The notes under the pieces: model-generated
The model's input: only the letters and a program-made list of their open reading frames with translations
The model's database searches: none
Told to the model about the DNA's origin: nothing
Position numbers and translations under genes: made by a program
Shown here: positions 1 through 64,000 of the stretch, one piece after another
Position numbering within the stretch: position 1 is the stretch's first letter
Layout of the letters: each line of letters starts with the position of its first letter
Origin: Gammaproteobacteria bacterium
GTDB taxonomy: Bacteria > Pseudomonadota > Gammaproteobacteria > SZUA-229
Assembly (NCBI GenBank): GCA_036567985.1
Contig: DATCTK010000089.1
Location: forward strand, 29,375 to 93,374
Direction: 5' to 3'
DNA: 64,000 nucleotides

Positions 1-237
1 TGCCACCCGGCCTCTGTATACCTGATTTCATGCGTGCGACGATATTCTGTTCGCTATCTGTAAACAGGGTTTCACTATCTGCCATGTCGAGCACACCGGG
101 CATATTTCCCGTTCCATCATCGCCATGACATACAATGCATGTGCTCAAGTAAATTTGTTCCGCGTCTTTTGCCAATGCAACCGGCAATCCTGACAGCGCT
201 GCCAGATAGACAGCTATAAAAGTTGCAAGCACCTTCA
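1..237 (-). CDS. c-type cytochrome, partial; the C-terminus lies beyond the window start
   Basis: Reverse-strand translation from ATG at 235-237 gives MKVLATFIAVYLAALSGLPVALA... with a CIVCH (CxxCH) haem-binding motif and a signal-peptide-like N-terminus. An AAGAGG RBS lies upstream. There is no stop inside the window. Confidence 0.6.
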
Positions 238-269
238 TTTACGACAACCTCTTTTCCGGTCTTCACACA

Positions 270-500
270 CTATTTTTCCAGTTCTTTGGCGCGGCGATTA
301 AATTCGTCTTCGTCAATTTCACCGCGTGCATAGCGTTTCTTCAGTATCGACATCGGACTTTCATCTATACTGGACGATACTGAATCATTGCTATTACTCG
401 CCACAAATTTTATAGCCAGCACAATTACCACAATGACTAAAATCCAGAATAGCCACATAAATCCACCTCCAAACCACATTGCTCCATCATGACTAAACAT
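270..500 (-). CDS. SHOCT-domain small membrane protein
   Basis: 76 aa. N-terminal hydrophobic helix, then a C-terminal KKRYARGEIDEDEFNRRAKEL motif typical of the SHOCT domain. It lies directly downstream of copA. Confidence 0.6.
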   Translation of the reverse strand: MFSHDGAMWFGGGFMWLFWILVIVVIVLAIKFVASNSNDSVSSSIDESPMSILKKRYARGEIDEDEFNRRAKELEK

Positions 501-516
501 AACAACTTACCTCCTC

Positions 517-2958
517 TTAAAGACGTATCCGCCGCAGGCGCAACGCATTGCTAATAACGGATACTGAACTGAAACTCATCGCCGCGGCTGCAATAATCGG
601 CGACAGCAGCAGACCAAAAAACGGGTACAACACACCGGCCGCAATTGGCACACCGGCAGAATTGTAAGCAAAGGCAAAGAACAGGTTCTGGCGTATATTA
701 CGCATAGTGGCGCGGCTCAGCTGACGTGCCCGCACAATGCCACGTAGATCGCCTTTCACCAGAGTGATACCAGCACTTTCCATTGCCACATCGGCGCCGG
801 TACCCATGGCAATACCTACCTGTGCCTGAGCCAGTGCCGGAGCATCATTAATACCGTCACCGGCCATGGCGACGGTTTTACCGGCCGCCTGCAACTGTTT
901 GACAATGGTGGCTTTCTGATCCGGCAACACCTCGGCTTCGACGCGATCAATATGTAACTGACGGGCAACTGCTTCGGCCGTGATCTGGTTATCACCGGTC
1001 AACATGATCACCTCGATGCCCTCCTCATGCAGGTCTGCAATGGCAGAGGCGGTACTCTGTTTAATCGGATCGGCGACACCGATAAGACCCGCAGCCTCGC
1101 CGTCAGCGGCCAGCAACATCACCGTCTGCCCTTCTGCTCGTAAACTGTCCGCCTGCGCTGACAGCGAGTCGCTGTCCACACCCAGTGACTGCATTAATGC
1201 AATATTGCCCAGTGCCAGTGCATGACCATCCACCTTGCCTGTTACACCCATGCCGGTTTTTGCTTCGAAGTTGTCCACCGATGATAATGCCAGCTCACGC
1301 TGCTTCGCCCCTTGCACAATGGCATCAGCCAGCGGATGCTCGCTGCCGCGTTCAAGACTGGCGGCTAAACGCAGTACCGTGTTTTCATCCTCACCATTAA
1401 CTACGAGCACCTGCATTAATTGAGGCCGACCTTCGGTAAGGGTGCCGGTTTTATCCACCACCAGCGTATCTACTTTCTCCATCACTTCCAGGGCTTCTGC
1501 ATTTTTGATCAGCACACCTACCGTGGCGCCACGGCCGGTGCCCACCATAATGGACAAGGGCGTAGCAAGACCCAGTGCGCAGGGACAGGCGATGATCAAC
1601 ACGGCCACGGCATTCACCAGGGCATAGGCTAGCCGGGGTTCCGGCCCCCATAAAAACCAGACGACAAAAGCAAGGAAGGCAATGATCACCACCACCGGCA
1701 CAAAGTAACTTGATACCGTATCGGCGAGTTGCTGAATTGGTGCCCGCGACCGCTGTGCTTCCGCGACCATATTAACAATCTGCGACAGCAGCGTATCAGC
1801 CCCCACTTTTTCTGCCTGCATCAACAGGCTGCCGTTGCCATTGACCGTGGCACCAATCAGAGTCTCATTTTTATACTTTACTACCGGCACCGGCTCACCC
1901 GTAACCATGGATTCGTCTACATTGCTTTCGCCTTCAACAACACGGCCGTCAACCGGAATTTTTTCTCCCGGACGAATACGCAGAATATCGCCCACCTGAA
2001 CCTGGTCCAGCGGAATGTCTTCTTCCTCACCATTTTGTCGGTGTATGCGCGCCGTATTGGGTGCCAGCCCCAGCAACATCTTAATCGCCGTATTGGTACG
2101 ACTGCGGGCACGCAGCTCCAGTACCTGTCCCAGCAATACCAACGTGGTAATTACTGCCGCCGCTTCAAAGTACACTGGCACGGTGCCATCATCATGTCGC
2201 ATGATGAGCGGAAATATCTGCGGCAGCAGCAGTGCCACCATGCTGAAACTCCAGGCCACGAATACACCAAGACCGATCAGGGTAAACATGTTCAGGTTCC
2301 AGGTTTTGACCGACTGTACTGCACGCACGAAAAACGGCCAACCGCCCCACCACACAACCGGTGTTGCCAGTACACATTCGATCCATTGGACGGATTTCAT
2401 TGACAGTCCATCAGGTAGCAAGCCGGGAGCAAGATCCGCGATCATCGCCAGAATAAATACCGGTAATGCCAGTACAGTGCTAACCCAGAAACGCCGGCTC
2501 ATATCCACTAGTTCCGGGTTCTCATCTTCCAGTGTTATTGTTCTTGGCTCGAGCGCCATGCCGCATTTAGGACAGCTACCTGGATGATCCTGAACAATTT
2601 CAGGATGCATGGGACAGGTATATTCGGTTTTTGTTTTAAGTGCAGATCCGTCTTTAGGCTCCAGTGCCATACCACACTTCGGGCAGCTGCCTGGATGATC
2701 CTGGATGATTTCAGGATGCATGGGGCAGGTGTATTCCAGGTACTCGATAGAACAACTGCCATCATCGCATGCTTCAACGTGCTGGGCCTGCAGCGACTCA
2801 CCTGTGTATGCCTGAGGATGTTGCACAAATTTGTGCTTGCAGTGCTGGCTACAGAAGTACCACATCTCACCCTGGTAATTGGCATGGAATTCTGAATCCA
2901 GTGTTACCGACATGCCGCACACCGGATCTTTCAGTTCGGTTTTATTTTCCACATTCAT
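517..2958 (-). CDS. copA: copper-translocating P1B-type ATPase with an N-terminal YHS domain and two tandem CPMHP...CPKCGM heavy-metal-binding repeats
   Basis: 813 aa. Contains a YHS-like CGMSV...FCSQHC motif, two ~39-aa repeats of YTCPMHPEI(I/V)[16 protein letters not shown], a TGE motif, the CPC transmembrane motif, DKTGTLT and GDGINDAP. Confidence 0.93.
2545..2745. repeat. ~115-bp tandem duplication, two units, inside copA; it encodes the duplicated metal-binding module
   Basis: Two near-identical DNA units of the form ggctc(g/c)ag(c/t)gccat(g/a)cc(g/a)ca...cctggatgatcctg(a/g)a(c/t)(a/g)atttcaggatgcatggg(a/g)cagg... are directly visible. Confidence 0.8.
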
Positions 2959-3108
2959 GATATCTGGTCTCCTGCTTACCGGGATGACGTTCGTATGGCT
3001 GCTGCTACGGTTAAACGATTATCATCTTTAAATGACCATTGGTGATTGGATACTATTCAATAATTACCGTTTAAAAGCCCATTGTGATAAACACCATGCT
3101 CAAGGCAT

Positions 3109-3339
3109 CTACTTATTGATTTTCAATAGCCGTTTCAGCTCAACTTCATCTGGCTGTCCCCTGCACACCACTTCGTTATCCACCATCAGATTGGGCGAGT
3201 GACGAATATGGTAGCGCGACACAGTCTCCGGATGGTCCTCTGCGAACAAAACTTCATAGGCGACACCCAGATCCTTCAGTTCCTTTTCCATACTGGATCG
3301 ATGGCTACAATTTCGAGTTGCGATAATTTTAACGTTCAT
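3109..3339 (-). CDS. small glutaredoxin/thioredoxin-fold-like protein with a CxxS motif
   Basis: 76 aa, N-terminal KIIATRNCSHRS. The size and pattern resemble glutaredoxin-like proteins. No close family was recognised. Confidence 0.35.
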   Translation of the reverse strand: MNVKIIATRNCSHRSSMEKELKDLGVAYEVLFAEDHPETVSRYHIRHSPNLMVDNEVVCRGQPDEVELKRLLKINK

Positions 3340-3379
3340 AATTATTCCTCACATAAGATGTACAAATAGAAAAGTGGCA

Positions 3380-3820
3380 TCACTGATCAATCACAGGTTT
3401 GCTTTGCAGCTGTAATGCCGACATGTTCGATGACGCTCCCTGGTAAAGCACATCGATGACACGTCCGTCGTCGTCGAACACCAGAGTGTAAGTCCGCTCG
3501 AAATCCGCTAGCGGGCTCTCTATCACTGTTTTCTTTTCACCGCTGGGCGTCACATAGGTTTTAAGTGTGCGATGTTTACTCATGCCGTAGACCCAGCCTT
3601 CGCGACCGTTGGCCAGGCGAACTTCTTTATCTGCCTTGCCGTGATGACTCATCACCGCAAGTTTTTTGAGACTGCCTAGCGGATAGGTTTTTAGCACCTG
3701 TTCGGGGCTGGCTTCATAGGTAAACCGCATGGGCATTTTCATACCATCGGCCATTAGCGACAGTGAGCACAGCATGGTGAGCATGCCGGACAGAAATAAA
3801 ACACCTGTTTTGTTAAACAT
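3380..3820 (-). CDS. hypothetical periplasmic protein (signal peptide)
   Basis: 146 aa with an N-terminal hydrophobic signal-like segment. No recognisable catalytic motif. Confidence 0.4.
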   Translation of the reverse strand: MFNKTGVLFLSGMLTMLCSLSLMADGMKMPMRFTYEASPEQVLKTYPLGSLKKLAVMSHHGKADKEVRLANGREGWVYGMSKHRTLKTYVTPSGEKKTVIESPLADFERTYTLVFDDDGRVIDVLYQGASSNMSALQLQSKPVIDQ

Positions 3821-3888
3821 GATTACATATCCTCATTAGATATTAATAACCGAGAAGACCGGGTCGTGAAGACCCGGACACCAGTGGT

Positions 3889-4371
3889 TTACTTCTTTTC
3901 AAGCTGTTCCATATGCTTGAGCATCTGCTGCATCATGTCCTGCATCATGCCCATGCGCTTTTCCATCATGGCACTGCGATCCGACATGCCACCCATCATC
4001 ATTCCGCCCTGTCCTTTGCCCATGCCCATTCCGTGGCTATCACCCTTGCCATCACTCTGGATCTTGGACATCGTGCCTTTATTATCCATCATCATGCCCT
4101 TGCCATCGGGATTCGGCATCATGCCACGCATTTTTTCCATCATACCCATCATGTCTTTCATGCTTTGCATATGATTATTCATATACTGTTTTTTCTTGCT
4201 GCTGTTATTCTCCTTTTGCATTTTCATTGCCATATCTTCGGCTTTTTCCATCTGCATATTGAACTTGTCGCCCATCATTTTCATATCACCCATATTCTGT
4301 TGAGCATAGACGCTGGTTATGGATGCAGTAGCCAGAAGCAGTGTGGTTACTAATATATATTTTTTCATCAT
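3889..4371 (-). CDS. methionine-rich periplasmic protein, a candidate Cu(I)-binding protein
   Basis: 160 aa. Signal peptide, then many MxxM / MMG / MGMGKGQGGMMMGG motifs. RBS GGAGAC lies upstream. It sits in the copper island. Confidence 0.6.
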   Translation of the reverse strand: MMKKYILVTTLLLATASITSVYAQQNMGDMKMMGDKFNMQMEKAEDMAMKMQKENNSSKKKQYMNNHMQSMKDMMGMMEKMRGMMPNPDGKGMMMDNKGTMSKIQSDGKGDSHGMGMGKGQGGMMMGGMSDRSAMMEKRMGMMQDMMQQMLKHMEQLEKK

Positions 4372-4560
4372 TAAGTCTCCTGTGAAATGTTGATTTAAAA
4401 CTCATGTGGCTCTAAACAATTCATCCATAAATTCTCAGAGCAGGAACAGAAACAGGATAAATTTCTATTTACCCTGTTATTTATTTTCAATGAATCATGC
4501 ATCATCGAAAATAGCGTCACATCTATGTGTCACAACATGCCTTATGTAATCAGTAATTCC

Positions 4561-4833
4561 TTAATTACTGTTTTGTAAAAACGTCAGAATATCCCGTGTC
4601 TCCTGCCCGGTGAGGCCACCGCGCACACGCATATGAAACACAGTAGTGATCCATTGATCGTCACGTAATTCATTTGAATCACGTAAATTATGACAACGCA
4701 TACAGTTATCAGACCAGGCTTTGGCGCCTCGCGCCATATCACCCTGCTCGGGAAAGTCCCCTCCCATCGCAGTCGTGCTGATTAACAAAAAGCCAATGGT
4801 TGCTGTATATATTTCTGGAAATATTTTTTTCAT
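4561..4833 (-). CDS. small c-type cytochrome
   Basis: 90 aa with a signal peptide and a CMRCH haem-binding motif. Confidence 0.6.
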   Translation of the reverse strand: MKKIFPEIYTATIGFLLISTTAMGGDFPEQGDMARGAKAWSDNCMRCHNLRDSNELRDDQWITTVFHMRVRGGLTGQETRDILTFLQNSN

Positions 4834-4844
4834 AGCAATTACTC

Positions 4845-6020
4845 CTAAAATCCGTAGCTAAGTTGTACTAGCCAGCGGTCATCACTTTCCAGGCCAGAGT
4901 TGGGGTTATCATTACTTTCGTAAGCCAGCTTGCCTATAAAATTATTGGTAAACAGCCGATTCAGGCCCAGTGTCAAATGCTCCTGATCCGCACTGGCATG
5001 AGGCGAATCAAATTCACCAGTACGTATCACGGCCTCGTAGTCATCATTGAAAAATTTGTAGGCCAGCTGAAGATACCAGGTCGACCATTCAGCGGCATCC
5101 GATGCATTACTGGTTGCTGCTTCAGCAACCTCGGTTTTTACATATTCACCGCGAACGTCCAACATCGTATTTCGCCAGGAAAAATCCATCCCATTAACAT
5201 CATAATCACGGGTTGGCTCATTGCTTAATGACGGACCCTCTACACCTTCGTACTCAGTTACTCTGGCCTGGCCGGTTAAGAGTGATACACCGATTTCAAG
5301 TGTCGAAATCGGCAGTACCGAAAAGCGTCCGCCGACGACTTTTTCACCGTCCCTGTCACGTCCAAATGCTTCAGCCTCTACACCGTCCAGCTCTACTTCA
5401 CCGTCTTCGACCTCGGCTTTCAACTCAGGACCGTTACCCATGTAGATCGCATAAGTGGCTTTCATGCTACCCAGATAAAAACCACCACGGGCTTGCACAC
5501 CCAGGTCAGATACCGGCGCTGCACCGTCATGACCAAACCCAGCTGGTGCTGATGGCAATTTGTTTATCCAGCACGGATGCAAGTTTTGTCTAAACTGACC
5601 TATTGGGCTTAAAAACTTACCAGCCACCAGCACCAGATAGTCATTTACAAACCAGTCAAGGGTCAGATATTCCAGTGCCGTTTCTGTCTCACCGTCTTCA
5701 CTCGTTGTCAGCTCAAGCTCCGATTCCAGCATCACCAAATCACGGTACTGATAATGAAAAATTGGCGCGAATGTACCCACATTAAAACTGCCATCATCTC
5801 CGCTGGCATCACTATTCACATAGCCCACATCAGCGTAGCCAGCCATGTGAATCAGTGTATTTGGATCACGCCATTCATTTGCTGCAGCCATTTCTGTTTT
5901 GAGTCGTTCAACGTCCTGTTTCAACTGCTCCAGCTCACTTGCTGCAAATCCTGTCGAATTCACGGACATAAGTGACAGCGAACACATTGTCGCCAGATAT
6001 AGTTTTTTTGATTTTTTCAT
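4845..6020 (-). CDS. outer-membrane beta-barrel, porin-like protein
   Basis: 391 aa. Signal peptide, alternating amphipathic segments and a C-terminal ...LSYGF aromatic terminus typical of OMPs. Confidence 0.55.
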   Translation of the reverse strand: MKKSKKLYLATMCSLSLMSVNSTGFAASELEQLKQDVERLKTEMAAANEWRDPNTLIHMAGYADVGYVNSDASGDDGSFNVGTFAPIFHYQYRDLVMLESELELTTSEDGETETALEYLTLDWFVNDYLVLVAGKFLSPIGQFRQNLHPCWINKLPSAPAGFGHDGAAPVSDLGVQARGGFYLGSMKATYAIYMGNGPELKAEVEDGEVELDGVEAEAFGRDRDGEKVVGGRFSVLPISTLEIGVSLLTGQARVTEYEGVEGPSLSNEPTRDYDVNGMDFSWRNTMLDVRGEYVKTEVAEAATSNASDAAEWSTWYLQLAYKFFNDDYEAVIRTGEFDSPHASADQEHLTLGLNRLFTNNFIGKLAYESNDNPNSGLESDDRWLVQLSYGF

Positions 6021-6273
6021 GAGTTATTCCTCATATTTACATTTGGTAATATTTGTAACGCTAGTGAACCGCCGCGCACTACTAAATCCGGTACGCAGGA
6101 GATAGGAGGTCGCAGGATAGAAACTGGAGTCGGTGAATCATGACGCTGATGCACGAACGGAATACTGAAAGAAATCATATTACCTGAGAAGTCAAAAACG
6201 TTAACAGGTGGAACAAGCATACTATGCAGCATGTCGCAGGATTCGCTGCTGCTATCACAACAGCACTGTTTAT

Positions 6274-6525
6274 CTATACATGATGCGCACTGCTCAGCAC
6301 TACCTGAGCGTATCGATAACGCTCCATCATGATGAGCAGTTTTTTTATTATGTGTGCGTGCTTTTCACTTATGCTGTCGACGAGGACGACTTCCGGCTCA
6401 CCGCATTGTTGTTCCTGACTGGCATACATCGTCTCCATTGGCGCTAATATTAAAACCAGCGTCACTGCAGTCGATACAATTTTTTGTGCCTGTCTATTCA
6501 ATTTATTATCCATGTTGTAACGCAA
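6274..6525 (-). CDS. hypothetical small protein; doubtful, no clear RBS
   Basis: ORF only. Between the porin gene and cusA. The ORF-track start uses TTG; an internal ATG (MDNK...) has no Shine-Dalgarno sequence. Confidence 0.15.
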   Translation of the reverse strand: MRYNMDNKLNRQAQKIVSTAVTLVLILAPMETMYASQEQQCGEPEVVLVDSISEKHAHIIKKLLIMMERYRYAQVVLSSAHHV

Positions 6526-6657
6526 TTACATACAAATAAAACGGGGCAACTTATATGTCGATCGTCCTCAACCTATACAATAGTTGAGCAACCCAACATT
6601 AACTCCATGGTTTATATCAGCAGTTATGAACCTGGTTACCAGTACGCATTGTTCACA

Positions 6658-9600
6658 TCACGCTTTTAGTGAACGTGTACGCCACAGAAAATACACCGCT
6701 GGCAACACCAGCAACGTCAGAATCACTGCGCTCAACATTCCACCCACCATCGGCGCCGCGATGCGGCTCATCACCTCAGACCCGGTACCGCTGCCGAACA
6801 TAATCGGTAGCAAACCAGCAATAATGGCACTGGCGGTCATCATCACTGGACGTACGCGCATACCCGCACCGTGCAGCACTGCATGGCGTAACGTTTCCAG
6901 CTTCGGCGCAACACCTTTCGTTTCGTATTCGGATTGCATCTGAGCATAAGCCTGGTTGAGATAAACCAGCATGATCACGCCGATCTCTACCGCCACACCG
7001 GCCAGCGCGATAAAGCCCACGCCCACCGCCACCGAGAAGTTGTAGCCAAGCAGGTACATCAGCCAGATGGCACCGATCATTGCCAGTGGCAAGGTGCCCA
7101 TGATGATGGCGACTTCAGCAAACCGGCGAAAGTTCATGTAGAGCAGCACAATAATGATGACCAGTGTCAGTGGCACCACATAGGTGAGCTTTTCTTTAGC
7201 TCGCAACATGTATTCGTACTGACCGGACCAGGTCACGGAATAGCCTGTTGGGAGTTCCAGTTGCTGTTTGACTGTTATCATGGCCTGCTCGACATAACTG
7301 CCCACATCTACGCCGTCAATATCAACAAAGGTCCAGCCGTTCAGTCGGGCGTTCTCACTCTTGATGGCCGGTGGACCGCCATCCACATAAACATTTGCCA
7401 CGTCGTCGAGCGCAATACGCTGCCCTTTTGGCGTAACGATGGGCAACAATGCCAGCTGTTCCGGAGAGTCACGGTAATCCTGTGGGTAACGCAGATTGAT
7501 TGGATAACGCTCAAGCCCCTCAATGGTCTGCGATACGTTCATACCGCCAATAGCCGTGGCCACCACCTGCTGCACATCGGCGATATTAAGGCCATAACGC
7601 GCCGCCTGTTCACGCTGTACATCCACCTTAATGTAGCGCCCACCGGCTACCCGTTCAGAATAAACCGAGGCCGTGCCGGGTACATCCTTAAGAATCTGTT
7701 CCAGTCGCTGACCAATTTTCTGAATTTCTTGCAGATCCTCACCCGCCACCTTGATACCCACCGGGGTCTTGATACCGGTAGCCAGCATGTCGATACGGGT
7801 TTTAATCGGCATCACCCATGCATTGGTCAGGCCGGGAAATTTCACCAGTGCATCCAGTTCCTTTTTAAGCTTGTCGGTGGTCATGCCATCGCGCCACTGG
7901 TCCTGTGGCTTAAGTTGAATAAACGTCTCTATCATGGTCAGTGGTGCCGGGTCGGTGGCTGTTTCGGCGCGACCAATCTTGCCGAACACGGTTTTTACTT
8001 CTGGCACCGTAGCAATCAGTTTGTCAGTCTGTTGCAGAAGCTCACGCGCCTTACCAATGGACAGACCCGGGTAGGTGGTGGGCATGTACATCAGGTCGCC
8101 TTCATCCAGACTGGGGATAAACTCACTACCGATCTTGTCCACCGGCCAGAAGCCTGCCAGTGTCAGCACCAATGCAACGACCAGGGCCATTTTAGGAAAG
8201 CGCAACACTGTTTTCAGTGCAGGCATGTAGAGCCCAATCAACAGACGATTGACAGGGTTTTTGTGTTCTGGCAGCACCTTGCCGCGAATGAAATAGCCCA
8301 TCAACACCGGCACCAGCGTCACCGCCAGTGCCGCACTTGCTGCCATGGCATAGGTTTTGGTAAACGCGAGCGGACTGAACATCCGACCTTCCTGCGCTTC
8401 CAGCGTGAACACCGGCACGAAGCTGACGGTGATAATCAGCAAACTGAAGAACAGCGCCGGCCCGACTTCCGCCGCCGATTCGGCGACAATCCTCCAGCGG
8501 TTTTCCGCCGTCAATGGCGTACGCTCCATGTGCTTGTGCATGTTCTCGATCATCACGATGGCACCATCGATCATCGCGCCGATGGCAATCGCAATACCAC
8601 CCAGTGACATGATATTGGCATTCAGGCCCTGCCAGTGCATCACAATAAAGGCAGTCAGAATACCCACCGGCAGACTGATAATCGCCACCAGTGACGAACG
8701 TATGTGAAACAGAAACACCATGCATACCAGCGCCACCACTGCGAACTCTTCCAGCAACTTGTGCCACAGGTTTTCCACCGCACGCTCGATCAATCCAGAT
8801 CGATCATAGACGGTGACGATTTCCACGCCCTCAGGTAAACCTGCCTTGAGTTTTTCCAGTTTGTTCTTAACACCATCAATGGTTCTCTGCGCATTCTCAC
8901 CAAAGCGCATCACCACGATACCGCCAACGGTTTCACCTTCACCATTAAGTTCGGCAATACCGCGACGCATCTGCGGCCCCAGTTCAATCTCTGCCAGATC
9001 CTTGAGCAACAAGGGAATACCATTGTCATTCACACCCAGGGGAATGTTGGCCAGGTCGTCAATGCCCTGAATATAACCACTGACCCGTACCATGTACTCG
9101 GCTTCCGCCATTTCCACTACCGAAGCACCCATTTCCTGGTTACCGCGCTGGATCGCCATCTGAATATGCGAGAGAGGAACACCGAACGCACGCAGTTTTT
9201 CCGGGTTCACTTTCACCTGATACTGCTTGACCATGCCGCCGAGCGCCGAGACTTCGGAAACCCCGGGTACTGTCTGCAGCTCGTATTTCAGGAACCAGTC
9301 CTGCAGACTGCGCAGCTGGCTGATGTCATGCTTGCCGGTACGGTCCACCAGTGCGTAGAGATAGACCCAACCCACACCCGTGGCATCCGGCCCCAGTTGT
9401 GGCCGGGCACTGGGCGGCAACGTGGGGGCCACCTGTGACAGGTATTCCAGCACCCGCGAACGCGCCCAGTAGGTGTCGGTATTCTCATCGAATATGACGT
9501 ACACATAGGAATCCCCGAAGAAGGAGTAGCCGCGCACGGTAACCGCACCCGGCACCGACAACATGGCAGTAGTCAGTGGATAGGTAACCTGATCTTCCAC

Positions 9601-9780
9601 CACCTGTGGCGCCTGTCCCGGATAGCTGGTTTTAATAATCACCTGTACATCGGACAGGTCGGGAAGCGCATCCACCGGCGTATTTTTCAGGGAATAAAGA
9701 CCAACGCCCACCAGCAGCAGGGTGGCCAGCAGCACGAAAAAGCGGTTAGCGATGGACCAGCGGATCAACGACTCAATCAT
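6658..9780 (-). CDS. cusA: CusA/CzcA-family heavy-metal efflux RND permease
   Basis: About 1040 aa from the likely start MIESLIRWSIANRFF (ATG at 9778-9780), which overlaps the cusB stop by 8 nt. 12-TM RND architecture and typical HME-RND conserved blocks. Confidence 0.92.
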   Translation of the reverse strand: MIESLIRWSIANRFFVLLATLLLVGVGLYSLKNTPVDALPDLSDVQVIIKTSYPGQAPQVVEDQVTYPLTTAMLSVPGAVTVRGYSFFGDSYVYVIFDENTDTYWARSRVLEYLSQVAPTLPPSARPQLGPDATGVGWVYLYALVDRTGKHDISQLRSLQDWFLKYELQTVPGVSEVSALGGMVKQYQVKVNPEKLRAFGVPLSHIQMAIQRGNQEMGASVVEMAEAEYMVRVSGYIQGIDDLANIPLGVNDNGIPLLLKDLAEIELGPQMRRGIAELNGEGETVGGIVVMRFGENAQRTIDGVKNKLEKLKAGLPEGVEIVTVYDRSGLIERAVENLWHKLLEEFAVVALVCMVFLFHIRSSLVAIISLPVGILTAFIVMHWQGLNANIMSLGGIAIAIGAMIDGAIVMIENMHKHMERTPLTAENRWRIVAESAAEVGPALFFSLLIITVSFVPVFTLEAQEGRMFSPLAFTKTYAMAASAALAVTLVPVLMGYFIRGKVLPEHKNPVNRLLIGLYMPALKTVLRFPKMALVVALVLTLAGFWPVDKIGSEFIPSLDEGDLMYMPTTYPGLSIGKARELLQQTDKLIATVPEVKTVFGKIGRAETATDPAPLTMIETFIQLKPQDQWRDGMTTDKLKKELDALVKFPGLTNAWVMPIKTRIDMLATGIKTPVGIKVAGEDLQEIQKIGQRLEQILKDVPGTASVYSERVAGGRYIKVDVQREQAARYGLNIADVQQVVATAIGGMNVSQTIEGLERYPINLRYPQDYRDSPEQLALLPIVTPKGQRIALDDVANVYVDGGPPAIKSENARLNGWTFVDIDGVDVGSYVEQAMITVKQQLELPTGYSVTWSGQYEYMLRAKEKLTYVVPLTLVIIIVLLYMNFRRFAEVAIIMGTLPLAMIGAIWLMYLLGYNFSVAVGVGFIALAGVAVEIGVIMLVYLNQAYAQMQSEYETKGVAPKLETLRHAVLHGAGMRVRPVMMTASAIIAGLLPIMFGSGTGSEVMSRIAAPMVGGMLSAVILTLLVLPAVYFLWRTRSLKA

Positions 9781-11401
9781 GCTGATGCTCCTGCTGAGGA
9801 CTGTCGGGGCGCATACCATTAGGGTCGTTTTGCTCCGGCATTAACATCGCATCGTGGTTCATCCCATCACGCTGACTGTGATCCATTTCAGCCGGCATGG
9901 CATCGTCAGCTGACTCCTGATCCGGGATATGCACCTGGGTCAGCTGGTAATTTCCGTCACTGTCCCTGCTGATCTGCACATGCAGGCGCATTCCCGCTTT
10001 GAGTGCGTCCATGTCCACGCCCTCATCAACAGTAAAGTCCATGGTCATCGCCGGCCACTGCCAGTCTGCTATCGCCTCGTGCTCAAGCGTAACCATGCGA
10101 TGCCCCGGCATCAGCTCATTGATTTGCGCACCCACCCAGACTGAACGCGGGCCAGCGTCTGCTCCCGCAGCGCTCGATTTTTCGCCTTGCGAGCCACGCG
10201 GGGCCATACGCTTGAAGTCCGACGTCTTGCTGGACTCCGAGTCGATCAGGAACTGTGCAGAGGTCACAATGCGTTCCCCCTCGTTGAGGCCCGAGCGGAT
10301 TTCCACCTGATCCTCACCCACGCGCCCGATCTTTACCGCCAGCGATTTAAATTGACCATCACCCAGCGCCAGCACTACCCGCGACTGGCTGCCGGTACGA
10401 ATCAATGCTTCGCGTGGTATTAACAGCGCTTTATCCCCCGGCCGGGTTTCAATAATCATCTGCGCGAACATACCCGGCTTCAGAAAAGCATCCGGATTAT
10501 CAAAATACACACGAACCTGCGCGGTGCGGGTCTTCTCGTTTAACGACGGATAGATATAATTCACCTCTCCCTGCCATTCACGGCCGGGCAGATAATCCAG
10601 CCACATGCGCACCTTATCGCCTTCTCTGACCCGATCCACCTGACGCTCGAAGACTTCTCCGATCACCCAGATGTGTTCCAGCTGCCCAATGCTCATCATA
10701 TTCATGCCAGGCTTAACATACATGCCCTCACGAACCGTGAGATTGTCCACTACCCCCGAACGGGGTGCGGCAACGGTGATGGTCTGATTAACTTTGCGGG
10801 TTTTGCGTAAGCGCTCGATATCCGCCCGCGGTACTTGCAGCGACAACAGGCGTTCCACCGCCGCGCTAATTAGCAAAGCATTGCCGCGCTTCAAGGCCAA
10901 CAGTAATTCCTCCTGGGCATTGACCAGAGTGGGTGAATAGAGTGCGTACAACGGCTTCCCCTGCGTCACCGGATCACCCACCGATTTGACGTAGAGTTTT
11001 TCAATCCAGCCTTCCACCCTGGGATGCATGTGAGTCAGGCGGTCTTCATCGTACTGCACATAGCCTACGGTTTTGACATCAAGGTCGAGCCGTCCAGATT
11101 CCACCCTGGCGGTGCGAACACCGAGATTGTTGATGACCTCGGGCGAGATTTTAACGGTACCGACTTCATCATTCCCGGCACCGTCCGCATAAACCGGAAT
11201 CAGGTCCATGCCCATGGGCGATTTGCCGGGTTCATCGCGCTGGTAGTTGGGATCCATAGGTGCCACCCAGTAAAGCGGCTTGCGTTCACCGCCGTTTGCT
11301 GTCGCGCCCTGTTCATTTGAGCTGCTCAACAACCAGACAGCGGATGCGCCGAGCAGCGCACCAATAGCCACGCCCAGTATAGTTTTGCTCAATGTATTCA
11401 T
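9773..11401 (-). CDS. cusB: RND periplasmic adaptor (CusB/SilB-like) with a C-terminal CusF-like metallochaperone domain
   Basis: 542 aa. The MFP core runs up to ...QFLIDSESS. A ~150-aa extension follows with VWVGAQINELMPGHRMVTLEHEAIADWQWPAMTMDFTV (CusF-like H/M/M/W pattern) and a His/Met-rich tail. Confidence 0.85.
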   Translation of the reverse strand: MNTLSKTILGVAIGALLGASAVWLLSSSNEQGATANGGERKPLYWVAPMDPNYQRDEPGKSPMGMDLIPVYADGAGNDEVGTVKISPEVINNLGVRTARVESGRLDLDVKTVGYVQYDEDRLTHMHPRVEGWIEKLYVKSVGDPVTQGKPLYALYSPTLVNAQEELLLALKRGNALLISAAVERLLSLQVPRADIERLRKTRKVNQTITVAAPRSGVVDNLTVREGMYVKPGMNMMSIGQLEHIWVIGEVFERQVDRVREGDKVRMWLDYLPGREWQGEVNYIYPSLNEKTRTAQVRVYFDNPDAFLKPGMFAQMIIETRPGDKALLIPREALIRTGSQSRVVLALGDGQFKSLAVKIGRVGEDQVEIRSGLNEGERIVTSAQFLIDSESSKTSDFKRMAPRGSQGEKSSAAGADAGPRSVWVGAQINELMPGHRMVTLEHEAIADWQWPAMTMDFTVDEGVDMDALKAGMRLHVQISRDSDGNYQLTQVHIPDQESADDAMPAEMDHSQRDGMNHDAMLMPEQNDPNGMRPDSPQQEHQHD

Positions 11402-11413
11402 ACTTGAATTCCT

Positions 11414-12754
11414 TTAAAACGTTTCTACCGACTGCGCATCGTCAGGCGATACCTGGGCAAGCAGGTAATTGATCTGAGAAATAATTTTCTGTCGCTCCAC
11501 GGCGATATCAAGCGCATCAATTTTGGCATTCAACTCGGCAATACGCGCCCTCACAGCTTCAGCGAAGTCGCCGTCGTCATTGTTGTATGCTGTCAGTGAT
11601 GCGCTTGCCTGCTCCACCATCTGTGGCAGCAGCTGCTCGGTATAAAGTATCTGGCGCTCTTCCAGACGTTCCAGTTGTACACGCGCGGTTTCCAGTTCTG
11701 CCATCAACTGGCGGGCAAGCAACTGCTTTTCTGTTTTGATGACTTCGCTTCGGTTAACGGCGGCACTCACTTCCCTGTCCTGCCGGTTAGCGGTGAAAAC
11801 GGGCAAATCAAACGTCACACCAATAGAAAACAGATCGGCTCTGTCTCGCCCCAGTGGATCACTGTCGCGGTAGCCGTATTGAGCTGTCAGGCCCCATTCG
11901 GGTTTGTATTTCTGCTTCGCCAGATCAACGCCGGTTTCCGTTGCGTCGATACGCTGATCCAGTGCGCGCAAAGCGGGATGATGGCGGATTGATTCATATA
12001 AATTTTGCGTGCTGGCTGTTTCAGTGGATGGAGATGTCAACGATCTCACAGGAGAGATCGTTGGCAAAACTGGTGCGATGGTTGTTGTGGCAGGCGCTCC
12101 AATCCATTCAGACAGACGTTGCTGTGCAGACTGCTGTTTTTGCCTGAGCACTGTCAGGCGATCAGACAGCCGAGTCAGCTCGAGCTGCGCACGGATCACA
12201 TCATGCTGGCGCACTCGGCCCAGCGCCGATGAATAACTGGCTTCGGTGACGTCCACCAGTTGTTCGAAAAGGACACGATCCTGCTCGATCAGCCGGATAG
12301 TTTCCTGTGCCTTATAGGCTTCGAGCCACAACTGGGTGACCGTGGCGGTTACGCGGGCGCGACGGTTCATTCGCAGCAGAGGATGCTGCTCTGCAAGCTG
12401 CCGCTTTTGTTGCTGAGTGAGCGACAGGCTGTCACCCCGGGGGAACATCTGTGAGATACCTACCGATAACTGGGTCATGGCTTCCTGGTTGATATCGAAA
12501 GTGTCTACCGGAAAATTACCAGCCATCAGACTTATTCGTGGATCAGGTAAAGTCGCTGCAGCGCTCGCCTCATCAGTAAGCGCCTGCTGGGTATACTGGC
12601 TACCGCTAAGCCAGGGATCGGCATGCGTGGCTAAAGTGACTGCCTGTTCCAGAGTCAGGACTTCAGGAAGAGATTGTGCAACGGCCACTGCACTGCCCAT
12701 AGTAAGCAGCGGGGTGAGCGGCAGAATAAAAAACATTGTGATGAAAATTCTCAT
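11414..12754 (-). CDS. cusC: outer-membrane factor (TolC/CusC family) of the RND efflux system
   Basis: 446 aa. Signal peptide, OMF-type repeats. It overlaps the downstream cusB operon and the upstream copG by ATGA. Confidence 0.85.
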   Translation of the reverse strand: MRIFITMFFILPLTPLLTMGSAVAVAQSLPEVLTLEQAVTLATHADPWLSGSQYTQQALTDEASAAATLPDPRISLMAGNFPVDTFDINQEAMTQLSVGISQMFPRGDSLSLTQQQKRQLAEQHPLLRMNRRARVTATVTQLWLEAYKAQETIRLIEQDRVLFEQLVDVTEASYSSALGRVRQHDVIRAQLELTRLSDRLTVLRQKQQSAQQRLSEWIGAPATTTIAPVLPTISPVRSLTSPSTETASTQNLYESIRHHPALRALDQRIDATETGVDLAKQKYKPEWGLTAQYGYRDSDPLGRDRADLFSIGVTFDLPVFTANRQDREVSAAVNRSEVIKTEKQLLARQLMAELETARVQLERLEERQILYTEQLLPQMVEQASASLTAYNNDDGDFAEAVRARIAELNAKIDALDIAVERQKIISQINYLLAQVSPDDAQSVETF

Positions 12755-13287
12755 GGCTGCACTTCCTGTTGATTAAATGGCTGATGTTGCTGAGCCACGC
12801 TTTGCACACTAGCAAACACGTCTGTGCGTCCATCTTTTTTTATCAGCAAAACCTGGTAAGGCATAAACTTATCCTGGTACTCCATCCCCGGACTACCAAC
12901 GGGCATGGACGGCACTGTCAGCCCTATAGCGTCAGCAGGTGGACTAGCCAGAAACTGATGAATATAACGAGCAGGGATATGTCCCTCAAAGATATAACCT
13001 TGTGACGACACGGCTGTATGACAAGAACGCTGGTTATTCGCTATTTGATAACGATCCTTGATGGCGTCAAGATTTGCCGGATGCTCGGCACCTGCTTGTA
13101 AGCCCTCTGCTTCGATGTGATCTATCCATTTCTTACAACAGCCACAGGCTGGGGTCTTGTAGACCGTAAGCATTTCTGCATCACCGGCAGTTTGTTCAGA
13201 TGCCTGAAGTGTTTGCGATACACTGTTACAGGCTACAAGCAAGGGGATCAACGCTGGCACCAAACCCGTTAATTTAAACCGATGCAT
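12751..13287 (-). CDS. copG: DUF411 / CopG-family periplasmic copper-binding protein
   Basis: Trimmed to ATG at 13285-13287 (MHRFKLTGLVPALIPLLVAC..., preceded by a GGAGGT RBS). It has the CGCC motif (TPACGCCKKW) characteristic of DUF411. Confidence 0.75.
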   Translation of the reverse strand: MHRFKLTGLVPALIPLLVACNSVSQTLQASEQTAGDAEMLTVYKTPACGCCKKWIDHIEAEGLQAGAEHPANLDAIKDRYQIANNQRSCHTAVSSQGYIFEGHIPARYIHQFLASPPADAIGLTVPSMPVGSPGMEYQDKFMPYQVLLIKKDGRTDVFASVQSVAQQHQPFNQQEVQP

Positions 13288-13473
13288 GGTTACCTCCAGA
13301 AACATATAGTTTGCATGCTTGAGGGTTCGATAGCAGATTGACAGATTTATTTCTGACAACCACAGACCGGTGTTTAGTTGTCAGCATGCCTAACACACAA
13401 TGGTTGTAAGTGAACCGTTCAGGCGCATGGTTTATTCGACTACCCACCACAGTTTTGCCTTCAGTATCAGTCA

Positions 13474-14814
13474 TCAGTGCTGCTCATGAGTATTGCTCTC
13501 ATGCTCGACTTTTCTTGAGTGTAAAAATAACAGTTCACCAATCGCAATCAGCAGCATTGCAATAACAGCGACACCAATAACAAATGGATCGGAATTAAGC
13601 TTCACCCAGATAAACCCAGCCAGTACCAGCAAGTTTAAAATAATTGCCGTAAACGGAACCCAACGACTGGCCTGAACATCGTGTAGCAGGTAACGCAATA
13701 CGCCCCACTGTAATGCCACATCCATTATCAGATAGAAGATAATACCCAGCGCAGCGATGCGGGACAGGTCGAAAAACGCAGTAAGCAGCAGACCCAGCAC
13801 TACGGTATAAACTAGTGTGTGTTTCTGAACGCTGCCTGGCATACCAAAGTGTCTATGCGGCACCAGCTTCATTTCTGACAACATCGCCAGCATTCTGGAC
13901 ACTGCAAAAATACTGGCAATAATTCCCCCTGCAGTTGCCATCATGGCAATCGCCACTGTGAACCAGACGCCGTACTCGCCAAGCGCAGGTCGAGCAGCTG
14001 CCGCCAGTGAATAATCACGGGTCTCAATAATCTCACTAAGGGAAAGATTACCGGCGACGGTAAAGCCGACCAGCATGTAGATAACAACACAGGCAGCGAT
14101 TGAAATAACAATGGCCCGACCAACATTGCGACGCGGATCGATTATCTCAGATCCACTATTAGTAATAGTAGTAAAACCCTTGAATGCCAGAATACCAAGT
14201 GCTGTAGCACCGAGAAAGCTGCCGACGACACCACTGTTTTGCTGGGAGCTGAAATTAACTGTAACACCATCAATCAGACTGACACCCACCAGGCCAAAAA
14301 CCAGTATGCCGCCGATTTTCAATATACCAATGAAGCCCGCGACTCTCTGGATCGACCGATTACCTAGCAGATTTATAACGAACGCGGTCAGAATAAGCGC
14401 CACACCCAGCACCGGCACCATCAGGCCAGACTCATCACCGCCAAATAATTGCATGGTATAGGCACCGAATGTACGGGCTAGAAAACTTTGTGCAATCACC
14501 ATTGAGAAGTACATTAACAACGCATTGAATGCGGTAGGCAATCGATCACCATAAGCCTTGTAAAGATACATGCCTATGCCACCCGCAGATGGATAAGTGT
14601 TAGAAATTTTGATGTAGGAATAAGCGCTAAAAGACACAATTACAGCGGCAGCCAGAAAAGCCAGCGGAAACAACACGCCTGTCATTTCAGCCATCTGACC
14701 TGTCAGGGCAAAAATACCGGCGCCAATCATGACCCCGGTACCCAGCATAACTGTACCTGCCAGAGTCAGGCTTCCCTCTGCATAGCTCGTTTTATGATCT
14801 TGTTGTTGCGTCAT
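13474..14814 (-). CDS. APC-family amino acid permease
   Basis: 446 aa, about 12 TM segments, with the typical APC N-terminal glycine-rich TM1 (GAGIFALTG). Confidence 0.75.
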   Translation of the reverse strand: MTQQQDHKTSYAEGSLTLAGTVMLGTGVMIGAGIFALTGQMAEMTGVLFPLAFLAAAVIVSFSAYSYIKISNTYPSAGGIGMYLYKAYGDRLPTAFNALLMYFSMVIAQSFLARTFGAYTMQLFGGDESGLMVPVLGVALILTAFVINLLGNRSIQRVAGFIGILKIGGILVFGLVGVSLIDGVTVNFSSQQNSGVVGSFLGATALGILAFKGFTTITNSGSEIIDPRRNVGRAIVISIAACVVIYMLVGFTVAGNLSLSEIIETRDYSLAAAARPALGEYGVWFTVAIAMMATAGGIIASIFAVSRMLAMLSEMKLVPHRHFGMPGSVQKHTLVYTVVLGLLLTAFFDLSRIAALGIIFYLIMDVALQWGVLRYLLHDVQASRWVPFTAIILNLLVLAGFIWVKLNSDPFVIGVAVIAMLLIAIGELLFLHSRKVEHESNTHEQH

Positions 14815-14953
14815 GCTATTCCTTAATTTTCACTTCGATGCAGTGACGACATGAAGACGGATTAAGCAGCTAAAGGTTACTGGCACTCTCACCCAGGTAA
14901 CCCCGCTGTTGTTTTATGGTTATCTAACATAAGTTTTCTTCAATAACCGATCC

Positions 14954-15514
14954 TCAATGATGACCAGAATCACCCACATCGCGTACGCTCAGTATCTGGT
15001 ATTGCGGCGACGATAACTCTGGCAGACGCTGCAAGAAAGCCACCATATTCCAGATGCGCTCATCATCATGGCCCGCACCCCAGGCAGGCATACCTGACGC
15101 CTTGATACCGTGCTTGATAATCCAGAAATGCTTCCGCGCTCGCACGCTGACATCCTCCTGATGATTTTCGGTTTGGGTGAGGTCTGGTGGCTGTGGATAA
15201 AGTCCCAGGGTAAAGTCGCTCTGAGTCACGCCCGGTTTTAGATGGCAACCAACGCACATATCATTGTAATCTGCACCACCAGCCAACAACCGCTCGGCCG
15301 AAGCCAAATCGGTTGGCACCTGAATGTCGCTTGATGCGCGAGCAATGGATCGCTCACGCAAGGTTTCCAGCGCCCAATATGTCAGGTCGTTATGATGATC
15401 ATCGGCACCCATCGGATAAAAGCCTGAAAAGAGGAACCCCACACCAGTCACCACCGCCACGCTCGCTGCAGCGACAAGACACTTAAAACAGGACAGAATT
15501 TTAAAGAACGCCAT
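14954..15514 (-). CDS. c-type cytochrome (class I-like)
   Basis: 186 aa. N-terminal TM/signal segment and a CVGCH haem-binding motif. Confidence 0.65.
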   Translation of the reverse strand: MAFFKILSCFKCLVAAASVAVVTGVGFLFSGFYPMGADDHHNDLTYWALETLRERSIARASSDIQVPTDLASAERLLAGGADYNDMCVGCHLKPGVTQSDFTLGLYPQPPDLTQTENHQEDVSVRARKHFWIIKHGIKASGMPAWGAGHDDERIWNMVAFLQRLPELSSPQYQILSVRDVGDSGHH

Positions 15515-15546
15515 GTTATCTCCTGAGATATCGCGACCTGTTATTT

Positions 15547-15822
15547 TTAGTGCTGGTGCCTGGAGAGCTTTGTTGCAGCTGTTTTATCGTCATGCGAGTC
15601 CCCCTCGTTCTGACGCATGGCTTTCATACATTTTTTCATCATGGCCTGCGTCAGCGGATCATCCATGTTCATTTTTGAGTGATCCATATCTTCCATCATC
15701 GAACAGTCTGGCGCCGATGCCTGCGCCTCTTTCATGTGTTTGTCGGGGGAATGCGCGTGAGCTGACAGAGCAAGCATTAATGCCGGCAGAGCAACGAGAT
15801 AAGAGCGTATTTGTGGTTTCAT
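15547..15822 (-). CDS. small secreted His/Met-rich protein, a candidate periplasmic copper chaperone
   Basis: 91 aa. Signal peptide, then HAHSPDKHMKE...CSMMEDMDHSKMNMDD...MMKKCMKAM...SRHQH. RBS AGGA lies upstream. Confidence 0.5.
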   Translation of the reverse strand: MKPQIRSYLVALPALMLALSAHAHSPDKHMKEAQASAPDCSMMEDMDHSKMNMDDPLTQAMMKKCMKAMRQNEGDSHDDKTAATKLSRHQH

Positions 15823-15967
15823 GGTGTGTTTCCTAAAAGCTGTTCAAAGCATAAATAAATCAATTACAATCTGCGCCGTACCCCGGCAACAATGGCCGAA
15901 ACACGACCTGCTGCACTCAGTTATTGCACAGATTAACCTGCCCCCCCTGTCAGGCAGATGACCAATA

Positions 15968-15984
15968 CATTACAAAGATGTCAT
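15968..15984. promoter_or_regulatory. CusR/CopR-type copper-box-like palindrome in the divergent promoter between the cytochrome operon and cusRS
   Basis: CATTACAAAGATGTCAT. Its reverse complement ATGACATCTTTGTAATG matches the ATGACAAnnTTGTCAT CusR-box consensus at 12 of 14 positions. It lies ~70 bp upstream of cusR. An outer ATTACA...TGTAAT inverted repeat also spans 15969-15994. Confidence 0.45.
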
Positions 15985-16051
15985 CCTGGTGTAATCTTGC
16001 TGTAGGGAATGTCCCGCTAAACTGATACACACTGTAATAAGCGAGGCATCT

Positions 16052-16744
16052 ATGCGATTACTGCTGGTGGAAGACGAAATTAAAACTGGCGACTACTTGC
16101 GACAAGGTCTAACTGAAGCCGGCTTCCAGGCAACCCTGGTTAGAAATGGACTAGATGGTCACCACCTGGCAATGACCGAGTCATTCGATCTGATTGTGCT
16201 GGATGTCATGCTGCCCGACGTGGATGGCTGGCGCATAGTGCAGTCACTGAGGGAAGCCGAAAACCAGACACCCGTGTTGTTTCTGACCGCGCGTGACAGC
16301 GTGGATGATCGCGTCAAGGGGCTGGAGTTAGGAGCGGATGACTATCTGGTAAAGCCCTTTGCTTTTGCTGAGTTACTGGCGCGAGTGCGCACTCTGTTGC
16401 GTCGAGGATCGGCCCCACCTCTGACGGATCAGCTCAGAGTGGCCAACCTCACCCTGGATTTACCCAGGCATCAAGTGACACGCGCCGGCCGGAAAATCAG
16501 CCTCAGTCATAAGGAATTCTGCCTACTGGAACTGCTGGTGCGACGTCAGGGTGAAGTGTTGCCACGTTCACTGATCGCCTCTCAGGTGTGGGACATGAAT
16601 TTTGACTCCGATACCAACGTGATCGACGTCGCCATCCGTCGCCTACGCGCCAAAATTGACGACAACTTCAAACCCAGGCTGATCCATACGGTACGCGGCA
16701 TGGGTTACAAGCTCGACGCAGAAGCTGACAATGAAAACAACTGA
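16052..16744 (+). CDS. cusR: OmpR-family heavy-metal response regulator
   Basis: 230 aa. REC domain (LLVEDE..., [14 protein letters not shown]), then a winged-helix output domain. It pairs with the downstream kinase. Confidence 0.88.
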
Positions 16745-18137
16745 GCGTCACCCACTTTCACTGACCGCCAGGGTGATGATTTTTGTCGCACTGGCCATCG
16801 GTATCAGCATGGTGCTGATTGGCCATCTGGTATTGAATGCTGTTGAGCGCCATTTCACCGAACAGGACGCGGACGAGCTGAACGTGATTAACCAGGCTGT
16901 GGTGGAGACCTTGCAGAGTATGGATGACCCACTGCAGCAACCAGAAGCTCTGTCTAATGCGGTCTCGGGACACCACGGCGTTTATTTTCAGGTATTGAAC
17001 AACCGTGACCGGGTTATCTTCAGTACGCCAGGCGCAGACTTCGCACAATCCGCCGCAGGATTATCCGCGGTTCAGAAAATTCACGCTGGAAACGTGAATA
17101 TCTGGCACACAGATAGAACAACCTACCGGGGCGTCGTCACACAGTTTGTCAGTGGCGATCAGGAATACCGAATTACCACAGCCATCGACATGAACTTTCA
17201 CCTGCATTTTCTGCAGGAATTTCGCCGCAGCCTGTGGCTTATTATGATACTCACTGGCGGCGTGACTCTGCTGGCAGCATGGTTCGGCGTGCATCAGGGA
17301 CACGCACCTTTACGAGGTCTATCGGACAAACTGCGTAATATTCAGGCAGATCGTCTACATGTGCGGCTTGACCTCCGCAGCCTGCCCCTGGAGCTACAGG
17401 ATATGGCCACAGCGTTTAATCAGATGATCGGCCGACTGGAAGACAGCTTCACGCGGCTGTCACATTTTTCCGCTGACATTGCCCACGAACTGCGAACCCC
17501 ACTGACGAATCTCATCACCCAGACCCAGGTTGCATTGGGTAAAGCAAGAACACTGGACGAGTACCGTGAGCTCCTCTACTCCAATCTGGAGGAACAGGAG
17601 CGTCTGGCCAAGATGGTCAATGATATGCTCTGGCTGGCCAAGAACGACCATGGCCTTATCAAACCGGAGCTGGTAGCCCTGGATCTGTCTAGTGAGCTTA
17701 AGAAACTGTTCGAGTTTTTTGAAGCGCTAGTAGCGGAAAAGCATATTACCCTGTCCCTGGAAGGACATGCGCCAGCGGTAAGCGGTGATCGCGCGATGAT
17801 GCGTCGGGCGATCTCAAACCTGCTGTCAAATGCCATCCGTCACACCCCGGCAGGTGAGCAGATACAGGTGCGCCTAAATCTAACAAGCAATAATATGGTG
17901 TCGCTGAGCGTGGCCAACCCGGGTGCCGAAATACCCGCAGAGCAGCTGAAACACATATTTGACCGCTTTTACCGTGCAGACCCGTCAAGAACACGCCAGA
18001 GTGAGGGTGCTGGACTCGGCTTAGCGATTGTTCGCTCCATTGTTGAGGCACACGGTGGACGTGTCGATGCAAGATCGAATCGACACATCACCACATTCAC
18101 AATCACGCTGCCCAGCTCAAAAAGTGAAAGTAACTGA
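16731..18137 (+). CDS. cusS: heavy-metal sensor histidine kinase
   Basis: 468 aa. Two TM segments flank a periplasmic domain, then HAMP, an H-box ([12 protein letters not shown]) and a HATPase domain. It overlaps cusR by 14 nt. Confidence 0.88.
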
Positions 18138-18301
18138 ATATTAAATTTTGTTCTTGTTAGGCTGACCACATTATCACCACCCGTTATTCTCTGTAAGAAT
18201 TGTGCAATGTGCAGCCAATCGCAAATAGCACTTATACATCACTTTAAAGACAAGCCACGTAATAAGTTATTGTTTATATTGTAAATATTTGATTATTTTT
18301 T

Positions 18302-18328
18302 GAGGTTCAAGTCCTCTTCTCGGCACCA
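18302..18328 (+). other. tRNA 3'-end fragment (T-arm, acceptor and CCA), a putative genomic-island attachment-site remnant
   Basis: GAGGTTCAAGTCCTCTTCTCGGCACCA reads as a T-loop GGTTCAAGTCC plus acceptor 3' strand and CCA. The upstream sequence is AT-rich and cannot form the rest of a tRNA. It sits in a 940-bp non-coding gap between the copper island and the TA/helicase module. Confidence 0.5.
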
Positions 18329-19049
18329 TCACTTCTTAACTCACTGATTCCATTAAAAACAGTAGCTTACGACACTCTTTTGGGTACATTCGTGGGATAC
18401 ACCAGCCGTTTTTTAGAATCACCCTTTGTGAGTAAAAAATCCAGTTTAGCGTTTCATGGCAACTCATCGATTCACGGCATAACGAGTACTTCGCCCTCCA
18501 CCGGGCAATTGCCTGAGACAGCATTTACTCAGCAGATCAGCCCGGTCACGTGTGGTCGTTGCCTTAGTCACATCAGCAATGCTCTGGTATTTTCAGACAT
18601 TAATCCCTGGTAGCAAGGCATCTCCTTCAGCTACCAGCAGTCAATTGAGTACTTTTATCTGGCGCGCGCTTAAAACAGTCTGACCAGGCTATTGCCAGAA
18701 ATCTTTTTATCGATTACACGTTGTATCGACTCTGCCCTCGCCGAATCGCTTTCGTTAATACGGGTAAAAACCCGGCAAGCCGCTGTGTACAGCGAATCGT
18801 TACAGACTCCCGTCTGGGCTTATGTTCATTGAGCTGATAATTAAAATCAGGCTAACTGGATGCTTGCCATAGCTACATAACAGCCTGCTAACGGTTGATT
18901 TGGGCGATTGGACGATTAACAGCTTTTAATCGACTCATAAGCAAATAAGCGAGCTCTATAAAACCTGTCATTAATTTTATAATCACCAAAAGAGTCAAAT
19001 ATGATCTGAGGCTCAATTATATTGATTCTCCTGTATATTTTAGTTGAAA

Positions 19050-19068
19050 TAGTCCCATTATGGGACTA
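19050..19068. promoter_or_regulatory. perfect 19-bp palindrome, a candidate HigA operator just upstream of higB
   Basis: TAGTCCCAT-T-ATGGGACTA ends 12 bp before the higB ATG. Confidence 0.5.
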
Positions 19069-19079
19069 TCATCAACCTT

Positions 19080-19385
19080 ATGAGAATCATCGCCTTATCA
19101 ACACTGAAGGCTTTTTGGGAAAGACATCCAGAGTATATGGATGCTAAAGAACCAACTTTAGCCTGGTACCGCCATACATTAGCTGCCGACTGGAGTGCAC
19201 CTGCTGATGTTAAACAGGACTTCAAAAATGCCAGCATCCTTAAAGATGGGCGTGTAGTTTTCAATATTGCGGGGAATAAATATCGTCTGGTCGTGTGGAT
19301 CAACTATGCCTATCGAGTGACTTACATCCGGTTCATCGGTACCCATGCGCAATATGAAAAATTCGTCAGGAACGAATTTTCATGA
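19080..19385 (+). CDS. higB: type II toxin-antitoxin system toxin, HigB family (RelE/ParE superfamily)
   Basis: 101 aa. NIAGNKYRLVVWINYAYRVTYIRFIGTHAQYEKF resembles E. coli HigB (…NVGGNELRVVAMVFF…CYIREVMTHKEYD). The toxin gene comes first, as in higBA. Confidence 0.75.
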   Translation: MRIIALSTLKAFWERHPEYMDAKEPTLAWYRHTLAADWSAPADVKQDFKNASILKDGRVVFNIAGNKYRLVVWINYAYRVTYIRFIGTHAQYEKFVRNEFS

Positions 19386-19468
19386 GCAGAGCGAGCCCGA
19401 AGGGAGAGGCTCATGGACGAGCCGAATACAAAATTGATGTACAAACTATTTAATTGCCGGAGGAAACT

Positions 19469-19837
19469 ATGGACATCAAACCAATTAAAACTGATGCTGA
19501 CTACCGAGCGGCATTAAAAGACATTGAAGGTCTGATGACAGCAGGTGTTGACACACCTGAAGGGGAAAAGCTCGACGTTATGGCCACCCTCATTGAGGCC
19601 TATGAAGCGAAGCATTTTCCAATGGATTTACCCGACCCTGTTGAAGCCATCAAATTTGAGATGGAGCGTAAAGGCTTAACAGTAAAAGACCTTGAGCCCA
19701 TGATTGGTAAAAGCAATCGTGTGTATGAGATTCTCAACCATAAGCGCTCACTGACGCTGAAAATGATCTGGAAGCTACATAAAGGATTGGGCATTCCTGC
19801 GGAGTCGTTGATTAAACCACCGCAAGCGCATGCTTAA
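19469..19837 (+). CDS. higA: HigA antitoxin, an XRE-type HTH protein
   Basis: Start trimmed to the ATG preceded by a GGAGGAAACT RBS. C-terminal HTH (LTVKDLEPMIGKSNRVYEILNHKRSLTLKMIWKLHKGLGIP). Confidence 0.75.
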   Translation: MDIKPIKTDADYRAALKDIEGLMTAGVDTPEGEKLDVMATLIEAYEAKHFPMDLPDPVEAIKFEMERKGLTVKDLEPMIGKSNRVYEILNHKRSLTLKMIWKLHKGLGIPAESLIKPPQAHA

Positions 19838-22199
19838 ACAAAAGCTAAATAGTAAACACTTTAAAAGCATTCGCGAAATAGAGACGCGGCTCGCAGAACT
19901 TGAAGACGAGAAGAAACAACTTTTAGACCTTAGAAAGCAACTGCAAGAACCCTCGGCAATTGCACCCGAATCGAGTTCATATTCACCGGAACAAAAGATA
20001 GCCATATTCAGAAGCCTGTTTCGCGGACGCACCGACATTTTTGCTAGTCGCTGGGTAAATAAACAAGGTCGTAGTGGTTACTCTGTCGCCTGCAATAATG
20101 AGTGGATACAGGGAATCTGCCACAAGCCCCGCGTTAAATGTCAGGATTGTAATCATCGACAATTCACGGAACTTACGGATCAGACAATTTACCGACACTT
20201 AGCTGGGCATCAGGTAGTTGGACTCTACCCATTAATGCACGACAACACATGCTTCTTGCTTGCTACAGATTTTGATAAGGGGCAGTGGCAGGAAGAAGTA
20301 AAAGCAATGTCAACAGCCTGCCTGGCCTTTGAAATACCACATACAATTGAGATTTCACGCTCAGGCAATGGTGCTCACCTTTGGATATTTTTCAAAGAAA
20401 AAGTACCTGCCAAAGAGGCCAGACTACTGGGTTTCGGTCTGCTCGACAAAACCATGGAAATCTATCCAAACCTGTCTTTTGAGTCCTATGATCGCCTATT
20501 CCCAAATCAGGATATTTTGCCCGAAGGTGGGTTTGGCAATTTAATCGCACTGCCTCTCCAACGAGAAGCGAGACTTGCAGGCAATAGCACTTTCGTTGAT
20601 AGCAACCTCAATGTCATTAAAGATCAGTGGCAGCACCTTTCTCAAATTGAACCTCTATCTCATAAAAACCTGAGCAAACTGCTCACCCAGGTTTCACCAA
20701 CCTCAGAACTTTTCGATGAACAAAAAGTTATCGAGATAAGGCCACCCTGGGAAATAACCGCCAGGGAAAAACCGCTCGAACTGAACAACCTTCCTGAAAA
20801 AGTCACAATAACACTCGCAAATCATATTTATTTTGATTTAAGCGAAATCCCGAGCACCTTGGCAGTAAGATTACGACGTCTCGCCAGCTTTTCCAACCCC
20901 GTTTTCTTTAAAACCCAGGCACTGCGTTTTTCAACACATGGTATTCCACGATTTATTTCCTGTGCTCGAATAGAGCAAGGCTACCTGTCAGTACCTCGAG
21001 GTTGCTTAGATGATGCGCTTAAGCTATTGAGCGAAAATCAGATAGAAGTCCTATTAGACGACAAGCGAGAGTTCGGAGCCAAACTCAAAAACATTAAATC
21101 GCAAGTTAAACTCAGAAAGAACCAACAAGCCGCTGTGAAAGCCATGAGCAAACACGACTCAGGTATCCTTCACGCCCCTACAGCGTTTGGAAAAACTGTC
21201 ACAGCCATTGGCATGATTACCAGGCGAAAAACCAATACATTGATTCTGGTTCACAGTAGACAATTGCTTGATCAATGGAAAGAGCGATTAAAAACATTTC
21301 TTCCAGGCATCGACATCGGAGTCATTGGTGGAGGCAAGAAAAAGCCAACTGGTATAATCGACATAGCTACTTATCAAAGCCTCATCAATTAAAATGAAAA
21401 CTCAGTATCCGGACTTGTGCAAGACTATGGTCATGTAATCGTTGATGAGTGCCACCACGTTTCAGCTCCTCGCTTTGAAATGGTATTGAACGAAGTCAGG
21501 GCCAGATACGTACTTGGCCTGACCGCAACACCGGAAAGGCAGGATGGACACCAGAAAATTATATTTATGGCGACTGGCCCCATTCGGTACAAAGTAAAAA
21601 ACACCCAAAAAGAAAATTTCGAACAACAGGTCATTGTTCATCAACTTTATGATATACCTCCAGGACGGTTAGTCCACTCAGATGAACGTCCAAAAATATC
21701 AGATGCTTATCAATGGATCATGGAGAGTGATGCACGCACAGGTCGAATTATTGACGATGTCCTCGTTTGTGTTCAGCAATCCAGACATCCCATAGTGCTG
21801 ACTGAACGCAGAGAACATGCCGAAACGATTAACACAATTCTACTGGAGAAAGGTATAGACTCAGTCGTCCTTAAAGGTGCTATGCGTGCTGGTGAACGAA
21901 AAGCTGTTGAGGATAAATTACCTACTGCTCAAGTTGTGGTTGCTACGGGTAAGTATGTAGGCGAGGGATTTGATCTACCAAGGTTAGACACCTTGTTCCT
22001 GGCCATGCCCATTGCCTGGAAAGGATCATTAGCGCAATATGCAGGCCGTATACACCGGGAATCTGATGGCAAAGAATGCGTGACCATACATGATTATGTT
22101 GACTGCTCGTTACCCATACTGCAGCGCATGTTCAACAAGCGTGAGAAAATCTATAAAGCGATGGGTTACCAGATTGATTTCAATGAACAGGCATCCTGA
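19830..22199 (+). pseudogene. primase-polymerase (AEP-like) N-terminal domain fused to an SF2 DEAD/DEAH-type helicase. The reading frame is interrupted by one in-frame TAA at 21390-21392.
   Basis: The N-terminal half has a Cys cluster (CNNEW...CHKPRVKCQDCNH), a DxD (LLATDFDKG), SGNGAHLWIFF (AEP motif II-like) and LPLQ. The helicase part has motif I (APTAFGKT), Ia, II (DECHH) and III (TATPER), plus a C-terminal RecA-like domain (QYAGRIHR). The ORFs 19830-21392 and 21417-22199 are in the same frame and are separated only by TAA. The ATG overlaps the higA stop by 8 nt. Confidence 0.7.
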
Positions 22200-22540
22200 A
22201 GCGGCCAAAAGTTAAACGAGCTTCTGCTAACTTGTGATAATTTAGACTCCGAACCTCCTGCGTAAGCATTAGCCTGCACGAGCATTTCAATGCACTAGCT
22301 GGGGCAGAATAGATTGCCTGTAAGCTGAAACCACGACCTTCCCACCACCAATAACAAGCCACCCATTATTTTGACTGACTTTGTTTGGTGACAATGGTGC
22401 AGCTACCCCCCTTAATGCTTCAAAATAATTCTCCTGGTACGAATTGAAACAATTAGCACTTAATATATCACTTGAAACACGAACCATGTAACACGAATCA
22501 ATTAAAATATGCCTGATTTTTGAAAGGCCCTGGCAAACAA

Positions 22541-25258
22541 TTAAGGTGCTGATGACTCCACCAGGTCTTTAATACACCTCAGCACATCGTCCGAAGTAAA
22601 TGGCTTATGTAACAGGTTTTCATACAGCTCATCCTGCGCATACTCGGCCTTGATTGTGTCGCTATAACCACTGACCAGCTGGATTTTAATCTGCGGGAAT
22701 TGCTGTTGCACCTGCCGAGCCAGTTCGTGGCCATCCATTTCCGGCATAATGATGTCACTGAACAGAATATCCACCGGCTGTGTTTCCAGTAATTCAAGCG
22801 CATCCCGGCCATTGGCTGCAGTATGTACCTGGTAGCCGCTTTGCGTAAGAATTTCCGCGGTCATTGCACGCAGTGCTGGTTCGTCATCAACCACCAGGAT
22901 GGATTCGTTTCCACGATAACGATTCTCACCTCCTCGATCCGATGCGATTGCATCAGGATTACCGGCAAGCTGTCGCGGCAGGTACAATGCAATTCGGGTG
23001 CCTTCCCCGGGTGTTGAGTCCACGGTTATAAAACCACCATTGGTTTGCACCAGGCCATACACCTGGCTCAAGCCCAGTCCCGCACCGAAATTGCCTTTGG
23101 AGGTAAAGAACGGATCAAAAATCTTTTCCTGCACGTCCTTGCTCATACCAATGCCGGTATCGGTAAAGCTGATCATCACATATTCACCCGATTCAGCCTG
23201 GGCATATTCACGACTGCCCCTGGACACCGAGACATTTCCTGTTGCAATGGTCAGCTCGCCCCTGTTTTCTATGGCATGCATGGCGTTGATACTGATATTA
23301 ACGATTGCATCTTCCAGGTCCCCTGCATTAATCCACACCGGCCAGAGATCTTCCTGTAACTGGTATTGCAGGTTAATGCGTACGGTGAGTACTTTTTCCA
23401 GCATATCCTGTCGATCAAGTAACAACACATTGATATTCAGGGTTTCGTTTTCAGTTTGCTGTGGCCGTGAGAATGACAGCAGTTTTCGTGTCAGGCTGGC
23501 GCCACGTTCACCGGCATGATGAATTTCATTGATATATTTCTGTAATTTATCATCCTCTGCCAGCGAATCCTGAATCAGCTCGCTGTAACCGAGAATAACC
23601 CCCAGCATATTATTAAAGTCGTGTGCGATGCCACCGGTGAGTTTACCCAGTGCATCCATTTTCTGTGTGCGTCGCAGGGTTTCTTCATGCTGTTTGCGTT
23701 CGGTAATATCAATTGAAATACCGCAAACCGCATAGATATTGCCCGCCTCATCCGTTAACGGGAACCTGGTGCTGGCGTAGGTATGCAGGCCATCTTCCTG
23801 CAGTGCAGTTTCTTCCACTTGCAGCACACTGCCACTTGAGAAAACCGCAAGATCATTTTTACGCGCTTCCTCTGCAACGTCTCGCGCAAACACGTCATAT
23901 AAATTTTTTCCGATGATATCCTCAGGCTGCATATTAAATGAACGCAGAAGCTGCTGGTTAACATAGCTGAAATCCCCCTGACGGTCCTTTACATAAATAA
24001 CGGCCGGTGAGTTATCCATAATCGAGCGCAACAGTCGTTCACTTTGTGCTGCACTCTGTCGTAAACGGTATTTTTCCGTAACATCATTGAATATCAGCAC
24101 CATACCGAGAATTTCATTATCCTGATTACGAATTGGCGCGGCGGAATCCGATATATGATACTGCGCACCATCACGGGAAATCAGTGTGGTGTTATTGCTC
24201 AGAAAAACTGTCCTGCCGGTTTTAATCACCTTATCAATCGGGTTCTCAATTATCTGTTGCGTTTCCGCATTGATAATTTTAAAAATATCGGTAATCGGTT
24301 TACCTGTCGCCTCATGCAGCGGCCAGCCGGTGATTGTTTGCGCTACCGGGTTCATGCGTGTTACCCGCCCGCTGGCATCAGTGGCAATCACCGCGTCACC
24401 GATACTGTCCAGGGTTACCCGCAGGTCTTCTTCCTGCTGCGCCAGTTCGCGATGCTGATCCCGTAGCTGTTCGGTGAGATCGGTCAGGTTACGGTTCTGG
24501 TTCTGTAAACGCGCAGCCATGGTGTCAAAACCGCTTGATATTTTACTGAACTCATCTGCCCCTGGCAGCTGTATACGCGCATCGTAATTACCGTTGGAAA
24601 ATGCATTAATACCCTTAATAATCGACTTGATACGGTTACGCATACTGAAATACAGCAACAGGAAACCCGCCAGCAGAATGCCGAAGTGAATCAATGTGAT
24701 CTGGATAATTTCCTGTTGCTGCCGGTAGTAGAGTTCGCTTAATGTATGCTGCAAATTGTAGCTGGAAAACAGATAGGCATTGACGTAATCACCTTTACCC
24801 GGCGCGTGGGTGACATTATCCAGTGGATAAAGCCCAATAATCATCTCAGCATCATGGTTAATATCTATCGACCCCAGATAACCCGCACCATCCCTCTCGA
24901 CTATCAACTGCTGCACGTCTGGCAAACCATTGACTGACACATCACGGTATTCGATTGAAGATGAATACTGAATCACGCCATGTTCATCGATAATGGCGAT
25001 CAGTTCCATGGTGGGGTCACTGCTGATTCGTGAAACTTCGCGGTGGATGGCATTGAAATCACCACGCAAATTAAAATCATTTACCGTGCCCTGCAATTGC
25101 ACCATGCGTTGCCTTACCCGGCTGAGCTCGGATTTTTTTACGTCCTCGATCTGTTTCTGAAACACCATGGCATAGGTGTAATAGGACACACTGGCACTGG
25201 TTATCAGGGCGATAACCATAAACCAGATAAGTATGGGAAAGCGTGAGAAAAAATTCAT
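22541..25258 (-). CDS. hybrid sensor histidine kinase / response regulator, with a periplasmic sensor domain, HAMP, two PAS domains, HisKA-HATPase and a C-terminal REC
   Basis: 905 aa. Two TM segments bracket a ~150-aa periplasmic region. PAS signatures (DSIGDAVIATDASGRVTRMNPVAQTITGW; DNSPAVIYVKDRQGDFSYVN). H-box HDFNNMLGVILGY. G-boxes. REC (ILVVDDEPA...DIIMPEMDG). Confidence 0.85.
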   Translation of the reverse strand: MNFFSRFPILIWFMVIALITSASVSYYTYAMVFQKQIEDVKKSELSRVRQRMVQLQGTVNDFNLRGDFNAIHREVSRISSDPTMELIAIIDEHGVIQYSSSIEYRDVSVNGLPDVQQLIVERDGAGYLGSIDINHDAEMIIGLYPLDNVTHAPGKGDYVNAYLFSSYNLQHTLSELYYRQQQEIIQITLIHFGILLAGFLLLYFSMRNRIKSIIKGINAFSNGNYDARIQLPGADEFSKISSGFDTMAARLQNQNRNLTDLTEQLRDQHRELAQQEEDLRVTLDSIGDAVIATDASGRVTRMNPVAQTITGWPLHEATGKPITDIFKIINAETQQIIENPIDKVIKTGRTVFLSNNTTLISRDGAQYHISDSAAPIRNQDNEILGMVLIFNDVTEKYRLRQSAAQSERLLRSIMDNSPAVIYVKDRQGDFSYVNQQLLRSFNMQPEDIIGKNLYDVFARDVAEEARKNDLAVFSSGSVLQVEETALQEDGLHTYASTRFPLTDEAGNIYAVCGISIDITERKQHEETLRRTQKMDALGKLTGGIAHDFNNMLGVILGYSELIQDSLAEDDKLQKYINEIHHAGERGASLTRKLLSFSRPQQTENETLNINVLLLDRQDMLEKVLTVRINLQYQLQEDLWPVWINAGDLEDAIVNISINAMHAIENRGELTIATGNVSVSRGSREYAQAESGEYVMISFTDTGIGMSKDVQEKIFDPFFTSKGNFGAGLGLSQVYGLVQTNGGFITVDSTPGEGTRIALYLPRQLAGNPDAIASDRGGENRYRGNESILVVDDEPALRAMTAEILTQSGYQVHTAANGRDALELLETQPVDILFSDIIMPEMDGHELARQVQQQFPQIKIQLVSGYSDTIKAEYAQDELYENLLHKPFTSDDVLRCIKDLVESSAP

Positions 25259-26208
25259 TCAGGTATATAACGACTGGTAAGACGGCCCTGCAATGAAGGT
25301 GTTTTTTTAATCAGCTCGAGTTCATTAAGGATCTCGATCATGCGCTGTTGCTGTTGCAACAACGGACTGTTCTGACTATCGAGCAGGCGGCGGTTGTCAT
25401 CTTTAGTAGAAAACTTCAGCAGTTTGAGACTGGCAATATAGTCCTCCACCGTGGTGTCAAAGCGTTTGAGTGAATAAGCCGCGCTCTTCTGCGGATTTTC
25501 TGCCTGATTGTCCAGCGCCCTGAACCAGGCCTCAACCAGCTGCTTCACCGTATCCGGGTATTGCTCAGAATAACTTCTGCGCACCACCAGCACATCGATA
25601 ATTTCATCAGGGATAAGGGTTGAGTTAAAAATTTCCTGCTTGCCAGATTTCACCAGCTGGGTACGATACGGGTCGAATGATACCGCCGCAACAATCTTGC
25701 CACTGGCAAAACTGCTGGCCTGCTCCATCGCATTGGTGGAAACAATCTGGATATCATCTACCTTCATATCATGCAGTTCGAGTGCACGCTTTAATACAAA
25801 CATGCCCACCGCGCTGCTCTCCACCGCCACCGGTTTGCCTCGAAGGTCTTCAACTCGCTCAATACCCGGGTTGGCCAGAATCACATCACCACCGTATGAC
25901 ATATCCATAATCAGGATAACATCCAGGTCAGTACCCTCGGAGAGCAGTTGCAGGGTTTCATCGAGAGTAAAGGCGGCGGCGTGCAGATTGTGATTTTTAA
26001 ACGCCAGTATGGTATCGGTGTTCGACAGGTAGTCGATAATCTTGATCGGCTGCCCCTGATAGTAGCCCAGCTTATCCGCCAGGTATAAGGGCTCATAACC
26101 GGGCCATAATACGGCGCCCACGCGCAGGGTTTCCTGCGGACGATCCACACAGGCTGAAAGCAGTAATCCAAAGCTGAGTAACACGAAACCAAAACGCTTA
26201 AACATCAT
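25255..26208 (-). CDS. periplasmic substrate-binding lipoprotein (NMT1/SsuA-TauA-like SBP fold). It is co-operonic with the hybrid kinase and probably acts as its sensory partner.
   Basis: 317 aa. Lipoprotein signal (LLSAC). Two-lobe SBP-like pattern. A 4-nt overlap with the downstream kinase gene. Confidence 0.6.
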   Translation of the reverse strand: MMFKRFGFVLLSFGLLLSACVDRPQETLRVGAVLWPGYEPLYLADKLGYYQGQPIKIIDYLSNTDTILAFKNHNLHAAAFTLDETLQLLSEGTDLDVILIMDMSYGGDVILANPGIERVEDLRGKPVAVESSAVGMFVLKRALELHDMKVDDIQIVSTNAMEQASSFASGKIVAAVSFDPYRTQLVKSGKQEIFNSTLIPDEIIDVLVVRRSYSEQYPDTVKQLVEAWFRALDNQAENPQKSAAYSLKRFDTTVEDYIASLKLLKFSTKDDNRRLLDSQNSPLLQQQQRMIEILNELELIKKTPSLQGRLTSRYIPE

Positions 26209-26583
26209 TATTTAATGGGCAATGTCACGTTCATCACCCTCAATCCTGTCCACCACTGGGGCAAATATGCCACACAAACTGTAAGGAAACAATTCGGGTA
26301 GCCTTGTCCACACTGCCACGAGCCGCATTAGCGCCTGGTAATATTTATATTGTAAGGCGTTTATTATTATGTCATTAATAAATAGACTGATCGACAGGAC
26401 TTATCAAGCTAAATCAGGCACTTACAGTATAAAACATCTGGATTAACGTTCTTAAAGGTAAGCACACAATAAAACAGCACGCCTCAGACGCCGTAAGCTA
26501 ATCTCGCAAGCCCGTGCCATAATAAACTGATAACCCGGCATAATTGCAGGAATTCACTCACAGCGGTAGATCAGTCAACAGCC

Positions 26584-27852
26584 ATGTTTCGCATCAGCCT
26601 GTCCATTTTTTCACTGCTCTTCAGCACCGGCATTCTGCTGCTGGGCATCAGCCTGCAGAGCACCCTGCTGGGCTTGCGCGCGGGGCTGGAAAACTATTCC
26701 ATGACGGTTACCGGCATTGTCATGTCATCCTACTTTGTCGGCTTTGCCCTGGGCAGTTATTACAATCCAAATATCATTCGGCGTTTCGGCCATATACGCA
26801 CCTATGCCGCACTTGCTGCCCTCGCTTCAGCCGCGGCAATTGCCCATGCACTCTACACCGAGCCCTGGTTCTGGACACTTCTGCGCATTATCTCCGGCTT
26901 CTGCGTGGTGGGTATGTATATGATTATTGAAAGCTGGCTCAACTCACTGGCCAGCAACGCCATGCGCGGTAAGTTTTTTGGCCTGTATATGATTATTACC
27001 CTGCTTGCGATGGCCATAGGGCAACATCTGCTGCGACTGGGTGAAGTGATCAGCTTCGAACTGTTTGCCATCACCACCATATTGATCACACTTGCACTGG
27101 TGCCGGTGGTATTAACCCGTTTACGCGAACCGGAGATCAGCCAGCCGAAACAGTTCGGCCTGTTGCAGCTGTATACCATCTCGCCACTGGGGGTAGTGGG
27201 CACCCTGTCGGCGGGACTGATTACCGGTTCCTTCTGGGGCATGGGCGCGGTTTATGCGGCGCAGATCGGGCTAGATGCGAACGGTGTTGCCTGGCTGATG
27301 AGCGCGATTATTCTCGGTGGCGCACTTTTGCAATGGCCGCTGGGCCTGCTCTCCGACATGATTGACCGGCGAACGGTAATACAGGTTTGTGCATTCAGCG
27401 GAGTCGGGCTGGCCCTGCTCAACAGTATTATCAGTATCGAGTCCAGCCTGCTGTTTTACACCGTGTCATTTCTGTTCGGGGGATTTGTATTTATTTTTTA
27501 CGGCCTGTGCGCCGCCCATGTGCATGACCAGATAGATGCGGATCACAGCCTTGAAGCGGCGCAGGGTTTATTGCAGCTGTATGGCATAGGCGCGATTATT
27601 GGCCCCTTGCTGACCGCGCTGTCTTTCAACGCCTTCGGTTCACGTGGCATGCTGTTTTTATTTGCGCTGATTATGTTCGGTCTCGGCCTGTTTACCCTGC
27701 TGCGTATGCATCAGGCCAGTGCACCGGCGCCGGAAGAACAGACCAGCTTTGTGCCTTTAGCCAGAACTTCGCCGGTGGCGCTTGAAATGAGCCCGATTAA
27801 TGAAACGAGTGAAACGGATGCGACTGAAGAAGACTCGGCCGATAAAAAATAA
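26584..27852 (+). CDS. MFS transporter
   Basis: 422 aa. 12 predicted TM helices and an MFS motif-A-like region between TM2 and TM3. Confidence 0.75.
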   Translation: MFRISLSIFSLLFSTGILLLGISLQSTLLGLRAGLENYSMTVTGIVMSSYFVGFALGSYYNPNIIRRFGHIRTYAALAALASAAAIAHALYTEPWFWTLLRIISGFCVVGMYMIIESWLNSLASNAMRGKFFGLYMIITLLAMAIGQHLLRLGEVISFELFAITTILITLALVPVVLTRLREPEISQPKQFGLLQLYTISPLGVVGTLSAGLITGSFWGMGAVYAAQIGLDANGVAWLMSAIILGGALLQWPLGLLSDMIDRRTVIQVCAFSGVGLALLNSIISIESSLLFYTVSFLFGGFVFIFYGLCAAHVHDQIDADHSLEAAQGLLQLYGIGAIIGPLLTALSFNAFGSRGMLFLFALIMFGLGLFTLLRMHQASAPAPEEQTSFVPLARTSPVALEMSPINETSETDATEEDSADKK

Positions 27853-28090
27853 GCTGACACAGTTCATTCAGCCGTCTGGCGCGGAGTTATACGGGTATCA
27901 GGTGGATCCGCTACGCTTGATCCACCCTACGGGGATGCTGTTTTTTACATAACAGAATCAAACGAAATAGAACCTGCAATTGTCGTAATTAAAGATAATG
28001 TAATTTGAAAAGTTGTTTCTCGTATGGTGGATCAAGCGAAGCGGATCCACCGTTGCCCCACAATATCGCATTTATTAAAGCGTGGTGACT

Positions 28091-28378
28091 TTATAAAGCC
28101 ACCCGTTCATCCATACACTCATAGGAGCCGGTTTCAAACTCACGGCACACCAGCGGGCGCTGCGAATAAATACTGCACAGCATGGTGTTTCTATCCAGTG
28201 CAGAACACCAGCCGTCTTCACCCCGGCGCATGGTCATGCCGCCCCACTGATCAATCTGGATAAATTGTTCGGGCACGCCGGTATCACTCAGCAGTAATAC
28301 TTCCAGTTTACAGCAGCAGGCTTTGCAGTTACTGCAGCTGATCTGATCTTCTGGTAGAGCTTGAGAGCTGTGTGTCAT
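28091..28378 (-). CDS. YkgJ-family (UPF0153) cysteine-cluster protein
   Basis: Trimmed to ATG at 28376-28378 (MTHSSQALPEDQISCSNCKACCCKLE...), preceded by a GAAGG RBS. CxxCxxCC plus downstream Cys. The longer ORF-track N-terminus is a translation of the heptamer repeat. Confidence 0.6.
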   Translation of the reverse strand: MTHSSQALPEDQISCSNCKACCCKLEVLLLSDTGVPEQFIQIDQWGGMTMRRGEDGWCSALDRNTMLCSIYSQRPLVCREFETGSYECMDERVAL

Positions 28379-28413
28379 AGAACCTTCAAAAATTCCGCGG
28401 TTAAACTTTGTAG

Positions 28414-28483
28414 TCGTTGGTCGCTGGTCTTTCGTCTTTCGTCTTTCGTCTTTCGTCATTCGTCATTCGTCATTCGTCAGACG
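28414..28483. repeat. heptanucleotide tandem array, 10 heptads: TCGTTGG, TCGCTGG, (TCTTTCG)x4, (TCATTCG)x3, TCAGACG
   Basis: Directly visible 7-bp periodicity in the promoter region of the ykgJ-like gene, just beyond the cspA terminator. Confidence 0.85.
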
Positions 28484-28539
28484 ATCGACTAAAGACAAAC
28501 GACTAGCGACTTTCCGCGCGTTTCTCGCGGAATACCCAT

Positions 28540-28570
28540 AAAAAAGGCCAGACAGTGATGTCCGGCCTTT
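28540..28570 (-). terminator. rho-independent terminator of cspA
   Basis: Minus-strand RNA GGCCGGACA-UCAC-UGUCUGGCC forms a 9-bp stem with one G·U pair, then UUUUUU. It lies ~70 bp downstream of the csp stop. Confidence 0.75.
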
Positions 28571-28639
28571 CTGGCAGCTGATTATAAACCCGCTGCCGAT
28601 TTTCCCGGCCAGTTTAGTGGTCGGGCTTTCAAACGGTAA

Positions 28640-28846
28640 TTAAACCGCCTGAATGTTCTCTGCCTGAGGGCCTTTCTGACCCTGGGTTACATTGAACTGT
28701 ACTTTCTGGCCTTCATTCAGTGTTTTGAAACCTGAGCCGGTAATTGCACTGAAATGTGCAAATACATCCGGGCCTGATTCCTGTTCAATAAAACCAAAAC
28801 CTTTTGCTTCGTTAAACCATTTTACGGTGCCATTTGTAATAGACAT
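28640..28846 (-). CDS. cspA: cold-shock protein, CspA family
   Basis: Trimmed to [35 protein letters not shown]... (68 aa) with an AGGA RBS. Classic RNP1 (KGFGFI) and RNP2 (VFAHF) motifs. Confidence 0.92.
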
Positions 28847-29187
28847 AATGTTATCCTGTTTGATATTTTTAAATGTGCCGGATGAAAAATTCATCGGCAG
28901 CTGTGGCCGGAATGTTGTGCTAGTAGATATGAAAAAACAGGACGAGTTACGTTGATGTGACATCGAAATGGTGTTGCATAAATAGAAGTGTTACTTTCAA
29001 GCTGTGGTCATTGTACACCTGTTTTACAGCAATAGGTGATTTATTATGACTGTTTGCATTTATTTACGTTTATTTGTAAGCAGCCCTGCTACGGTCGGGT
29101 GCTTTCGCAGCAGAACTTTAGTCAGCCAAACACGGCCTAATAAAGATAATTAAGCCATATCACCACCAATACGGACAAATTAGCCCC

Positions 29188-29739
29188 ATGTTTAAACAAA
29201 TCACACAAACCATTAGCCAGCCGCTGGCCTGTATAGCCGGCAGTAGTCTTTACTGGCTGGCCCTGGCGGCGTTCAGCCTGTTAAACCTGATTATTGCACT
29301 GTATTACCAGTATGCACTGAACGAATGGCCCTGCGTGCTGTGTATCCATATTCGCCTGTGGTTCTCTCTGCTGCTGGTACTTGGTATTGTCGGCTTTTTC
29401 CTGCGCCGGCATCCCTGGCCCCGGCTGCTGAGCCACCTGGCCAGCCTGCTGGTGGCGGTGGGTCTGGGGGAGCGCAGCTATATGCTGCTGGGCACGGAAA
29501 AGGGTTTTGTATTTTCAGACTGCGGTTTTGATGCGGGCCTGCCCGGCTGGCTGGCACTGGAAGACTGGCTGCCCTGGCTGTACCGGGTAGAAACCTCCTG
29601 CGGTTACACCCCGGAGCTACTACTGGGTATTACCATGGCAGAGGCATTAATGGTGTTGTCTGTGGGCCTGGTGTTATTGACGCTGGGCATGAGCATAGCG
29701 ACTGCAATGACTCTGCTTAAGCAGAATCCGCATAGATAG
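29188..29739 (+). CDS. dsbB: disulfide bond formation protein B
   Basis: 183 aa. Four TM helices, a CVLC motif in the first periplasmic loop and a second Cys pair (SDCGFDAG...SCG). Confidence 0.75.
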   Translation: MFKQITQTISQPLACIAGSSLYWLALAAFSLLNLIIALYYQYALNEWPCVLCIHIRLWFSLLLVLGIVGFFLRRHPWPRLLSHLASLLVAVGLGERSYMLLGTEKGFVFSDCGFDAGLPGWLALEDWLPWLYRVETSCGYTPELLLGITMAEALMVLSVGLVLLTLGMSIATAMTLLKQNPHR

Positions 29740-29825
29740 GCCATTAACCCAACAATGCGCTTTATACATATGGGCTAAATTCGGTATATTACTGCTTAAC
29801 CTGCATAATTTTTTAAGGATCATAT

Positions 29826-30161
29826 ATGAGTAACGAGATTACAGAAAACCTGAAGCAGCAATCCACCTGGATGCGTGGTTTGTATATGCTGCTGTTCGCC
29901 GTGCTTTACAGCCTGGCAGAGTTTGTACTGATTGCGGTGGTGGTATTGCAGTTCCTGCTGAAACTGTTTACCGGCGAAACCAACCCGCGGCTGCTCAAGC
30001 TGGGACAGAGCCTGGCAAGCTATATTTACCAGATTATCGAGTTCCTCACCTTTAACAGTGACTACCAGCCCTATCCATTCGGTGCATGGCCGAAAAAGCA
30101 GCCCGCATCACTCAAACACAAGCCCCAGGATATTGATGACACCGATAATGCCGGTGTCTGA
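29826..30161 (+). CDS. small membrane protein, possibly DUF4389-like
   Basis: 111 aa with two hydrophobic helices. A weak family guess. Confidence 0.35.
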   Translation: MSNEITENLKQQSTWMRGLYMLLFAVLYSLAEFVLIAVVVLQFLLKLFTGETNPRLLKLGQSLASYIYQIIEFLTFNSDYQPYPFGAWPKKQPASLKHKPQDIDDTDNAGV

Positions 30162-30202
30162 TTCTGGCCGTACACTTTAGACCAGTAAGACGGGATCATT
30201 TT

Positions 30203-30814
30203 ATGTACGCCGGAGAACGCTTTAACAGCATCAGTCACCTGGTAGGTGCCGTCGCCGCACTTGCCGGTGCCGTGGTACTGGTGGTGTATGCATCGATGCA
30301 GGGGGATCCCTGGAAAATTGTCAGCTTCAGTATTTACGGCACCACACTGTTTATGCTGTATCTGTTTTCGGTGCTCTATCACAGCCTGAACGGCGAGGTG
30401 AAAAAGTTTTTTCGCCGGCTGGATCACCTGGCCATCTACCTGCTTATCGCCGGCACCTACACGCCTTTTACCCTGGTAACCCTCAACGGCATCTGGGGCT
30501 GGTGGATTTTCGGCGCAGTCTGGGGGCTGGCATTGCTCGGTATGTTGCTGGAGTTTGTGCCACAAAAACGTCGTATTCTGCCGGTGATTATCTACCTGGT
30601 GATGGGCTGGATTTGCCTGGTTGCACTTGAACCGTTGCTGCAGACCCTGCCCATGGTGGGCTTCTGGTGGCTGCTGGCCGGTGGGCTATTCTATACCGTG
30701 GGCATAGTTTTTTACGCGCTGGACAAGCGACTTAAGCACGCGCACGGCATCTGGCACCTGTTTGTTCTGGCGGGCAGTGTCTGCCATTATTTCTGCGTAC
30801 TGCTGTATGTCTAG
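30203..30814 (+). CDS. hemolysin III / PAQR-family membrane protein
   Basis: 203 aa. Seven TM helices. His-containing motifs (SISHLVGA, LYHSL, HGIWHLFV) typical of the family. Confidence 0.75.
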   Translation: MYAGERFNSISHLVGAVAALAGAVVLVVYASMQGDPWKIVSFSIYGTTLFMLYLFSVLYHSLNGEVKKFFRRLDHLAIYLLIAGTYTPFTLVTLNGIWGWWIFGAVWGLALLGMLLEFVPQKRRILPVIIYLVMGWICLVALEPLLQTLPMVGFWWLLAGGLFYTVGIVFYALDKRLKHAHGIWHLFVLAGSVCHYFCVLLYV

Positions 30815-30908
30815 GCACTTCCCCTGAACTCGAAACAATCATCTTCAGCGCAGGAAAAAAGGCCCTGAGGCACTACACTCATAAAAAGATAAATGACCAG
30901 GTAAACCC

Positions 30909-31892
30909 ATGAAACTGATAGAAGTCATTGCCAACGAAGAAACAACTGAAACCGTATCCGACATTGCCAAACGTAATGCCGCACTGGATTTCAGGCTGGC
31001 ACAAAAACTGGACGATGGACGCCAGGCGATGCGCATTTTATTACAGGATGAAAATGTGCAAGCCACGCTGGATGGTCTGCAGGCGATAATCAGCAGTCAG
31101 CCCAAAGCCCGACTGATCGTGTTTCCGGTGGAAGCCGCCCTGCCACTGCCCAATAAAACCACAACAGCGAAAAAATCTGCCAGCGCCACCTCCAGAGAGG
31201 CGCTGTATGATGCAGTCTCCAAAAATGCCGTACTGGATTCGAATTTTATCGTGCTGGTGATCCTCTCCACCCTGGTGGCGGCGATTGGACTGATCAAGGA
31301 CAATGTCGCAGTGGTCATCGGCGCAATGGTCATTGCACCCTTACTGGGGCCAAACCTGGCGCTGGCACTGGGCACAGCGCTGGGGGATCTGCAGCTGATT
31401 CGCAAATCGATTGTCACCAACCTGGCGGGCATGGCACTTACCGTGGTGCTGTCGATTATCCTCGGTGTACTCTGGCCGTTTGCCATCCACAGTCACGAAC
31501 TGATGTCGCGCACCGATGTGGGGCTCGACTCACTGGCGCTGGCGCTGGCCTCGGGCGCAGCAGCAGCGCTGTCGCTCAGCACCGGTCTGTCCAGTGTACT
31601 GGTGGGAGTGATGGTGGCGGTAGCCCTGTTACCCCCGGCGGCCACCTTCGGCCTGATGCTGGGTCATGGCGAGGTGCAACTGGCGCTGGGCGCGCTGTTA
31701 CTGCTAGCCGCCAACGTGGTGTGCGTTAACCTGGCCACCAAGGTGGTGTTTATGGTCAAGGGCATCAGCCCGCGCACCTGGTTTATGAAAGAAAAAGCGC
31801 GGCGCCGCATGTATATTTATATTGCCCTGTGGCTGTTCAGCCTGCTGGTGCTGGCGGTGGTGATTTATCTGCGTGGCAATATGCAGGGCTAA
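30909..31892 (+). CDS. DUF389 / TIGR00341-type membrane protein
   Basis: 327 aa. Soluble N-terminal region, then a multi-TM glycine-rich C-terminus. A family guess from overall architecture. Confidence 0.45.
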   Translation: MKLIEVIANEETTETVSDIAKRNAALDFRLAQKLDDGRQAMRILLQDENVQATLDGLQAIISSQPKARLIVFPVEAALPLPNKTTTAKKSASATSREALYDAVSKNAVLDSNFIVLVILSTLVAAIGLIKDNVAVVIGAMVIAPLLGPNLALALGTALGDLQLIRKSIVTNLAGMALTVVLSIILGVLWPFAIHSHELMSRTDVGLDSLALALASGAAAALSLSTGLSSVLVGVMVAVALLPPAATFGLMLGHGEVQLALGALLLLAANVVCVNLATKVVFMVKGISPRTWFMKEKARRRMYIYIALWLFSLLVLAVVIYLRGNMQG

Positions 31893-32054
31893 ATTCCCTG
31901 CAGAACTGAACCGCCTTGTGAAAATTGATTTATGTGGATGTTTGAAGTTTTCTGGCCGTTCAATTTGCATTAGTCAAGGATCCATCGGATCTTGTGCAGC
32001 ATGGCTTGCTCTATAGCATTCTTGACAATCAACTCAACTGTCTTATCTAAGGAA

Positions 32055-32087
32055 GCTCTGAATAATTCATCCATGAATTATCAGAGC
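32055..32087. repeat. 33-bp near-palindromic core of a ~90-bp intergenic element. A paralogous copy lies at 4409-4441.
   Basis: GCTCTGAATAATTCATCCATGAATTATCAGAGC here, against GCTCTAAACAATTCATCCATAAATTCTCAGAGC at 4409-4441. Similarity extends ~60 bp further (AGAGCA..AACA.A..CA..AT.AAA ... TTTTCAAT). Confidence 0.7.
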
Positions 32088-32230
32088 AAAAACAAATCAA
32101 AATGCGATTTCGATTTGTTTTTAATTTTCAATAACTTAACAGTTATTGAAAATGGCGGCACATCCCTGTGCCGCGGAACCTCTGAGTTTTTCAGAGGTTC
32201 CCTAAATTTTCCTTCACGATATTTTTAACT

Positions 32231-32682
32231 GTGCTTTTTCGCCTTTCTGGCGACTCACTTCTTTTTCTGCAGCAAAAAAGAAGTAAGCAAGAAAATGCCG
32301 TTCCCGGTCACTTGCCCGCAAAAGGCGGCGGGTTCCCGAAAATGCTGTGAGACGGTATTTTGTTTTGGATAAGCTTATTGATTGAACTGTCTTCGTTGCC
32401 GGGTCGTGCTGGAGTGCCATCCAGGCACATCATCACTCAAAATCACGTCCTGTGATTTTGCCCCTGCGTAGAAAGCATTTTCGGCAAGTGACAGGGAAGT
32501 TTGTCGCAAGACCTTCGTTTGAAAAGCAATTTGACCGTTCGGTATGGAGCTGTTTCCCCTTCGCACAAGCTGATGAGCGAGTGATTTTTGTGGAGGCTGT
32601 ATTCCGGACGTCCTGCCCTTCACCCTTCGGGCCAGGGATGGCTTTCGTAAAGAAGTAAGTCGCCAGAAAGACGAAATAGCAC
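32231..32682. repeat. ~450-bp segment bounded by 34-bp imperfect terminal inverted repeats. It is MITE-like or a structured RNA.
   Basis: Left arm GTGCTTTTTCGCCTTTCTGGCGACTCACTTCTTT (32231-32264). Reverse complement of the right arm (32649-32682): GTGCTATTTCGTCTTTCTGGCGACTTACTTCTTT, 31 of 34 identical. The interior has only short unconvincing ORFs and a 9-bp-stem hairpin at 32436-32458. Two strong hairpins lie just outside at 32157-32206. Confidence 0.5.
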
Positions 32683-32748
32683 GATCCCGAATCTCATCAA
32701 GGCAAACTATAAAACATGACATTAATGCTGATACTGAGAAATACGCAC

Positions 32749-33702
32749 TTACCTGGAAAAGCTACCAAACCAGAAATCAATACTCTTGTTAAGGAACTCG
32801 TCAAAACGCATGTAATGGGAACCGTCGCAGGAAAAATTCAGACCCACCATGCCATTAATTACATTCAGTGAACCGGCACGCAGATAGATATTTTCATCGG
32901 CAAAGCGAAGCTCACGAAATATTTCAAACACCGGCATCACCATATCTTCCGGCACGATAGCCCGTTCATGATAAGGATGACGCGGATATGCCAGGCAAAT
33001 TTCTGGATCAATAATCTCGTCAATATTGAGAATACGGTAACTGAAGGGGTCATCTACCATCCAGACAGTGGCGCGGCTGCTGGAGAAATGCAGCTTGCCA
33101 TGAAAAACACCGTGTTCTGTCATCAGCTCTGTCATAATCGGCAGCACTTCATCCAGGTGCTTGTCCATCTGGCTATCTGCGCGCTGCTGGTTGAACACCA
33201 CACTGCGAATTGCCGGATCGCCTTTTACCTGGCGCCAGTTATCCGGCTCGCGATACCGCTCCTTGATTCCCGGCAGTTCACGCAGGTCGAAATCGGCACC
33301 AAGAAACCCGACCCGCTTGCCCTGCTCGCTGCGTATCACCTGAATCGCGGTAAGGGATGGCCGTTTTTTATTGCGGCTGATATAGGCATCGGATAATTTA
33401 AAGTCGGTGCTGCCGATAATACCCACCATATACGGCCGATCCATACGGTCACGACCGAAATGCGCGGCATCGTGGCCATCAGCAATAATATTATCGGTAA
33501 TCTGTACACCGTTGGCATCCAGCACATAGAGGTGTTTACAGTAGGAAAATTGCGGCAATGCCTCGGACAACAATGCCTGTAACTCCTGTTTGTTCCCTAA
33601 CAGCGGCGCGCAGCTGGCCGCCAGGTTGAACATCTGCTCACCCAGCATGGCGGTTAAAGCCTCACGCTGTGCACGGATGGCGACTTTAAGACTATCAGTC
33701 AT
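32749..33702 (-). CDS. uncharacterised cytoplasmic protein; no family recognised
   Basis: 317 aa, no signal peptide, a clean ORF. Same strand as, and 227 bp downstream of, a PilZ-domain gene. Confidence 0.5.
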   Translation of the reverse strand: MTDSLKVAIRAQREALTAMLGEQMFNLAASCAPLLGNKQELQALLSEALPQFSYCKHLYVLDANGVQITDNIIADGHDAAHFGRDRMDRPYMVGIIGSTDFKLSDAYISRNKKRPSLTAIQVIRSEQGKRVGFLGADFDLRELPGIKERYREPDNWRQVKGDPAIRSVVFNQQRADSQMDKHLDEVLPIMTELMTEHGVFHGKLHFSSSRATVWMVDDPFSYRILNIDEIIDPEICLAYPRHPYHERAIVPEDMVMPVFEIFRELRFADENIYLRAGSLNVINGMVGLNFSCDGSHYMRFDEFLNKSIDFWFGSFSR

Positions 33703-33929
33703 AGGGTTCCTTCAACTTTGCAATACGGGGTTGCCTTTAATGATACCAGTATACGCGTGAGCAACAAGTTGAAAGCTGCGCGAATATGCAATGTATCACG
33801 CAAGAGTCACGCTAACAGCAAATGACAGCAAATATTATATGAAAATCCAGTTGATAGCTGCTGCACAGACCCGCAGCGATTAACGCCTGACACTGGCAGT
33901 CGGGAACTTAATGAGTAACTTAAAGGCTA

Positions 33930-34259
33930 TTAATGATTACTGGAGAAGTTATTCATTATGTACAGTGTTTCTGCACGAATCAGGCTGAGCGGTAACGGCG
34001 TTTCCAGTTGCAGACCTGCATAACCTTCATCAATGCGCACCACCTGACCACTGAGGTCAAACTCCTTGCCATCGGGAAATGCAATGACCGCACGAATGCT
34101 GTCCTTAACCATAAACGCGGGGTCTTCGTCGATTCTGACTTTCATACCATATTCAGATACGTCTTCGATTTCATACTGGTCGATATCCACCACCAGGGAT
34201 GGGCGATATGCTTGCGGATAGGCGAGTCGAAAATACTCGCGCTGATTGTAATCGTTCAT
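33930..34259 (-). CDS. PilZ-domain protein, a putative c-di-GMP receptor
   Basis: 109 aa. RxxxR (QREYFR) and D-x-S-x-x-G (DVSEYG) motifs at PilZ-typical spacing. Confidence 0.6.
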   Translation of the reverse strand: MNDYNQREYFRLAYPQAYRPSLVVDIDQYEIEDVSEYGMKVRIDEDPAFMVKDSIRAVIAFPDGKEFDLSGQVVRIDEGYAGLQLETPLPLSLIRAETLYIMNNFSSNH

Positions 34260-34647
34260 GATTTACCCTGTGACTCTTTTTATAATTTTTGTGTTTATTC
34301 ATTTGTTTTTTTATGTTCTTTAATCCGTTGATTAATGAACATTGCAGCCTGTTTATATGCCGCATCAGGCCTGAAATCATCAGTGCCTGCCCCTGAAAAA
34401 ACGCCTGCCTACAATAACCTGGCCAATAATACCCGTGACGTTTTTTACGACTTATTATCCCTTAAAAACAAACGCTTGCACCATTACCCGAACGGGTTAA
34501 AATCAGCCTCCACAACAAATAATATGCTTTTTATAGCGAGTTCAGCCACAGATTGCCAGGCATTTTTTCAAGCATAAACATTAATAATGGCCTGAATATT
34601 AAAAATCTCGTTTAAATACCCTGTTTTATACGTTTACGCCCACAGGC

Positions 34648-37600
34648 CTATTGCAAACGCTTTAACTCATACTGTTTCATTAACAGAAACACCGCAGGCA
34701 ACACCACCAGTGTTAGCAGTGTGGCACTGACCATGCCCCCCACCATGGGCGCGGCGATACGCCGCATCACCTCGGAGCCGGTACCACTGCCCAGCATAAT
34801 CGGCAGCAGACCGGCAATGGTGGCAAACACCGTCATCAGTATGGGGCGCACCCGTAGCAGCGCACCGTCAATCACCGCTTCGCGCAGCTCCTGCAGACTG
34901 ACCTCACGTTTTTGCTGTATCGCCAGTTGCTGTTTTTCAGCATAAGCCTGGTTCAGGTACACCAGCATCACCACACCGATTTCAACCGCGGTGCCCGCCA
35001 GTGCGATAAAGCCCACGCCCACCGCCACCGACAGGTTATAGCCCAGTAGATACAGCAGCCAGAAACCACCCGCCAGAGCCAGCGGCAGGGTTCCCATAAT
35101 CAGTGCCACCTCAGAAACATTTCTGAAGTTCATATACAGTAACAACAGGATGATACCCAGGGTCACCGGCACCACCGCCGATAAGCGCTGTTTGGCGCGG
35201 AGCATATACTCATACTGCCCCGACCAGGCAATCGAATAACCCGCCGGCAGTTCCAGCTGCTCAGCTACCACGCGCTGCGCGTTGGCCACGTAGCTTCCCA
35301 GGTCACGGTCGCGGATATCCACAAACACCCAGCCATTGGGGCGGGCATTTTCACTTTTGATCATCGCGGGCCCCATCTCCAGCTGGATGCTGGCGACACT
35401 GCCCAGCGCAATGCTGGCGCCATCGGGGGTCACCACCGGCAGGTTTTCCAGCTTCTGCAATGAGTCCCGCAGATCACGGGGGTAGCGTATATTGACCGGA
35501 TAGCGCTCCAGCCCTTCCACCGACTCGGTGATATTCATGCCCCCCAGTGCACTGCCGATCACATCGTGGACATCGGCTATGTTCAGGCCGAAGCGTGCGG
35601 CGGCGCGACGGTCCACATCCATGGTGATATAGCGTCCTGCCGCCACCCGTTCTGCATAGGCAGAGGCCGTACCCGGCACCTGTTTAATCAGTTCTTCCAG
35701 GCGCTTGCCAATGTCCTGTATCACCGCCAGATCCGGCCCCGCAATTTTGATACCCACCGGCGTCTTTATACCGGTTGCGAGCATATCGATACGGGTTTTG
35801 ATCGGCATCACCCAGGCATTGGTGAGGCCGGGAAAACGAATCAGCTGATTCAGTTCCTGTTTGAGCTTTTCCGTGGTCATACCCTCACGCCACTCGCTTT
35901 TCGGCTTGAGCTGTACCGTGGTTTCAATCATGGTCAGTGGTGCAGGGTCAGTCGCGGTATCGGCGCGACCGATCTTGCCGAATACGGTTTTGACTTCCGG
36001 CACGGTTTTAATCAGCTTGTCGGTCTGCTGCAATAGTTCCTGCGCTTTACCGATAGAGAGCCCGGGATAGGTGGTGGGCATATACATTAAATCGCCCTCG
36101 TCCATATCCGGCATAAACTCCGAACCCAGCTGGGATAATGGCCACAGGGAAACAAGCACAAACAAGGCCGCTAGCAATGTGACGCTGACAGGCGCACGCA
36201 ACACCAGATTAATAAACGGTGCATAAATGGCTTTTAACAGCCGGTTTATCGGGTTTTTATGTTCAGCGATAATTCTGCCACGAATAAAATAGCCCATGAG
36301 CACCGGCACCAGGGTGATTGCCAGACCAGCCGCGGCTGCCATGGCAAAGGTTTTGGTATAGGCCAGCGGCGCAAATAGTTTTCCTTCCTGTGCCTCCAGG
36401 GTAAACACCGGCATAAAACTCAGGGTAATAATCATCAACGAATAGAAAATCGGTTTACCCACTTCGCTGGCGGAGTCCGCCACCAGTTGCCAGCGCTGTT
36501 TGCTGCTGAGCTGGCCGTGCTTTTCTGTGGCCCGTTCAATATGCTTGTGCATATTTTCGATCATCACAATCGCCGCATCCACCATTACACCCACCGCGAT
36601 GGCAATACCCCCCAGCGACATGATATTGGCATTCATCTGCTGCGTGTGCATGATAATAAACGCACTGAGAATACCCAGTGGCAATGACAACACCAGCACC
36701 AGTGAACTGCGGAAATGAAACAGAAATACCGCGCAGATCAACGCGACAATTATAAATTCTTCCAGCAACTTGCTGCTTAAATTATCCACCGCCCGTTCGA
36801 TTAACTGCGAACGGTTATAGGTTTCGATGATCTCCACCCCATCGGGCAGGCTTTTTTTCAGGCTTTGCAGTTTTTCTTTTACATTGGCGATAGTCTGTAA
36901 GGCATTTTCACCGTAACGCATCACCACCACTGCACCGGCTACTTCACCTTCGCCATCCAGTTCGGCAATACCGCGACGCATTTGCGGCCCCACTCGAATA
37001 TGCGCCACATCCTTTAGCAGCAGCGGCGAACCGGCGTGATTGATTCCCAGCGGAATCTGTTGCAGGTCGTCAATCGACTGAATATAACCGGTGGCGCGCA
37101 CCATATATTCCGCTTCCGCCATTTCGATCACCGAACCACCGGTTTCCTGGTTAGCGGACTTGATCGCATTTTTAATTCGTCCGATCGTGAGGCCATAGGC
37201 ACGCAGTGCATTGGGCTGCAATACCACCTGGTACTGTTTAACCATGCCACCGATGCTGGCCACTTCCGCCACGCCGGGTACGGCCTGCAATTCAAATTTC
37301 AGAAACCAGTCCTGCAATGATCGCAGCTGGGCCAAATCATGTTTGCCAGTCCGATCCACCAGTGCATATTCATACACCCAGCCCACACCGGTGGCATCCG
37401 GCCCCAGGCTGGACCGCGCACCTTCAGGGAAACCGCTGGTGACCTGGCTCAGGTATTCCAGTACACGGGAACGTGCCCAGTAGGGATCTGTGCCGTCTTC
37501 GAAAATCACATACACATAGGAATCACCAAAAAAGGAATAGCCGCGCACATTGGTGGCTTTGGGTACAGATAACATGGAGCTGGTGAGTGGATAGGTGATC

Positions 37601-37791
37601 TGGTCTTCCACTACCCGCGGCGCCTGCCCCGGGTAGCTGGTTTTTATAATCACCTGCACATCGGATAAATCGGGAATCGCATCCAGCGGCGTGTTTTTAA
37701 CTGAATAGATGCCCCAGCCGGTGAGCATAATCGCCAGCAATATCACGATCAGGCGGTTTTTAATCGACCAGTCAATGATCGCGGCAATCAT
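34648..37791 (-). CDS. cusA: second CusA/CzcA-family heavy-metal efflux RND permease (paralog)
   Basis: 1047 aa. Highly similar to the 6658-9780 product (e.g. [21 protein letters not shown] identical). It overlaps the upstream cusB-like gene by ATGA. Confidence 0.92.
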   Translation of the reverse strand: [1047 protein letters not shown]

Positions 37792-39233
37792 TGTGCTGTC
37801 TCCTGCGCCTGCTCATTCTGCTTTTGTTCAGTCGGAGCCTGCATGCGGTTTAAACTGGCCTTGAGCCCGGCTTCTGAATCGATCAGAAACTGCGCCGAGG
37901 TCACCACGCGTTCGCCTTCGCGCACACCGGATTTAATCTCGATCCATTCACCGGATTCCAGCCCGGTCACCACCTGCCGCGCCTGGTAACGCCCTTCATC
38001 GGTTTTAATAATCAGCCGTTGCTGATTGCCACTGCGGATCACCGCTTCACGGGGCACACTCAATACATTGTCTAGTGCACCGGCATAGATCACCACATTG
38101 GCGTACATATTGGGCTTGAGTTGTTCCTCGGGGTTAGCAAACTGCAGTCGCACCTGCAGACTGCGGGTTGCCTGGTTCAATACCGGGTAAATATGATCAA
38201 CGCTGCCCTGCCAGATTTTTCCCGGCTGATACAGCAGGCTGACTTCCGCGCTCTGCTGTTTCTGCACCCAGTCACTCTGCCCTTCAAACACATCCGCCAG
38301 CACCCAGACACTGGACAGGTCCGCCAGCGTCATCACCTGGGTCTGCGGCTGCAGGTACATACCTTCACGCACATTCAACATGGTGACCACACCGTCCTGC
38401 GGTGCATGGATACTGATGGTTTGCGGCACCCGGCGTGTGGATGAAAGCTGTTTTATCTGTGATTCACTCACACCCAGCGCGCGCAGTTTTCCCTGCGCGG
38501 CGTCAGTTAATCGCTGATTGCTGGAGCGCAATGTCTGCACATATTCCGCCATGGCATTTACCAGTTCCGGCGAATAGACATCGAACAATCGCTGACCTTT
38601 TTTAACCCGGTCACCTTCGATATTCACCGCGAGGTTTTCAATCCAGCCATCCACGCGTAAATGAATATGACTCACCCTGGATTCATCCAGTGTCACATAA
38701 CCCACGGTGCTGATTTTGCGCCACAATTTTCCCGACTCGACTAGCTGGGTACGCACGCCAAGGTTGTGTTCCACTTCAGGTGAAATACGCACCCCGTCAG
38801 CTGTGGCTGTATTGTCTTCTGCATACACCGGCACCAGGTCCATGCCCATGGGCGACTTGCCCGGCTGGTCACGGCGGTAACTGTCATCCATGGGCGCGAC
38901 CCAGTAGAGAATTTGCTTTTCTGTCGATGCTTTATCGCTGTGTTCAGGCTCATTCATATCTGATTCAATCGGCACCAGGCCCATGCCGCAAATGGGACAA
39001 TTACCCGGCTCGTCTCGAATCACATCCGGGTGCATCGGACACTGGTAATCCGCATCCAGGTGTTTTGCACTGTGCTCCAGTGCAGATTCGTTTTCCAGGG
39101 TGCTTGCCGATTTTGAGAATAACCAGCTCACTGTAAAGCCTGCGGCAATTAACAGCAGAATCAGCAGCAAAATCAAAACCAGCCGACTCTGTTTATTAAA
39201 ACGGTGAATCCCCTGTTTATCAGTAGCAGCCAT
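37788..39233 (-). CDS. cusB: RND periplasmic adaptor (CusB-like) with an N-terminal CPMHP...CPICGM heavy-metal-binding domain
   Basis: 481 aa. A TM/signal segment, then YQCPMHPDVIRDEPGNCPICGMGLVPI (the same module as the CopA N-terminal repeats), then the MFP core. No CusF-like tail. Confidence 0.85.
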   Translation of the reverse strand: MAATDKQGIHRFNKQSRLVLILLLILLLIAAGFTVSWLFSKSASTLENESALEHSAKHLDADYQCPMHPDVIRDEPGNCPICGMGLVPIESDMNEPEHSDKASTEKQILYWVAPMDDSYRRDQPGKSPMGMDLVPVYAEDNTATADGVRISPEVEHNLGVRTQLVESGKLWRKISTVGYVTLDESRVSHIHLRVDGWIENLAVNIEGDRVKKGQRLFDVYSPELVNAMAEYVQTLRSSNQRLTDAAQGKLRALGVSESQIKQLSSTRRVPQTISIHAPQDGVVTMLNVREGMYLQPQTQVMTLADLSSVWVLADVFEGQSDWVQKQQSAEVSLLYQPGKIWQGSVDHIYPVLNQATRSLQVRLQFANPEEQLKPNMYANVVIYAGALDNVLSVPREAVIRSGNQQRLIIKTDEGRYQARQVVTGLESGEWIEIKSGVREGERVVTSAQFLIDSEAGLKASLNRMQAPTEQKQNEQAQETAQ

Positions 39234-39373
39234 AGCACACCTCCGTTAAACACAGCAGGCATAAACTCGACGGACTAAACAGCGTTGATGTTGAAATTTT
39301 CATTGGACGTACCTTCACAGTTAAGCACAGAAAAACCTGCAAATAGCATTGCAGACACGGGCGTGAAGGTCGT

Positions 39374-39862
39374 TTAGATTAACAGAACAGTATTAAGACT
39401 TAAGGGAGGCCGACTGGTTTGCCGGTAATGAAGATCCTGGTAACGCAGGCTGACAGCATCCACTAACTGCGTGGTATCTGCCTGTAATTCAAAACTTACG
39501 GGATAAAAAGCCAGTGCTGCAAACAGCTGCAAGGCAGCGGCCTGCTGGAACAGCTTATCCTGCTGCGCTTCCACTGCATCACACAGAGCCGGTGGGCAGC
39601 AACAGCCGTTATCGCTCGATGCATTAGCCGAAACGATGGGCGTTACGTCAGCCGGCTGACCGGCCTGCATTTCACAATGTGATTTCTGCACCGGCTCGAC
39701 ACTAATGGTTTTATGCTGCTGCATAGCCTGCTGCATAGCCTGCTGCATCGCAGCATGCAGCGGCATCTGCATGCTCATATTTAAAACCGACAGCACAAAC
39801 AGCGCCAGCACCCAGCGGGCGGCGCGTTTAAGTTGCATGGGTCGGTTCAGTTTAAGCATCAT
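39374..39862 (-). CDS. secreted hypothetical protein with a (AMQQ)x3 repeat and a CCCPP Cys cluster. First gene of the second cusBA operon.
   Basis: 162 aa. Signal peptide. The DNA shows a 12-bp x3 tandem repeat (ctgcatagcctg) at ~39720-39760. Contains HCEMQ and GCCCPPALC. Confidence 0.45.
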   Translation of the reverse strand: MMLKLNRPMQLKRAARWVLALFVLSVLNMSMQMPLHAAMQQAMQQAMQQHKTISVEPVQKSHCEMQAGQPADVTPIVSANASSDNGCCCPPALCDAVEAQQDKLFQQAAALQLFAALAFYPVSFELQADTTQLVDAVSLRYQDLHYRQTSRPPLSLNTVLLI

Positions 39863-39946
39863 GGTTCTGATTATAGCAAATCGCTATTAAGTGACAATGC
39901 TGGGATTTACTGGTTCCACTGTACCTGATGTGATCCTACGTGAGAT

Positions 39947-39977
39947 GTCGTTAGTCGTTCGTCCTTCGTCATTAGTC
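39947..39977. repeat. degenerate GTCNTTN heptad array (GTCGTTA, GTCGTTC, GTCCTTC, GTCATTA, GTC), related to the 28414-28483 array
   Basis: 7-bp periodicity in the upstream region of the 39862 operon. It has the same register and strand as the (GTCTTTC)/(GTCATTC) array upstream of the ykgJ-like gene. Confidence 0.6.
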
Positions 39978-40011
39978 AAAAGCGTTCATCACACAGCTTG
40001 TGTGATTCCGG

Positions 40012-41016
40012 CTACGTCCGGGCAGCCAATGCCAGCGCCCCCAGCAAACCAACAGTTTCGTCGGTAATCAGCTTTACCGGCAGGGCCCGCAGGTTATCGC
40101 TCATCAGCCCCTTCTGGGTAAAGGCACTGATAAAGGTCTCGCTGTGCAATGCGGCACTTATCTTGGTTGCAATTCCCCCCGCAATATACACCTCATGCAA
40201 GGGATAGTGATTGAGCACTGCGTTACCCGCAGCCCCGCCATAGATTTCAACGAACAGCTCAAGGGTCTGCTGGCACAATGCATCACGCCCCGCCAGTGCT
40301 GCTTCGCTAATTATCTGTGCGCTGTTCTCGTATGACAGGCGAGCCTCAATATCTGCCGTGGGCTGCAGGCCCAGGTGCTGTTGTAAAAAGCGGTAGATCA
40401 CATAGAAACCGCGGCCGGAGAGAATGCTTTCCAGACTGACATGGGCATTGTCCCCCTGAAGATACGCAAGCAGAGCCGTCTGCAGGGCGGATTCCGGTGC
40501 AAAGCCTGCGTGTCCTGTTTCGGTTGGCAGCACCTGCCAGCCACCATCAATCCATAGCCTGTGGGCCACCCCCAGGCCGGTACCGGCACCGATGACCAGG
40601 GCAGACGGCGGTGTATTGCTGTCGGAGGGTTCACCCTGCTGCAGGGTTTCTATCTGCTGTGGACTTAGCTGATCAATGCCATAACAGACCGCAGTAAAAT
40701 CATTGATCAGCTTCACCCTGCTTATCTGCAACTGCTGTTGCAATGCACGGCCTGAAATCTGCCAGGGCAGATTGGTGACCGAAGTATGGTAGTCCCCCGC
40801 ATGCTGTAATACGGGACCTGCCACCGCAATACAGGCGGCATCCAGTGAACCGGCAGCGTTGCACTCTGCCAGAAAAACCGCCAGTGCCAGATCGAAACGT
40901 GGATAGTCAGCACTGGCATAGCTCTGCTGATGCAATGGTTGCATCCTGTTACCGTCTGGCTGTGCCAGGCAGAACCGTGTATTGGTGCCTCCTACATCTG
41001 CGGCCAGTAGCGGCAT
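40012..41016 (-). CDS. glk: glucokinase
   Basis: Trimmed to MPLLAADVGGTNTRFCLAQ... (334 aa), which is the ROK/glucokinase N-terminal ATP motif. The ORF track extends 46 codons further upstream. Confidence 0.8.
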   Translation of the reverse strand: MPLLAADVGGTNTRFCLAQPDGNRMQPLHQQSYASADYPRFDLALAVFLAECNAAGSLDAACIAVAGPVLQHAGDYHTSVTNLPWQISGRALQQQLQISRVKLINDFTAVCYGIDQLSPQQIETLQQGEPSDSNTPPSALVIGAGTGLGVAHRLWIDGGWQVLPTETGHAGFAPESALQTALLAYLQGDNAHVSLESILSGRGFYVIYRFLQQHLGLQPTADIEARLSYENSAQIISEAALAGRDALCQQTLELFVEIYGGAAGNAVLNHYPLHEVYIAGGIATKISAALHSETFISAFTQKGLMSDNLRALPVKLITDETVGLLGALALAART

Positions 41017-41226
41017 AATGCTCCTCTGCTTCTTAAGTAAAGAATATCTATACGGCAGATTAACCACTATCCAGCATCGACTCAAGAAATTAACGCGGGC
41101 AATTACAACAGGCAATGATCCGCTTATCTGTCCAGCCAAAATATGCTGACGCATCCAGCATGGACACAGCTATGACAAAGTCCGCGGCTTACATTAAACT
41201 AGCCTGACGTTAGAACAGGAAATTAA

Positions 41227-42879
<1,653 letters not shown>

Positions 42880-42972
42880 GCCAGTCATAACGTGACAGAC
42901 TGATTAACTAAAAAGCCATGGTCTGATGCATCAGCCATGGCTTTCTGGTTTTACGCAAGCCGCTGTTAAAGG

Positions 42973-45453
42973 CTATTCAACCACTGGCAGCTTCCAGATA
43001 TCACGGTTGTATTCCTGCATGGTACGATCGGTGGAGAAAAAGCCACTGCAGGCGGTATTCATAATACTCATGCGGGTCCACTGCGCCTGGTTCTGGTAGG
43101 CATGATCCACCTGGTTCTGTGCTTCAATATAGCGCCGGAAGTCCGCCAGCGTTACCCACAGATCACGGGGGTTCATCAGTGAGGCAATCACATTATCGAA
43201 AATACCCGGTTCAAATGAATTGAAGTGACCACAGGTTAACAGGTGCATCACCTGCTTCAGGTCATCATCATTATTAACGATGGCCTGTGGATCGTAATCC
43301 TGGCGTGTCTTTGCCACTTCATCGGCCTTGAGACCAAACAGAAAGAAATTTTCTTCCCCAACCGCATCCAGTATTTCAATATTGGCACCGTCATAGGTAC
43401 CGATGGTAATTGCCCCGTTCATCATAAACTTCATATTGCCAGTGCCCGAGGCTTCCTTACCTGCTGTGGAGATCTGTTCCGATAAATCGGTACCAGGGCA
43501 GATGACCTCCATCTTGGACACCCCGTAATTGGGGATAAAGGCCACCTTAAGCCTGTCACCCACCTGTGTGTCGTTATTCACCATATCAGCGACATTATTA
43601 ATCAGTTTGATAATTGACTTGGCCAGCACATAACCCGGGGCTGCCTTACCACCGATCAATACACAGCGATTGGTCCAGTGTTCGGTATCGCCACGCTTGA
43701 TGCGATTATATAAATGAATCACATGCAATACGTTCAATAGCTGACGTTTGTATTCATGGATACGCTTCACCTGCACATCAAACAGCGCGTCTGGCTTGAA
43801 TTCGACCTGGCATTGTTGTAGAACCAGATCCGCCAGTTGTTGTTTATTGCTCTGTTTAATGGCCCGCCACTGTTTACAGAATTCGGCATCATCAATCAGG
43901 GGCTTGAGTTTTTCCAGCTGTGGAAGATCATTAATCCAGCCCTGACCGATTTTATCGCTGATTAACTGGCTCATCAGTGGGTTGGCATGGGCCACCCAAC
44001 GGCGCGGGGTAACCCCATTGGTTTTATTATTAAACTTGTGCGGCCAGAGCTCGTAAAAATCACGAAACAGACCATCGCTCAATAATTTTGAGTGCAGCGC
44101 AGCCACCCCATTCACCGAGAAACTGGCAACAATTGCAAGGTAGGCCATGCGTACATTTTTAACCGCGCCCTCTTCAATAATCGACATACGAATCTGTTTA
44201 CTGATATCGCCGGGCCATTTGCGCGACACCTCACGTAGAAAGCGAGCATTGATTTCGTAAATGATCTGCAATAAGCGTGGCAGTAATTTTTCAAACAAAG
44301 GCACTGACCATTTTTCCAGCGCTTCCGGCAATAATGTGTGATTAGTATAAGCCATGGTTTGCGTGGTGATGTCCCAGGCCTGTTCCCAGCCCAGCCCTTT
44401 TTCATCCATCAACAAACGCATCAGCTCTGCCACGGCAATAGTGGGATGGGTATCGTTCATCTGGAAGACATTGTGCGCGGCAAAGGCATCGTAGTTATTG
44501 CCTTCGTTCTGCTCCCACATGCGCATTACATCCTGCAGGCTGGCGGAGGCAAGAAAATACTGCTGTTTCAGGCGCAGCTCCTTACCACTTTCACTGGCGT
44601 CATTGGGATAGAGCACCATCGATATATGCTCGGCGTCATTCTTACTGCTCACCGCTTCTGAATAGCTGCCCTGGTTAAAATCACTCAGATCAAATACATT
44701 GGTCGCGGTTGCACTCCACAGACGCAGTGTATTCACCGTGTTATTTTTATAACCGGAGATGGGCACATCATAGGGTATTGCCAGCACATCGGTACTGCTG
44801 ATCCACTGGTGATACATAATCCCTTTGCTATCAGTATGCCGTTCTACATGCCCGCCGAATTTAACTAGCTGGGTGTATTCAGGCCGCTCGATCTCCCAGG
44901 GGTTGCCATCTCTTAACCAGTGGTCCGGTTCCTCTATCTGATGACCATTGTAAATATCCTGACGGAACATGCCATATTCATAACGAATGCCGTAGCCAAT
45001 CACTGGCAACCTCAGGGTTGCACAGCTGTCCATAAAACAGGCAGCAAGCCGACCCAGGCCGCCATTACCCAGGCCTGCATCATGTTCTTCACTGATAATC
45101 TCTTCCAGTTCCAGCGCATAGGCATTCATTGCCTCACGGGCTTCGTGTTTAATATCCAGATTAAGCAGGTGATTACCCAGGGAGCGTCCAATCAGGAATT
45201 CCAGCGACATATAATGTGCTTTGCGCACACCCTTCTGCTCATAGGCTTTCCAGGTATTACGCCAGTCGGTCATAATGTGATCACGAATGGTCAATGACAG
45301 CGCCTCGTACAGATAATTTGTATCGCAACCGACATAGCGTCCCAGATGGCGCGTTAGATAGCGCTCGAAATCATCAGCCAGTGACTCACTGTCAGTGGGT
45401 AAGGGGTCGAGTTCCGGTATATCAATACCGCATAAGGTTTTATTTTTACTCAT
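42973..45453 (-). CDS. glgP: glycogen/maltodextrin phosphorylase
   Basis: 826 aa. GT35 signatures, including the PLP-lysine region EASGTGNMKFMMNGA. Confidence 0.92.
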   Translation of the reverse strand: MSKNKTLCGIDIPELDPLPTDSESLADDFERYLTRHLGRYVGCDTNYLYEALSLTIRDHIMTDWRNTWKAYEQKGVRKAHYMSLEFLIGRSLGNHLLNLDIKHEAREAMNAYALELEEIISEEHDAGLGNGGLGRLAACFMDSCATLRLPVIGYGIRYEYGMFRQDIYNGHQIEEPDHWLRDGNPWEIERPEYTQLVKFGGHVERHTDSKGIMYHQWISSTDVLAIPYDVPISGYKNNTVNTLRLWSATATNVFDLSDFNQGSYSEAVSSKNDAEHISMVLYPNDASESGKELRLKQQYFLASASLQDVMRMWEQNEGNNYDAFAAHNVFQMNDTHPTIAVAELMRLLMDEKGLGWEQAWDITTQTMAYTNHTLLPEALEKWSVPLFEKLLPRLLQIIYEINARFLREVSRKWPGDISKQIRMSIIEEGAVKNVRMAYLAIVASFSVNGVAALHSKLLSDGLFRDFYELWPHKFNNKTNGVTPRRWVAHANPLMSQLISDKIGQGWINDLPQLEKLKPLIDDAEFCKQWRAIKQSNKQQLADLVLQQCQVEFKPDALFDVQVKRIHEYKRQLLNVLHVIHLYNRIKRGDTEHWTNRCVLIGGKAAPGYVLAKSIIKLINNVADMVNNDTQVGDRLKVAFIPNYGVSKMEVICPGTDLSEQISTAGKEASGTGNMKFMMNGAITIGTYDGANIEILDAVGEENFFLFGLKADEVAKTRQDYDPQAIVNNDDDLKQVMHLLTCGHFNSFEPGIFDNVIASLMNPRDLWVTLADFRRYIEAQNQVDHAYQNQAQWTRMSIMNTACSGFFSTDRTMQEYNRDIWKLPVVE

Positions 45454-45454
45454 C

Positions 45455-46951
45455 TTACAACCTCTGGTAAATCGTCATTAATTGCTTAATCTGTTGATTA
45501 AAATCTGCATCAAACTGTGGCCACTCGAAACGCCAGTGCCAGTTGCCGCCCAGGGTGCCCGGGGTATTCATACGTGCGTGACTGTCGAGTTTAAGAATAT
45601 CCTGTAATGGAATCACGCACAGAAAAGACACCGAAGCCATCGCCAGACGAATCATGCATAGCAACCTATCCTTATCGCTGAGTTTTGTTGTTGCCGTATA
45701 ATCACTGAAAAACTCAGTATTATAATTGGCTGTATTCTGCAACCAGCCCAGGGTGGTGTCATTGTCATGGGTACCGGTGTAGATCAAATCATTGGGCAAA
45801 TGCGCATGGGGTAGATGTGGATTATGGCTGTTGCCATCAAAAGCAAACTGCAATACCTTCATGCCGGGCAGGCAAAAATGATTTTTTAATGCAATCACTT
45901 CATCCGTTATTACGCCGAGGTCTTCTGCTACCAGTGGCATATCACTGAAGGCACTAAACAGTTCATTTATCATCTGTCGACCAGGTACTTCAACCCATTC
46001 ACCGTTAATTGCGGTTTCATCGCTGGCAGGTATATACCAGCAGGCCTGAAGTCCACGAAAGTGATCGATGCGAATCATATCGAATAACTCAAGCTGGGTA
46101 TTGAACCGCTGTTTCCACCATTCAAAATTGCTCGACTGCATATAGTCCCAGTTGTATAGCGGATTACCCCAGCGTTGCCCGGTATCCGAAAAGGCATCTG
46201 GCGGCACCCCGGCGACATACTCTACTTCGCCGTTCTCATCCATTAAAAAATTTTCTTTTTGCGCCCACACATCGGCGCTGTCGGCAGCAACAAAAATCGG
46301 CATATCACCAAACAGCTCCACATTATGCTGTTTTGCATAATCACGAATTTCATGCCACTGGGTAAAAAACACAAACTGTTCAAACAGCGTTTGTGAAATA
46401 ACAGATGCCAGTTCCTCGCGCACGGTTTGCAATACCTGCAAATCACGGTGTCGTTCCTGCAGCGGCCAGCTGGTCCATGTCTGGCCCTGATTACGCGCTT
46501 TTAATGCAACAAACAAGCTGTAGTCATCCAGCCAGTGCCAGTGTTTTAACCTGAATTCCTCAAATCGTTTCAGCCAGGACTCACTGGCTGTCGTATAAAA
46601 CTGTTGTCCGGCCTGTTGCAGACACGCCAGTCGATAGCCATCGGCGCTTTCATCCAGCGTTATTTTTTCCAGATCAAGCCAGCCTTTATCCACCAGCCAG
46701 TCGAGACTGATCAGAAACGGATTACCTGCATGGGATGACAGACACTGATAAGGCGATTTATCTTCATGGGTTGGGCCCAGTGGCAACATCTGCCACACCC
46801 GATAGCCCTGCTGCTGCAGGAACTCGATAAAGCGATAGGCATCATGCCCCATATCACCGTTATCGCCACGCCCGGGAAGTGAAGTCGGGTGCAATAACAC
46901 ACCGGCACGGCGTGCCCTGTTTACTCCCCCGGCTGCGGTAGACTGGTTCAT
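45455..46951 (-). CDS. malQ: 4-alpha-glucanotransferase (amylomaltase, GH77)
   Basis: 498 aa with GH77 conserved blocks (GVLLHPTSLPG, IRIDHFRG, EDLG). Confidence 0.88.
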   Translation of the reverse strand: MNQSTAAGGVNRARRAGVLLHPTSLPGRGDNGDMGHDAYRFIEFLQQQGYRVWQMLPLGPTHEDKSPYQCLSSHAGNPFLISLDWLVDKGWLDLEKITLDESADGYRLACLQQAGQQFYTTASESWLKRFEEFRLKHWHWLDDYSLFVALKARNQGQTWTSWPLQERHRDLQVLQTVREELASVISQTLFEQFVFFTQWHEIRDYAKQHNVELFGDMPIFVAADSADVWAQKENFLMDENGEVEYVAGVPPDAFSDTGQRWGNPLYNWDYMQSSNFEWWKQRFNTQLELFDMIRIDHFRGLQACWYIPASDETAINGEWVEVPGRQMINELFSAFSDMPLVAEDLGVITDEVIALKNHFCLPGMKVLQFAFDGNSHNPHLPHAHLPNDLIYTGTHDNDTTLGWLQNTANYNTEFFSDYTATTKLSDKDRLLCMIRLAMASVSFLCVIPLQDILKLDSHARMNTPGTLGGNWHWRFEWPQFDADFNQQIKQLMTIYQRL

Positions 46952-48654
46952 GGCTGGTGCTGCCCTGGCAACATGGTGCCCGACTGTTGCGTATCGCTAC
47001 TGCCGAATGAAAATGCATGGGCCAGGTATTCCGGCGGTTCGAGTTTTAAAATCTGGTACAGATTACTTAGATGCAGGCGATACTGCTCATCAAATGCTTC
47101 CACTGATTCCGCCGAATTATATTCACCGAACCACCAGAACCAGTCGGAACTCTCGCAGGTCGCCAGCTGCATTTCCGCTGCACTGCGTTCATCATCTGCC
47201 AGGGTCGAGCCGGCCATGACCCTGTCATAGGCCTGCTTGGCTTCGATGAGCATATCCCAGGCACGGTTTTTATCCTCCTCACCTATCCAGGTTGAGAAGG
47301 TGCCGTATACCCAGCTGCCGGCAACGATTTCGCTGAGTACAGTGGGTTCGGCCGGCTGTTGCAGATAATCACTGTAGGTGGTGAGGTTTAATGAGGGGTG
47401 CTGACTCAGCTTGTCATAAAGCGCGGTTAAAAAATGATAACCATTCTGCGGATAGTATTCCCAGGCATTTTCACCATCGAGAATAATCGACACAATGGCA
47501 TTGTTCTGTGTGGCACATTTTTCCGCAATGCTTTCCAGGTGGCTAATCAGGTTGGCCACTGCATCATCCGCATGCCAGTCGGAATATTTAAAGCCGATTA
47601 AATCAGACAGACCATCATCACGAAAGAAACAATGAGTTTTTGTGCCCTGCAATTGATATGCGCTATGAATGCAGTCGCCCGCTTCAATAGAAGATTTTTG
47701 TAATGAATGGCGTAATACGGTTTCGCCACTGGCCATCCATTTGATATTGAGCTGGTCACAAAGCTCAATGGTTTCACGGCTGATACTGCCTTCGGACGGC
47801 CAGCAGCCGGCGGGATCAAAACCGAAGTAGTGCCTGAATGTCTGTATTCCCTTCTGCAAATGCCAGCGGCTGCGTTCCAGCCCGCCGGGGTAATGCCGAG
47901 CCTGGGGCAGTGCAGCATCCGGCATGGCCTGCTGAGCCGATTCAATATCAATTAACAGTGGCACAATCGGGTGCGCATAGGGTGTCATTGACAGTTCAAT
48001 GCGCCCCTGCTGTGCGAGTTTTTTATAACGCCCGATTACACTGCTGATGATTTCACTGTACACCTCAATCAGTGTGTGGCGATCGTGCATGGTAAAATGC
48101 TGTGCTTTATTTATCAGCGCCTGAATGCGCGAGTCATTTTCAATTACGGTTTCTGCAGTCCAGGCCAGGTGGTACCAGACCAGCAGATCCGCGAAATATT
48201 GCTCCGAGTAATAATTCAGCACCGCCTTGTTCAACAGGGCTTTTTTACCCATATTGGCAAGCATTTTAAATACGCTATAGCGTTTAATCAGTCGCTGCTC
48301 GTTGGCACGCAGACAGGACTTAACAATCAGTGCACGTCGTTCTTCACCCAGCTTCATTACCGGGTCGGCCAGTGAAGCCAGTAATGGGTCACGCAATGCC
48401 TTGCCGTGATTCAGGTACTCGTTTAACTGCTGTGCATAGTCATCTATCTGCTCTAGCAATACCGGCGCAAAGTTCACCACGGCTTTTGCCTGCGGACAGT
48501 TTTCCAGGTGACTCACCATATCCACATAATCTTTTATGGTATGCAGATATGTCCAGGGCAAATGATATTCGCCATTACGCAGGTCGCGGTATTCAGGCTG
48601 ATGCATGTGCCAGTAGAGTACCACATTGAGTTTTTGCGCGGGCTTATCTGACAT
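46948..48654 (-). CDS. glycoside hydrolase family 57 protein (GH57 alpha-glucan-active enzyme, branching-enzyme-like)
   Basis: 568 aa. N-terminal [13 protein letters not shown] (GH57 HQP motif) and further GH57 blocks. It overlaps malQ by 4 nt within the glg operon. Confidence 0.75.
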
Positions 48655-49918
48655 AATGCAGTGTCTGTCCTAACATATCCGGTGTAACCAGTACCACGCC
48701 GTTGGGTGAAACATAATAACGCTCTGCATCCTCCTCGGCATTCTCACCAATCACCGTGCCGTCTTTTATATCGCAGCCCTTGTCAATCACCGCATGCTTT
48801 ATCACGCAGTTCTTGCCGATGCGCACATTAGGCAATACCACAGAGGAATCAATTACGCTGTAATCGGCAACCGTTACATTGGAGAATAGTAAGGAGTGGC
48901 ACACATGAGCGCCGGAAATAATACAACCGCCGGAGACCATCGAATCCACGGCCATACCTCGGCGGTCGTCATCATCGAAAATAAATTTTGCCGGTGGCAA
49001 CTGTTCCTGGCTGGTCCAGATAGGCCAGTCCTCATCATACAGATTGAGCTCGGGAGTGACACCGATCAACTCAAGATTGGCTTCCCAGAACGAGTCGATG
49101 GTACCCACATCACGCCAGTAGGATTGAATACCACTGTCGGCATCCTTGAATGGATAGGCAAACACCCGATATTTCTCAATCGCATAGGGCAAAATGTTTT
49201 TACCAAAGTCGTGACTCGAATCTTTGGTGTCCGCGTCACGAATCAATAGCTCGAATAGCAGATCGGTATTGAAGATATAAATACCCATCGAGCACAGTGC
49301 CTCATCCGGTCGACCCGGCATGGCTTTGGGATTTTGCGGTTTTTCCGCAAATTCTTTAATACGCAAATCCTTGTTCACCGACATCACGCCGAAGGCGGAT
49401 GCCTTGTCAATTTCCACGCCAATACAACCTACGGTGACATCCGCCTTGCTTTCAACGTGCTTGGCAAGCATGTCACCATAGTCCATTTTATAAATGTGAT
49501 CCCCCGCCAGAATCAGTACATGATCCGGCGAGTGACTGCGAATAATGTCCAGGTTCTGATAAATCGAGTCAGCAGTGCCCGAATACCATGAGGCTTCTAT
49601 GCGCTGCTGTGCCGGTAGCAGTTCAACAAACTCGCCAAACTCACCGCGCAGGTGTCCCCAGCCTTTCTGGATATGACGAATCAACGAATGCGCCTTGTAC
49701 TGGGTTAACACACCGATACGACGAATTCCGGAGTTAATGCAGTTGGACAGGGGAAAATCGATAATGCGAAATTTGCCACCAAAGGGCACTGCGGGTTTGG
49801 CGCGCCAGATGGTCAGGTGCTTGAGACGCTCGCCTCGCCCGCCAGCCATAATCAATGCCAGGGTGTTGCGCGTGAGGTTACTGATGTAACGTGGTGACTT
49901 TTTTGGCTTCATATACAT
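48644..49918 (-). CDS. glgC: glucose-1-phosphate adenylyltransferase
   Basis: Start taken as MYMKPKK... (49912 is also possible). A strong match to enterobacterial GlgC throughout ([56 protein letters not shown]..., C-terminal LbH repeats). Confidence 0.92.
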
Positions 49919-50409
49919 TTGCTCTCGTTTCAATCCTTTAAAAAACGCCCGATACCGGCAACTGTATGGTAACTGATCTGACTGACACACACTGTTACCG
50001 AATTATGAATGCAACATACAGGCCATTCTGTGCGATATACAACTGCAGCAATATCCGCTATTACAGCGGATGGCTGCGCCCAACCTGTGCAAGCGCTGTT
50101 CAGGGACGACACAATTGCCTTATTTGGGTGCGCGCCCCGGTTTTTATAGCAAATAGTCTACGCCTAAACCAGCAGGAAGCCAGCGTTGCGGCGCTATATA
50201 ATTCATTATTCAGGTATTATTCAGGCCTGGACTGCTCAGGGCAAACAGATCGATTGTGCACAAAACTTGCTGGTATGCTTTATAGTGCATGACGACAGTT
50301 TCAGGCCAGCGAAGTCAGTTAAAATCTCTGTTACTATGAACCGTCTGTAATTAAGATCGAACCTAAACCCCGGCCTTCGCCTACCGCAGGCCATTACACA
50401 GTAGCCCAT

Positions 50410-52596
50410 ATGATTTCCAGTCGCATCAAAGACAGCATAGACCCGAATGCCCTGCAGCAAATTGCCGAGGCACGGCATCATGATCCATTCAGTCTACTTG
50501 GTAACCAGACGGCTCATGCCGATGTGTTTCTACTGGCCTATGCGCCGGACACAAAGGACCTGCAAATCATCGAAACGCAGCAGTCGGGCCAGCGCCTTGA
50601 GTCCAGCGACTTTTTTGTGTTTGATCTGCAGCAGCAAACACTGCCCGGCCATTACCGCTTCAGGCGCTGTGATAACCAGGATCAGCTCAACGAGTATTAC
50701 GACCCCTACAGTTTTTCTCCACAGATAGGCGAACTGGATCTGCACCTGTTTGGAGAAGGCAGACACCTGCATATTTATCGCCAGCTTGGGGCTCATCCGG
50801 TACAGATTGATGGCATCGATGGTATCCGTTTCGCCACCTGGGCACCCAATGCCTCGGCGGTGAGTGTATGTGGTGACTTCAATCACTGGGACAACCGACG
50901 CCATCCGATGCGCTGTCACGGCAGCAGCGGCGTATGGGAATTATTTATTCCGGGATTACCGGCCGGCACGCTGTATAAATTCGCCATCCGCAATCGTCAC
51001 AGCGGCCATATACTGTTCAAATCCGACCCCTATGCCCAGCAACTGGAGATGCGCCCCCACACCGCCTCGGTGGTGCGCGATGATACAGCCTATCAATGGC
51101 AGGATCAGGCCTGGCTGCAACAGCGTGAAGCCTTCGACTGGTTACATCAGCCACTCTCGATCTACGAATGCCACCTGGGTTCCTGGCAACGGGATGATCA
51201 GGGTGACTTTCTTAATTACCGTGAACTGGCGCATCGACTGGTGGATTACGTCAAACCACTGGGGTTCAGCCATATCGAACTGCTGCCGATAACCGAACAC
51301 CCGCTGGATGCCTCCTGGGGCTACCAGACCACCGGTTACTTTGCCCCCACCCGACGCTTCGGCGAAGCCAGTGATTTTCGCTATTTCGTGGATTACTGCC
51401 ACCAGCATGACATAGGCGTGATTCTCGACTGGGTGCCGGCGCATTTTCCCAAGGACGAGCACGGCCTGGCCCGTTACGATGGCAGCCCATTATATGAACA
51501 CGAAGACCCGCGCCGGGGTGAGCACCGGGACTGGGGCACACTGATTTACAACTATGGGCGTAATGAAGTTAAAAACTTTCTGATCTCCAGCGCGATCTTC
51601 TGGCTGGAAGAGTTCCACCTGGATGGCCTGCGCGTGGATGCGGTTGCCTCCATGCTGTACCTGGATTATTCCCGCAATGCCGACGACTGGATTCCCAACC
51701 AGCATGGCGGCAATGAAAATATCGAGGCCATTGAGTTTTTGCGTGAACTGAACAGCGCCACCCATGCCCACTTTCCCGGCACGCTGATTATGGCGGAGGA
51801 ATCCACCGCCTGGCCACAGGTAACCCGCCCGGTGACACTGGGTGGTCTGGGCTTTAGTATGAAATGGAATATGGGCTGGATGCACGACACCCTGAACTAC
51901 CTGGCCCATGACCCGATTTATCGCCATTACCATCACGACAAACTGACCTTTGGCCTGCTCTACCTGTTCAGTGAAAATTTTGTACTGCCGTTTTCACACG
52001 ATGAAGTGGTTCACGGCAAGGGCTCGATGATTAATAAAATGCCCGGTGATGAATGGCAGCGTTTCGCCAACCTGCGCCTGCTCTACAGCTATATGTTCAG
52101 CTATCCCGGCAAGAAGCTGCTGTTTATGGGCTGTGAATTTGCCCAGGGTTATGAATGGAATCACGACACCCCCCTCGACTGGCCCTTACTGCAATACCCC
52201 AACCACAGTGGCATCAAGCAACTGGTAACCGATTTAAATACACTTTACCGGCAACAGCCAGCACTGCATCAATATGATTTTGATCACATGGGGTTTGAAT
52301 GGATTGACTGTCACGATACCGACCAGTCGGTACTCTCCTATTTACGCAAAAGCGATCAGCAGCAGATTGTGGTGATACTCAACTTCACCCCGGTAATTCG
52401 CCACGCTTACCGCATTGGTGTACCGCAAGCGGGGGAGTATGAAATACTCTTTAACTCCGACTCACACTTTTATGCAGGCAGTGACGCCGGTGGTGCTGAT
52501 AAAATCCACACAGAAGACCAGCCCTGGATGAACCGCCCGGTGTCACTGGAACTGACCCTGCCGCCACTTGGCGCACTGATGCTAAAAAAAGTCTGA
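50410..52596 (+). CDS. glgB: 1,4-alpha-glucan branching enzyme (GH13)
   Basis: 728 aa. GH13 catalytic blocks ([43 protein letters not shown]). Confidence 0.92.
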
Positions 52597-52625
52597 TCGT
52601 TTATTTTCCCGGTGCCTAATAAATC

Positions 52626-54080
52626 ATGAATAAAATTCTGTATATCAGCAGTGAAGCCTTCCCACTGGTAAAAACCGGCGGCCTTGCGGATGTCGCCGGC
52701 AGTCTGCCAGTCGCGGTCAAGCAACATGCACAGGATATTCGCCTGTGTCTGCCCGCCTACCCGGAAGTGATCAGCAAACTCAAGCACTATGATGTACGTA
52801 CAGAAACCCGCTATTACAATCAATCGGTGCGCATTTTACAAAGCACCTTACCCGGCAGCGATGTCACCCTGTGGCTGGTGGACTGCCCCAGCCTGTTTAT
52901 GCGCCCCGGCGGCCCCTACTCAGATGCACACGGACATGAATGGCACGATAATGCACTGCGTTTTGCAGTGTTTTGTCGAGCGGCGGCAGACATTGCTCGG
53001 GATCAGTTACAACTCGACTGGGCAGCGGATATTGTGCACTGCAACGACTGGCAAAGCGGGCTGGTACCTGCGTTTCTAGAACAACACACAGATCGCCCGG
53101 CGAGCGTATTTACCATTCATAACCTGGCCTACCAGGGGCTGTTTAATCAGCAGACCTTTTATGATCTGAACCTGCCCCCTGAACTGTGGCACTTTAATGC
53201 ACTGGAGTTTTACGGTCAGTTATCCTTTATCAAGGGTGGACTTGTGTTCGCCGACAAACTCACCACCGTCAGCCCCAACTATGCGCGGGAAATCTGTCTG
53301 CCGGAGTTTGGCTATGGACTGGACGGTTTGCTGCGCTACCGCGAAGACGATTTACTGGGCATATTAAACGGTATAGATCATCAACACTGGGACCCACAAA
53401 CCGATCATCACCTGCCCCATCATTACAATAGCCGTAGCCTGGATAACAAAACTCTCAACAAACTGGCATTACAGAAAAAGCTGGGGCTTGAGGAAGATGC
53501 GGAGATTCCCATGCTGGGCATGGTGAGTCGACTGGTGGAACAGAAAGGCCTGGAAATTATTCTGCAATGTCTGCCGCTACTGCAACACAAGCCATTACAA
53601 CTGGTGATACTGGGCACCGGGGAACTGCATTATGAAATTCAGTTAGCGGAATTTGCGCAACAGCACCCGCACAAAGTGTCGGTCACTATCGGTTATAACG
53701 AAGCCCTGGCACATCAGATCGAAGCCGCCAGCGACCTCTACCTGATGCCCTCAAGTTTTGAACCCTGTGGCTTAAACCAGCTGTACAGTCTACGTTACGG
53801 TACACTGCCCATTGTTAATGCAGTAGGTGGACTGGCGGATACCGTGGTGCATGCCAGCGAACAGAACCGAAAACGCAAAACTGCCAATGGCTTTGTGCTG
53901 CAAAACTATTCATCCGCCGCGCTGCTGGATACAATTGACCAGGCCTGTGCCCTGTTCCCACAAAAAAAGCTGTGGCAACAGTTACAGATCAATGGCATGA
54001 AGTGCGATCATTCCTGGGATAACCGCGCACAGCATTACATTACACTCTACGACAGCCTGCTCTGTGAAAAGCGCGTTTAG
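52626..54080 (+). CDS. glgA: glycogen synthase (ADP-glucose type, GT5)
   Basis: 484 aa. N-terminal KTGGLADV motif and GT-B C-terminal blocks (PSSFEPCGLNQLYSLRYGTLPIV). Confidence 0.92.
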   Translation: MNKILYISSEAFPLVKTGGLADVAGSLPVAVKQHAQDIRLCLPAYPEVISKLKHYDVRTETRYYNQSVRILQSTLPGSDVTLWLVDCPSLFMRPGGPYSDAHGHEWHDNALRFAVFCRAAADIARDQLQLDWAADIVHCNDWQSGLVPAFLEQHTDRPASVFTIHNLAYQGLFNQQTFYDLNLPPELWHFNALEFYGQLSFIKGGLVFADKLTTVSPNYAREICLPEFGYGLDGLLRYREDDLLGILNGIDHQHWDPQTDHHLPHHYNSRSLDNKTLNKLALQKKLGLEEDAEIPMLGMVSRLVEQKGLEIILQCLPLLQHKPLQLVILGTGELHYEIQLAEFAQQHPHKVSVTIGYNEALAHQIEAASDLYLMPSSFEPCGLNQLYSLRYGTLPIVNAVGGLADTVVHASEQNRKRKTANGFVLQNYSSAALLDTIDQACALFPQKKLWQQLQINGMKCDHSWDNRAQHYITLYDSLLCEKRV

Positions 54081-54100
54081 AGTTCTGTTATGTGATGCTG

Positions 54101-54304
54101 TCAGCTTTTCAGTTTTTTCGCCGAGCTAAAGCAGTCGTCACGCCATAAACAGTTGTACTGATCACACACTCCGTCGCGCGCCGTGGCAAAACAGCCGAAG
54201 TTACCTTCACTGAGCTGTATAGTTTTAACCAGCTCTACCTTGCTCATGCGTGATGGTTTAATGCCATGATCTTTGGCGATGGTTTTTATATCCTGCATAT
54301 TCAT
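54101..54304 (-). CDS. small protein with a Rho_N-like N-terminal domain and a C-terminal Cys cluster
   Basis: 67 aa. MQDIKTIAKDHGIKPSRMSKVELVKTIQ resembles the Rho termination factor N-terminal (SAP-like) motif. C-terminal C-x6-C-x4-C-x6-C. Confidence 0.45.
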   Translation of the reverse strand: MNMQDIKTIAKDHGIKPSRMSKVELVKTIQLSEGNFGCFATARDGVCDQYNCLWRDDCFSSAKKLKS

Positions 54305-54653
54305 ACTGAATCCTCCAGATTAACCGCATTGAATCTCTATCGTCGTGCTTTGATAATGAGTGATTATATCCAGTTACCATGTCACGGGGTCTGAACAGGT
54401 TAAACTTTTAACAGACAAATATTACACCAGGACGACAGCTGTAACAGACCGTTTTTGCAATGGGTGGCTTTAAGCTGAAAGCAATATGCAGGCCACAAAC
54501 AAATACATAAACGGCCCGGTCCACAAGCCTTAAGAACACGGCTTGAACCAATATCAGGCGATGCACCTCTATCGCAACCGCACTGATAAGATGCAGAGTG
54601 AAACCAACGGCACCGGTTCTGTGCTAAATAGCCTGTGCGTTATCGTCAGCGGC

Positions 54654-55316
<663 letters not shown>

Positions 55317-55413
55317 GATGAGCCTCTATGCCTTAAGCGTTGGGTTAACTGGGGCAATGCTAACACGCCTTACCCGCCTGATGATGCTATTCCGAATTGA
55401 AAAGTATGCGCAA

Positions 55414-56910
55414 TCAGGCCGGCTTGTGCCAGCCACTCACACAGTCGGTAAACAGACGTTCCATGCCCGGCACATCCCAGCTACCAGAACGGTAACGGTC
55501 GACCGAAATGCGGTCTTTCCAGGCCTCCATTAGCGGTTCGATAATCGACCAGCTTTCCTCAACTTCATCGGCGCGGGAAAACAGCGTGGCATCACCAATC
55601 AGCACATCGTGCAATAGCACCTCGTAAGCGTCCGACACATCATCGCCATTTTCCGAATAGGGTGCGCGCATCGCCATGCGCTGAGAGTCTGTGGTGAGCC
55701 CCGGTTTTTTTGCATTCATATGCAGGGTAATACCTTCGTCCGGATGCACCCGAAAAATCAGTGAATTGGCCCGGGGTGGCGTGGCGTGGGTATCGAACAG
55801 ATTAAACGGTGGTTTACGAAAACGGATAACGATTTCCGACACCCGTTCCGGCAGACGCTTGCCCGTCCATAAAATAAACGGCACCCCCTGCCAGCGCCAG
55901 TTGTCGATATGAAAACGCACCGCGGCAAAGGTTTCGGTAACAGAGTCCGGTGACACATCATCTTCGGCCACATAGGCTTTAACCGCCTCGCCCTGCACCG
56001 TGCCCGAACCGTATTGTGCCGCTACCGCCTGCGCGCTAATGTCCGCCTCGGCAAAACTGCGCACTGCACGCAGTACTTTGATTTTTTCATCACGCACCGC
56101 ATCGGCAGTGAATTCCACCGGTGGCTCCATCGCCACCAGGGTCATCACCTGCATCAGGTGACTCTGGATCATGTCACGCAATGCGCCGGCTTTTTCATAA
56201 TAGTTGGCACGGTATTCGATACCGATGGATTCCGCCGCGGATATCTGGATATGGTCGATAAAGTTTCTGTTCCACAAGGGTTCCAGAATACTGTTGGCAA
56301 AGCGATACACCAGCAGGTTCTGTACGCTTTCCTTGCCCAGGTAGTGGTCAATACGGTAAATCTGCGATTCATTCAGCAGCTGCTGTAAATCATGGTTCAG
56401 CGCCTGCGCGCTGGGCAGATCCATACCGAAGGGTTTTTCAATCACCACCCGCCGGTACCCCTGGCCTTCATCGGCCAGCCCCTGGTTGTATAAACCGCCG
56501 GCAATGGTGGTGTACCAGCGGGGTGGCACCGCACAGTAAAACAGTGCATTCACCTGTCCGTGCAGATTTTCCAGCGAGTCGGCCAGTGCCTGGTAGGTGC
56601 TTTCCTGTTCCAGGTCACCGGCAACCGATTTGAGCATACTGCTGAATGCCTGCCATTGCGCTTCATCCAGCTGGATATCGGTGCAGTATTTGTTTAAGCC
56701 TTCACGTAATGAGCGGGTCCACTCCTCGTGAGTCCGATCTTTGAATACACCGATGATCTTGCTGTCCGGGTGCAATAGACCACAACGCAACATTTTAATC
56801 AGCGCGGGAATCAGTTTGCGTTTGGTTAAATCGCCACCGGCACCGAGAATCACAATGTTCGCCGGTTCGGTGGCTTCACCACCGATACATACCATGTCTG
56901 CTGTTTCCAC
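55414..56910 (-). CDS. zwf: glucose-6-phosphate dehydrogenase
   Basis: 498 aa. Rossmann motif VILGAGGDLTKRK, the RIDHYLGKE active-site motif and C-terminal blocks. Confidence 0.92.
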   Translation of the reverse strand: METADMVCIGGEATEPANIVILGAGGDLTKRKLIPALIKMLRCGLLHPDSKIIGVFKDRTHEEWTRSLREGLNKYCTDIQLDEAQWQAFSSMLKSVAGDLEQESTYQALADSLENLHGQVNALFYCAVPPRWYTTIAGGLYNQGLADEGQGYRRVVIEKPFGMDLPSAQALNHDLQQLLNESQIYRIDHYLGKESVQNLLVYRFANSILEPLWNRNFIDHIQISAAESIGIEYRANYYEKAGALRDMIQSHLMQVMTLVAMEPPVEFTADAVRDEKIKVLRAVRSFAEADISAQAVAAQYGSGTVQGEAVKAYVAEDDVSPDSVTETFAAVRFHIDNWRWQGVPFILWTGKRLPERVSEIVIRFRKPPFNLFDTHATPPRANSLIFRVHPDEGITLHMNAKKPGLTTDSQRMAMRAPYSENGDDVSDAYEVLLHDVLIGDATLFSRADEVEESWSIIEPLMEAWKDRISVDRYRSGSWDVPGMERLFTDCVSGWHKPA

Positions 56911-56933
56911 ATTAACCTCGATCAGTCATCGAA

Positions 56934-57848
56934 CTATTTCAGGGAACGGACACTGTGCCCGCCAAAACCGGCGCGCATGGCATTCAGCACCTTGCCGGCA
57001 AAGGCATTGTCCTGTCGACTGCGAAAACGCATCTGCAGCGCCAGGGTCAGCACCGGTGTGGGCACCGCCAGGTCAATAGAATCCTGCACGGTCCAGCGAC
57101 CTTCACCTGAGTCATCCACATAGTCGCTGAGTGTAGACAGTTGCGGATCATCGGCAAAGGCATCGGCAATTAAATCCAGTAGCCAGGAACGCACCACGCT
57201 GCCGTGTTGCCAGATTTCGGAAATCTGTTGCAGATCTAGCTGCATCTCGTCTTTCGCCTGCAGCATTTCAAAGCCTTCGGCAAACGCCTGCATCATGCCG
57301 TACTCGATACCGTTGTGCACCATTTTCACATAATGCCCGGCACCGGCCGGGCCAACATGCCCCCAGCCTTTGTCGTTTGCCGGCGCCAGTGATTGCAGTG
57401 CCGGGCGCAGCAATTCGATCGCCTGCTCACTGCCACCGGCCATAATACTGTAACCATTGTCCAGCCCCCATACGCCGCCGGAGGTGCCACAGTCAACAAA
57501 GTGAATGCCCTGCTCCGCCAGCCGCTCGGCCCGCTGCATGCTCAGTCTGAAATTGGAGTTGCCACCATCCACCAGCAGGTCACCTTTTTCCACACCGGCC
57601 TGCAGCAGGTCATCGATACTCTGGTCAACATACTGGTGCGGCACCATCAACCAGATCACCCGCGCGGTATCCAGTGCCGACACCAGTTGCGGCAGGCTGC
57701 TCACCGACTGGATCGCCGGGTGTTCCCCGGCCAGCGCCTCGGCACTGCCCGGCTCCACATCATACACCACCAGTTGATGCCCATCGGCCACCAGTCTGCG
57801 CACCATATTGGCGCCCATTTTTCCCAAACCGATCATTGCCAGTTTCAT
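56934..57848 (-). CDS. gnd: 6-phosphogluconate dehydrogenase (decarboxylating), short form (~300 aa)
   Basis: Likely start MKLAMIGLGKMGANMVRRL (Rossmann GxGxxG). The shorter YqeC/GntZ-like length and conserved blocks point to 6PGDH. Placed in a zwf-pgl context. Confidence 0.75.
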   Translation of the reverse strand: MKLAMIGLGKMGANMVRRLVADGHQLVVYDVEPGSAEALAGEHPAIQSVSSLPQLVSALDTARVIWLMVPHQYVDQSIDDLLQAGVEKGDLLVDGGNSNFRLSMQRAERLAEQGIHFVDCGTSGGVWGLDNGYSIMAGGSEQAIELLRPALQSLAPANDKGWGHVGPAGAGHYVKMVHNGIEYGMMQAFAEGFEMLQAKDEMQLDLQQISEIWQHGSVVRSWLLDLIADAFADDPQLSTLSDYVDDSGEGRWTVQDSIDLAVPTPVLTLALQMRFRSRQDNAFAGKVLNAMRAGFGGHSVRSLK

Positions 57849-58356
57849 TGCCGCACTCCTGAAGTTTTTACTTAACATGGCTCTGCGTCAGCCAGAACCG
57901 GCTTTAAGCGCCGGGCGATATTGATTACCCACTCTATACATTAATTGTCTCCGTGCCCGTTTACAACTGGCAGCAAGCTTTGTACCAGCATAACCTGTTT
58001 ACACAGCGACTGATGCATTATCTACTGCAACAAGCCTGTAAAAGCAGGCTCACGTTAAACGGATCTGGGTTTGCTCTGTCGTATAGGTCGCGCTGGTACA
58101 TAATTGATTCTCTGCTGCACTGTAACCATGCCCGGCGCAGTCATTCGGTGCACTGATGGTATAACTTATGCATTCACCAACAGGTAAACGGGCAGACGCA
58201 TCATAACAGCGCCGGGCTGTGCAGAATCAGGCCGCCACAGTGCAGAATGACCCGTGCCGGTGCATCACTCGAAGAAGCCATAACGCCTTGCCCTGTTTCG
58301 GGGCGAGACAACGAACCAGCATAAGGCATTGCAGGTTTATTTACAGGACAGCTACC

Positions 58357-59577
58357 ATGATCAACAACATACTCACTATAATCCTTGCCGGCGGCGAAGG
58401 TTCTCGCCTGCAACCCCTTACACTGGGCCGCGCCAAGCCTTCGGTGCCCTTCGGCGGCAAGTACCGCATTATCGACTTTTCCCTCACCAACTGCCTGCAT
58501 TCCGGCCTGCGACGGATTCTGGTGCTCACCCAGTATAAGTCCCATTCATTGCAAAAACATTTACGCGATGGCTGGTCAATTTTTAACCCGGAGCTGGGGG
58601 AATATATTACGCCGGTTCCGGCACAGATGCGCCAGGGTGCCAAATGGTACCAGGGTACTGCCGATGCGATTTACCAGAACACCTATTTACTGCAACGCAG
58701 CGACGCTGAATACACACTGATTCTCTCCGGCGACCATATTTACCGTATGGACTATGCCAATATGCTGCAAAGCCACATCGAGATGCAGGCGGACATTACC
58801 CTGGCCTGTATGAAAGTGCCGCTGGCGCAGGCACCACAATTCGGCATTGTGCACACCGATGAACACCATCAGATCCAGCAGTTTGAGGAAAAACCGGATA
58901 AGCCACAGGCCTGCCTGGATGACCCGGATCATGCACTGGCTTCCATGGGCATTTATATTTTTTCCACCCGTCTGCTGATAGAGGAACTGGAAAAAGACAG
59001 CCTGAATGAAAACTCCAGCCACGACTTCGGCAAGGACATACTGCCCGCACTGATTCGCACCCATAAAGTTGGGGCACACTTTTTCGGTGCCGATGAAGGT
59101 CGCGTATCGCCGGATAAATACTGGCGTGATGTGGGCACCCTCGATGCCTATTACCAGGCGAATATGGATTTGCTGGAAGCAGTACCGCCACTGGATCTGT
59201 ATCAGAACGACTGGCCGATTCGTTCCTACCAGGCGCAGACACCACCGGCCCGTGCCGTGCCCGGCGACTCCGGTAATCAGGGGGTGTTTATCAATTCAAT
59301 ACTGGCCGGTGGCAGCATTATCAGCGGCAGTAATGTGTCCCATTCGGTGTTATTCCAGAATGTGTTTATTGGTGATGGCTCTATCGTGGAGAACTCGGTG
59401 CTGTTCGATAATGTAAAGATCGGTCGCAATGTAAAGCTCGACCACTGTATTATCGATAAATATGTCACCATCCCAGATGGCGAACGCATTGGTTATGACG
59501 ATAAAAATGATCGGGCACGCTTTACAGTTACAGACAACGGCATTGTCGTGGTACCGCAGGGTTATGTATTCGAATAA
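58357..59577 (+). CDS. glgC: second glucose-1-phosphate adenylyltransferase paralog
   Basis: Trimmed to MINNILTIILAGGEGSRLQPLT (an AGGA RBS lies 8 nt upstream). It is roughly half identical to the first glgC (ILAGGEGSRLQPLT, FGGKYRIIDFSLTNCLHSGLRR, WYQGTADAIYQN). C-terminal LbH. Confidence 0.88.
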   Translation: MINNILTIILAGGEGSRLQPLTLGRAKPSVPFGGKYRIIDFSLTNCLHSGLRRILVLTQYKSHSLQKHLRDGWSIFNPELGEYITPVPAQMRQGAKWYQGTADAIYQNTYLLQRSDAEYTLILSGDHIYRMDYANMLQSHIEMQADITLACMKVPLAQAPQFGIVHTDEHHQIQQFEEKPDKPQACLDDPDHALASMGIYIFSTRLLIEELEKDSLNENSSHDFGKDILPALIRTHKVGAHFFGADEGRVSPDKYWRDVGTLDAYYQANMDLLEAVPPLDLYQNDWPIRSYQAQTPPARAVPGDSGNQGVFINSILAGGSIISGSNVSHSVLFQNVFIGDGSIVENSVLFDNVKIGRNVKLDHCIIDKYVTIPDGERIGYDDKNDRARFTVTDNGIVVVPQGYVFE

Positions 59578-59616
59578 CAACAGCGACAGTGATTTCAGCT
59601 ACAGACTGGCGCGGGG

Positions 59617-60183
59617 TTATGGCTTGCGCCTCAGCCCCAGCACCTGCATCAGCTCGTCCATATTAATCGGTTTGCTCACACAGGCTTCCGCTCCGGCCAG
59701 CAGCGCGTCTTCTTTGGTTTCCGGGGTCAGGTAGCCTGACATAACAATCACTTTAATCGGCCGGGTCACAGGGTCGGCCTTGAGTAAACGGCACACCTGC
59801 AAACCATCAAGCCCGGACATTTTAAGATCCAGCAGAATGGTCTGCGGTTTGAATTTACGCACTTTAAGCCCGGCGGAGAATCCATCGTTGGCCATCTCGG
59901 TAACCAGTGGAGTATCAATGCTCTGCAACAGTTCACTCAGGCAGCTGGACAGCTGGGTGTCATCATCCACTATCAGCAGACGCTGGGCACCCTCTTTCTG
60001 TAAGCTCAGCTGCAATCCCCTTGAACTGGCAAAGCGCTCTATATCATCCGGCCTGAAACGACTATGCCCATCGGCTGTGGTGCAGGCTTCCAGCTCATTT
60101 TTTTCCACCCACTGCTGCACTGTAGCGGCTGATACCCCAAGTAATTCAGCCACCTGATGAGGGCTGAGTAATGTTTTATTCAT
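59617..60183 (-). CDS. response regulator with an N-terminal MerR/excisionase-type HTH (HTH_17-like) and a C-terminal REC domain
   Basis: Trimmed to MNKTLLSPHQVAELLGVSAATVQQWVEKNEL... REC-like region: LLIVDDDTQL...LLDLKMSGLDG...KVIVMSGY. An unusual domain order, with the HTH first. Confidence 0.65.
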   Translation of the reverse strand: MNKTLLSPHQVAELLGVSAATVQQWVEKNELEACTTADGHSRFRPDDIERFASSRGLQLSLQKEGAQRLLIVDDDTQLSSCLSELLQSIDTPLVTEMANDGFSAGLKVRKFKPQTILLDLKMSGLDGLQVCRLLKADPVTRPIKVIVMSGYLTPETKEDALLAGAEACVSKPINMDELMQVLGLRRKP

Positions 60184-60380
60184 ATGTCGGCATGTCCTTA
60201 ATGTATTCAGCACCGGAACAAGCGCTACAAATTTTATGATTTTATCGATTCTTGCGGTTTCAAAACTGAATTGCAAGCCTGTACCGCGCTCCATGTTATC
60301 GGCAGCTTGTGGTAAAACCTGTGGCCATTTTCTGCTAAAGTTAGCGCAAATAATAATTTAACGTAAATGGATAAAAACGT

Positions 60381-61334
60381 ATGCAGACGATTGATGTATT
60401 TAACGGCGATGCCGATGGCATCTGTGCACTTCACCAGATGCGACTGGCAAAGCCGATGGACAGCCAGCTGGTCACCGGTGTCAAACGGGATATCAGCCTG
60501 TTAAAAAAAGTCCAGGCCAGTGCCGGTGACCAGCTGCTGGTGCTAGATATCTCACTGGACAAGAACCGCGACGAGTTGCTGTCCCTGCTCGACAAACAGG
60601 TAAAGGTTAAATACTTTGATCATCACTTTGCCGGTGATATACCACAAACCCCCGGTCTCACCGCCCATATCGACACCGACCCCAACACCTGCACCAGCCT
60701 GCTGGTAAACCAGCATCTTAATTCACAGTACCTCGCCTGGGCAGTCACCGCCGCCTTTGGTGACAACCTGCACGCCTCGGCACGCAACGCGGCCGAGCCA
60801 TTAAAGCTCAGCCAGAACCAACTCGACGCACTGGAATTACTCGGCACCTGTATTAACTACAACGGCTATGGCGCCACCCTGGATGATCTGATTTTCAGCC
60901 CCGAAGAGCTGTATAAAAAAATCAGACCCTATGCGGACCCGTTTGATTTTATTGCCGCAGACGAAAACTACCAGACCCTGGTGAATGGCTATCAGCAGGA
61001 CCTGGCCCGCGCCGAAGCCTGCCAGGCGGATTACCAGAGCAGCAGCCACAGCCTGACCGTATTGCCCGATGAAAAATGGGCGCGCCGCGTCAGTGGCGTG
61101 TATGCCAATGCACTGGCCACCGCCAATCCTGACCGCGCCCACGCCATGTTGACCCGCCAGGGTGACGACAGTTTTCTGGTGAGTGTACGTGCACCGCTGA
61201 ACAATAAAACCGGCGCCGACGAATTGTGCCGCCAGTTTGAAACCGGTGGCGGACGCAAGGCAGCGGCGGGGATTAACCGTTTACCCGTGAGTGACTATGA
61301 TCGCTTCCTGCGGAAATTTACCGAAGCCTTTTAA
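60381..61334 (+). CDS. DHH-DHHA1 phosphoesterase, NrnA-like (nanoRNase / pAp-phosphatase type)
   Basis: 317 aa. DHH motifs I (FNGDADG), II (VLDISLD) and III (FDHHF), plus a DHHA1-like GGGRKAAAG near the C-terminus. The size matches NrnA. Confidence 0.6.
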   Translation: MQTIDVFNGDADGICALHQMRLAKPMDSQLVTGVKRDISLLKKVQASAGDQLLVLDISLDKNRDELLSLLDKQVKVKYFDHHFAGDIPQTPGLTAHIDTDPNTCTSLLVNQHLNSQYLAWAVTAAFGDNLHASARNAAEPLKLSQNQLDALELLGTCINYNGYGATLDDLIFSPEELYKKIRPYADPFDFIAADENYQTLVNGYQQDLARAEACQADYQSSSHSLTVLPDEKWARRVSGVYANALATANPDRAHAMLTRQGDDSFLVSVRAPLNNKTGADELCRQFETGGGRKAAAGINRLPVSDYDRFLRKFTEAF

Positions 61335-61504
61335 AAGCAAAGGAAACCGCAAATAAACGCGAATGAACGCAAATGCTTAATAAAATAATATTTTAATTGC
61401 GTTTATTTACGTACATTTATTCCGCACATCCTGTGCTCCACCCTTCGGGCAGTGCATTCGCACGTTCAAATTGCTCCTGCACTTTAATGCATTTTCTTTT
61501 TAGA

Positions 61505-61589
61505 CTGTAGGTTGGGGTGACGCAGGAACCCCAACATAAACCGACAGTAGATATCATCGTTGGGGTTCCTGCGTCACCCCAACCTACAG
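61505..61589. repeat. perfect 31-bp inverted repeat with a 23-nt spacer (an intergenic palindromic element)
   Basis: CTGTAGGTTGGGGTGACGCAGGAACCCCAAC ... GTTGGGGTTCCTGCGTCACCCCAACCTACAG. Each arm also contains an internal hairpin (GTTGGGGT...ACCCCAAC). Confidence 0.85.
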
Positions 61590-61626
61590 ATCGTTCAAGG
61601 ACGAACGACCAAAGGCGATGCACCTC

Positions 61627-61709
61627 CCTCTCGCAAAATACCGTACATCCTGTACATAACCGCTACCGGCGTCCTGCCTCTCGCGGAATACCGTACATCC
61701 TGTACATAA
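61627..61709. repeat. two 33-bp direct repeats, each containing a GTACA-TCC-TGTAC inverted motif. A third related site, GCACATCCTGTGC, lies at ~61426.
   Basis: CCTCTCGC(AA/GG)AATACCGTACATCCTGTACATAA at 61627-61659 and 61677-61709, 50 bp apart, upstream of purA. Confidence 0.7.
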
Positions 61710-61746
61710 AAAAAGCCCTGACAGTTTTTCTGTCAGGGCTTTTTTA
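61708..61746. terminator. bidirectional rho-independent terminator between the DHH gene and purA
   Basis: AAAAAAAGCCCTGACAG-TTTTT-CTGTCAGGGCTTTTTT. An 11-bp perfect stem flanked by an A-run and a T-run. Confidence 0.85.
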
Positions 61747-61768
61747 TACAACAAGAAACGCTGGAAAT

Positions 61769-63061
<1,293 letters not shown>

Positions 63062-63211
63062 TCACTTATGCCTTTGTTGATGTTGACTGTCTGCTATTGC
63101 ATTCAATCGAGCTGCCCTGTTTCATTTCATGCTTTCTACAGCATGGCTGCTGAAACAATGCGTTGGTTAAAAATTAAATTTCAGTAAAGCCTGCCCTGCG
63201 TAATCCGGCGC

Positions 63212-64000
63212 TCATTTAACAACCCATTCGCCGTCCAGGTTAATCAATGCACGATTACAGCCCAGCTCACTGGCATCACCCTGCTGACCCGGTAGTGACT
63301 GGATTACCGTTTCACCCTGCGCGCGCAGGTTACGGATTTTTGCCCAGAGTGAGCTATCGTCCTGGGTCGTGGACAGCGCCGGTGCCAGAATCGCATCATC
63401 GGTTAAACGGTTCGATGTATAGTTCGACAGATTGAGCAGGGTTTTTAAATCGGTGCTGAAACCAGTCGCCGGGCGCGCACGACCAAACACCTTTCCGATG
63501 TCATCATAACGACCACCGCGGGCAATTTCCTGACCCTCACCTGTGGTATAGGCGGCGAATAATAAACCGGTATGGTAGTGATAACCGCGCAGTTCCGATA
63601 AATCAAAATGAATTGACACGTCACTGACCCGTGTTTTAAACAGGGTCACGGCGTTTTGCAGATAGTTCAGCGCGTCTTTCACCTCATCATCCGCCTCCGC
63701 AAAGGCTTCACTGGCACGTTGCAAACACTCTTCGCCACCGTGTAACTCCGGTAGCAGGTTGAGCATGTCCGCAATCGGCTGTGGCAGTTTCTGCTCCTGA
63801 ATAAACGCCTGTATTTCCGGAATCGCCTTACGTTGCATCATTTCAAACAGCGCTGCTTCCTGTTCGCGATTAAAACCGGCCTGTTTGCTCAGGCCGCGAT
63901 AGATACCCACGTGGCCAATATCAATATACAGTGTGTCGATACGGGCGGCGTTCAGTGTTTCCACCATCAGGCACAGCACTTCCACGTCACTTTCTATGCC
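63212..64000 (-). CDS. hisZ: ATP phosphoribosyltransferase regulatory subunit (HisS paralog), partial; the N-terminus lies beyond the window end
   Basis: The C-terminal ~260 aa has a class-II aaRS-like core (GYHYHTGLLFAAY, GGRYDDIGKVFGRARPATGFS). The hisZ-purA adjacency is typical of gammaproteobacteria. Confidence 0.75.
   Translation of the reverse strand, partial: GIESDVEVLCLMVETLNAARIDTLYIDIGHVGIYRGLSKQAGFNREQEAALFEMMQRKAIPEIQAFIQEQKLPQPIADMLNLLPELHGGEECLQRASEAFAEADDEVKDALNYLQNAVTLFKTRVSDVSIHFDLSELRGYHYHTGLLFAAYTTGEGQEIARGGRYDDIGKVFGRARPATGFSTDLKTLLNLSNYTSNRLTDDAILAPALSTTQDDSSLWAKIRNLRAQGETVIQSLPGQQGDASELGCNRALINLDGEWVVK

Follow-up and report, generated by a model that had tools for sequence, protein, structure and literature searches.

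Two conserved accessory units and a rare methionine-rich protein in the copper island of an uncultured marine gammaproteobacterium

CopG is described as a copper oxidoreductase with a tetranuclear Cu4 cluster, a property which, as far as the two accounts cited here go, is reported for the Pseudomonas aeruginosa protein only (PMC7558416, PMC8456105). In Xanthomonas, copM is stated to be needed for full copper resistance (PMC10924375, in a passage citing Behlau 2011). SilE has no ordered structure in its free form and folds once about six Ag+ ions are bound (PMC5008109), and PcoB has a His/Met-rich disordered N-terminal domain that is needed for function and stabilises PcoA (PMC12509749). The CueR regulon of Vibrio parahaemolyticus includes copA, copG and a cytochrome c. 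To our knowledge, CopG is the only O2-independent copper oxidoreductase that has been proposed. In the MtrCAB (Shewanella) and Pcc (Geobacter) conduits, multihaem cytochromes are threaded through large barrels and reduce external minerals.

Here, we analyze a copper/silver efflux island that lies at positions 1-18137 of a 64-kb stretch of DNA (the window, whose numbering is used throughout) from an uncultured marine gammaproteobacterium; the subject bears on how periplasmic Cu(I) is handled without oxygen. Our main reading, to which we give a probability of about 0.6, is that this island serves copper/silver export by means of a CopA and CusCBA core under CusRS control, two conserved accessory units and a Met-rich buffer or carrier. 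A sequence-only reading of the same DNA had envisaged a single redox module that held the Met-rich protein, the small cytochromes and the DUF411/CopG protein together. The accessory genes are, however, two separate conserved units: only one of the cytochromes (186 aa) travels with DUF411, and the other two belong to a porin cassette.

The export core and the Met-rich protein

The core genes and the surroundings of the Met-rich gene are as follows.

270..500, minus strand: small membrane protein with a SHOCT domain, conserved behind either CopA or the Met-rich gene
517..2958, minus strand: CopA, P1B-type Cu(I) ATPase, from its sequence and the domains of its homologs
3109..3339, minus strand: Thioredoxin_3-like (Trx-like) protein, 76 aa, with CSHR in place of CxxC and without signal peptide
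3380..3820, minus strand: exported protein of unknown function, 146 aa, directly downstream of the Met-rich gene
3889..4371, minus strand: Met-rich exported protein, 160 aa (ORF, predicted signal peptide, coding selection)
6658-9819, minus strand: cusA, Cu(I)/Ag(I) RND efflux pump (whole pump 6658..12754)
9773-11401, minus strand: cusB, same pump
11414-12754, minus strand: cusC, same pump
16052..18137, plus strand: heavy-metal two-component system, cusR (16052-16744) and cusS (16731-18137)

CopA would move copper or silver out of the cytoplasm into the periplasm and CusCBA from the periplasm to the outside, with CusRS as the regulator. The N-terminus of CopA reads as YHS-like plus two CPxH...CPKCGM metal-binding repeats, and the Trx-like 76-aa gene is the usual upstream neighbor of the CopA type found here. 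No multicopper oxidase, CopB, CopC/D or cupredoxin is encoded anywhere in the 64-kb window. A plasmid DNA search with the island (PLSDB) returned only cusA-level similarity (79% to a Methylophaga plasmid), and a scan for consensus promoters and terminators was uninformative, its counts being at or below shuffle expectation. The 146-aa gene lies directly 3' of the Met-rich gene in the window and in contigs L002 and L091; a 146-aa protein of contig L094, compared as a possible homolog of it, showed no homology.

The Met-rich protein contains 40 Met residues (25% overall and 28% of the mature chain, residues 24-160), with 12 MxxM and 12 MM motifs, 3 His and 0 Cys. It is Met-rich and exported as the sequence-only reading had it, although the description of it as almost entirely MxxM/MMG was overstated. 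Its signal peptide ends in VYA, ahead of QQ, and the gene has an AGGAG ribosome-binding site and a hairpin 3' of its stop. The opposite strand also carries an ORF (3913-4353, plus strand) which is open over 146 codons and strikingly His-rich, and one could suppose that this is the true gene and the Met-rich frame a chance or antisense artefact. Its wealth of His arises because the codon register of the two strands is the same, and ATG on one is mirrored by CAT on the other. The third position of the sense frame is where substitutions between Met-rich homologs mainly occur (24/22/51, 35/33/52 and 54/36/67 at positions 1/2/3), L091 and L092 have 3-5 stops in the antisense frame, and both the signal peptide and the ribosome-binding site belong to the sense strand, on which all 16 neighboring genes also lie. 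By the pattern seen among homologs, selection acts on the sense Met-rich frame and not on the mirror ORF; the latter was rejected as a mirror artefact on its substitution pattern and the stops in homologs, and its being the true gene is extremely improbable.

Relatives of the protein, among them WP_012516848 of Alteromonas, are few: 6 were found among 5.8 billion clusters, while a set of 1.84 billion contained 23 representatives with E<=1e-3, and a tblastn search of plasmids gave no match. These relatives, together with the coding selection, dispose of the earlier doubt as to whether the ORF is conserved. The protein was found only in copper islands of this kind, and judged from these sequences, the family is a conserved but rare, unnamed accessory of them. 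In loci samples that were ranked by similarity and in which a few genera dominate (29 Psychrobacter loci) and truncated contigs occur, as is the case for all the co-occurrence counts given here, the family is present in 4 of 80 porin loci and in none of 80 DUF411 loci. From this rarity, the Met-rich protein would be dispensable for either unit, and its earlier placement in one module with DUF411 fails, the two never having been met together in the latter sample.

Three helices are predicted (residues 31-53, 57-84 and 130-159), together with a disordered Gly/Met linker. Helices 2 and 3 bear a Met stripe with i, i+3/4 spacing (p about 0.001-0.004 against shuffles), and the invariant residues of the family are H67, M68, M75, M78, M140, M143 and M146. 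In AlphaFold2 (AF2) models the pLDDT was 51 with 5 sequences and 63.5 with 15; the helices reach about 78-85 and the linker about 40. In the 15-sequence model the helices are confident and their packing is unreliable (pTM 0.29). The protein belongs to no Pfam or NCBIfam family, and 10 relatives gave only sub-threshold chance matches; a profile search of the PDB and a Foldseek search with the better model returned nothing meaningful. The DUF305 (Synechocystis CopM), LTXXQ/Metal_resist (CpxP/Spy/ZraP) and Csp copper-storage families, for which we take Pfam to hold models, were among those not matched, either by the window protein at E<=0.1 or by the 10 relatives at E<=1. The SilE model NF047789, on which SilE itself scores 8e-87, matched neither this protein nor the 91-aa His/Met protein described below, and an hhalign comparison of SilE with the Met-rich protein had a probability of 2.2% and aligned the signal peptide only. 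Likewise, the CopK model NF033793 recognized pMOL30 CopK (1.8e-40) and neither window protein, and CopK had no tblastn match in the 64-kb window.

By established coordination chemistry, a ligand set without Cys and with few His favours soft Cu(I)/Ag(I). The most likely role of the protein, as suggested by its residues, is to buffer or carry Cu(I)/Ag(I) in the periplasm: thioether Met ligands on the two Met-striped helices and the flexible Gly/Met linker would bind several Cu(I)/Ag(I) ions, and the protein would shuttle or buffer between the output of CopA and either the Cus pump or the porin-cytochrome unit. The Met-rich helices could equally form an ordinary hydrophobic core. That the protein binds no metal, and is instead a sacrificial Met sink that takes up oxidants generated by copper, or a chaperone of the periplasm like Spy/CpxP, would fit with 28% Met in an exported helical protein, with the adjoining thioredoxin-fold gene and, for a chaperone, with the low-confidence and partly disordered model. 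We consider this quite unlikely. The Trx-like neighbor cannot serve periplasmic Met-sulfoxide repair, because it lacks both a signal peptide and CxxC, and the island contains no msrP/msrQ-like gene; a chaperone is opposed by the absence of any Pfam match, LTXXQ and Metal_resist included, in the window protein and 10 relatives. Moreover, the invariant columns are Met positions in the i, i+3/4 stripe, which suits ligand geometry better than bulk scavenging.

Two units of accessory genes

Unit 1 consists of a CopR/CusR-type copper box followed by a His/Met protein, a membrane-anchored cytochrome c and CopG. In the window its parts are these.

15969..15984, minus strand: copper box ATGACATCTTTGTAAT, in the divergent promoter region of cusR and the His/Met-protein gene
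15547..15822, minus strand: exported His/Met protein, 91 aa, with 12 Met, 7 His, 2 Cys and a signal peptide
14954..15514, minus strand: membrane-anchored monohaem cytochrome c, 186 aa (CVGCH; Cytochrome_CBB3, E=6.5e-12)
13474..14814, minus strand: APC-family permease between the 186-aa cytochrome and CopG, which recurs in related copper islands
12751..13287, minus strand: DUF411/CopG (Pfam PF04214, lipobox LVAC, CGCC/SCHT/MPVGSPGM)

The unit recurs in Psychrobacter, Moraxella, Methylophaga, Microbulbifer and others. The His/Met protein invariably comes first and the cytochrome second; the pair is divergent from cusRS and in most cases lies about 500 bp upstream of DUF411. Among 80 sampled DUF411 loci the 186-aa cytochrome occurs in 20 and the His/Met protein in 16. 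The motif at 15969-15984 (ATGACAnnnTTGTAAT), which we take to be the classical CopR/CusR copper box, is the sole exact copy in the 64 kb, and the same putative box is conserved at the equivalent upstream place in the Psychrobacter, Moraxella and Methylophaga loci.

The 91-aa protein and the DUF411 protein were both present as the sequence-only reading had reported them. The former lies upstream of the 186-aa cytochrome as its obligate partner; its mature N-terminus reads H-[DS]-P-x-x-H, it has two Cys and an MDHSKM motif, and its family gave only sub-threshold chance matches against Pfam and NCBIfam. The 186-aa cytochrome itself, which has a GMPAWG motif and an N-terminal membrane anchor, scores 46 bits against a 27-bit Pfam cut-off. 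It is 48% identical (tblastn) to a gene of pXAS220 and 51-66% identical to the island cytochromes of Moraxella, Psychrobacter and Methylophaga, and by these alignments it is a CopM-type protein, homologous to the cytochrome of Xanthomonas copLABMGF. The DUF411 protein scores 74 bits against the 27-bit cut-off of PF04214 (E=7.9e-21) and aligns with CopG of PDB entry 6WIS over residues 40-160 (E=6.8e-25) with CGCC and MPVGSPGM conserved; CGCC, SCHT, EGH and MPVGSPGM are invariant among four DUF411 homologs. The ligands of the Cu4 cluster of CopG (the CxCC motif and a Met pair) thus have putative counterparts in it.

The copper-box promoter would drive a His/Met copper-binding protein, the CopM-type cytochrome and the lipoprotein CopG, and the 186-aa cytochrome would link the Cu(I)/Cu(II) interconversion of CopG to the respiratory chain. 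We infer that electrons pass between the cytochromes and CopG or copper. The pairing of a cytochrome c with CopG is already known in the literature, from Xanthomonas, pMOL30 and the CueR regulon of V. parahaemolyticus, and the combination cannot be called new.

Unit 2 consists of an OprP-like porin, then a 90-aa cytochrome c and then a second cytochrome c.

4845..6020, minus strand: OprO/P-like outer-membrane porin, 391 aa (Pfam matches of a homolog, C-terminal YGF)
4561..4833, minus strand: monohaem cytochrome c, 90 aa (cytc90), with CMRCH...HMR and a signal peptide
1..238, minus strand: monohaem class I cytochrome c (CIVCH, IAMPP, signal peptide), the gene being cut by the window edge

The window porin has no Pfam match at E<=0.1; its 51%-identical homolog in L094 has precomputed Porin_4 and Porin_O_P matches, a Glaciecola homolog is annotated as a phosphate-selective porin, and the C-terminal YGF is invariant. 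The 90-aa cytochrome falls narrowly under its Pfam cut-off (20.7 vs 21.3 bits), and NCxRCHNxR...HMR is invariant in 7 homologs. The 79-aa fragment of the edge-cut cytochrome passes Cytochrom_C (22.4 vs 21.3 bits); in the 98%-identical contig L095 it is 109 aa at full length and is followed by a YncE-like beta-propeller and a P-II-like protein. The cytc90 gene directly follows the porin in all of the metagenome loci with room for it (72/72), and in at least 48 of 59 a second cytochrome comes within 900 bp. On a Legionella anisa plasmid three cytochrome domains are fused to the porin; in the same species the cytc90 domain is fused to a further cytochrome domain. We found no description of Unit 2 in the literature, and this porin and two-cytochrome cassette, very widespread in marine loci and linked with cusCBA and copA, appears undescribed.

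Within Unit 2 the Met-rich gene has a fixed slot: the cytochrome(s) precede it, and the Trx-like gene and CopA follow. In the operons that contain it, order is shuffled and content is conserved:

L092/L093: porin, cytc90, Met-rich, SHOCT, cytochrome c, beta-propeller, P-II
L099/L101: porin, cytc90, cytochrome c, Met-rich, Trx, CopA
L094: P-II, Trx, Met-rich, 127-aa gene, porin, cytc90, 146-aa gene, 186-aa cytochrome c, CopA, SHOCT, beta-propeller
L003: CusCBA, P-II, 125-aa gene, Met-rich, Trx, CopA
Alteromonas pKD02: porin, dihaem cytochrome c, then a 143-aa relative

The region upstream of Unit 2 yielded no copper box, and relaxed copper-box searches stayed at background level (26 found vs 21 expected), with no support for co-regulation of Unit 2 by CusR. 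A second motif common to the porin and His/Met-protein promoters (TTACAAANATKWCM) was discarded, since it had been derived from both sites and 11 of 100 shuffles reach two matches.

The three cytochromes proposed by the sequence-only reading are all there, each with CxxCH, a distal Met ligand and an export signal or anchor (class I criteria); the edge one begins at 238 rather than at 237. Their possible origin from respiratory families, which that reading had itself put forward as the test of its proposal, was checked. The best NCBIfam scores against CcoP, c550/c551, TorC, bc1 QcrC and others were 13-29 bits vs cut-offs of 118-478 (for example, ccoP 27 vs 180 and TorC 18 vs 478), and all three are syntenic with copper genes in many genera. 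They belong to the conserved gene content of copper islands in many bacteria and are not stray respiratory genes. One might still regard them as replacement or extra respiratory carriers for times of stress, when copper damages cytochrome maturation, with the Met-rich protein unrelated to them: the assembly of c-type cytochromes is a documented periplasmic copper target (PMC4600104), all three are ordinary monohaem class I domains and a Methylophaga plasmid with Unit 1 also has ccm haem-maturation genes. We judge this unlikely, because such carriers would have no need of a place directly after the porin (72/72) or of fusion in Legionella, because their consistent pairing with CopG and the His/Met protein behind a copper box would be unexpected and because none of the three matches a respiratory family model.

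On account of the gene fusions, the two soluble monohaem cytochromes of Unit 2 probably dock on the OprP-like porin. A tentative proposal, which is rather unlikely to hold, is an oxygen-independent outer-membrane route of copper redox and exit: Unit 2, with the Met-rich protein as the Cu(I) carrier, would be a functional counterpart of PcoA/PcoB in bacteria that have no multicopper oxidase in their islands. The Met-rich protein would then correspond, with thioether ligands, to the Cys-lined Csp copper-storage bundles. At the mouth of the channel the docked cytochromes would either oxidise Cu(I) or reduce Cu(II), exchanging electrons with the respiratory chain. The cassette might instead serve another substrate (iron, sulfur compounds or an anion that enters through an OprP-type porin) and hitch-hike in mobile metal islands; 5 of the 33 Unit 2 loci of 12 kb or more are without cus or copA within 10 kb, the Glaciecola member of the porin family is annotated as phosphate-selective, and an Alteromonas cassette lies near hydrogenase genes. 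This is very unlikely, given that cus or copA is found in the remaining 28 of those 33 loci, often in the same strand run, and that the window, L095 and L097 have the Trx-like gene, CopA and SHOCT interspersed among the genes of the cassette, which is hard to square with hitch-hiking.

Comparison with known systems

A CopM-type membrane-anchored cytochrome with a His/Met companion behind a copper box provides a concrete candidate for the electron partner of CopG. Since the cytochrome c and CopG pairing spans several orders of Gammaproteobacteria, the question is testable in cultivable hosts (Psychrobacter, Moraxella, Methylophaga and Xanthomonas). The analysis also defines a small family of helical, Met-lined proteins that carries no annotation. 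Surveys of copper resistance miss all three groups, because "cytochrome c", "porin" or "hypothetical protein" is the only label they have at present.

A close parallel to Unit 1 is Xanthomonas copLABMGF, where copB and DUF411 of pXAS220 flank the gene of a cytochrome homologous to the 186-aa one. Like Xanthomonas CopM, the window cytochrome has a membrane anchor, CxxCH and GMPAWG, and adjoins a CopG homolog and a P-type ATPase. The island differs in being without the copA/copB oxidase arm and in the APC permease inserted before CopG; furthermore, the Xanthomonas cytochrome has a long His/Met-rich C-terminal tail, whereas the window has a separate 91-aa His/Met protein before the cytochrome. 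In the copper island of Cupriavidus metallidurans pMOL30 (whose genes we take to be copF-copG-copJ, copI and copT, the cytochrome c gene after copG being presumably copJ), DUF411 likewise adjoins a small cytochrome c and a P-type ATPase. The two pMOL30 cytochromes (174 and 274 aa) are 25-29% identical to the window cytochrome over the haem domain; this is generic haem-domain similarity only, and they were rejected as homologs of the 186-aa protein. Unlike the window, pMOL30 has a multicopper oxidase, CopC/D, a cupredoxin and CopK.

The Met-rich protein resembles SilE/PcoE in being small and Sec-exported, with soft-metal ligands and a place beside a Cus/Sil-type pump, and in being part disordered and helical on folding; the logic is shared and the sequence is not. 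SilE uses His plus Met motifs, whereas the Met-rich protein is almost purely Met (3 His, 0 Cys). The logic of PcoA/PcoB is also shared, in that the genes for a redox protein, for a barrel of the outer membrane and for a flexible Met-rich element that would bind copper stand together. The redox partners in the window are, however, c-type cytochromes and not an O2-dependent multicopper oxidase, the barrel is OprP-like (PcoB had no tblastn match in the window) and the Met-rich element is a separate protein. Finally, like the MtrCAB and Pcc conduits, Unit 2 encodes an outer-membrane barrel with c-type cytochromes, which in Legionella are fused; but unlike them, it combines class I domains of one or two haems with an OprP-like porin of 391 aa, in a copper-efflux context.

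Organization of the island

The ORF map of the window resolves 1-15822 into a single run of 16 genes on the minus strand, with cusRS divergent at 16052-18137, and every small gene of the island is preceded by a Shine-Dalgarno-like sequence. The Met-rich ORF, the 91-aa protein, the DUF411 protein and the cytochromes c picked out by the sequence-only reading are all present here; the gene that it had placed at 1-237 does encode a cytochrome c, but it starts at 238 and runs off the end of the window.

Genes of the island in transcription order, from 15822 down to the window edge
15547-15822 (-), 91-aa His/Met protein
14954-15514 (-), 186-aa cytochrome c (Pfam Cytochrome_CBB3, 6.5e-12)
13474-14814 (-), APC permease
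12751-13287 (-), DUF411 protein (Pfam, 7.9e-21)
6658-12754 (-), cusC, cusB and cusA
6274-6513 (-), 79-aa ORF
4845-6020 (-), 391-aa porin-like protein
4561-4833 (-), 90-aa cytochrome c, just below the Pfam threshold
3889-4371 (-), Met-rich protein
3380-3820 (-), 146-aa protein
3109-3339 (-), Thioredoxin_3-like protein (Pfam Thioredoxin_3)
517-2958 (-), CopA
270-500 (-), SHOCT protein (Pfam SHOCT)
238 to window edge (-), third cytochrome c, cut by the edge

Among cultured bacteria, Methylophaga has the closest relatives of the island genes, and the DUF411 gene is 100% identical in a mud-derived gammaproteobacterial MAG. The island border (19080-21392) carries a HigB/HigA-like pair, assigned by visual inspection of the ORFs, alongside a TOTE-type AEP primase-helicase (PF22548, 1e-98); the remaining window is ordinary chromosome with glycogen genes, G6PD and purA. 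Another 16 kb on lies a second heavy-metal RND pump (34648-39233), whose adaptor (37788-39233) bears the HMBD repeat also found in the island's CopA. The N-terminus of this CopA reads as a YHS/TRASH-like CGM...CSQHC segment and two CPMHPE...CPKCGM repeats, without the classical CxxC HMA domain.

Several smaller genes deserve mention. The 79-aa ORF between cusA and the porin gene has one hydrophobic segment and a TGTAA-n5-TTACA palindrome just upstream; it is conserved in three comparison loci (L096, 67%; L001, 49%; L002, 37%), in the last two of which some 700 bp separate it from the Met-rich gene downstream, and is seemingly frameshifted in L095, a 98%-identical metagenome contig. The Thioredoxin_3-like protein lacks a signal peptide and bears CSHR where CxxC would be expected, and its gene stands directly upstream of the same type of CopA in 20 of 80 porin loci (the best 80 of at least 364); it may serve CopA as a cytoplasmic partner or chaperone, and not be a redox protein. 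A recurring trio that is absent from the window, comprising a 2Fe-2S/NAD-binding protein, a hypothetical protein and a c3-like multihaem cytochrome (L006, 21549-24903; L090, 15438-18921; L001, 3480-6139), lies next to such islands in L001 and on plasmids of Methylophaga and Alteromonas, and is a further candidate redox unit of metal islands.

A copper-box unit and a porin-cytochrome unit

The sequence-only reading had envisaged one copper redox module. Its components do belong to the copper island and are not respiratory strays, but their genes form two units. The first begins behind ATGACATCTTTGTAAT at 15969-15984, the sole exact copy of this sequence in the 64 kb, which matches the classical CopR/CusR copper box; loci of Psychrobacter, Moraxella and Methylophaga have the same box in the corresponding place. 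In the 91-aa family an H-[DS]-P-x-x-H mature N-terminus, two cysteines and an MDHSKM motif are conserved, the motif being similar to the copper-binding repeats of Pseudomonas CopA/CopB; no curated family covers these proteins. The GTDB species genomes were scanned with a DUF411 alignment and the 80 closest loci, in which Psychrobacter dominates, were retained: at least 20 of them carry the cytochrome and at least 16 the 91-aa protein, these counts being lower bounds because contigs end. The order is invariable, the His/Met protein preceding the cytochrome, mostly some 500 bp upstream of DUF411, in carriers that include Psychrobacter, Methylophaga, Microbulbifer, Cellvibrionaceae, Colwellia, Bermanella, Oleispira and Dasania.

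Homologs of the 186-aa cytochrome occur on 285 PLSDB plasmids. In Xanthomonas pXAS220 the homolog (48% identity) has copB on one side and DUF411 on the other, with a P-type ATPase next, the place that copM takes in copLABMGF. Plasmids of Moraxella and Methylophaga carry it downstream of divergent regulator genes of the cusRS type, between a small hypothetical gene and DUF411. The APC-family, amino-acid-type permease inserted between cytochrome and CopG in the window has close homologs (73-95%) inside Psychrobacter, Bermanella and Oleispira copper islands and in several metagenome loci. The window's DUF411 protein retains all the cluster ligands of the solved CopG but, unlike it, has a lipobox; such a lipobox with its invariant cysteine (LVAC, LTGC, LTAC and LAAC) is found in the window protein and in relatives from L006, L007 and L008, and all four are probably membrane-tethered lipoproteins.

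The second unit is built around the 391-aa protein, which ends in YGF and whose relatives are annotated as porin or phosphate-selective porin, one of them with Porin_4/Porin_O_P matches. A metagenome scan with the porin alignment was made, and the best 80 of at least 364 relatives were retained. Within these best 80, the 90-aa cytochrome directly follows the porin on the same strand in 72/72 loci that extend at least 400 bp past the porin gene, and a second cytochrome lies no more than 900 bp further on in at least 48 of the 59 loci with room for it; the exceptions are mostly overlaps, fusions or a displaced arrangement like that of the window. Seven homologs of the 90-aa cytochrome share an invariant NCxRCHNxR...HMR. 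Could this cassette serve another substrate? Copper genes are absent from 5 of the 33 long porin loci among the best 80 of at least 364, as that reading would allow; in the other 28 of the 33 (loci of at least 12 kb), cusCBA and/or copA lie within 10 kb. In addition, the window, L095 and L097 have the Thioredoxin_3-like gene, CopA and SHOCT interleaved between both cytochromes, which argues against mere hitch-hiking.

The third cytochrome is 109 aa long in L095, where it is followed (16159-17507, beyond window position 1) by a YncE-like seven-bladed beta-propeller of 329 aa and a P-II-like protein of 106 aa, a pair that also comes after CopA and SHOCT in roughly one in four of the long porin loci (best 80 of at least 364). 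On a Legionella anisa plasmid (NZ_CP082853; L089, 10834-15020), one 758-aa protein combines three monohaem cytochrome domains in tandem, each of the 109-aa type (CxxCH at 63, 175 and 322), with a barrel homologous to the window's porin (4845-6020), and the next gene joins a 90-aa-type domain to a further 109-aa-type domain; a third, trihaem cytochrome comes after both fusion genes. Alteromonas has only a dihaem cytochrome fusion. Such fusions are classical evidence that points to physical association. Since cytochrome c maturation is known to be copper-sensitive (PMC4600104), the cytochromes might be viewed as replacement respiratory carriers under copper stress; their coupling to the porin and pairing with CopG fit poorly with this.

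A family of methionine-rich proteins

The Met-rich protein has 40 Met in 160 residues, or 28% of the mature chain, with three His and no Cys. Antisense to its gene, in the same codon register, runs a 146-codon His-rich ORF (3913-4353, plus strand), which mirrors the gene, since ATG becomes CAT on the opposite strand. Any very Met-rich gene will generate such a mirror ORF, and this is a trap for gene callers. That the Met-rich ORF is itself an artefact is excluded: differences between homologs concentrate at the third codon position of the sense frame (24/22/51, 35/33/52 and 54/36/67 at codon positions 1/2/3 in three comparisons), and the His-rich frame is interrupted in two homologs. A word-indexed search of 5.8 billion clusters gave six relatives and among 1.84 billion representatives an exhaustive profile search gave 23 at E<=1e-3, nine of them at E<=1e-10 and another two between about 1e-9 and 1e-6. 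The gene proposed by the sequence-only reading is real and conserved.

Seven columns of a 15-member alignment are invariant (H67, M68, M75, M78, M140, M143 and M146). Neither the protein nor ten relatives matched any family in Pfam, NCBIfam or the PDB; the NCBIfam SilE and CopK models, which work on their own proteins, do not recognise it, and profile comparison with SilE gave 2% probability. With a deeper alignment AF2 predicts helices at 31-53, 57-84 and 130-159 (pLDDT about 78-85) and a Gly/Met linker (about 40); their packing is unreliable (pTM 0.29), and a fold search with the model returned no match. In helices 2 and 3 Met is arranged in an i, i+3/4 stripe more strongly than in shuffled sequences (p about 0.001-0.004).

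All loci encoding relatives are metal-efflux loci, in which the slot of the gene is constant and its neighbours are shuffled.

Gene orders around Met-rich relatives in comparison loci
L092, L093: porin, 90-aa cytochrome c, Met-rich, SHOCT, cytochrome c, beta-propeller, P-II
L099, L101: porin, 90-aa cytochrome c, cytochrome c, Met-rich, Thioredoxin_3-like, CopA
L096: as L099 and L101; rest of island 75-96% identical to the window
L094: P-II, Thioredoxin_3-like, Met-rich, 127-aa gene, porin, 90-aa cytochrome c, 146-aa gene, 186-aa cytochrome c, CopA, SHOCT, beta-propeller
L003: CusCBA, P-II, 125-aa gene, Met-rich, Thioredoxin_3-like, CopA
L002, L091: Met-rich, then 146-aa protein
Alteromonas macleodii pKD02: 143-aa, less Met-rich relative directly after porin and dihaem cytochrome

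The gene is nonetheless a rare, optional accessory, found in 4/80 porin loci (the best 80 of at least 364 relatives) and in 0/80 of the closest DUF411 loci. A methionine oxidant sink or a chaperone would be another role for such a protein; no periplasmic repair partner and no match to a chaperone family accompanies it. The precedent of SilE, disordered when free and folded upon binding Ag+ (PMC5008109), makes a sponge or carrier a reasonable, if not proven, role.

Proposed copper route and known systems

The whole window contains no multicopper oxidase, CopB, CopC/D, cupredoxin or CopK. Alongside the features observed (export signals, a genuine Met-rich gene, conserved motifs, synteny, fusions, the copper box), we propose that Cu(I) would reach the periplasm via CopA and be held on thioether and imidazole ligands by the Met-rich and His/Met proteins. 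CopG would then shift it between Cu(I) and Cu(II), the membrane-anchored cytochrome linking CopG to the respiratory chain: when an acceptor is available copper would be oxidised to a less toxic form, and when there is none it would be reduced to the Cus substrate, with export of Cu(I) by CusCBA. The porin-cytochrome unit may add a second redox or exit step at the outer membrane, for which PcoA/PcoB, with a His/Met-rich disordered domain on its channel (PMC12509749), would be the analogue.

The pairing of a cytochrome with CopG has been described before. CopM is reported to carry a cytochrome c domain and to be required for full resistance (PMC10924375); CopG is reported as an oxidoreductase with a Cu4 cluster that is important anaerobically and is linked to copA and cusCBA (PMC7558416, PMC8456105). 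In V. parahaemolyticus, copA, copG and a cytochrome c belong to the CueR regulon (PMC12341060), and on pMOL30 DUF411 adjoins a cytochrome c gene, although that cytochrome is only distantly related to the window's. We found no paper on the porin-dicytochrome cassette in the open-access literature. The novelty is modest but concrete: a His/Met protein and a cytochrome that form a conserved pair behind a copper box, an unannotated protein family of Met-lined helices, and a marine porin-dicytochrome cassette that is very common and linked to copA and cus.

Follow-up and report, generated by a model that had tools for sequence, protein, structure and literature searches.

The Correia elements of Neisseria (CREE/NEMIS) are MITEs, about 100-155 bp long, that have inverted ends and a target containing TA. 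They occur in hundreds of copies near genes, are often co-transcribed, form stable RNA hairpins and exist in shorter variants that carry internal deletions. The BOX elements of Streptococcus pneumoniae and the BIMEs of enterobacteria are modular, with a variable number of hairpins between conserved end modules, and they have neither target-site duplications nor ends that resemble those of IS5. In E. coli IS5 (IS5 group of the IS5 family) the terminal repeat begins GGAAG....GAATAA and a 4-bp YTAR duplication is made at the target, while TwoAYGGAY (RF01731) and CsrB/RsmZ-type RNAs present A-Y/N-GGA-U loops on one strand. The repeat described here, which occurs twice in a stretch of 64,000 nucleotides of gammaproteobacterial DNA (the window), shares features with each of these. 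By analogy, its habits would most resemble those of the Correia elements, given its size, its proximity to genes, its co-transcription and its shorter variants; however, the sequences are unrelated, the carrier taxon is different, and in Correia elements the duplication is a 2-bp TA and the fold a single long hairpin instead of five local ones. With BOX and BIMEs it has the modular build in common. It has the terminal repeat and the 4-bp duplication of IS5, but it is only ~151 bp long, lacks a transposase gene and has an interior of four extra hairpins. Like the TwoAYGGAY and CsrB/RsmZ-type RNAs it carries two A-Y/N-GGA-U loops on one strand (hairpins 1 and 4), but the Rfam model of TwoAYGGAY gives no match on the element, which is mobile and has no preference for strand or orientation. 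We infer that it operates like an IS5-derived MITE. While an element of this kind is ordinary, the repeat family itself seems to be undescribed.

An earlier note on this DNA had drawn attention to two related 33-bp near-palindromes at 4409-4441 and 32055-32087. The two 33-mers are indeed identical at 28 of 33 positions, and both are hyphenated palindromes, that of the second copy being perfect except for one bulged A. The looser similarity downstream, put at ~60 bp, is real and had been drawn too short, since the two loci align over ~155 bp in all (4406-4562 versus 32049-32203). In a global pairwise alignment, 117 of 173 columns are identical, and as the note had anticipated the two loci outscore shuffled controls (alignment score of 51 versus -12.4 +/- 5.8). 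A profile HMM (nhmmer) trained on 38 full foreign copies gives matches at exactly two places in the window, which share one orientation: copy 2 with E = 5e-40 and copy 1 with E = 9e-17. The 33-bp palindrome is hairpin 1 of an element of ~151 bp that is made of five consecutive hairpins. Both loci are very probably copies of a non-coding MITE of this length, with five hairpins and IS5-type ends.

The anatomy of the element is best read from copy 2, which is intact (GGAAGCTCTGAAT ... TCAGAGGTTCC; 32051-32201, plus strand, as delimited by nhmmer, folding and blastn) and measures 151 bp between the ends of its terminal inverted repeats, with hairpins occupying every part. Hairpin 1 (32055-32087) is the 33-bp palindrome, whose 5' arm continues the left terminal repeat. 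Folding and pair counts define hairpin 2 (AAAAACAAATC...GATTTGTTTTT; 32088-32122) and hairpin 3 (ATTTTCAATAACT...AGTTATTGAAAAT; 32124-32153). These are followed by hairpin 4 (GCGGCACA-TCCC-TGTGCCGC, or CACAGGGAUGUG on the reverse strand; 32155-32174) and hairpin 5 (GGAACCTCTGA-GTTTT-TCAGAGGTTCC; 32175-32201), the 3' arm of which is the right terminal repeat. These last two are the strong hairpins that had been described as lying next to copy 2; they are present, not as neighbours but as parts of the element itself. Copy 2 folds at -75 kcal/mol on the plus strand and at -82 kcal/mol on the minus strand, with a z of about -12 on either. Among the copies, the consensus for hairpin 1 is TTAA followed by GGAAGCTCTGAAT-AATTCATCCATGAATT-ATCAGAGC, that for hairpin 2 is CGCCAAACAAAAA..TTTTTGTTTGGC, for hairpin 3 CATTTTCAATGA..TCATTGAAAATG, for hairpin 4 TTGGCACA-TCCA-TGTGCCAA, and for hairpin 5 GGAAACTCTGAAT-AA-ATCAGAGTTTCC followed by TTAA. 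Shorter derivatives, consisting of hairpin 1 alone, hairpin 5 alone or hairpins 1, 4 and 5, retain the GGAA...TTCC ends, as would be expected if deletions had occurred between the internal direct repeats CTCTGAAT or ATCAGAG.

Some copies are longer, with blocks of 30-160 bp inserted at fixed positions: in the loop of hairpin 4 (between ACAT and CCATGT), in the loop of hairpin 5, or between hairpins 1 and 2. Such blocks occur in one assembly, JADFMY01, at nine loci (L015, L030, L035, L069, L082, L091, L033, L049 and L090) and elsewhere at L031 and L057 (both JBBDSJ01), L064 and L079. The blocks are made up of additional hairpins whose loops read ACAAGGATGT or ACATGGATGT, the GGA of hairpins 1 and 4 being on the other strand. 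Either the MITE is itself a target of still smaller hairpin modules, or it is growing by module gain.

The terminal inverted repeats are the outer arms of hairpins 1 and 5 (GGAAGCTCTGAATAA and its complement). In the consensus of the copies, the left end (GGAAGCTCTGAATAATTC) agrees with the reverse complement of the right end (GGAAACTCTGATTTATTC) at 15 of 18 positions, and GGAAGCTCTGAATAA equals the ends of E. coli IS5A, read from NC_000913 (GGAAGGTGCGAATAAG and GGAAGGTGCGAACAAG), at 12 of the first 15 bases. Copy 2 is flanked by CTAA on the left (32047-32050) and, as a direct and non-palindromic repeat read from the sequence, on the right (32202-32205). Among 66 parsed copies, the 4-mers just outside GGAA...TTCC are identical in 23, compared with 6.6 +/- 2.1 after shuffling (maximum 15), and they are one base apart in another 20, perfect identity thus being found in only about a third. 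Thirteen of the identical pairs are non-palindromic (CTAA, TTAG, ATAG, TTAT) and an inverted-only relation is seen in none of the copies, so the 4-mers are direct target-site duplications rather than a continuation of the inverted repeat. The target duplication of IS5 is 4 bp long with the motif 5'-(C/T)TA(A/G)-3' (YTAR) (PMC5009759). In 17 of the 23 copies the duplication is CTAA, TTAA, TTAG or CTAG, and in 3 more it is ATAG. No autonomous IS with the same ends was found by regular expression in the window or in ~0.7 Mb of retrieved locus DNA, where the search for additional terminal repeats returned solo hairpin-5-like units only, and no InsH-like transposase was found by tblastn with E. coli InsH in either. 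Thus, what links the element to IS5 is the likeness of its ends and the pattern of its duplications, from which we hold, with moderate to high confidence, that the element is an IS5-type MITE moved by a putative transposase of that kind. It is possible to picture how this would work: an IS5-group DDE transposase, supplied in trans, would recognise the ends of the element and paste it into YTAR-type sites, with 4 bp duplicated. Since such sites contain TAA or TAG, insertions would often come to lie on or just past a stop codon.

The distribution of the family is that of a dispersed repeat. When a 23-mer from the core (AATTCATCCATNAATTNTCAGAG) was scanned against one genome per species of bacteria and archaea, at least 116 loci in at least 30 assemblies were found. 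Among the matches listed, all are metagenome-assembled genomes of uncultured Gammaproteobacteria, with labels that include Wenzhouxiangellaceae, Lysobacterales, Thiotrichales/Thiothrix and Acidiferrobacteraceae. The profile gives at least 150 matches in these loci, with up to at least 30 per assembly. One locus (L016 from JBFFND01, a mud MAG) comes from the window's own organism (99.85% identity across 2.7 kb), and in a blastn comparison of the window with the 115 foreign loci similarity is confined to the element, at about 32043-32209. Many MAG contigs terminate within a copy, as expected of a repeat that breaks assemblies. The 23-mer had no match in viral contigs, and a blastn search of 3300-6100 against a plasmid collection gave only a 65-bp coding match. 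Rfam had no match at gathering threshold anywhere in the window, and around copy 2, with E up to 10, the element drew only chance-level matches to unrelated families. The core 16-mer was not found in any paper of the collection searched, and a keyword search of the literature for a similar IS5-type MITE returned nothing relevant.

The position of the copies relative to genes, for which ORFs were called crudely in all loci, is uneven in one respect and random in another. An ORF is overlapped by more than 40 nt in 7 of the 87 copies checked, the others lying between ORFs. Where the 3' end of a gene faces a copy, the distance between them is -16 to +10 nt in 43 of 76 cases, compared with 1 of 72 for gene 5' ends, and this clustering at stop codons agrees with a target in which TAA or TAG is present. 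The four arrangements of flanking genes with respect to element orientation occur 26, 19, 18 and 17 times, that is, at random, and this lack of orientation bias makes a general cis-regulatory role unlikely.

Copy 2 lies between a convergent DUF389 gene (30909-31892, plus strand) and a PDC/Cache-sensor gene (33702-32749, minus strand), and it is probably an intact insertion of fairly recent date in the region where these genes converge. In a relative whose PDC-sensor protein is 93% identical (L127), the same two genes are separated by 138 bp, as opposed to 856 bp in the window, and the element is absent, so that the MITE and an adjacent stretch of ~440 bp bounded by inverted repeats represent extra DNA in the window. 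The spacer of L127 is too divergent to give a base-exact empty site; the empty allele of copy 2 would be expected to read ...TTATCTAA joined to ATTTTCC..., with a single CTAA. The idea that copy 2 drives an unannotated small RNA finds no footing here, given that there is no promoter-like site and no Rfam match at copy 2 and that the L127 spacer is so much shorter.

The adjacent stretch (32236-32680) has 33-bp inverted arms at ~32236-32268 and 32645-32680 (GTGCTTTTTCGCCTTTCTGGCGACTCACTTCTTT and its near-complement), which occur nowhere else in the window or in 129 loci. On the minus strand it forms one closed fold (-187 kcal/mol, z = -5.5) with roughly eight GGA motifs, counted by eye. A match to TwoAYGGAY (RF01731) at 32363-32486 on the minus strand, outside the element, is below threshold (35.6 bits versus a gathering score of 43) and was not recovered in relatives. 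The stretch is missing from L127, though ~60 nt of its core may be shared. It could be another non-autonomous element or a Csr/Rsm-like small RNA. In two further relatives, with a sensor protein that is 95% identical, a different sequence that includes a GTGCATGGATGCAC hairpin lies downstream of the PDC-sensor gene (L125:4070-4134 and L126:3172-3236; the contigs end there), indicating that this intergenic region is hypervariable between strains.

Copy 1 (~4405-4560 by nhmmer, plus strand), of which hairpin 1 is at 4409-4441, is an old and decayed copy in the same orientation as copy 2, located between two minus-strand genes of one copper/silver-resistance operon. Its right edge is marked by TTAA at 4561-4564, and positions 4561-4563, read on the minus strand, form the TAA stop codon of a cytochrome-c-like ORF (4561-4833). 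The left terminal repeat has been lost (TGTGG instead of GGAAG), as has the duplication; hairpins 1 to 3 are well kept and hairpins 4 and 5 are degraded. On the sense strand of the operon copy 1 folds at -54 kcal/mol (z = -4.2). With its left repeat and duplication gone, the status of copy 1 as an insertion rests on comparison with related operons. The order of genes on the minus strand is cusA (9819-6658), a 165-residue gene that is called only in relatives, a porin gene (6020-4845) and the cytochrome-c-like gene (4833-4561), and after copy 1 come a Met-rich gene (4371-3889) and the genes for a 146-aa protein, a thioredoxin-like protein and the CopA ATPase. In a related operon with a porin that is 74% identical (L123), the cytochrome-c-like gene is followed by a 22-bp spacer and then by a Met-rich homologue (42% identical, E = 4e-24). 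In another with a porin that is 70% identical (L122), a 32-bp spacer precedes the Met-rich homologue (44% identical over the N-terminus). These spacers hold only ...CACAGGAG..., with the ribosome-binding site as it stands in the window 3' of the element, and the element profile had no match in L122, L123 or L127. Together, these three loci provide comparative empty sites for the two copies at 70-93% protein identity, and the related operons without the element identify copy 1 as an insertion within an operon and not an operator. A decayed copy is present at the equivalent place in a closer relative (L120, porin 83% identical; the contig ends within it), indicating that the insertion is old and inherited. 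Copy 1 entered the operon long ago, between the cytochrome-c-like stop codon and the ribosome-binding site that serves the Met-rich gene, and it is now decaying. Its place inside the operon makes transcription within the operon mRNA most likely, and there its hairpins would act as passive structure only, for instance by terminating transcription in part, by serving as a processing site or by forming a stability barrier.

The Met-rich protein (3889-4371, minus strand) has 160 residues, a signal peptide and runs such as MGMMEKMRGMM and MMMGGM. It has no Pfam family above threshold, and a look-up of the exact protein returned no record. Homologues are encoded at L123:3657-4163 and L122:5035-5496, and in several uncultured Gammaproteobacteria the gene adjoins those for a porin, a small cytochrome-c-like protein, a thioredoxin-like protein and CopA. 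The protein probably binds Cu(I)/Ag(I) in the periplasm and belongs to a family not yet described. In the gene for the CopA-type ATPase, an 80-bp direct repeat (2546-2625 and 2657-2736, 84% identical and 111 bp apart) in the N-terminal region encodes a duplicated motif starting YTCPMHPEI(I/V), and a third copy, 66% identical, lies at 38971-39050 inside an ORF (37788-39233) of a second efflux cluster. The two paralogous cusA-type RND efflux operons (6658-12754 and 34648-39233) are ~28.0 kb apart and share 72-78% DNA identity over long stretches. Each MITE copy lies ~2.1-2.4 kb below one of the cusA paralogues; this spacing looks like a coincidence, as the intervening genes differ and the flanks are unrelated.

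A feature of the family that calls for an explanation is the conservation of base pairing. The five-hairpin structure, with 57 pairs, was taken from single-sequence folds and tested by pair counts; RNAalifold on a MAFFT alignment overlooked hairpins 3 and 5. In 58 copies, 90.9% of the cells are paired (80.2% after shuffling), and with one copy for each of 24 assemblies the value is 90.5% (81.3% after shuffling). Cells changed on both sides number 316 in the 58 copies (104.5 shuffled) and 118 in the 24 assemblies (39 shuffled), and when the partner is slid by 1-3 columns pairing drops to 34-46% and 35-43%, respectively. All seven pairs of the outer stem of hairpin 2 show changes on both sides across copies. 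Hairpin 3 provides the clearest case, its TTTT...AAAA being flipped to AAAA...TTTT in 10 of the 24 assemblies (flipped form AAAATCAATG...CATCGATTTT). The near-constancy of hairpin 1 is an ascertainment effect, as this hairpin is mostly fixed by the search pattern. Most of the variation falls between genome-specific subfamilies, and the pairing constraint seems to act on lineages of active source copies. With one sequence per assembly, cells compatible with G.U pairing number 46 on the plus strand and 52 on the reverse strand (p = 0.61). An apparent preference for the reverse strand in the full set (136 A.C versus 63 G.T) was due to pseudo-replication and a misaligned column, and it was gone when one sequence per assembly was used. 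Such strand-neutral pairing fits a constraint on the palindromes at the level of DNA (including mutational palindrome correction) or use in either orientation, and it does not point to an RNA in particular. The compensatory pairing of the four internal hairpins is left unexplained by a cut-and-paste DDE mechanism, and four other accounts of the hairpins, or of the element as a whole, have to be weighed against the reading as an IS5-type MITE.

One of these is that the hairpins terminate transcription or insulate genes, which would be why the element is tolerated where genes end. Indeed, copy 2 has terminator-like sites on both strands (32175-32201 on the plus strand and 32174-32155 on the minus strand), copies reside at stop codons and between convergent genes, and the folds are very stable. 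However, the U-tract after the G+C-rich stem is not constant and is gone in the subfamily with hairpin 3 flipped to AAAA, and the excess of sites detected in a terminator scan is modest (3 versus 1.0 +/- 1.1 expected). Moreover, copy 1 sits inside an operon with four more genes downstream, where a strong terminator would be harmful. We therefore regard this account as unlikely.

A second possibility is that the mobile element carries a functional RNA module, in which hairpins 1 and 4 on the reverse strand would present A-N-GGA loops as putative CsrA/RsmA sites or as a sponge. The loop of hairpin 4 contains an invariant TCC (24 of 24 assemblies), followed by a base that is free to vary. Read on the reverse strand, the hairpin carries ACA-N-GGA-UGU, with ACA in 23 of 24, GGA in 24 of 24 and UGU in 21 of 24 assemblies, while the stem co-varies; hairpin 4 lies outside the search pattern. 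This matches the core of the SELEX consensus of CsrA, RUACARGGAUGU, whose ACA and GGA do not vary and whose GGA lies in a hairpin loop (PMC4347634). Variant loops of hairpin 1 also retain GGA (e.g. CCAGGATGG and CAGGGATG), and CsrA has been suggested to bind the AYGGAY hairpins of the TwoAYGGAY RNA (PMC4333381). Hairpin 1 of copy 1 precedes the Shine-Dalgarno sequence of the Met-rich gene by ~25 nt and could bring this gene under Csr control. Yet the orientation of the element relative to genes is random, and its wobble pairs are as strand-neutral as described above, with no preference for the strand that bears the motif. Furthermore, the accessory hairpins in the loops of hairpins 4 or 5 in two assemblies bear ACAAGGATGT, with GGA on the opposite strand; CANGGATG occurs in the window no more often than expected (12 versus 12.6), and hairpin 4 of copy 1 has lost its GGA (TAGA). 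On balance, an RNA module of this type is quite unlikely. Taken one step further, the MITE would spread candidate CsrA/RsmA hairpins (ACA-N-GGA-UGU in hairpin 4 and UCA-U-GGA-UGA in hairpin 1) among uncultured sediment Gammaproteobacteria, such that insertions near ribosome-binding sites might recruit genes to the Csr/Rsm regulon or transcribed copies might titrate CsrA. This extension we consider very unlikely.

A third account holds that the element is a REP/BIME-type repeat, composed of palindromic units multiplied through single-stranded DNA hairpins by a RAYT (a Y1 tyrosine transposase) and not by a DDE enzyme. The earlier note had allowed for a dispersed, REP-like repeat, and the dispersal is evident, with dozens of copies per genome in random orientation. 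The copies are intergenic and numerous, with hairpin modules, variable module content and extra hairpins in loops, as in REP/BIME arrays and BOX, and covariation of the stems without strand preference suits a constraint on DNA hairpins. To our knowledge, though, REPs make neither direct flanking repeats nor terminal inverted repeats of the sort seen here, whereas the copies have 4-bp direct flanking repeats and terminal inverted repeats of 15-18 bp. In addition, the alignment contains no conserved GTAG at the 5' end of the hairpins, and the ends of the element resemble those of IS5. It is thus highly improbable that a RAYT multiplied this element, and the REP-like label gives way to that of a MITE with inverted ends and flanking duplications.

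Finally, the proposal that a dimeric metal-responsive repressor binds the 33-bp palindrome over a promoter of the Met-rich gene, with a second operator at 32055, can practically be dismissed: while the palindrome is nearly perfect and stands directly upstream of a gene of the copper/silver-resistance cluster, it is a module of a dispersed element that adjoins unrelated genes in at least 30 assemblies and in all four gene arrangements, it always occurs within a 151-bp unit with inverted ends and flanking duplications, the 22-32 bp spacers of the related L122 and L123 operons lack the element and leave no room for a promoter or operator, no minus-strand gene lies downstream of copy 2, and the suggested -35/-10 pair (TTGTTT-16-TAAATC), though it exists on the minus strand, matches TTGACA and TATAAT at only 3 of 6 positions each and was not flagged by a promoter scan.

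The interpretation as an IS5-type MITE frees the annotation of the window from a false lead, in that there is neither a metal-repressor operator nor a hidden promoter of a small RNA at either copy. The Met-rich gene is best read as a member of the operon that runs from cusA via the porin and cytochrome-c-like genes to copA. What remains puzzling is that a cut-and-paste MITE keeps five separate hairpins by compensatory change, one of them with an invariant CsrA-like loop. If the element did spread CsrA/RsmA hairpins, the compensatory upkeep of its hairpins would reflect selection on a CsrA-related RNA role. More generally, the repeat family is common to at least 30 uncultured gammaproteobacterial assemblies, in which it fragments metagenome assemblies; it marks stop codons, and it may be used as a marker of recent insertion activity.

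What the first reader, a model, noticed from the sequence alone, without database searches (positions are those of the whole stretch)
9773..11401. CusB adaptor with a fused C-terminal CusF-like copper chaperone domain
After the canonical MFP C-terminus there are ~150 extra residues. They contain WVGAQINELMPGHRMVTLEHEAIADWQWPAMTMDFTV (a His-Met-Met-Trp pattern like CusF) and a His/Met-rich tail. A comparable fusion is known for SilB of Cupriavidus. Here it coincides with the absence of any stand-alone cusF gene in the operon. That suggests the chaperone function has been internalised.
Basis: partly seen in the sequence, partly recalled or inferred. Interest (0 to 1): 0.5.

Follow-up and report, generated by a model that had tools for sequence, protein, structure and literature searches.

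The report
CusB adaptor with fused CusF domain
The copper/silver efflux pump adaptor gene in this window really does carry a built-in CusF-type copper-chaperone domain, but this fusion is already described and is the normal form of the gene in many marine gammaproteobacteria.

Summary
The observation and the interpretation both hold. ORF 9773..11401 (-) encodes a 542-aa protein. Residues 12-401 match the whole of E. coli CusB. After an ~18-residue disordered linker, residues 420-491 form a CusF domain (Pfam PF11604, E=4e-23). The predicted five-stranded barrel is closest to the SilB C-terminal domain 2L55 and to CusF/SilF. The Cu(I)/Ag(I) ligands H441, W449, M452 and M454 are invariant in 48 homologues. 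A disordered 51-residue His/Met-rich tail follows. The gene lies in a DUF411-cusC-cusB-cusA cluster next to cusRS, and no other CusF-like ORF exists in any frame of the 64 kb.

It is not new. The SilB domain was solved in 2011, and a 2012 survey reported 22 gammaproteobacteria with fused CusB-CusF. Here, 116 of the 120 best homologues and 75 of 80 reference-genome loci carry the fusion. The exact protein is already in public assemblies with PF11604 annotated.

One caveat applies to the "internalised chaperone" logic. Close relatives that lost the barrel also have no cusF within 10 kb, so a missing stand-alone cusF is not specific to fused genes. The His/Met tail is kept even in those relatives and is the least-studied part. 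Interest is low.

The parts
9773..11401 (-). cusB-cusF fusion gene (542 aa): CusB-type periplasmic adaptor with a C-terminal CusF domain and a His/Met tail
   Evidence: ORF. Pfam HMBD, HlyD_D23 and CusF_Ec. NCBIfam CusB and CusF. PDB matches.
11321..11401 (-). N-terminal hydrophobic signal or anchor segment (about residues 1-27; no lipobox Cys)
   Evidence: Sequence MNTLSKTILGVAIGALLGASAVWLLSS read directly. pLDDT below 50. Its role as a signal or anchor is inferred.
11192..11272 (-). N-terminal metal site of CusB type (HMBD, residues 44-70) with three invariant Met: M49, M63, M65
   Evidence: Pfam PF19335 E=1.7e-8. Translation YWVAPMDPNYQRDEPGKSPMGMDLIPV. M49, M63 and M65 invariant in 48 homologues. 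This stretch aligns with the E. coli CusB N-terminal region.
10199..11158 (-). Adaptor core (residues 82-401): membrane-proximal, beta-barrel, lipoyl and three-helix domains
   Evidence: Aligns to CusB chain 3t51_B residues 4-323 (E=6.9e-48) and to 3ne5_B. HlyD_D23 E=8e-83.
10145..10198 (-). Flexible linker (residues 402-419, PRGSQGEKSSAAGADAGPR)
   Evidence: pLDDT 31-33 over residues 386-415. Variable in length and sequence among homologues.
9929..10144 (-). CusF-like five-stranded beta-barrel domain (residues 420-491)
   Evidence: PF11604 over residues 421-491, E=4.4e-23. pLDDT 92-96 with five strands. Foldseek top hits 2L55 (SilB-Cter), 2VB2 (CusF) and SilF. Translation.
10040..10081 (-). 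Cu(I)/Ag(I) ligand motif H441-x7-W449-x2-M452-x-M454
   Evidence: Translation HEAIADWQWPAMTM. All four residues invariant in 48 full-length homologues and in 30 C-terminal sequences. Motif present in 116 of 123 relatives.
9776..9928 (-). Disordered His/Met-rich tail (residues 492-542) containing EMDHSQRDGMNHDAMLMP and ending EHQHD
   Evidence: Translation. pLDDT 36-47. Tails of similar composition in 113 homologues, median 56 aa and 20% His+Met. Retained in relatives that lack the barrel.
9773..9780 (-). 8-nt overlap ATGATTGA between the cusB stop and the cusA start
   Evidence: Sequence read. The same 8-nt overlap is in the gene calls of L001. Translational coupling is inferred.
6658..9780 (-). 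cusA, HME-RND pump (1040 aa from the ATG at 9780)
   Evidence: TIGR00914, 1272 bits. Aligns end to end with E. coli CusA, 1379 bits, with M573, M623 and M672 conserved.
11414..12754 (-). cusC-like outer membrane factor (446 aa), 12 nt upstream of cusB
   Evidence: Pfam OEP E=2.6e-31. Spacing read.
12751..13287 (-). DUF411 (CopG-like) gene overlapping the cusC start by 4 nt
   Evidence: PF04214 E=7.9e-21. 178-aa gene call in L001.
16052..18137 (+). cusR-cusS two-component regulator genes, divergent from the copper cluster
   Evidence: ORFs. Response_reg/Trans_reg_C and CusS/HisKA/HATPase_c annotations on the near-identical contig L001.

Best explanation
This is the periplasmic adaptor of a CusCBA-type Cu(I)/Ag(I) efflux pump with the CusF metallochaperone built in as a C-terminal domain, as in SilB of Cupriavidus metallidurans. 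Shown here: the protein has a complete CusB core, the N-terminal three-methionine site (M49, M63, M65), a flexible linker, a CusF-fold barrel with the full His/Trp/Met/Met ligand set, and a disordered His/Met tail. Its partner CusA keeps the periplasmic three-methionine cluster. Inferred from the E. coli Cus and Sil mechanisms: the tethered barrel captures periplasmic Cu(I)/Ag(I), possibly helped by the tail. It passes the ion to the N-terminal methionine site of the same or a neighbouring adaptor. That site then loads or switches on CusA, which expels the ion through CusC. With six adaptors per pump, six chaperone domains would be held at the pump entrance. This replaces diffusion of a soluble CusF with a high local concentration and a fixed 1:1 stoichiometry.
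For: Domain architecture from Pfam and NCBIfam. CusB aligns over residues 12-401, and SilF, CusF and SilB-Cter over 406-490. The barrel model has pLDDT 92-96, with linker and tail disordered. The best structural match is SilB-Cter 2L55, followed by CusF and SilF, and these are the only significant hits. H441, W449, M452, M454 and M49, M63, M65 are invariant in 48 homologues. CusA conserves M573, M623 and M672. The gene sits in a cusC-cusB-cusA run with an 8-nt cusB/cusA overlap, next to cusRS. No other CusF-like ORF occurs in the 64 kb. The architecture is conserved in 116 of 120 top homologues and 75 of 80 reference loci. Metal binding by the SilB C-terminal domain and CusF-to-CusB N-terminus transfer are documented in PMC4446572 and PMC10407283.
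Against: No experiment exists for this protein; metal binding and transfer are inferred by homology. Relatives that lost the barrel have no cusF within 10 kb either, so the barrel may be dispensable or may serve another role. In E. coli, soluble CusF also takes Cu(I) from CopA (PMC7558416), which a tethered domain could do only if the pump sits beside CopA. The full-length model (pTM 0.41) gives no reliable position for the barrel relative to the N-terminal site. The rest of the genome could not be searched for a separate cusF.
Confidence: 0.85

Rival explanations
1. The CusF-fold domain and the tail act mainly as a periplasmic metal buffer, or as a sensor or switch that controls pump activity. 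In this view they are not an obligatory relay that feeds CusA.
For: Barrel-less relatives nested among fused ones keep the His/Met tail and have no cusF within 10 kb, so the pump apparently works without a CusF step. The flexible C-terminal end of plasmid SilB binds Ag+ in fast exchange, and a lever or switch role has been proposed for it (PMC10407283). The locus also encodes other secreted Met-rich proteins that could buffer metal.
Against: The exact CusF ligand set is invariant across the family, and the N-terminal acceptor site is invariant too. That pattern is what a transfer pair would predict. CusF-to-CusB transfer is established for the separate proteins (PMC4446572).
Confidence: 0.1
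2. The fusion is an artefact: a sequencing or assembly error removed the stop codon between separate cusB and cusF genes.
For: Nothing specific. The window does carry at least one homopolymer-length difference from a near-identical contig elsewhere.
Against: The identical 542-aa protein is encoded on two independent public assemblies. The same continuous architecture, with a conserved linker position, occurs in 75 of 80 reference genomes from many genera and in 116 of 120 top homologues. The reading frame is unbroken from the CusB core into the barrel.
Confidence: 0.01
3. The extension is a generic OB-fold or a degenerate CusF relic that no longer binds metal.
For: Some Alteromonadales relatives carry a second CusF-like copy in which the His and the first Met are replaced, so degenerate copies do exist in this family.
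Against: In the window protein all four ligand positions are intact and invariant among homologues. Generic OB-fold proteins score about 500 times worse or more by E-value than the CusF, SilF and SilB hits in the fold search.
Confidence: 0.04

Closest known systems
SilB of Cupriavidus metallidurans CH34 (C-terminal domain PDB 2L55; Bersch et al. 2011, Urbina et al. 2016)
   Same: The layout is the same: an N-terminal three-Met site, the adaptor core, and a C-terminal CusF-like barrel that binds Ag(I)/Cu(I). 2L55 is the best structural match (rmsd 1.8 A, 30% identity) and a sequence hit. The SilB membrane-proximal construct 5a4g also matches.
   Different: SilB is a betaproteobacterial protein. 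From my own recollection it is 521 aa and ends with the barrel. The window protein adds a 51-residue disordered His/Met tail after the barrel. Sequence identity in the barrel is only about 30%.
E. coli CusCFBA (CusB 3NE5/3H94; CusF 1ZEQ/2VB2)
   Same: CusB aligns over its full length. CusA scores 1379 bits with the Met cluster conserved. The CusF fold and the H36/W44/M47/M49-type ligand set are conserved. The locus is next to cusRS.
   Different: In E. coli, cusF is a separate gene (order cusCFBA) encoding a soluble protein. Here the domain is fused to the C-terminus of CusB, no separate cusF is nearby, and a DUF411 gene leads the cluster.
Fused CusB-CusF genes reported in gammaproteobacteria (Hernandez-Montes et al. 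2012, PMC3548706)
   Same: [quoted passage not shown] This is the class the window gene belongs to.
   Different: The survey did not describe the tail, the tandem or degenerate second copies, or the barrel-less derivatives seen here.
Plasmid SilB/SilF of Salmonella (SilF 8BXJ, 8BBZ, 8BHU; PMC10407283)
   Same: SilF is the best sequence match for the barrel (E=3.6e-6). The flexible Met/His-containing C-terminal end of plasmid SilB binds Ag+, a precedent for a disordered metal-binding tail on an adaptor.
   Different: SilF is a separate protein. The plasmid SilB tail is short (about residues 403-430) and follows the core directly, without a barrel.

Membership tests
CusB-type HME-RND periplasmic adaptor (membrane fusion protein) | Four-domain adaptor core (membrane-proximal, beta-barrel, lipoyl, three-helix bundle) homologous to CusB | tested here: met
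   HlyD_D23 E=8e-83. NCBIfam CusB model covers residues 8-400, and TIGR01730 scores 137 bits, above its cutoff of 94.9. 3ne5_B E=1.5e-62 over residues 12-401. The CusB model NF007303 itself scores 260 bits, below its strict cutoff of 390, so the protein is a diverged CusB-type adaptor rather than an E. coli-like CusB as defined by that NCBIfam subfamily model.
CusB-type HME-RND periplasmic adaptor (membrane fusion protein) | N-terminal three-methionine Cu(I)/Ag(I) site | tested here: met
   PF19335 over residues 44-70. M49, M63 and M65 invariant in 48 homologues. The stretch aligns with the E. coli CusB N-terminus.
CusB-type HME-RND periplasmic adaptor (membrane fusion protein) | Encoded next to a CusA-type RND pump and an outer membrane factor | tested here: met
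   The cusC (11414-12754), cusB and cusA (6658-9780) genes are contiguous on the minus strand.
CusF / CusF_Ec domain (PF11604) | Sequence match to the family profile above the curated threshold | tested here: met
   81.4 bits against a cutoff of 27, E=4.4e-23, profile positions 2-71 of 72.
CusF / CusF_Ec domain (PF11604) | Small five-stranded beta-barrel (OB-like) fold | tested here: met
   The AlphaFold model has five strands with pLDDT 92-96. TM-scores normalised to the target are 0.76-0.85 against 2L55 and 2VB2.
CusF / CusF_Ec domain (PF11604) | Metal site His + 2 Met with a capping Trp (H36, W44, M47, M49 in E. coli CusF) | tested here: met
   H441, W449, M452 and M454 have identical spacing and align with the SilF ligand stretch. 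All four are invariant in homologues.
CusF / CusF_Ec domain (PF11604) | Binds Cu(I)/Ag(I) and exchanges it with the CusB N-terminal site | not testable with these tools
   This requires purified protein and metal titration or NMR. It is shown only for E. coli CusF/CusB and for C. metallidurans SilB (PMC4446572; PMC10407283).
SilB-like fused adaptor-chaperone architecture | CusF-like domain in the same polypeptide, C-terminal to the adaptor core | tested here: met
   One uninterrupted ORF with the core at 82-401 and the barrel at 420-491. The same arrangement occurs in 75 of 80 related genomic loci.

The most novel reading that the evidence does not exclude
The least-explored element is the disordered His/Met tail (MDHSQH/GMxHD-type repeats), not the barrel. 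The tail is kept even in relatives that deleted the barrel. It could be a third, functionally distinct metal-capture module: a flexible 'antenna' on each of the six adaptors that hands Cu(I)/Ag(I) to the tethered barrel or directly to the pump. In that case this clade's pumps would run a three-station intramolecular relay that has not been characterised.
Probability: 0.25. Interest if true: 0.35.

Novelty: already known. Interest (0 to 1): 0.15.

Why it matters
It matters little beyond correct annotation. The gene should be annotated as a CusB/SilB-type adaptor with a fused CusF domain, and the pump as a Cu(I)/Ag(I) exporter that needs no separate cusF. More broadly, the prevalence of the fusion (and of tandem and barrel-less variants) in marine gammaproteobacteria supports a point already raised in 2012. 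CusF's role as a freely diffusing carrier, as drawn from E. coli, is not the general case, because a pump-tethered chaperone is common. The conserved disordered His/Met tail is a modest, testable lead for people studying metal relay in HME-RND pumps.

Tried and rejected
1. Stand-alone cusF in the window. A six-frame HMM scan, an E. coli CusF phmmer search and a relaxed motif scan found none.
2. The C-terminal region as query in the word-indexed protein search returned only 3 hits. One of them, P0121, is just an internal-Met fragment of a fused adaptor, so that search was uninformative. The exhaustive representative search was used instead.
3. Promoter and terminator scan of 5900-16100. Counts were no higher than in shuffled sequence, so operon boundaries remain undefined.
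4. The primary SilB papers (PubMed 21299248 and 27145046) are not held in the library. Their content is cited only through reviews and the 2023 JBC paper.
5. The full-length AlphaFold model was meant to show where the barrel docks. With pTM 0.41 and a disordered linker, no conclusion was drawn.
6. The idea that fusion compensates for the loss of cusF was tested on barrel-less relatives. They also lack a nearby cusF, so the compensation argument is not supported as a strict rule.
7. Sequencing artefact as the cause of the fusion was rejected.
8. Pfam and NCBIfam gave no family for the small Met/His-rich ORFs.

Full report
**Observation.** E. coli CusB (407 aa) aligns to residues 12-401 (3ne5_B, E=1.5e-62), which leaves 141 extra C-terminal residues. 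The quoted peptide lies at residues 422-458. The His/Trp/Met/Met pattern is H441-x7-W449-x2-M452-x-M454 (window 10040..10081). The last 51 residues (9776..9928) form the tail. Measured over the last 55 residues (488-542), it is 20% His+Met, against 6.6% for the whole protein.

**What the extension is.** Pfam places a CusF_Ec domain (PF11604) at residues 421-491 with E=4.4e-23. The score is 81 bits against a cutoff of 27, and the match covers nearly the whole profile. NCBIfam's CusF model also hits residues 427-475.

By sequence alone, the extension matches SilF (E=3.6e-6), the C-terminal domain of C. metallidurans SilB (2L55) and E. coli CusF. The ligand stretch HEAIADWQWPAMTM lines up with HEAIPAVGWPAMTM of SilF.

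AlphaFold models of the full protein and of residues 400-542 both give a five-stranded barrel at 420-491 with pLDDT 92-96. It is flanked by a disordered linker (386-415, pLDDT ~31-33) and a disordered tail (496-542, pLDDT 36-47). In a Foldseek search of the PDB the top hit is the SilB C-terminal domain (rmsd 1.8 A, 30% identity). CusF and SilF follow, and these are the only 14 significant matches; generic OB folds score about 500 times worse or more by E-value.

**Conservation.** In an alignment of 48 full-length homologues (54-93% identical), H441, W449, M452 and M454 are invariant. So are M49, M63 and M65 of the N-terminal HMBD, the stretch that aligns with the E. coli CusB N-terminal metal site. 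In a separate alignment of 30 C-terminal regions the same four ligands are again invariant.

**Context.**
- The gene sits in a minus-strand run: DUF411 (12751-13287), cusC-like OMF (11414-12754), cusB-cusF (9773-11401), cusA (6658-9780).
- cusB starts 12 nt after the cusC stop. Its stop overlaps the cusA start by 8 nt (ATGATTGA). That overlap also explains why the protein family ends in ...H-D.
- The window's CusA aligns end to end with E. coli CusA (1379 bits). It keeps M573, M623 and M672, the periplasmic Cu(I)/Ag(I) cluster (read from the alignment).
- cusR and cusS lie divergently at 16052-18137.
- The wider minus-strand cluster also holds a YHS/HMBD P-type ATPase (517-2958), two c-type cytochromes and several secreted Met-rich ORFs.
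- A six-frame scan of all 64 kb found no CusF-like sequence other than this ORF.

**How common it is.**
- Of the 120 best homologues, from Alcanivorax, Kangiella, Parahaliea, Lacimicrobium, Arsukibacterium, Spongiibacter, Halomonas, Alteromonas, Thalassomonas and others, 116 carry PF11604 inside the adaptor. The ligand motif is present in 116 of 123 retrieved proteins, and some have two or three copies.
- In 80 loci from GTDB species-representative genomes, 75 have the fused domain, and about 30 of those also have a second, weaker copy. None has a stand-alone CusF-like ORF within 10 kb.
- An exhaustive search of 1.84 billion representative proteins with the barrel alone gave 483 clusters at E<=1e-3. 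Of the 149 best retrieved, 36 are full-length adaptor fusions. Another 41 carry a partial adaptor core in front of the domain; these are probably fragments of fusions. The remaining 72 have no adaptor core.
- The exact 542-aa protein is already present on two public assemblies, with PF11604 listed among its domains.

**Literature.** The review PMC4446572 states that C-terminal metal-chaperoning domains of HME adaptors were demonstrated in SilB of C. metallidurans, and that these domains also occur as stand-alone CusF. PMC10407283 repeats this and adds that plasmid SilB binds Ag+ at its flexible C-terminal end. [quoted passage not shown] The phenomenon is therefore already described for the very class this window belongs to; the nearest reference genomes are Haliea and Porticoccus at ~71% identity.

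**Mechanism.**
- Shown: the protein contains every element of the CusF-to-CusB-N-terminus-to-CusA relay in a single polypeptide plus its cognate pump.
- Inferred: the tethered barrel captures Cu(I)/Ag(I) and transfers it to the three-Met site of the same or a neighbouring adaptor. That site then loads or activates CusA. With the CusA3B6C3 stoichiometry, six barrels would ring the pump entrance.
- Caveat: five reference loci and four database proteins encode close relatives (69-75% identical in the core) without the barrel. They keep a His/Met tail directly after the core, for example MDHSQHQDMDHSQH... in L072, and have no cusF within 10 kb. In a quick neighbour-joining tree they are nested among fused proteins in at least two places, which suggests secondary loss. 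The barrel is thus dispensable in some lineages. Absence of a neighbouring cusF is a trait of the whole clade rather than a signature of 'internalisation'.

**The tail.** Tails of similar length and composition follow the barrel in 113 homologues (median 56 aa, 20% His+Met). They share recurring MDHSQH / GMxHD motifs and vary in repeat number. From my own knowledge, these resemble the Met/His repeats of Pseudomonas CopA/CopB-type proteins; that resemblance was not tested here. The Ag+-binding flexible C-terminus of plasmid SilB is a precedent. This is the only part of the finding that is not well covered by published work.

**Verdict.** Both the observation and the interpretation are confirmed. 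The feature is nonetheless an ordinary, already-described architecture, correctly recognised by standard domain annotation. Interest is low.

Noticed in passing
window 3889..4371 (-) and 15547..15822 (-): Two small secreted proteins with no family match. One is 160 aa and 25% methionine. The other is 91 aa, Met/His-rich, contains 'MDHSKM' and lies divergent from cusR. Both may be soluble periplasmic Cu(I) binders of a non-CusF type.
   Followed up: partly
window ~6016..6525 (-), poly-A run near 6330: A Cys-rich 165-aa ORF just downstream of cusA is intact on the 99.4%-identical contig L001 (A8). In the window it is split by a 1-nt shorter homopolymer (A7). This is a sequencing error, a pseudogene or a phase-variable tract.
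   Followed up: partly
window 19080..22199 (+): A HigB toxin and an HTH antitoxin are followed by an AEP-TOTE primase-helicase gene (ResIII/Helicase_C) interrupted by one in-frame TAA at 21390-21392. The region 18-24 kb has low GC (0.43-0.47).
   Followed up: partly
window ~18317: Synteny with contig L001 (99.4% identity over window 1..18317) ends just after cusS. L001 continues into His_Phos_1, sulfate transporter and Usp genes instead of the HigBA/TOTE island. The flank next to the copper cluster is therefore variable between strains.
   Followed up: partly
window 34648..39233 (-): A second CusA-like RND pump (1047 aa) sits with an adaptor (481 aa) that has two N-terminal HMBD copies, one of them Cys-containing (CPMHPD...CPICGM). 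It has no CusF domain, no His/Met tail and no adjacent outer membrane factor. A 162-aa Cys-rich ORF of unknown family lies upstream at 39374..39862.
   Followed up: partly
loci L044-L082 (Pseudoalteromonas, Alteromonas, Thalassotalea and others); proteins P0084, P0101, P0106, P0111, P0117: Many Alteromonadales adaptors carry a second CusF-like domain after the first. In it the ligand His and the first Met are replaced (for example ISREAIKKWxRPxATxDF), so it is probably a non-binding or altered-specificity copy. Other proteins (P0085, P0093, P0098) have 2-3 copies with intact ligands.
   Followed up: partly
loci L037, L039, L050, L072, L076; proteins P0086, P0094, P0097, P0113: These close relatives lack the CusF barrel but keep a His/Met-rich tail fused directly to the adaptor core. 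They are nested among fused proteins in a quick tree, which suggests repeated clean loss of the barrel.
   Followed up: partly
window 9773..9819 (-): The longest-ORF start for cusA (ATG at 9819, 1053 aa) is probably wrong. The ATG at 9780 matches Met1 of E. coli CusA and the gene call on L001, and it overlaps the cusB stop by 8 nt.
   Followed up: yes
window 517..15822 (-): About 15 kb of same-strand genes form one copper-handling cluster. It runs from the Met/His-rich 91-aa ORF through cytochrome c, an amino-acid permease, DUF411, cusCBA, a porin-like 391-aa protein, cytochrome c and Met-rich ORFs to a YHS/HMBD P-type ATPase.
   Followed up: partly

Follow-up and report, generated by a model that had tools for sequence, protein, structure and literature searches.

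The 64,000-nucleotide stretch of DNA analysed here (the window), whose source is an uncultured marine gammaproteobacterium, probably a sulfur-oxidising one, begins within a copper block. The part of the block that lies in the window (1–18301) encodes a SHOCT protein, a Cu P-type ATPase (517–2958, minus strand), small ORFs, a CusA/B/C-like RND system (6658–12754, minus strand), DUF411, permease and cytochrome c proteins, and, on the plus strand, CusR (16052–16744) and CusS (16731–18137). Between the stop codon of cusS (18137) and the start of higB (19080) there is a gap in which the longest ORF has 77 aa and the GC content is 0.411, against 0.51 on both sides, and which contains the tRNA-like fragment that is the subject of this work. 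The rest of the gap (18329–19079) is a non-coding, fast-diverging spacer that differs by up to 8.8% from L123, one of the metagenome contigs (L121–L126) that share the gene order of the window's chromosomal part and about 95–98% nucleotide identity with it. The original prediction of a non-coding gap of low GC content therefore stands, and its reading of the gap as decayed mobile DNA is not supported, a six-frame Pfam scan of 18329–19079, which also covered decayed integrases, having returned nothing. L123 and L124 carry 71 extra bp after window position 18473, flanked by a TTCACGGC direct repeat, a difference that fits a slippage deletion in the window lineage. Ten base pairs upstream of higB there is a perfect palindrome, ATAGTCCCAT-T-ATGGGACTAT (19049–19069), which is kept in L123 and L124 and is, by prediction, probably the operator of HigA.

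To the right of the gap, higB (19080–19385, plus strand; HigB_toxin Pfam, 8e-30) is followed by a higA-like HTH gene (19454–19837, plus strand), whose HTH_3 match (2e-4) lies below Pfam's cut-off; a gene for a HigB (RelE-fold) toxin and then one for an HTH antitoxin is the layout of HigB/HigA type II toxin–antitoxin systems. Next comes an AEP-TOTE primase/SF2 helicase gene (19830–22199, plus strand; AEP-TOTE at 1e-98, ResIII and Helicase_C), in which one frame of 789 codons is broken by an in-frame TAA at 21390–21392, and which thereby departs from the intact frame of a TOTE AEP–helicase. The segment corresponding to window 20327–22490 is deleted in L123–L126, and this deletion and the nonsense TAA of the window represent two independent inactivations of the gene. 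A PAS histidine kinase gene (HK; protein HEY9202521.1; 22541–25258, minus strand) follows, and far to the right lie hisZ and purA. Just downstream of purA we also observed a pair of inverted repeats of about 85 bp (61413–61496 and 61505–61589), a third copy of which is found near mutL in L121 (664–748); these repeats resemble a REP or MITE element.

The fragment itself, GAGGTTCAAGTCCTCTTCTCGGCACCA (18302–18328, plus strand), is a bodiless copy of nt 61–87 of tRNA-Leu(CAG), and occurs only once in the window even when three mismatches are allowed. When mapped on the cloverleaf of the 87-nt tRNA, whose T-arm corresponds to nt 60–76, it begins with the second base of the 5' T-stem strand and runs through to CCA; it thus lacks the first G of the T-arm and includes the rest of that arm, the 3' strand of the acceptor stem and the discriminator A. 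The same 27 nt form the tRNA 3' end in contigs L127, L130, L132 and L134, and the T just past the fragment, at 18329, is common to all intact tRNA loci, which extends the match to 28 nt. Two parts of the fragment have different distributions: the T-arm 16-mer GAGGTTCAAGTCCTCT (18302–18317, plus strand; tRNA nt 61–76) is common to the right end of the copper block in a second genomic context, called context B below, while TCTCGGCACCA (18318–18328, plus strand), made up of the 3' acceptor strand with the discriminator and CCA, belongs to the tRNA-Leu locus only and is missing in context B. There is no tRNA body upstream of the fragment, as had been stated from the letters of the sequence, since ARAGORN and Rfam identified no tRNA gene anywhere in the 64-kb window; moreover, a permissive Rfam scan of 18000–19200 gave no tRNA signal, and when the full tRNA was aligned locally with the window, only noise was obtained outside the fragment. 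The 25-nt core of the fragment has exact matches at no fewer than 120 loci in a collection with one genome per species, nearly all of the matches listed being labelled Gammaproteobacteria or Pseudomonadota. Because an intact tRNA-Leu(CAG) ends in this core at 24 of the 24 loci tested, the tRNA of origin is a Leu and not a Ser one, which settles in favor of the former a T-loop that had been described as Leu/Ser-like. The chance that such a sequence merely resembles a tRNA 3' end is negligible, given its match to the lineage's own tRNA-Leu(CAG) at 27 of 27 positions, the expectation of zero matches in shuffled sequence, and its place at the syntenic position of tRNA-Leu(CAG). The fragment is thus a genuine displaced tRNA-Leu(CAG) 3' end in the position of an island junction, and probably has no present function, except that it may still be a substrate for recombination.

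The usual surroundings of this tRNA help to place the fragment. Among the 120 matches listed, rnr is the divergent upstream neighbor of tRNA-Leu(CAG) in 96, and purA converges on it in at least 37 loci, usually 80–250 bp and sometimes 1–5.6 kb away. In the window, purA (61769–63061, minus strand), together with hisZ (hisZ–purA, 61769–63985, minus strand), has the same relative orientation to the fragment but is 43.4 kb distant. In the genus of the window, the interval between tRNA-Leu(CAG) and purA measures about 39–43 kb (window 18329–61768) and includes HK, a second cusAB pair (34648–39233), glycogen genes and pentose-phosphate genes; it may be an old accretion at the same hotspot, or the product of a rearrangement. 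The most informative relative is L127, which belongs to a sister lineage; its HK has 85% protein identity and about 83% DNA identity to that of the window. The gene order of L127 is recJ, rlmB, rnr, intact tRNA-Leu(CAG), 113 bp, HK, SBP and MFS, with neither HigBA nor the copper cluster at the tRNA site. The last 27 nt of the L127 tRNA equal the fragment, and the preceding base is a G, versus a T in the window. Since an intact tRNA sits there between rnr and the same HK, which has SBP and MFS as its neighbors as in the window, the L127 site is the empty site, and the fragment has the same orientation relative to HK as this tRNA. A search of the window for the 113-bp spacer between tRNA and HK gave only a noise-level result, so the ancestral spacer is not recognisable in it. 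The ancestral order would have been rlmB–rnr, then tRNA-Leu(CAG), then HK and onward to purA.

Contigs with an intact tRNA beside rnr were also found close to the window's own population. L134 and L135 contain rnr and the intact tRNA, stop 1 nt past its CCA, and originate from two samples in which window-type contigs are present too (JGI 3300027828 and ERZ27250982). They and L130, L132 and L133 were taken as conspecific with the window on indirect grounds, namely shared samples and RNase R identity, the RNase R of L134 and L135 (P0241) being identical to that of L132 and L133 and rounding to 100% identity with that of L130 (P0245); accordingly, the contigs that keep the intact tRNA beside rnr are probably of the window's species. 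This bears on whether the fragment could be what is left of the original tRNA-Leu(CAG), its 5' part having been destroyed by the insertion, another copy of the gene lying elsewhere and nothing having been duplicated. The lack of a tRNA body upstream of the fragment agrees with such a history, which we nevertheless regard as very unlikely, because contigs from the same samples keep the tRNA, with its full 3' end, at its ancestral place by rnr, its upstream neighbor in the great majority of the matches listed. The 3' end was therefore duplicated and not destroyed, and a duplication of these 27 nt is what integrative recombination yields.

What follows the intact tRNA varies between contigs. Past it, L130 carries genes for an AAA ATPase, an S8 peptidase, ParDE and ATP sulfurylase (cargo at L130 4900–9400), while L132 and L133 carry a tyrosine integrase of 523 aa and then a conflict-system island. 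For this integrase, matches to PHROG_1 (3e-20) and DUF6538 (1.6e-13) were obtained, and its sequence has the motifs GARPSE and FRHTF and a C-terminal Tyr; the cargo of L132/L133 1–9700 consists of the integrase, paired ankyrin-repeat genes and DUF2326/MC7/CTD11 genes. Consequently, both things that had been proposed for a search, a tRNA with the identical 3' end and an integrase next to it, were obtained, the former in same-sample contigs (L134 and L135) and the latter beside the tRNA of L132 and L133. As three unrelated sequences come after ...GGCACCAT in L127, L130 and L132, the site is a strain-variable integration hotspot. The intact tRNA is physically linked to the copper block on none of the contigs found. 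Some assemblies break near the junction: L124 ends at the equivalent of window position 18195, 123 nt into sequence common to the two contexts of the copper block (A, that of the window, and B), and L134 and L135 end exactly 1 nt past the CCA of the tRNA. Such breaks would be expected if more than one variant of the junction is present within a community, and are consistent with this. After the copper block and the 27-mer, L224 (8693–8722) has TTA and then stops; this TTA agrees with the sequence of L130 past the tRNA (CCATTACTAAC) and not with the CCATCACTTC of the window, a hint, of 2–3 nt only, of a third flank on the right.

Bodiless copies of the tRNA-Leu(CAG) 3' end were observed in other gammaproteobacterial lineages as well (L018, L029, L046, L090, L114 and L115, from Woeseiaceae, Granulosicoccaceae and related MAGs). 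They measure 25–28 nt, have the same T-stem start and lie 97–212 nt downstream of the intact tRNA; three of them recur in L115 (5826–6268), spaced about 210 bp apart, and at most of the loci the repeat also takes in the 12 nt past CCA, exactly or nearly. These copies look like mini-elements or island scars.

The original prediction placed the island on the low-coordinate side of the fragment, and two lines of evidence uphold this. The first is the orientation of the fragment, which matches that of the tRNA in L127. The second is divergence from the conspecific contig L123, which rises 13-fold at the fragment, from 28 differences in 7,874 positions (0.36%) over 10455–18328 to 92 in 1,998 (4.6%) over 18329–20326 and 279 in 5,902 (4.7%) over 22491–28392, the differences nearest to the fragment being at 18026 on the left and 18351 on the right. 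This step indicates that it is the copper side that consists of recently shared or exchanged DNA. Composition does not separate the two sides, contrary to what the proposed check of GC content and codon usage might have revealed for 1–18137: GC is 0.510 on the copper side versus 0.511 on the core side, and GC3 0.575 versus 0.583. By the yardsticks used for genomic islands, the copper block is therefore variable in presence, being missing from the orthologous site in L127 and exchanged between contexts, but is not atypical in composition, a property confined to the HigBA and AEP/helicase islet (GC 0.44, GC3 0.42). One might suppose from these values, and from the lack of this 4.2-kb right-hand stretch in L127, that the island is the one on the right and that the copper cluster is ordinary chromosome. 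However, the orientation of the fragment sets the tRNA-proximal, or island, side on the left, the divergence step marks that side as the recently shared one, the copper cluster too is missing from the orthologous site in L127, and the right-hand islet is not bounded by a second repeat, a search for repeats around it, including tRNA-like ones, having given none above noise; all of this makes a right-hand island highly improbable. HigBA and the AEP/helicase pseudogene, missing from L127 and partly deleted in L123–L126, form instead a separate, decaying, low-GC islet between the fragment and HK, as had been suspected for the toxin–antitoxin and helicase module.

The copper block could be followed for some distance beyond the window. 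In the 6.6 kb to the left, the metal cluster continues with genes for SHOCT, cytochrome c, a beta-propeller protein, P-II, an Na/H exchanger and others, and neither a tRNA, an integrase, a transposase nor a second att-like repeat was found there or in window 1–18301 (about 25 kb in all). The intact tRNA and integrase that had been expected beyond the window start are thus not encountered in this interval. A comparison of L128 with L141 and L129 showed a divergence of no more than 0.4% down to window position −3312 and dense differences from −3900, which places the left end of the low-divergence block within the conserved Pyr_redox_2 gene, some 3.6 kb before the window start, and gives the block a length of about 22 kb. 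No tRNA-like sequence above noise is present at this switch point or elsewhere in L128 or L141, and the edge looks like an endpoint of homologous recombination. The true left end of the insertion was not reached through members of the rnr or ATP-sulfurylase clusters, neither gene being on the 154,760-bp contig, nor is the HK gene on the long rnr or sat contigs. In a metagenome scan with the leftmost visible protein, the contig of L123 stopped 0.7 kb past that gene; L136, from the same scan, was considered as an empty site and set aside, being a mosaic relative that lacks the genes from the ATPase to cusS and hence not a clean one.

Within the window's population the copper block is both conserved and mosaic. 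Seven contigs compared over window 6054–18317 are at least 98.5% identical to each other, and an identical CusR is encoded on 22 contigs. Over 6–13 kb, the window equals the context-B contig L217 (0–1 differences per kb), and over 14–16 kb it differs from L217 by 2.4–3.6% and equals the context-A contig L218. No transposon or IS features were seen in the block, and a megablast search with window 16000–22500 (the cusRS end, the gap and the islet), sensitive to DNA similarity of roughly 85% or higher, found no match among PLSDB plasmids or E. coli genomes. Exact-protein look-ups returned no record for CusS, HigB, HigA, TrhA or SBP. The block spreads mainly within one local lineage.

The comparison of the two contexts locates the crossover. 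In context A (the window, L218, L220 and L224), cusS is followed by ...TTTTTT GAGGTTCAAGTCCTCT TCTCGGCACCA T..., HigBA and HK, and in context B (L216, L217, L219, L221–L223 and L225) the sequence is the same up to GAGGTTCAAGTCCTCT and then continues with CCGCAATTAAAG..., His_Phos_1, SulP and Usp. The contexts are identical as far as window position 18317 and unrelated beyond it, that is, they split precisely where the T-stem gives way to the acceptor stem. The flanks of the two contexts diverge by 5–13%, against an identity of at least 98.5% in the block itself. Since this second context has only the first 16 nt of the fragment, the crossover must have occurred inside the fragment, within the 16-mer. 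The contig SRR7642892_795, which had appeared to be colinear with the window past cusS, was rejected as such, as it belongs to context B. Divergence shows no step at the 16-mer in that context, in which the common block continues through His_Phos_1, and in L216 and L217 divergence jumps to 11–13% only about 1.2 kb further right. Context A looks like a B-type block that was cut short at the T-arm and there fused to the tRNA-Leu 3' end with its downstream flank. It had been anticipated that a copper cluster at another locus with no such repeat would speak against an island junction, and context B presents part of this picture, the other locus being real and the repeat being reduced to its first 16 nt. 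Given that the 16-mer is internal in context B, and that the sequence following it there could not regenerate the tRNA, B is not a proper attP, which leaves room for a crossover at the 16-nt identity made by something other than an integrase.

We consider that the most plausible account, although far from a certain one, begins with a joint made by an integrase at tRNA-Leu(CAG) and continues with the spread of the block by homologous recombination. DNA ending with the copper block would have been joined to the HK side by a crossover in the T-arm of the tRNA, which would duplicate the tRNA 3' end, so that the intact tRNA stays by rnr and the bodiless copy stays by the old downstream flank. The enzyme would be a tRNA-Leu-specific tyrosine integrase acting on the T-arm, T-stem crossovers being a known class, and the block would then spread among strains by homologous recombination; the circle junction of the excised element is predicted to read ...GATTATTTTTTGAGGTTCAAGTCCTCTTCTCGGCACCAT and then the left end of the island. 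Accordingly, the 27-mer is rather likely to be an attR-type recombination scar at a tRNA-Leu(CAG) integration hotspot. The duplicated 3' end, its orientation, the empty site, the hotspot and the T-arm crossover all fit the standard model of a tDNA island, while the lack of an integrase in about 25 kb, a left edge of the recombination type, and a context B that does not regenerate the tRNA fit a self-contained island poorly. It is on account of these misfits that our preference for an integrase-made joint followed by homologous spread is a restrained one, and that short-homology (homology-facilitated illegitimate) recombination with no integrase is retained as a possible, if unlikely, origin. 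According to the latter, a context-B-type block would have been imported by homologous recombination, with the left crossover in Pyr_redox_2 and the right joint made through the 16-nt identity between the T-arm-like block end and a tRNA-Leu gene, or an older fragment, by HK. A left switch point inside a conserved gene with no att-like repeat, a mosaic block that recombines freely, a 16-mer internal to the shared block in context B, and no visible integrase are all what such a process would produce. Against it, the exact 16-nt identity stops at the boundary of T-stem and acceptor stem and spans the whole inverted repeat of the integrase type, as predicted for a site-specific event, scars in other lineages begin at the same position, and an integrase lies at the same tRNA in contigs of the same population. 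A simple inversion, a deletion or an unequal crossover between the 16-mer and the tRNA was rejected by reasoning, as these predict either the wrong orientation of the junction or a broken tRNA, and the tRNA is intact in the same samples. More doubtful than short-homology recombination is the idea that the copper block has in its terminal 16-mer a portable pseudo-att site, through which this block, with no recombinase of its own, would be captured in trans by resident tRNA-Leu-specific integrases; if it were so, the block could alternate between a 'home' by His_Phos_1 and SulP and the tRNA-Leu site, as a minimal, one-sided form of integrase hitch-hiking.

Several known systems are comparable with the integrase-made joint that we favor. 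In E. coli, pathogenicity islands associated with leuX and carrying P4-type integrases use the 3' end of a tRNA-Leu as att and have a short direct repeat at the far end. The junction in the window would likewise use a tRNA-Leu 3' end as its att site, whereas the isoacceptor is CAG here and CAA in leuX, and the host group and the cargo, copper efflux, are also different. The CIMEs of Streptococcus thermophilus lack an integrase, are flanked by att sites and are moved in cis or in trans. Like them, the copper block has no recombinase of its own, ends in a T-arm 16-mer that a resident integrase could recognise, and shares its tRNA hotspot with integrase-bearing islands; with no att-like site at its left end, it falls outside the definition of a CIME, which includes two att sites. 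Copper and silver resistance islands of Enterobacteria bear cus/sil/pco-like modules on plasmids and chromosomes. The copper block resembles these in having a P-type ATPase, a CusCBA-type RND pump and a CusRS two-component system, and differs in that 16000–22500 has no similarity at megablast level to PLSDB or E. coli sequences and in that no transposon or IS features were seen.

The closest comparison is with tDNA-integrated islands as defined by Islander (Hudson, Lau and Williams 2015, PMC4383910; Williams 2002, cited therein). In the standard model, the tRNA gene is split on integration and made whole again by the island, whose far end is then marked by the displaced fragment; a 3' fragment was reported for 3760 of 3919 tDNA islands, and an attP site in the T-stem region for 1836 (PMC4383910). 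Like those islands, the window has a displaced 3' fragment oriented as the tRNA and starting in the T-stem, the crossover class of the T-stem region, the relative L127 provides the empty site, and a tyrosine integrase is found at the same tRNA in the related contigs L132 and L133. Unlike them, it shows no integrase in the visible 25 kb of its island side, the integrase of L132 and L133 belonging to a different cargo, no contig found links the end with the regenerated tRNA to the window's copper block, and the cargo is compositionally native. Measured by the Islander definition, the fragment's identity, its orientation and flank relative to the empty site and the canonical sublocation of the crossover are all as in a tDNA island, and an integrase is missing from the visible part of the island. 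Taken as a whole, the original interpretation of the locus as an island junction is thus partly supported.

The locus is, overall, an ordinary tDNA island junction with an interesting detail, a scar of a familiar kind, and the finding leaves unchanged what is known about how such islands form. What it adds is the precise map of one junction, at the tRNA-Leu(CAG) hotspot of a marine gammaproteobacterial lineage that is uncultured, where the comparison of two contexts localises the crossover within 16 nt, a resolution that is uncommon for metagenome data. With a complete genome, the fragment can be used as a marker that delimits the island, and on its left side lies a copper-efflux block that moves through the population much faster than the chromosome diverges.

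Follow-up and report, generated by a model that had tools for sequence, protein, structure and literature searches.

A three-gene cassette in a decaying island

The window, a 64-kb stretch of DNA from a metagenome-assembled genome (MAG) of an uncultured gammaproteobacterium, carries a horizontally mobile three-gene operon in which higB and higA are followed by a gene for an AEP primase-polymerase fused to an XPB-like SF2 helicase. All three genes lie on the forward strand. The first, higB (19080-19385), encodes a RelE-fold toxin of 101 aa that matches Pfam HigB_toxin (8e-30, 103 bits) and PADLOC PD-Lambda-2_A (6e-34), and NCBI names its product, HEY9202519, a HigB family toxin. The second, higA (19469-19837), encodes an HTH antitoxin of 122 aa that matches Pfam HTH_3 (2e-4) and positions 1-123 of the 402-position PADLOC profile PD-Lambda-2_B (6e-42); its exact sequence is found inside a 1,354-member cluster named HigA. 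It starts at an ATG behind GGAGG, and an upstream TTG at 19454 is unused by orthologues. The toxin-first order, with a RelE fold and an HTH, is the arrangement of a HigBA type II toxin-antitoxin system, in which HigB is the predicted toxin and HigA the predicted antitoxin and probable repressor of the operon.

The third gene (19830-22199) has 789 codons, not the 780 counted in an earlier note made from this sequence, and is now a pseudogene. Its frame consists of an ORF at 19830-21392 (520 aa) and an in-frame continuation at 21393-22199, split by one TAA, and its start overlaps the higA stop by 8 nt within ATGCTTAA (19830-19837). The features that the earlier note had placed along this stretch are all present, including the single TAA at 21390-21392 in an otherwise open frame.

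Compared with its nearest relative, the metagenomic contig L084, the window has an additional 71-nt segment (19357-19427, forward strand) that alters the last 8 residues of HigB and widens the higB-higA spacer. This segment is present at the identical site in five other loci (L030, L034, L036, L043 and L061) and absent from two (L035 and L087). A 20-nt probe for it detected 11 metagenome contigs, in 10 of which a HigB tblastn match adjoins the probe site; the probe-positive contig L100 gave no HigB match by tblastn.

The cassette sits in a decaying, low-GC island remnant of ~4.2 kb (about 18222-22457), in which a Fic remnant is the one addition to higB, higA, and the AEP-helicase gene. Genes for a PAS histidine kinase and CusS flank the island. 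Homology to other loci at the DNA level is confined to ~19013/19044 through ~22168/22278. The Fic remnant (18467-18703, reverse strand) preserves, in decayed form, part of the C-terminal coding region of a DUF4172-Fic family gene, and its translation is interrupted by three in-frame stops. In tblastn, a stretch of about 78 aa is 44-47% identical to residues ~300-380 in the Fic proteins of L058, L059, and L050, which match Pfam Fic and DUF4172.

At the left end lies an AT-rich, att-like segment (18222-18301, forward strand), which is 85-86% identical to L001 8609-8705 and L085 4003-4112; its homologues are found downstream of the cassette in L001, L085, and L086. It is followed by an orphan tRNA 3' end (18302-18328, forward strand; GAGGTTCAAGTCCTCTTCTCGGCACCA) comprising a T-arm, an acceptor strand, discriminator A, and CCA, and such a fragment is also found 3' of the cassette in L085 and L086. 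ARAGORN found no complete tRNA in the window. We presume the fragment to be tRNA-Leu-like, judging by E. coli leuX, and we take it as a probable remnant of an integrative-element attachment site. At the other end, a conserved non-coding cassette tail (22200-22457, forward strand) is 85-86% identical to L001, L085, and L086 and 100% identical to L084 as far as 22456. The boundary of the island lies at 22457/22458, and the cassette-free strains L094-L097 are 100% identical to the window from 22458 onward. Three-way alignment and junction mapping placed a diverged right-hand att-like copy at 22450-22500 (forward strand), mostly on the chromosomal side of this junction; it is a weak repeat of ~75% identity that the automated repeat search missed.

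Putative control by the toxin-antitoxin promoter

A promoter-like site (19044-19072, forward strand) consists of a -35 hexamer TTGAAA, a 17-nt spacer, and a -10 hexamer TATCAT, with 10 of 12 consensus matches. Its position is conserved in an alignment of 12 loci. The site ends 7 nt upstream of the higB ATG, and higB may be translated leaderless. Between the hexamers lies a palindrome, AGTCCCAnnnTGGGACT (19051-19067), with half-sites AGTCCCA and TGGGACT around TTA. Neither half-site varies among the 12 aligned loci, which include cassettes only ~70% identical in DNA and one Acinetobacter plasmid. Type II toxin-antitoxin operons are generally autoregulated, and for this reason we regard the palindrome as a candidate HigA operator.

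The 8-nt overlap between the upstream gene and the AEP gene, to which the earlier note had drawn attention, recurs in 30 loci, and in 25 others the two genes are 25 nt apart. In the arrangement that we propose, the whole operon would be transcribed from the single promoter whose spacer carries the putative operator, and the large gene would be translated by termination-reinitiation at the ATGCTTAA overlap. With one toxin-antitoxin promoter and coupled translation, the level of the AEP-helicase would be set by toxin-antitoxin autoregulation, being repressed in steady state and released upon loss of the antitoxin or before the antitoxin is made.

Domains of the fusion protein

Profile searches identify the N-terminal half as a predicted CAPP-like AEP primase-polymerase, the AEP assignment being the one that the earlier note had proposed from motifs. 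The catalytic domain (19992-20678, forward strand; aa 55-283) aligns to positions 1-229 of the 230 in Pfam AEP-TOTE (PF22548; 1e-98, 330 bits against a cut-off of 27), which is an end-to-end match. The CAPP PrimPol structures 7nqd, 7nqf, and 7p9j match over aa 115-288 (E = 7e-11), and CAPP of Marinitoga piezophila (MpCAPP) is the closest solved and biochemically characterized relative of this domain. Pfam DNA_primase_S matches the N-terminal half weakly. The PADLOC profile for CAS-associated PrimPol matched at 1e-91; no validated PADLOC defense-system model covers the AEP-helicase family. AEP motif I (D147-F-D149), motif II (S178-G-N-G-A-H183, within SGNGAHLWIFF at residues 178-188), and D221, a candidate for the motif III acidic residue, are invariant in sets of 12 and 49 orthologues. 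A cysteine cluster had also been described; it is present, with a spacing of C88-x8-C97-x6-C104-x2-C107 (aa 88-107, nt 20091-20150) in place of the C-x7-C first given.

The C-terminal half (20787-22196, forward strand; about aa 320-789) is predicted to be a complete SF2 helicase, and the earlier assignment can be made more exact in that it is XPB/Rad25-like. The motifs GKT (454-456, nt 21189-21197), DECHH (539-543, nt 21444-21458), TATP (565-568), and QYAGRIHR (736-743) are invariant or nearly so across the 49 orthologues. Its Pfam matches, ResIII/DEAD and Helicase_C, are to SF2 families only, and the best PDB matches are XPB structures (6p4f and 5tnu, 9e-26). XPB also led the Foldseek matches (6e-18), where 480-490 aligned columns against a 435-aa XPB suggest that its N-terminal, damage-recognition-like domain is covered, in an AlphaFold model of mediocre confidence (mean pLDDT 65). 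After motif III the sequence reads TATPERQDG, in which ERQD presumably occupies the place of the XPB RED motif. All SF2 motifs are shared with archaeal XPB-Bax1 and TFIIH XPB, whereas the helicase described here is fused to a PrimPol, lacks a Bax1-like nuclease partner, and resides on a mobile element, not in a machinery for repair or transcription. In the protein, Pfam matched no PriCT or winged-helix domain for origin binding at E ≤ 0.01, and no hexameric replicative helicase domain (SF3, DnaB, MCM, DUF927, or DUF3987) was found in it.

The domain names invite a reading of the locus as a genuine TOTE conflict system or as an adaptation module of the CRISPR-associated CAPP kind, since the Pfam and NCBI domain name derives from TOTE, the NCBI names of orthologues follow it, and the best PADLOC and NCBIfam matches are CRISPR-associated PrimPols. 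TOTE stands for TPR, OB, TBP, Effector (Aravind, Iyer and Burroughs 2022, as described in bioRxiv 10.1101/2025.09.15.676423). Of the components named in that description, three core ones are missing here and are not recurrent in related loci: the window island has no TPR-OB (cold-shock/S1) fusion gene and no TBP-domain gene, neither is recurrent among 148 downstream neighbors, and TBP is absent from the 25 commonest families of those neighbors. The one TPR-only protein, encoded in L007, is not recurrent. As for CAPP, the gene differs in having no cas genes among the immediate neighbors of the cassette, in its fused XPB-like helicase, and in being the last gene of a toxin-antitoxin operon. The NCBIfam match to CRISPR-associated PrimPol (PrimPol_Msp; 7e-26) scores 90.9 bits, below the cut-off of 200, and no 22-mer occurs at least three times in the 64-kb window, which therefore holds no CRISPR array of identical repeats. 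With the defining partner genes absent, we rejected either identity for this locus and give the reading only a very small chance.

A single nonsense change probably inactivated the gene

The large gene is a very recent pseudogene, created by a single A>T nonsense change and free of further decay downstream. The TAA (21390-21392, forward strand) replaces Lys521 (AAA) within the first RecA domain and lies, as previously placed, between motifs Ia and II. In L084, which comes from another sample and is 99.8% identical in DNA, an A at 21390 gives AAA (Lys) and there is no other lesion; the 268 codons 3' of the stop are DNA-identical between the two. The residue at this position is K in six of seven orthologues read and Q in the seventh (P0051), in a column that is at least 90% conserved among the 49. 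The change can be read as a single A>T substitution because this contig and nearly all intact orthologues carry the lysine codon. The nearest homologues (99, 95, and 94% identical) are each a full 789 aa without a stop. The AEP and helicase motifs are intact here and in the orthologues and are under purifying selection, with dN/dS values of 0.05-0.21 elsewhere in the family.

In the NCBI annotation, the gene has no protein accession and falls between HEY9202520 and HEY9202521; the annotation pipeline already handles it as a pseudogene.

The inactivation is probably genuine, since a sister strain (contig L105) has deleted most of the gene, lacking 20327-22490 of the window while keeping higBA, and since the island holds a second pseudogene, the Fic remnant. 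Strains of the same species without the whole cassette exist, and the gene is therefore dispensable and in flux here. The TAA could instead be an assembly or base-call artifact, or a minority allele in the MAG, with the organism's own gene intact and functional. The window does derive from a third-party MAG, the lesion is one base followed by 268 codons identical to an intact contig, and another sample holds intact copies at 99.8% identity. However, short-read consensus sequences rarely contain substitution errors, three of the four other substitutions relative to L084 are non-synonymous, and the independent deletion, the Fic remnant, and the cassette-free strains all speak for real loss, so that we consider an artifact improbable.

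A tolerated stop would be another way to save the gene, either by programmed read-through or by reassembly of the 520-aa half and a 260-aa half (from GTG 21417) into an active enzyme. The frame is open apart from the TAA, and the GTG lies 25 nt downstream of it. Against this, the GTG has no preceding Shine-Dalgarno sequence, the break parts Walker A from DECHH inside one RecA domain, and Lys or Gln occupies the position in all seven orthologues read, which argues that there is no conserved recoding. TAA is, moreover, the strongest bacterial stop codon. We regard tolerance as extremely improbable. The earlier note had framed these three options properly, and recent inactivation is the best supported of them.

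The window allele could yield only a 520-aa product with the AEP and helicase motifs I-Ia, so any ATPase-dependent function would be lost in this genome. The toxin-antitoxin pair persists presumably because it is addictive.

A large family behind interchangeable toxin-antitoxin pairs

About 8,000 homologues of the AEP-helicase protein were found, and a search with the AEP domain returned 7,233 protein clusters at 50% identity. The combination of AEP and helicase, called unusual in the earlier note, is the dominant architecture of this very large family, which NCBI and Pfam have already named. It is also the commonest non-CRISPR form of CAPP; Zabrady et al. 2021 (PMC8211822) described a "CAPP-Helicase" type and found non-CRISPR homologues to be mostly AEP-plus-helicase proteins in mobile elements.

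Intact orthologues keep the neighborhood, with higA directly upstream in 57 of 83 loci and higB as well in 49. The cassette adjoins tmRNA genes, neighbors P4-type integrases in yicC- or ssrA-borne islands, and occurs on plasmids. The three genes travel as one cassette between islands that differ in integrase and attachment site, accompanied by no other element gene. Near-full-length matches (at least 80% of the protein) occur in 98 plasmid records, half of them conjugative or mobilizable, and no phage with a full-length gene was found. Intact copies occur in available isolates, on Acinetobacter plasmids and E. coli EC93 pCP127 and in Vibrio ordalii ATCC 33509 and strains of Marinomonas and Alteromonas.

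Where HigBA is missing, the same upstream slot is taken by other toxin-antitoxin pairs, namely AbiEi/AbiEii (with three AbiEi types), TacA/TacT, RHH/MazF, or a second family of HigB paired with an HTH protein. Genes for HipA, Fic, and RhuM are likewise found upstream, at a greater distance. Where TacAT took over from HigBA, a higA 3' remnant persists. The AbiE neighbors are abortive-infection modules. The downstream flanks vary, and the genes most abundant in them are those of type I restriction-modification and of further toxin-antitoxin pairs. In all these counts, the sampled loci are phylogenetically non-independent, and toxin-antitoxin pairs accumulate in islands anyway.

Placement within elements varies. 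The orthologue on pCP127, 45% identical over 777 aa, is situated between a yfjJ-like gene and ShosT/ShosA; AbpAB fills the corresponding slot of K-12 CP4-57, and yfjI is the P4-alpha-like gene that belongs to the element itself. In a group at ~70% identity, the cassette stands next to the integrase, apparently as island backbone rather than variable cargo. Distant homologues on plasmids lie beside ParB/DUF932 leading-region-like genes, a resolvase and Tn3 remnant, or recombinase trios. With islands, plasmids, and defense or toxin-antitoxin clusters as its contexts, the cassette agrees with the defense or mobile-element module suggested in the earlier note.

Proposed function of the intact protein

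The explanation that we prefer overall, at a probability of about 0.55, is that the locus holds a mobile defense or conflict cargo gene driven by a toxin-antitoxin promoter and dead in this genome. That the intact protein is a DNA-targeting accessory enzyme in conflict or defense, carried as cargo by integrative islands and plasmids, we judge from its domains and contexts to be close to an even bet. Its XPB-type motor would move along duplex DNA or open it. In foreign DNA that is entering or replicating, the exposed strand would serve the CAPP-like PrimPol for priming and extension, and the toxin-antitoxin pair would provide a gated promoter and addiction and may add growth arrest. Points for the cargo reading are the interchangeable upstream pairs, the flanks rich in restriction-modification and toxin-antitoxin genes, the pCP127 defense slot, and the AbiE neighbors; points against it are the backbone-like placement beside the integrase in the ~70% group, the missing TOTE core genes, and the ParB/DUF932 or recombinase neighbors on plasmids, which suit element maintenance. 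Nothing requires the enzyme to act with the toxin-antitoxin pairs, as these are complete alone. In the searchable literature, we found no experimental study of the AEP-XPB helicase family.

Two described systems are instructive. The Ppol-Hel module of Thermus thermophilus ICETh2 (Garcia-Quintans et al. 2020, PMC7693054) is a PrimPol and a helicase on a tRNA-integrated element, some relatives of which carry a toxin-antitoxin pair. Its PrimPol is dispensable for element replication and cuts environmental DNA uptake 100- to 1000-fold; we count it toward the cargo reading because it limits incoming DNA. The likeness is by description, and in ICETh2 the Ppol and Hel genes are separate. PD-lambda-2 (Vassallo et al. 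2022, PMC9519451) is likewise a three-gene operon headed by a HigB-like gene, and the window HigB and HigA are the best PADLOC matches to its component A and to the N-terminal part of B. Component B combines a HigA-like HTH with a C-terminal peptidase, and component C is related to the P4 antitoxin (PMC9519451). The window HigA (122 aa) lacks the peptidase domain, and the third gene is an AEP-helicase, not a P4-antitoxin-like protein.

The protein may alternatively be an establishment or replication enzyme of its carrier elements, priming complementary-strand or transient replication; we hold this possible at distinctly less than even odds. The element would enter as single-stranded or excised circular DNA, the toxin-antitoxin promoter would fire because no antitoxin repressor is yet present (zygotic induction), and the pair would later switch the operon off and stabilize the element; the putative operator supplies exactly this off-after-entry logic. 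Among bacterial and archaeal mobile elements, the usual replicase is a PrimPol-helicase fusion (PMC5862659; PMC11724360). The cassette's place right behind P4-type integrases in yicC- and ssrA-borne islands, the 98 plasmid records, the plasmid neighbors of distant homologues, and the absence of the full-length gene from phages fit as well. Replicative primase-helicases such as P4 alpha and the PrimPol-SF3, DUF927, and DUF3987 fusions (Kazlauskas et al. 2018, PMC5862659) also join an AEP PrimPol and a helicase in one polypeptide and are borne on islands and plasmids next to integrases. Unlike them, the protein has a monomeric-type, XPB-like SF2 motor where an SF3, DnaB, or MCM replicative ring would be expected, and no PriCT, winged-helix, or other origin-binding domain was detected in it. 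Moreover, no other element gene accompanies the three genes as they move among islands whose integrases and attachment sites differ, and in the CP4-57-like module of pCP127 the AEP-helicase coexists with a P4-alpha-like yfjI and occupies a defense slot. The related Thermus PrimPol is unnecessary for ICE replication, and GI21, a different island of the yicC type, was reported to be non-replicating (PMC8978831).

A wider form of the defense reading is that an AEP-XPB helicase and any preceding toxin-antitoxin pair make up an unrecognized, very widespread class of anti-phage or anti-plasmid system, a proposal that we offer tentatively and think rather unlikely to hold. The PrimPol-helicase would recognize and act on invading DNA, and the interchangeable pair would be gate, abortive effector, or both. 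Such a role would explain the at least five unrelated toxin families in the upstream slot and the retained 8-nt coupling.

Significance

For this genome the finding is of little importance, because its copy of the gene is dead and the surrounding island is decaying. As a family, these genes are common and have been catalogued before, and their architecture is not unusual; the sole part worth pursuing is their habit of following interchangeable toxin-antitoxin pairs. The family is very large, strongly conserved, and mobile, and it unites two activities central to DNA transactions. It has a striking syntax, in which the AEP-helicase is the last, often translationally coupled, gene behind many different toxin-antitoxin pairs, and its E. 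coli copy occupies a slot otherwise used by proven defense systems. Should the coupling prove functional, bacterial immunity or mobile-element establishment would gain a polymerase-based mechanism, and toxin-antitoxin operators a defined regulatory job.

Architecture of the large gene

The AEP-helicase gene (19830-22199) begins at 19830 with a 520-codon ORF closed by a TAA at 21390-21392; beyond this stop the frame is open to 22199. An earlier note, made from the sequence alone, had described the gene as a primase-polymerase (AEP) fused to an SF2 helicase and interrupted once. All of the motifs it quoted were found in the sequence and the stop is indeed the only one in frame, although the frame measures 789 codons rather than 780, and the cysteine cluster reported as C-x7-C is actually C88-x8-C97-x6-C104-x2-C107.

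In Pfam, residues 55-283 matched PF22548 (AEP-TOTE) end to end (1e-98), DNA_primase_S was matched weakly, and the ResIII/DEAD and Helicase_C matches lay on either side of the stop. The CAS-associated ‘PrimPol’ model of PADLOC was matched at 1e-91, and the CRISPR-associated PrimPol and XPB models of NCBIfam were matched as well, both below threshold. Among solved structures, the AEP part aligned with the Marinitoga CAPP PrimPol (7nqd/7nqf, 7e-11) and the helicase part with archaeal XPB (9e-26). An AlphaFold model from an alignment of 49 orthologues (sequences at least 72% identical) was of moderate quality (mean pLDDT 65) and was used solely for confirming the XPB-like fold; its best PDB fold matches were all XPB. 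These matches confirm the AEP and SF2 assignments and identify the helicase specifically as XPB-like. In both the AEP and the helicase part, the catalytic residues were invariant in the 49 orthologues. Directly after motif III the helicase has ERQD, at what we take to be the position of the XPB RED motif.

The in-frame stop and probable inactivation of the gene

About 8,000 homologues of the protein turned up in the database search, and the top three are 789 aa long and 99, 95, and 94% identical. Intact, full-length orthologues of the split gene therefore exist; at the TAA position, the seven orthologues read have Lys, except for one with Gln. The nearest metagenome contig with an intact gene, L084, carries the 99% protein and shares 99.8% DNA identity with window 18763-22457. 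It has an A at 21390, and its 268 codons past the stop are identical base for base, which bears out a single stop in an otherwise open frame with no downstream decay.

The window belongs to a MAG deposited at NCBI as a third-party assembly and assigned to an unclassified gammaproteobacterium. We regard an assembly error at the TAA as improbable. Read-through of the stop, or a working enzyme formed from the split halves, is very unlikely because recoding is not conserved among the orthologues, the next start has no ribosome-binding site, and the break sits within one RecA domain. The NCBI accessions of HigB and HigA are consecutive and the next one belongs to the histidine kinase beyond the large gene; the run skips the large gene, so the annotation pipeline called no protein there. 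In L105 (Ga0209692_10000461), a 95.5% identical contig from a sister strain, higB and higA are kept (98 and 99% identical to the window, respectively), and a deletion equivalent to window 20327-22490 has removed the AEP gene after codon ~166 together with everything up to the island's right end; the junction contains the 8-nt filler ATAGATAC. The cassette is missing beside the kinase gene in further strains of the species. Across the family, dN/dS is 0.05-0.21, indicating that intact copies are under purifying selection. Most likely, the TAA arose very recently as a genuine nonsense mutation and the gene it interrupts is dispensable; the addictive toxin-antitoxin pair has been retained in the window genome.

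A three-gene mobile cassette

According to the six-frame ORF list and the sequence, higB lies at 19080-19385 and the higA-like gene ends at 19837, its stop overlapping the large-gene start in ATGCTTAA. We compared 80 loci from species-representative genomes plus extra metagenome-contig and plasmid loci; a higA orthologue (88-95% identical) stands directly upstream in 57/83 and higB upstream in 49/83, and intact orthologues thus keep the higBA neighborhood. In a wider set of 93 loci, for which seven loci from plasmids and the three closest contigs from metagenomes were added to these first 83, the 8-nt overlap of the upstream gene with the AEP start (ATGnnTRA), which the earlier note had pointed out, recurs in 30, and in 25 the upstream gene stops 25 nt before the AEP start. 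DNA similarity to the window starts 35-65 nt before higB and stops 0-80 nt past the large gene, and the three genes therefore travel as a unit.

Upstream of higB is a promoter-like site (TTGAAA-17 nt-TATCAT), the end of which is 7 nt from the ATG. Within the 17-nt spacer is the palindrome AGTCCCAnnnTGGGACT, found unchanged in each of the 12 aligned loci, an Acinetobacter plasmid among them. The natural reading is that a predicted HigA-repressed promoter would drive all three genes.

The 3' end of higB harbors a 71-nt segment (19357-19427) that replaces the last eight HigB residues and brings a 12-bp hairpin. It is missing from the 99.8% identical L084 and present at the identical site in five cassettes about 70% identical in DNA (L030, L034, L036, L043, and L061), close relatives of which (L035 and L087) are without it. 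A 20-nt probe found the segment in 11 metagenome contigs, and a HigB match adjoins it in 10 of them; the eleventh, L100, gave no protein match. A multi-copy MITE is not supported, as the probe revealed no copies outside the cassette family, and the segment folds no better than shuffles (z = -0.77).

Interchangeable toxin-antitoxin partners

Loci without HigBA have other toxin-antitoxin pairs in the same place and orientation: AbiEi/AbiEii pairs with three AbiEi types, TacA/TacT, an RHH/MazF pair, and a HigB of another Pfam family with an HTH partner. Genes for HipA, Fic, and RhuM also occur upstream of the AEP gene, at greater distance, and on a plasmid of Acinetobacter lwoffii the AEP gene is preceded by a gene for an Xre/MbcA/ParS antitoxin. 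In two loci with TacAT in place of HigBA (L020 1684-1761 and L021 5874-5951), the last ~25 higA codons and the ATGnnTAA overlap are left, and this remnant is the footprint of a module exchange through recombination inside higA. The 8-nt overlap persists even in plasmid homologues of only 46% identity, where the upstream partner is an unrelated gene of 181-187 aa. No description of this toxin-antitoxin syntax of the AEP-helicase was found in the searchable literature.

The antitoxin folds of the various pairs are unrelated, so the AEP-helicase is unlikely to control the toxins directly at the protein level. Common to all pairs are addiction and a promoter repressed by the antitoxin, and we propose these as their contribution.

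Genomic habitats of the family

In nine loci from genera of several orders (L004, L005, L007, L009, L010, L011, L012, L016, and L021), the cassette is preceded by a tmRNA gene in the same orientation, at 0.3-3.5 kb from higB and, in eight of them, within about 1 kb; in L016 the two are separated by small genes and an integrase, and most have no integrase between ssrA and higB. The group at ~70% identity follows the order rph, yicC, P4-type integrase, 125-aa ORF, higBA, and AEP-helicase, usually with type I restriction-modification genes next, the same layout as in yicC-integrated islands (PMC8978831). The 125-aa ORF (L030 4627-5004 and 14 other loci) overlaps the 3' end of the integrase gene, and a 241-aa ORF lies downstream of the cassette in the yicC-island subgroup (L030 8847-9572 and 15 other loci); neither has a match in Pfam or PADLOC. 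Downstream neighbors are variable and richest in type I restriction-modification and further toxin-antitoxin genes. They include no recurrent TPR-OB or TBP gene and no conserved partner, the 241-aa protein being confined to one subgroup, where it recurs in 16 loci.

Among plasmid records, 98 contain a match that covers at least 80% of the protein, and 120, from four phyla, contain the AEP domain; almost all of these plasmid homologues are annotated only as DEAD/DEAH box helicase. The AEP domain alone matches 7,233 clusters at 50% identity, mostly of proteins of ~800 or ~960 aa. The full-length gene was absent from the phage records searched, which hold at most the helicase half at ~25% identity, and a phage origin was rejected. 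Plasmids of Rhizobium (L089 8343-11802) and Sulfitobacter (L092 6321-9744) carry a homologue with 45% identity, and just past it, encoded on the other strand, is a tandem array of three tyrosine recombinase genes (the recombinase-in-trio arrangement); an Azotobacter plasmid has a tyrosine recombinase at the same place.

The island in the window

The cassette stretch is low in GC (0.43-0.45 vs. 0.50-0.55) and lies between genes named by NCBI as a CusS-type heavy-metal sensor kinase (16731-18137) and a PAS-domain hybrid histidine kinase (22541-25258). At the left border is an AT-rich segment (18222-18328) ending in an orphan tRNA-Leu-like 3' end (18302-18328) that comprises T-arm, acceptor strand, and ACCA; a diverged partial copy of the segment marks the right border (22450-22500), and the island joins the conserved chromosome at 22457/22458. 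Rfam and ARAGORN found no structured RNA or tRNA in the window. The same AT-rich segment and tRNA end stand to the right of the cassette in L001, L085, and L086, three homologous loci. Segment and tRNA end look like attachment-site debris of tandem or rearranged integrative elements.

Between cassette and left flank lies a second decayed gene of this small island, the C-terminal part of a DUF4172-Fic family gene (18467-18703, minus strand) with three in-frame stops. Other strains have IS transposases at the kinase-side junction instead of the island, which marks the site as variable within the species.

Relation to known systems and possible function

By Pfam the locus falls in the AEP-TOTE clade. 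It resembles the type called ‘CAPP-Helicase’, noted by Zabrady et al. (2021, PMC8211822) to be, among the non-CRISPR forms in mobile elements, the most common. It is not a TOTE system, a CAPP module, or PD-lambda-2, because the defining partners of each proved absent on testing: the TOTE core genes are missing, CAPP/CRISPR linkage was rejected for the window locus, and, relative to PD-lambda-2, HigA lacks the peptidase domain and the operon has a different third gene. In E. coli K-12, YfjK/AbpB was rejected as a homologue (BLASTP E = 0.047, only the Walker A region aligning). Literature searches returned nothing on TOTE with a primase or on AEP-helicases tied to toxin-antitoxin pairs.

We favor conflict or defense cargo as the role of the AEP-helicase, with a probability of about 0.5, on account of its motor type, the mobility of the three-gene cassette, the slot on pCP127, and the CAPP and Thermus parallels. 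The motor is XPB-like and not a ring helicase, profile searches found no origin-binding domain in the large gene, and no further gene of the element moves along with the three. On pCP127 of E. coli EC93 (L109 589-8299), an orthologue with 45% identity over 777 aa follows an alpA-yfjI-yfjJ-like module and adjoins ShosT/ShosA; in K-12 CP4-57 (L113), where the element has yfjI as its own P4-alpha-like gene, the same slot after yfjJ holds AbpAB. The post-yfjJ slot thus behaves as a defense hotspot of CP4-57-like elements. The nearest characterized AEP acts in CRISPR adaptation, and the PrimPol of a Thermus ICE is unneeded for ICE replication and restricts incoming DNA (PMC7693054). A replication or establishment enzyme of a mobile element is a less probable role; PrimPol-helicase fusions are classic mobile-element replicases (PMC5862659, PMC11724360), integrases lie nearby, and distant plasmid homologues keep ParB/DUF932 and recombinase neighbors. 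We put forward only tentatively that the toxin-antitoxin-coupled PrimPol-helicase is itself a defense system.

The window locus is an inactivated member of a known but uncharacterized family, and the sole lead of real interest is the toxin-antitoxin syntax at the level of that family.
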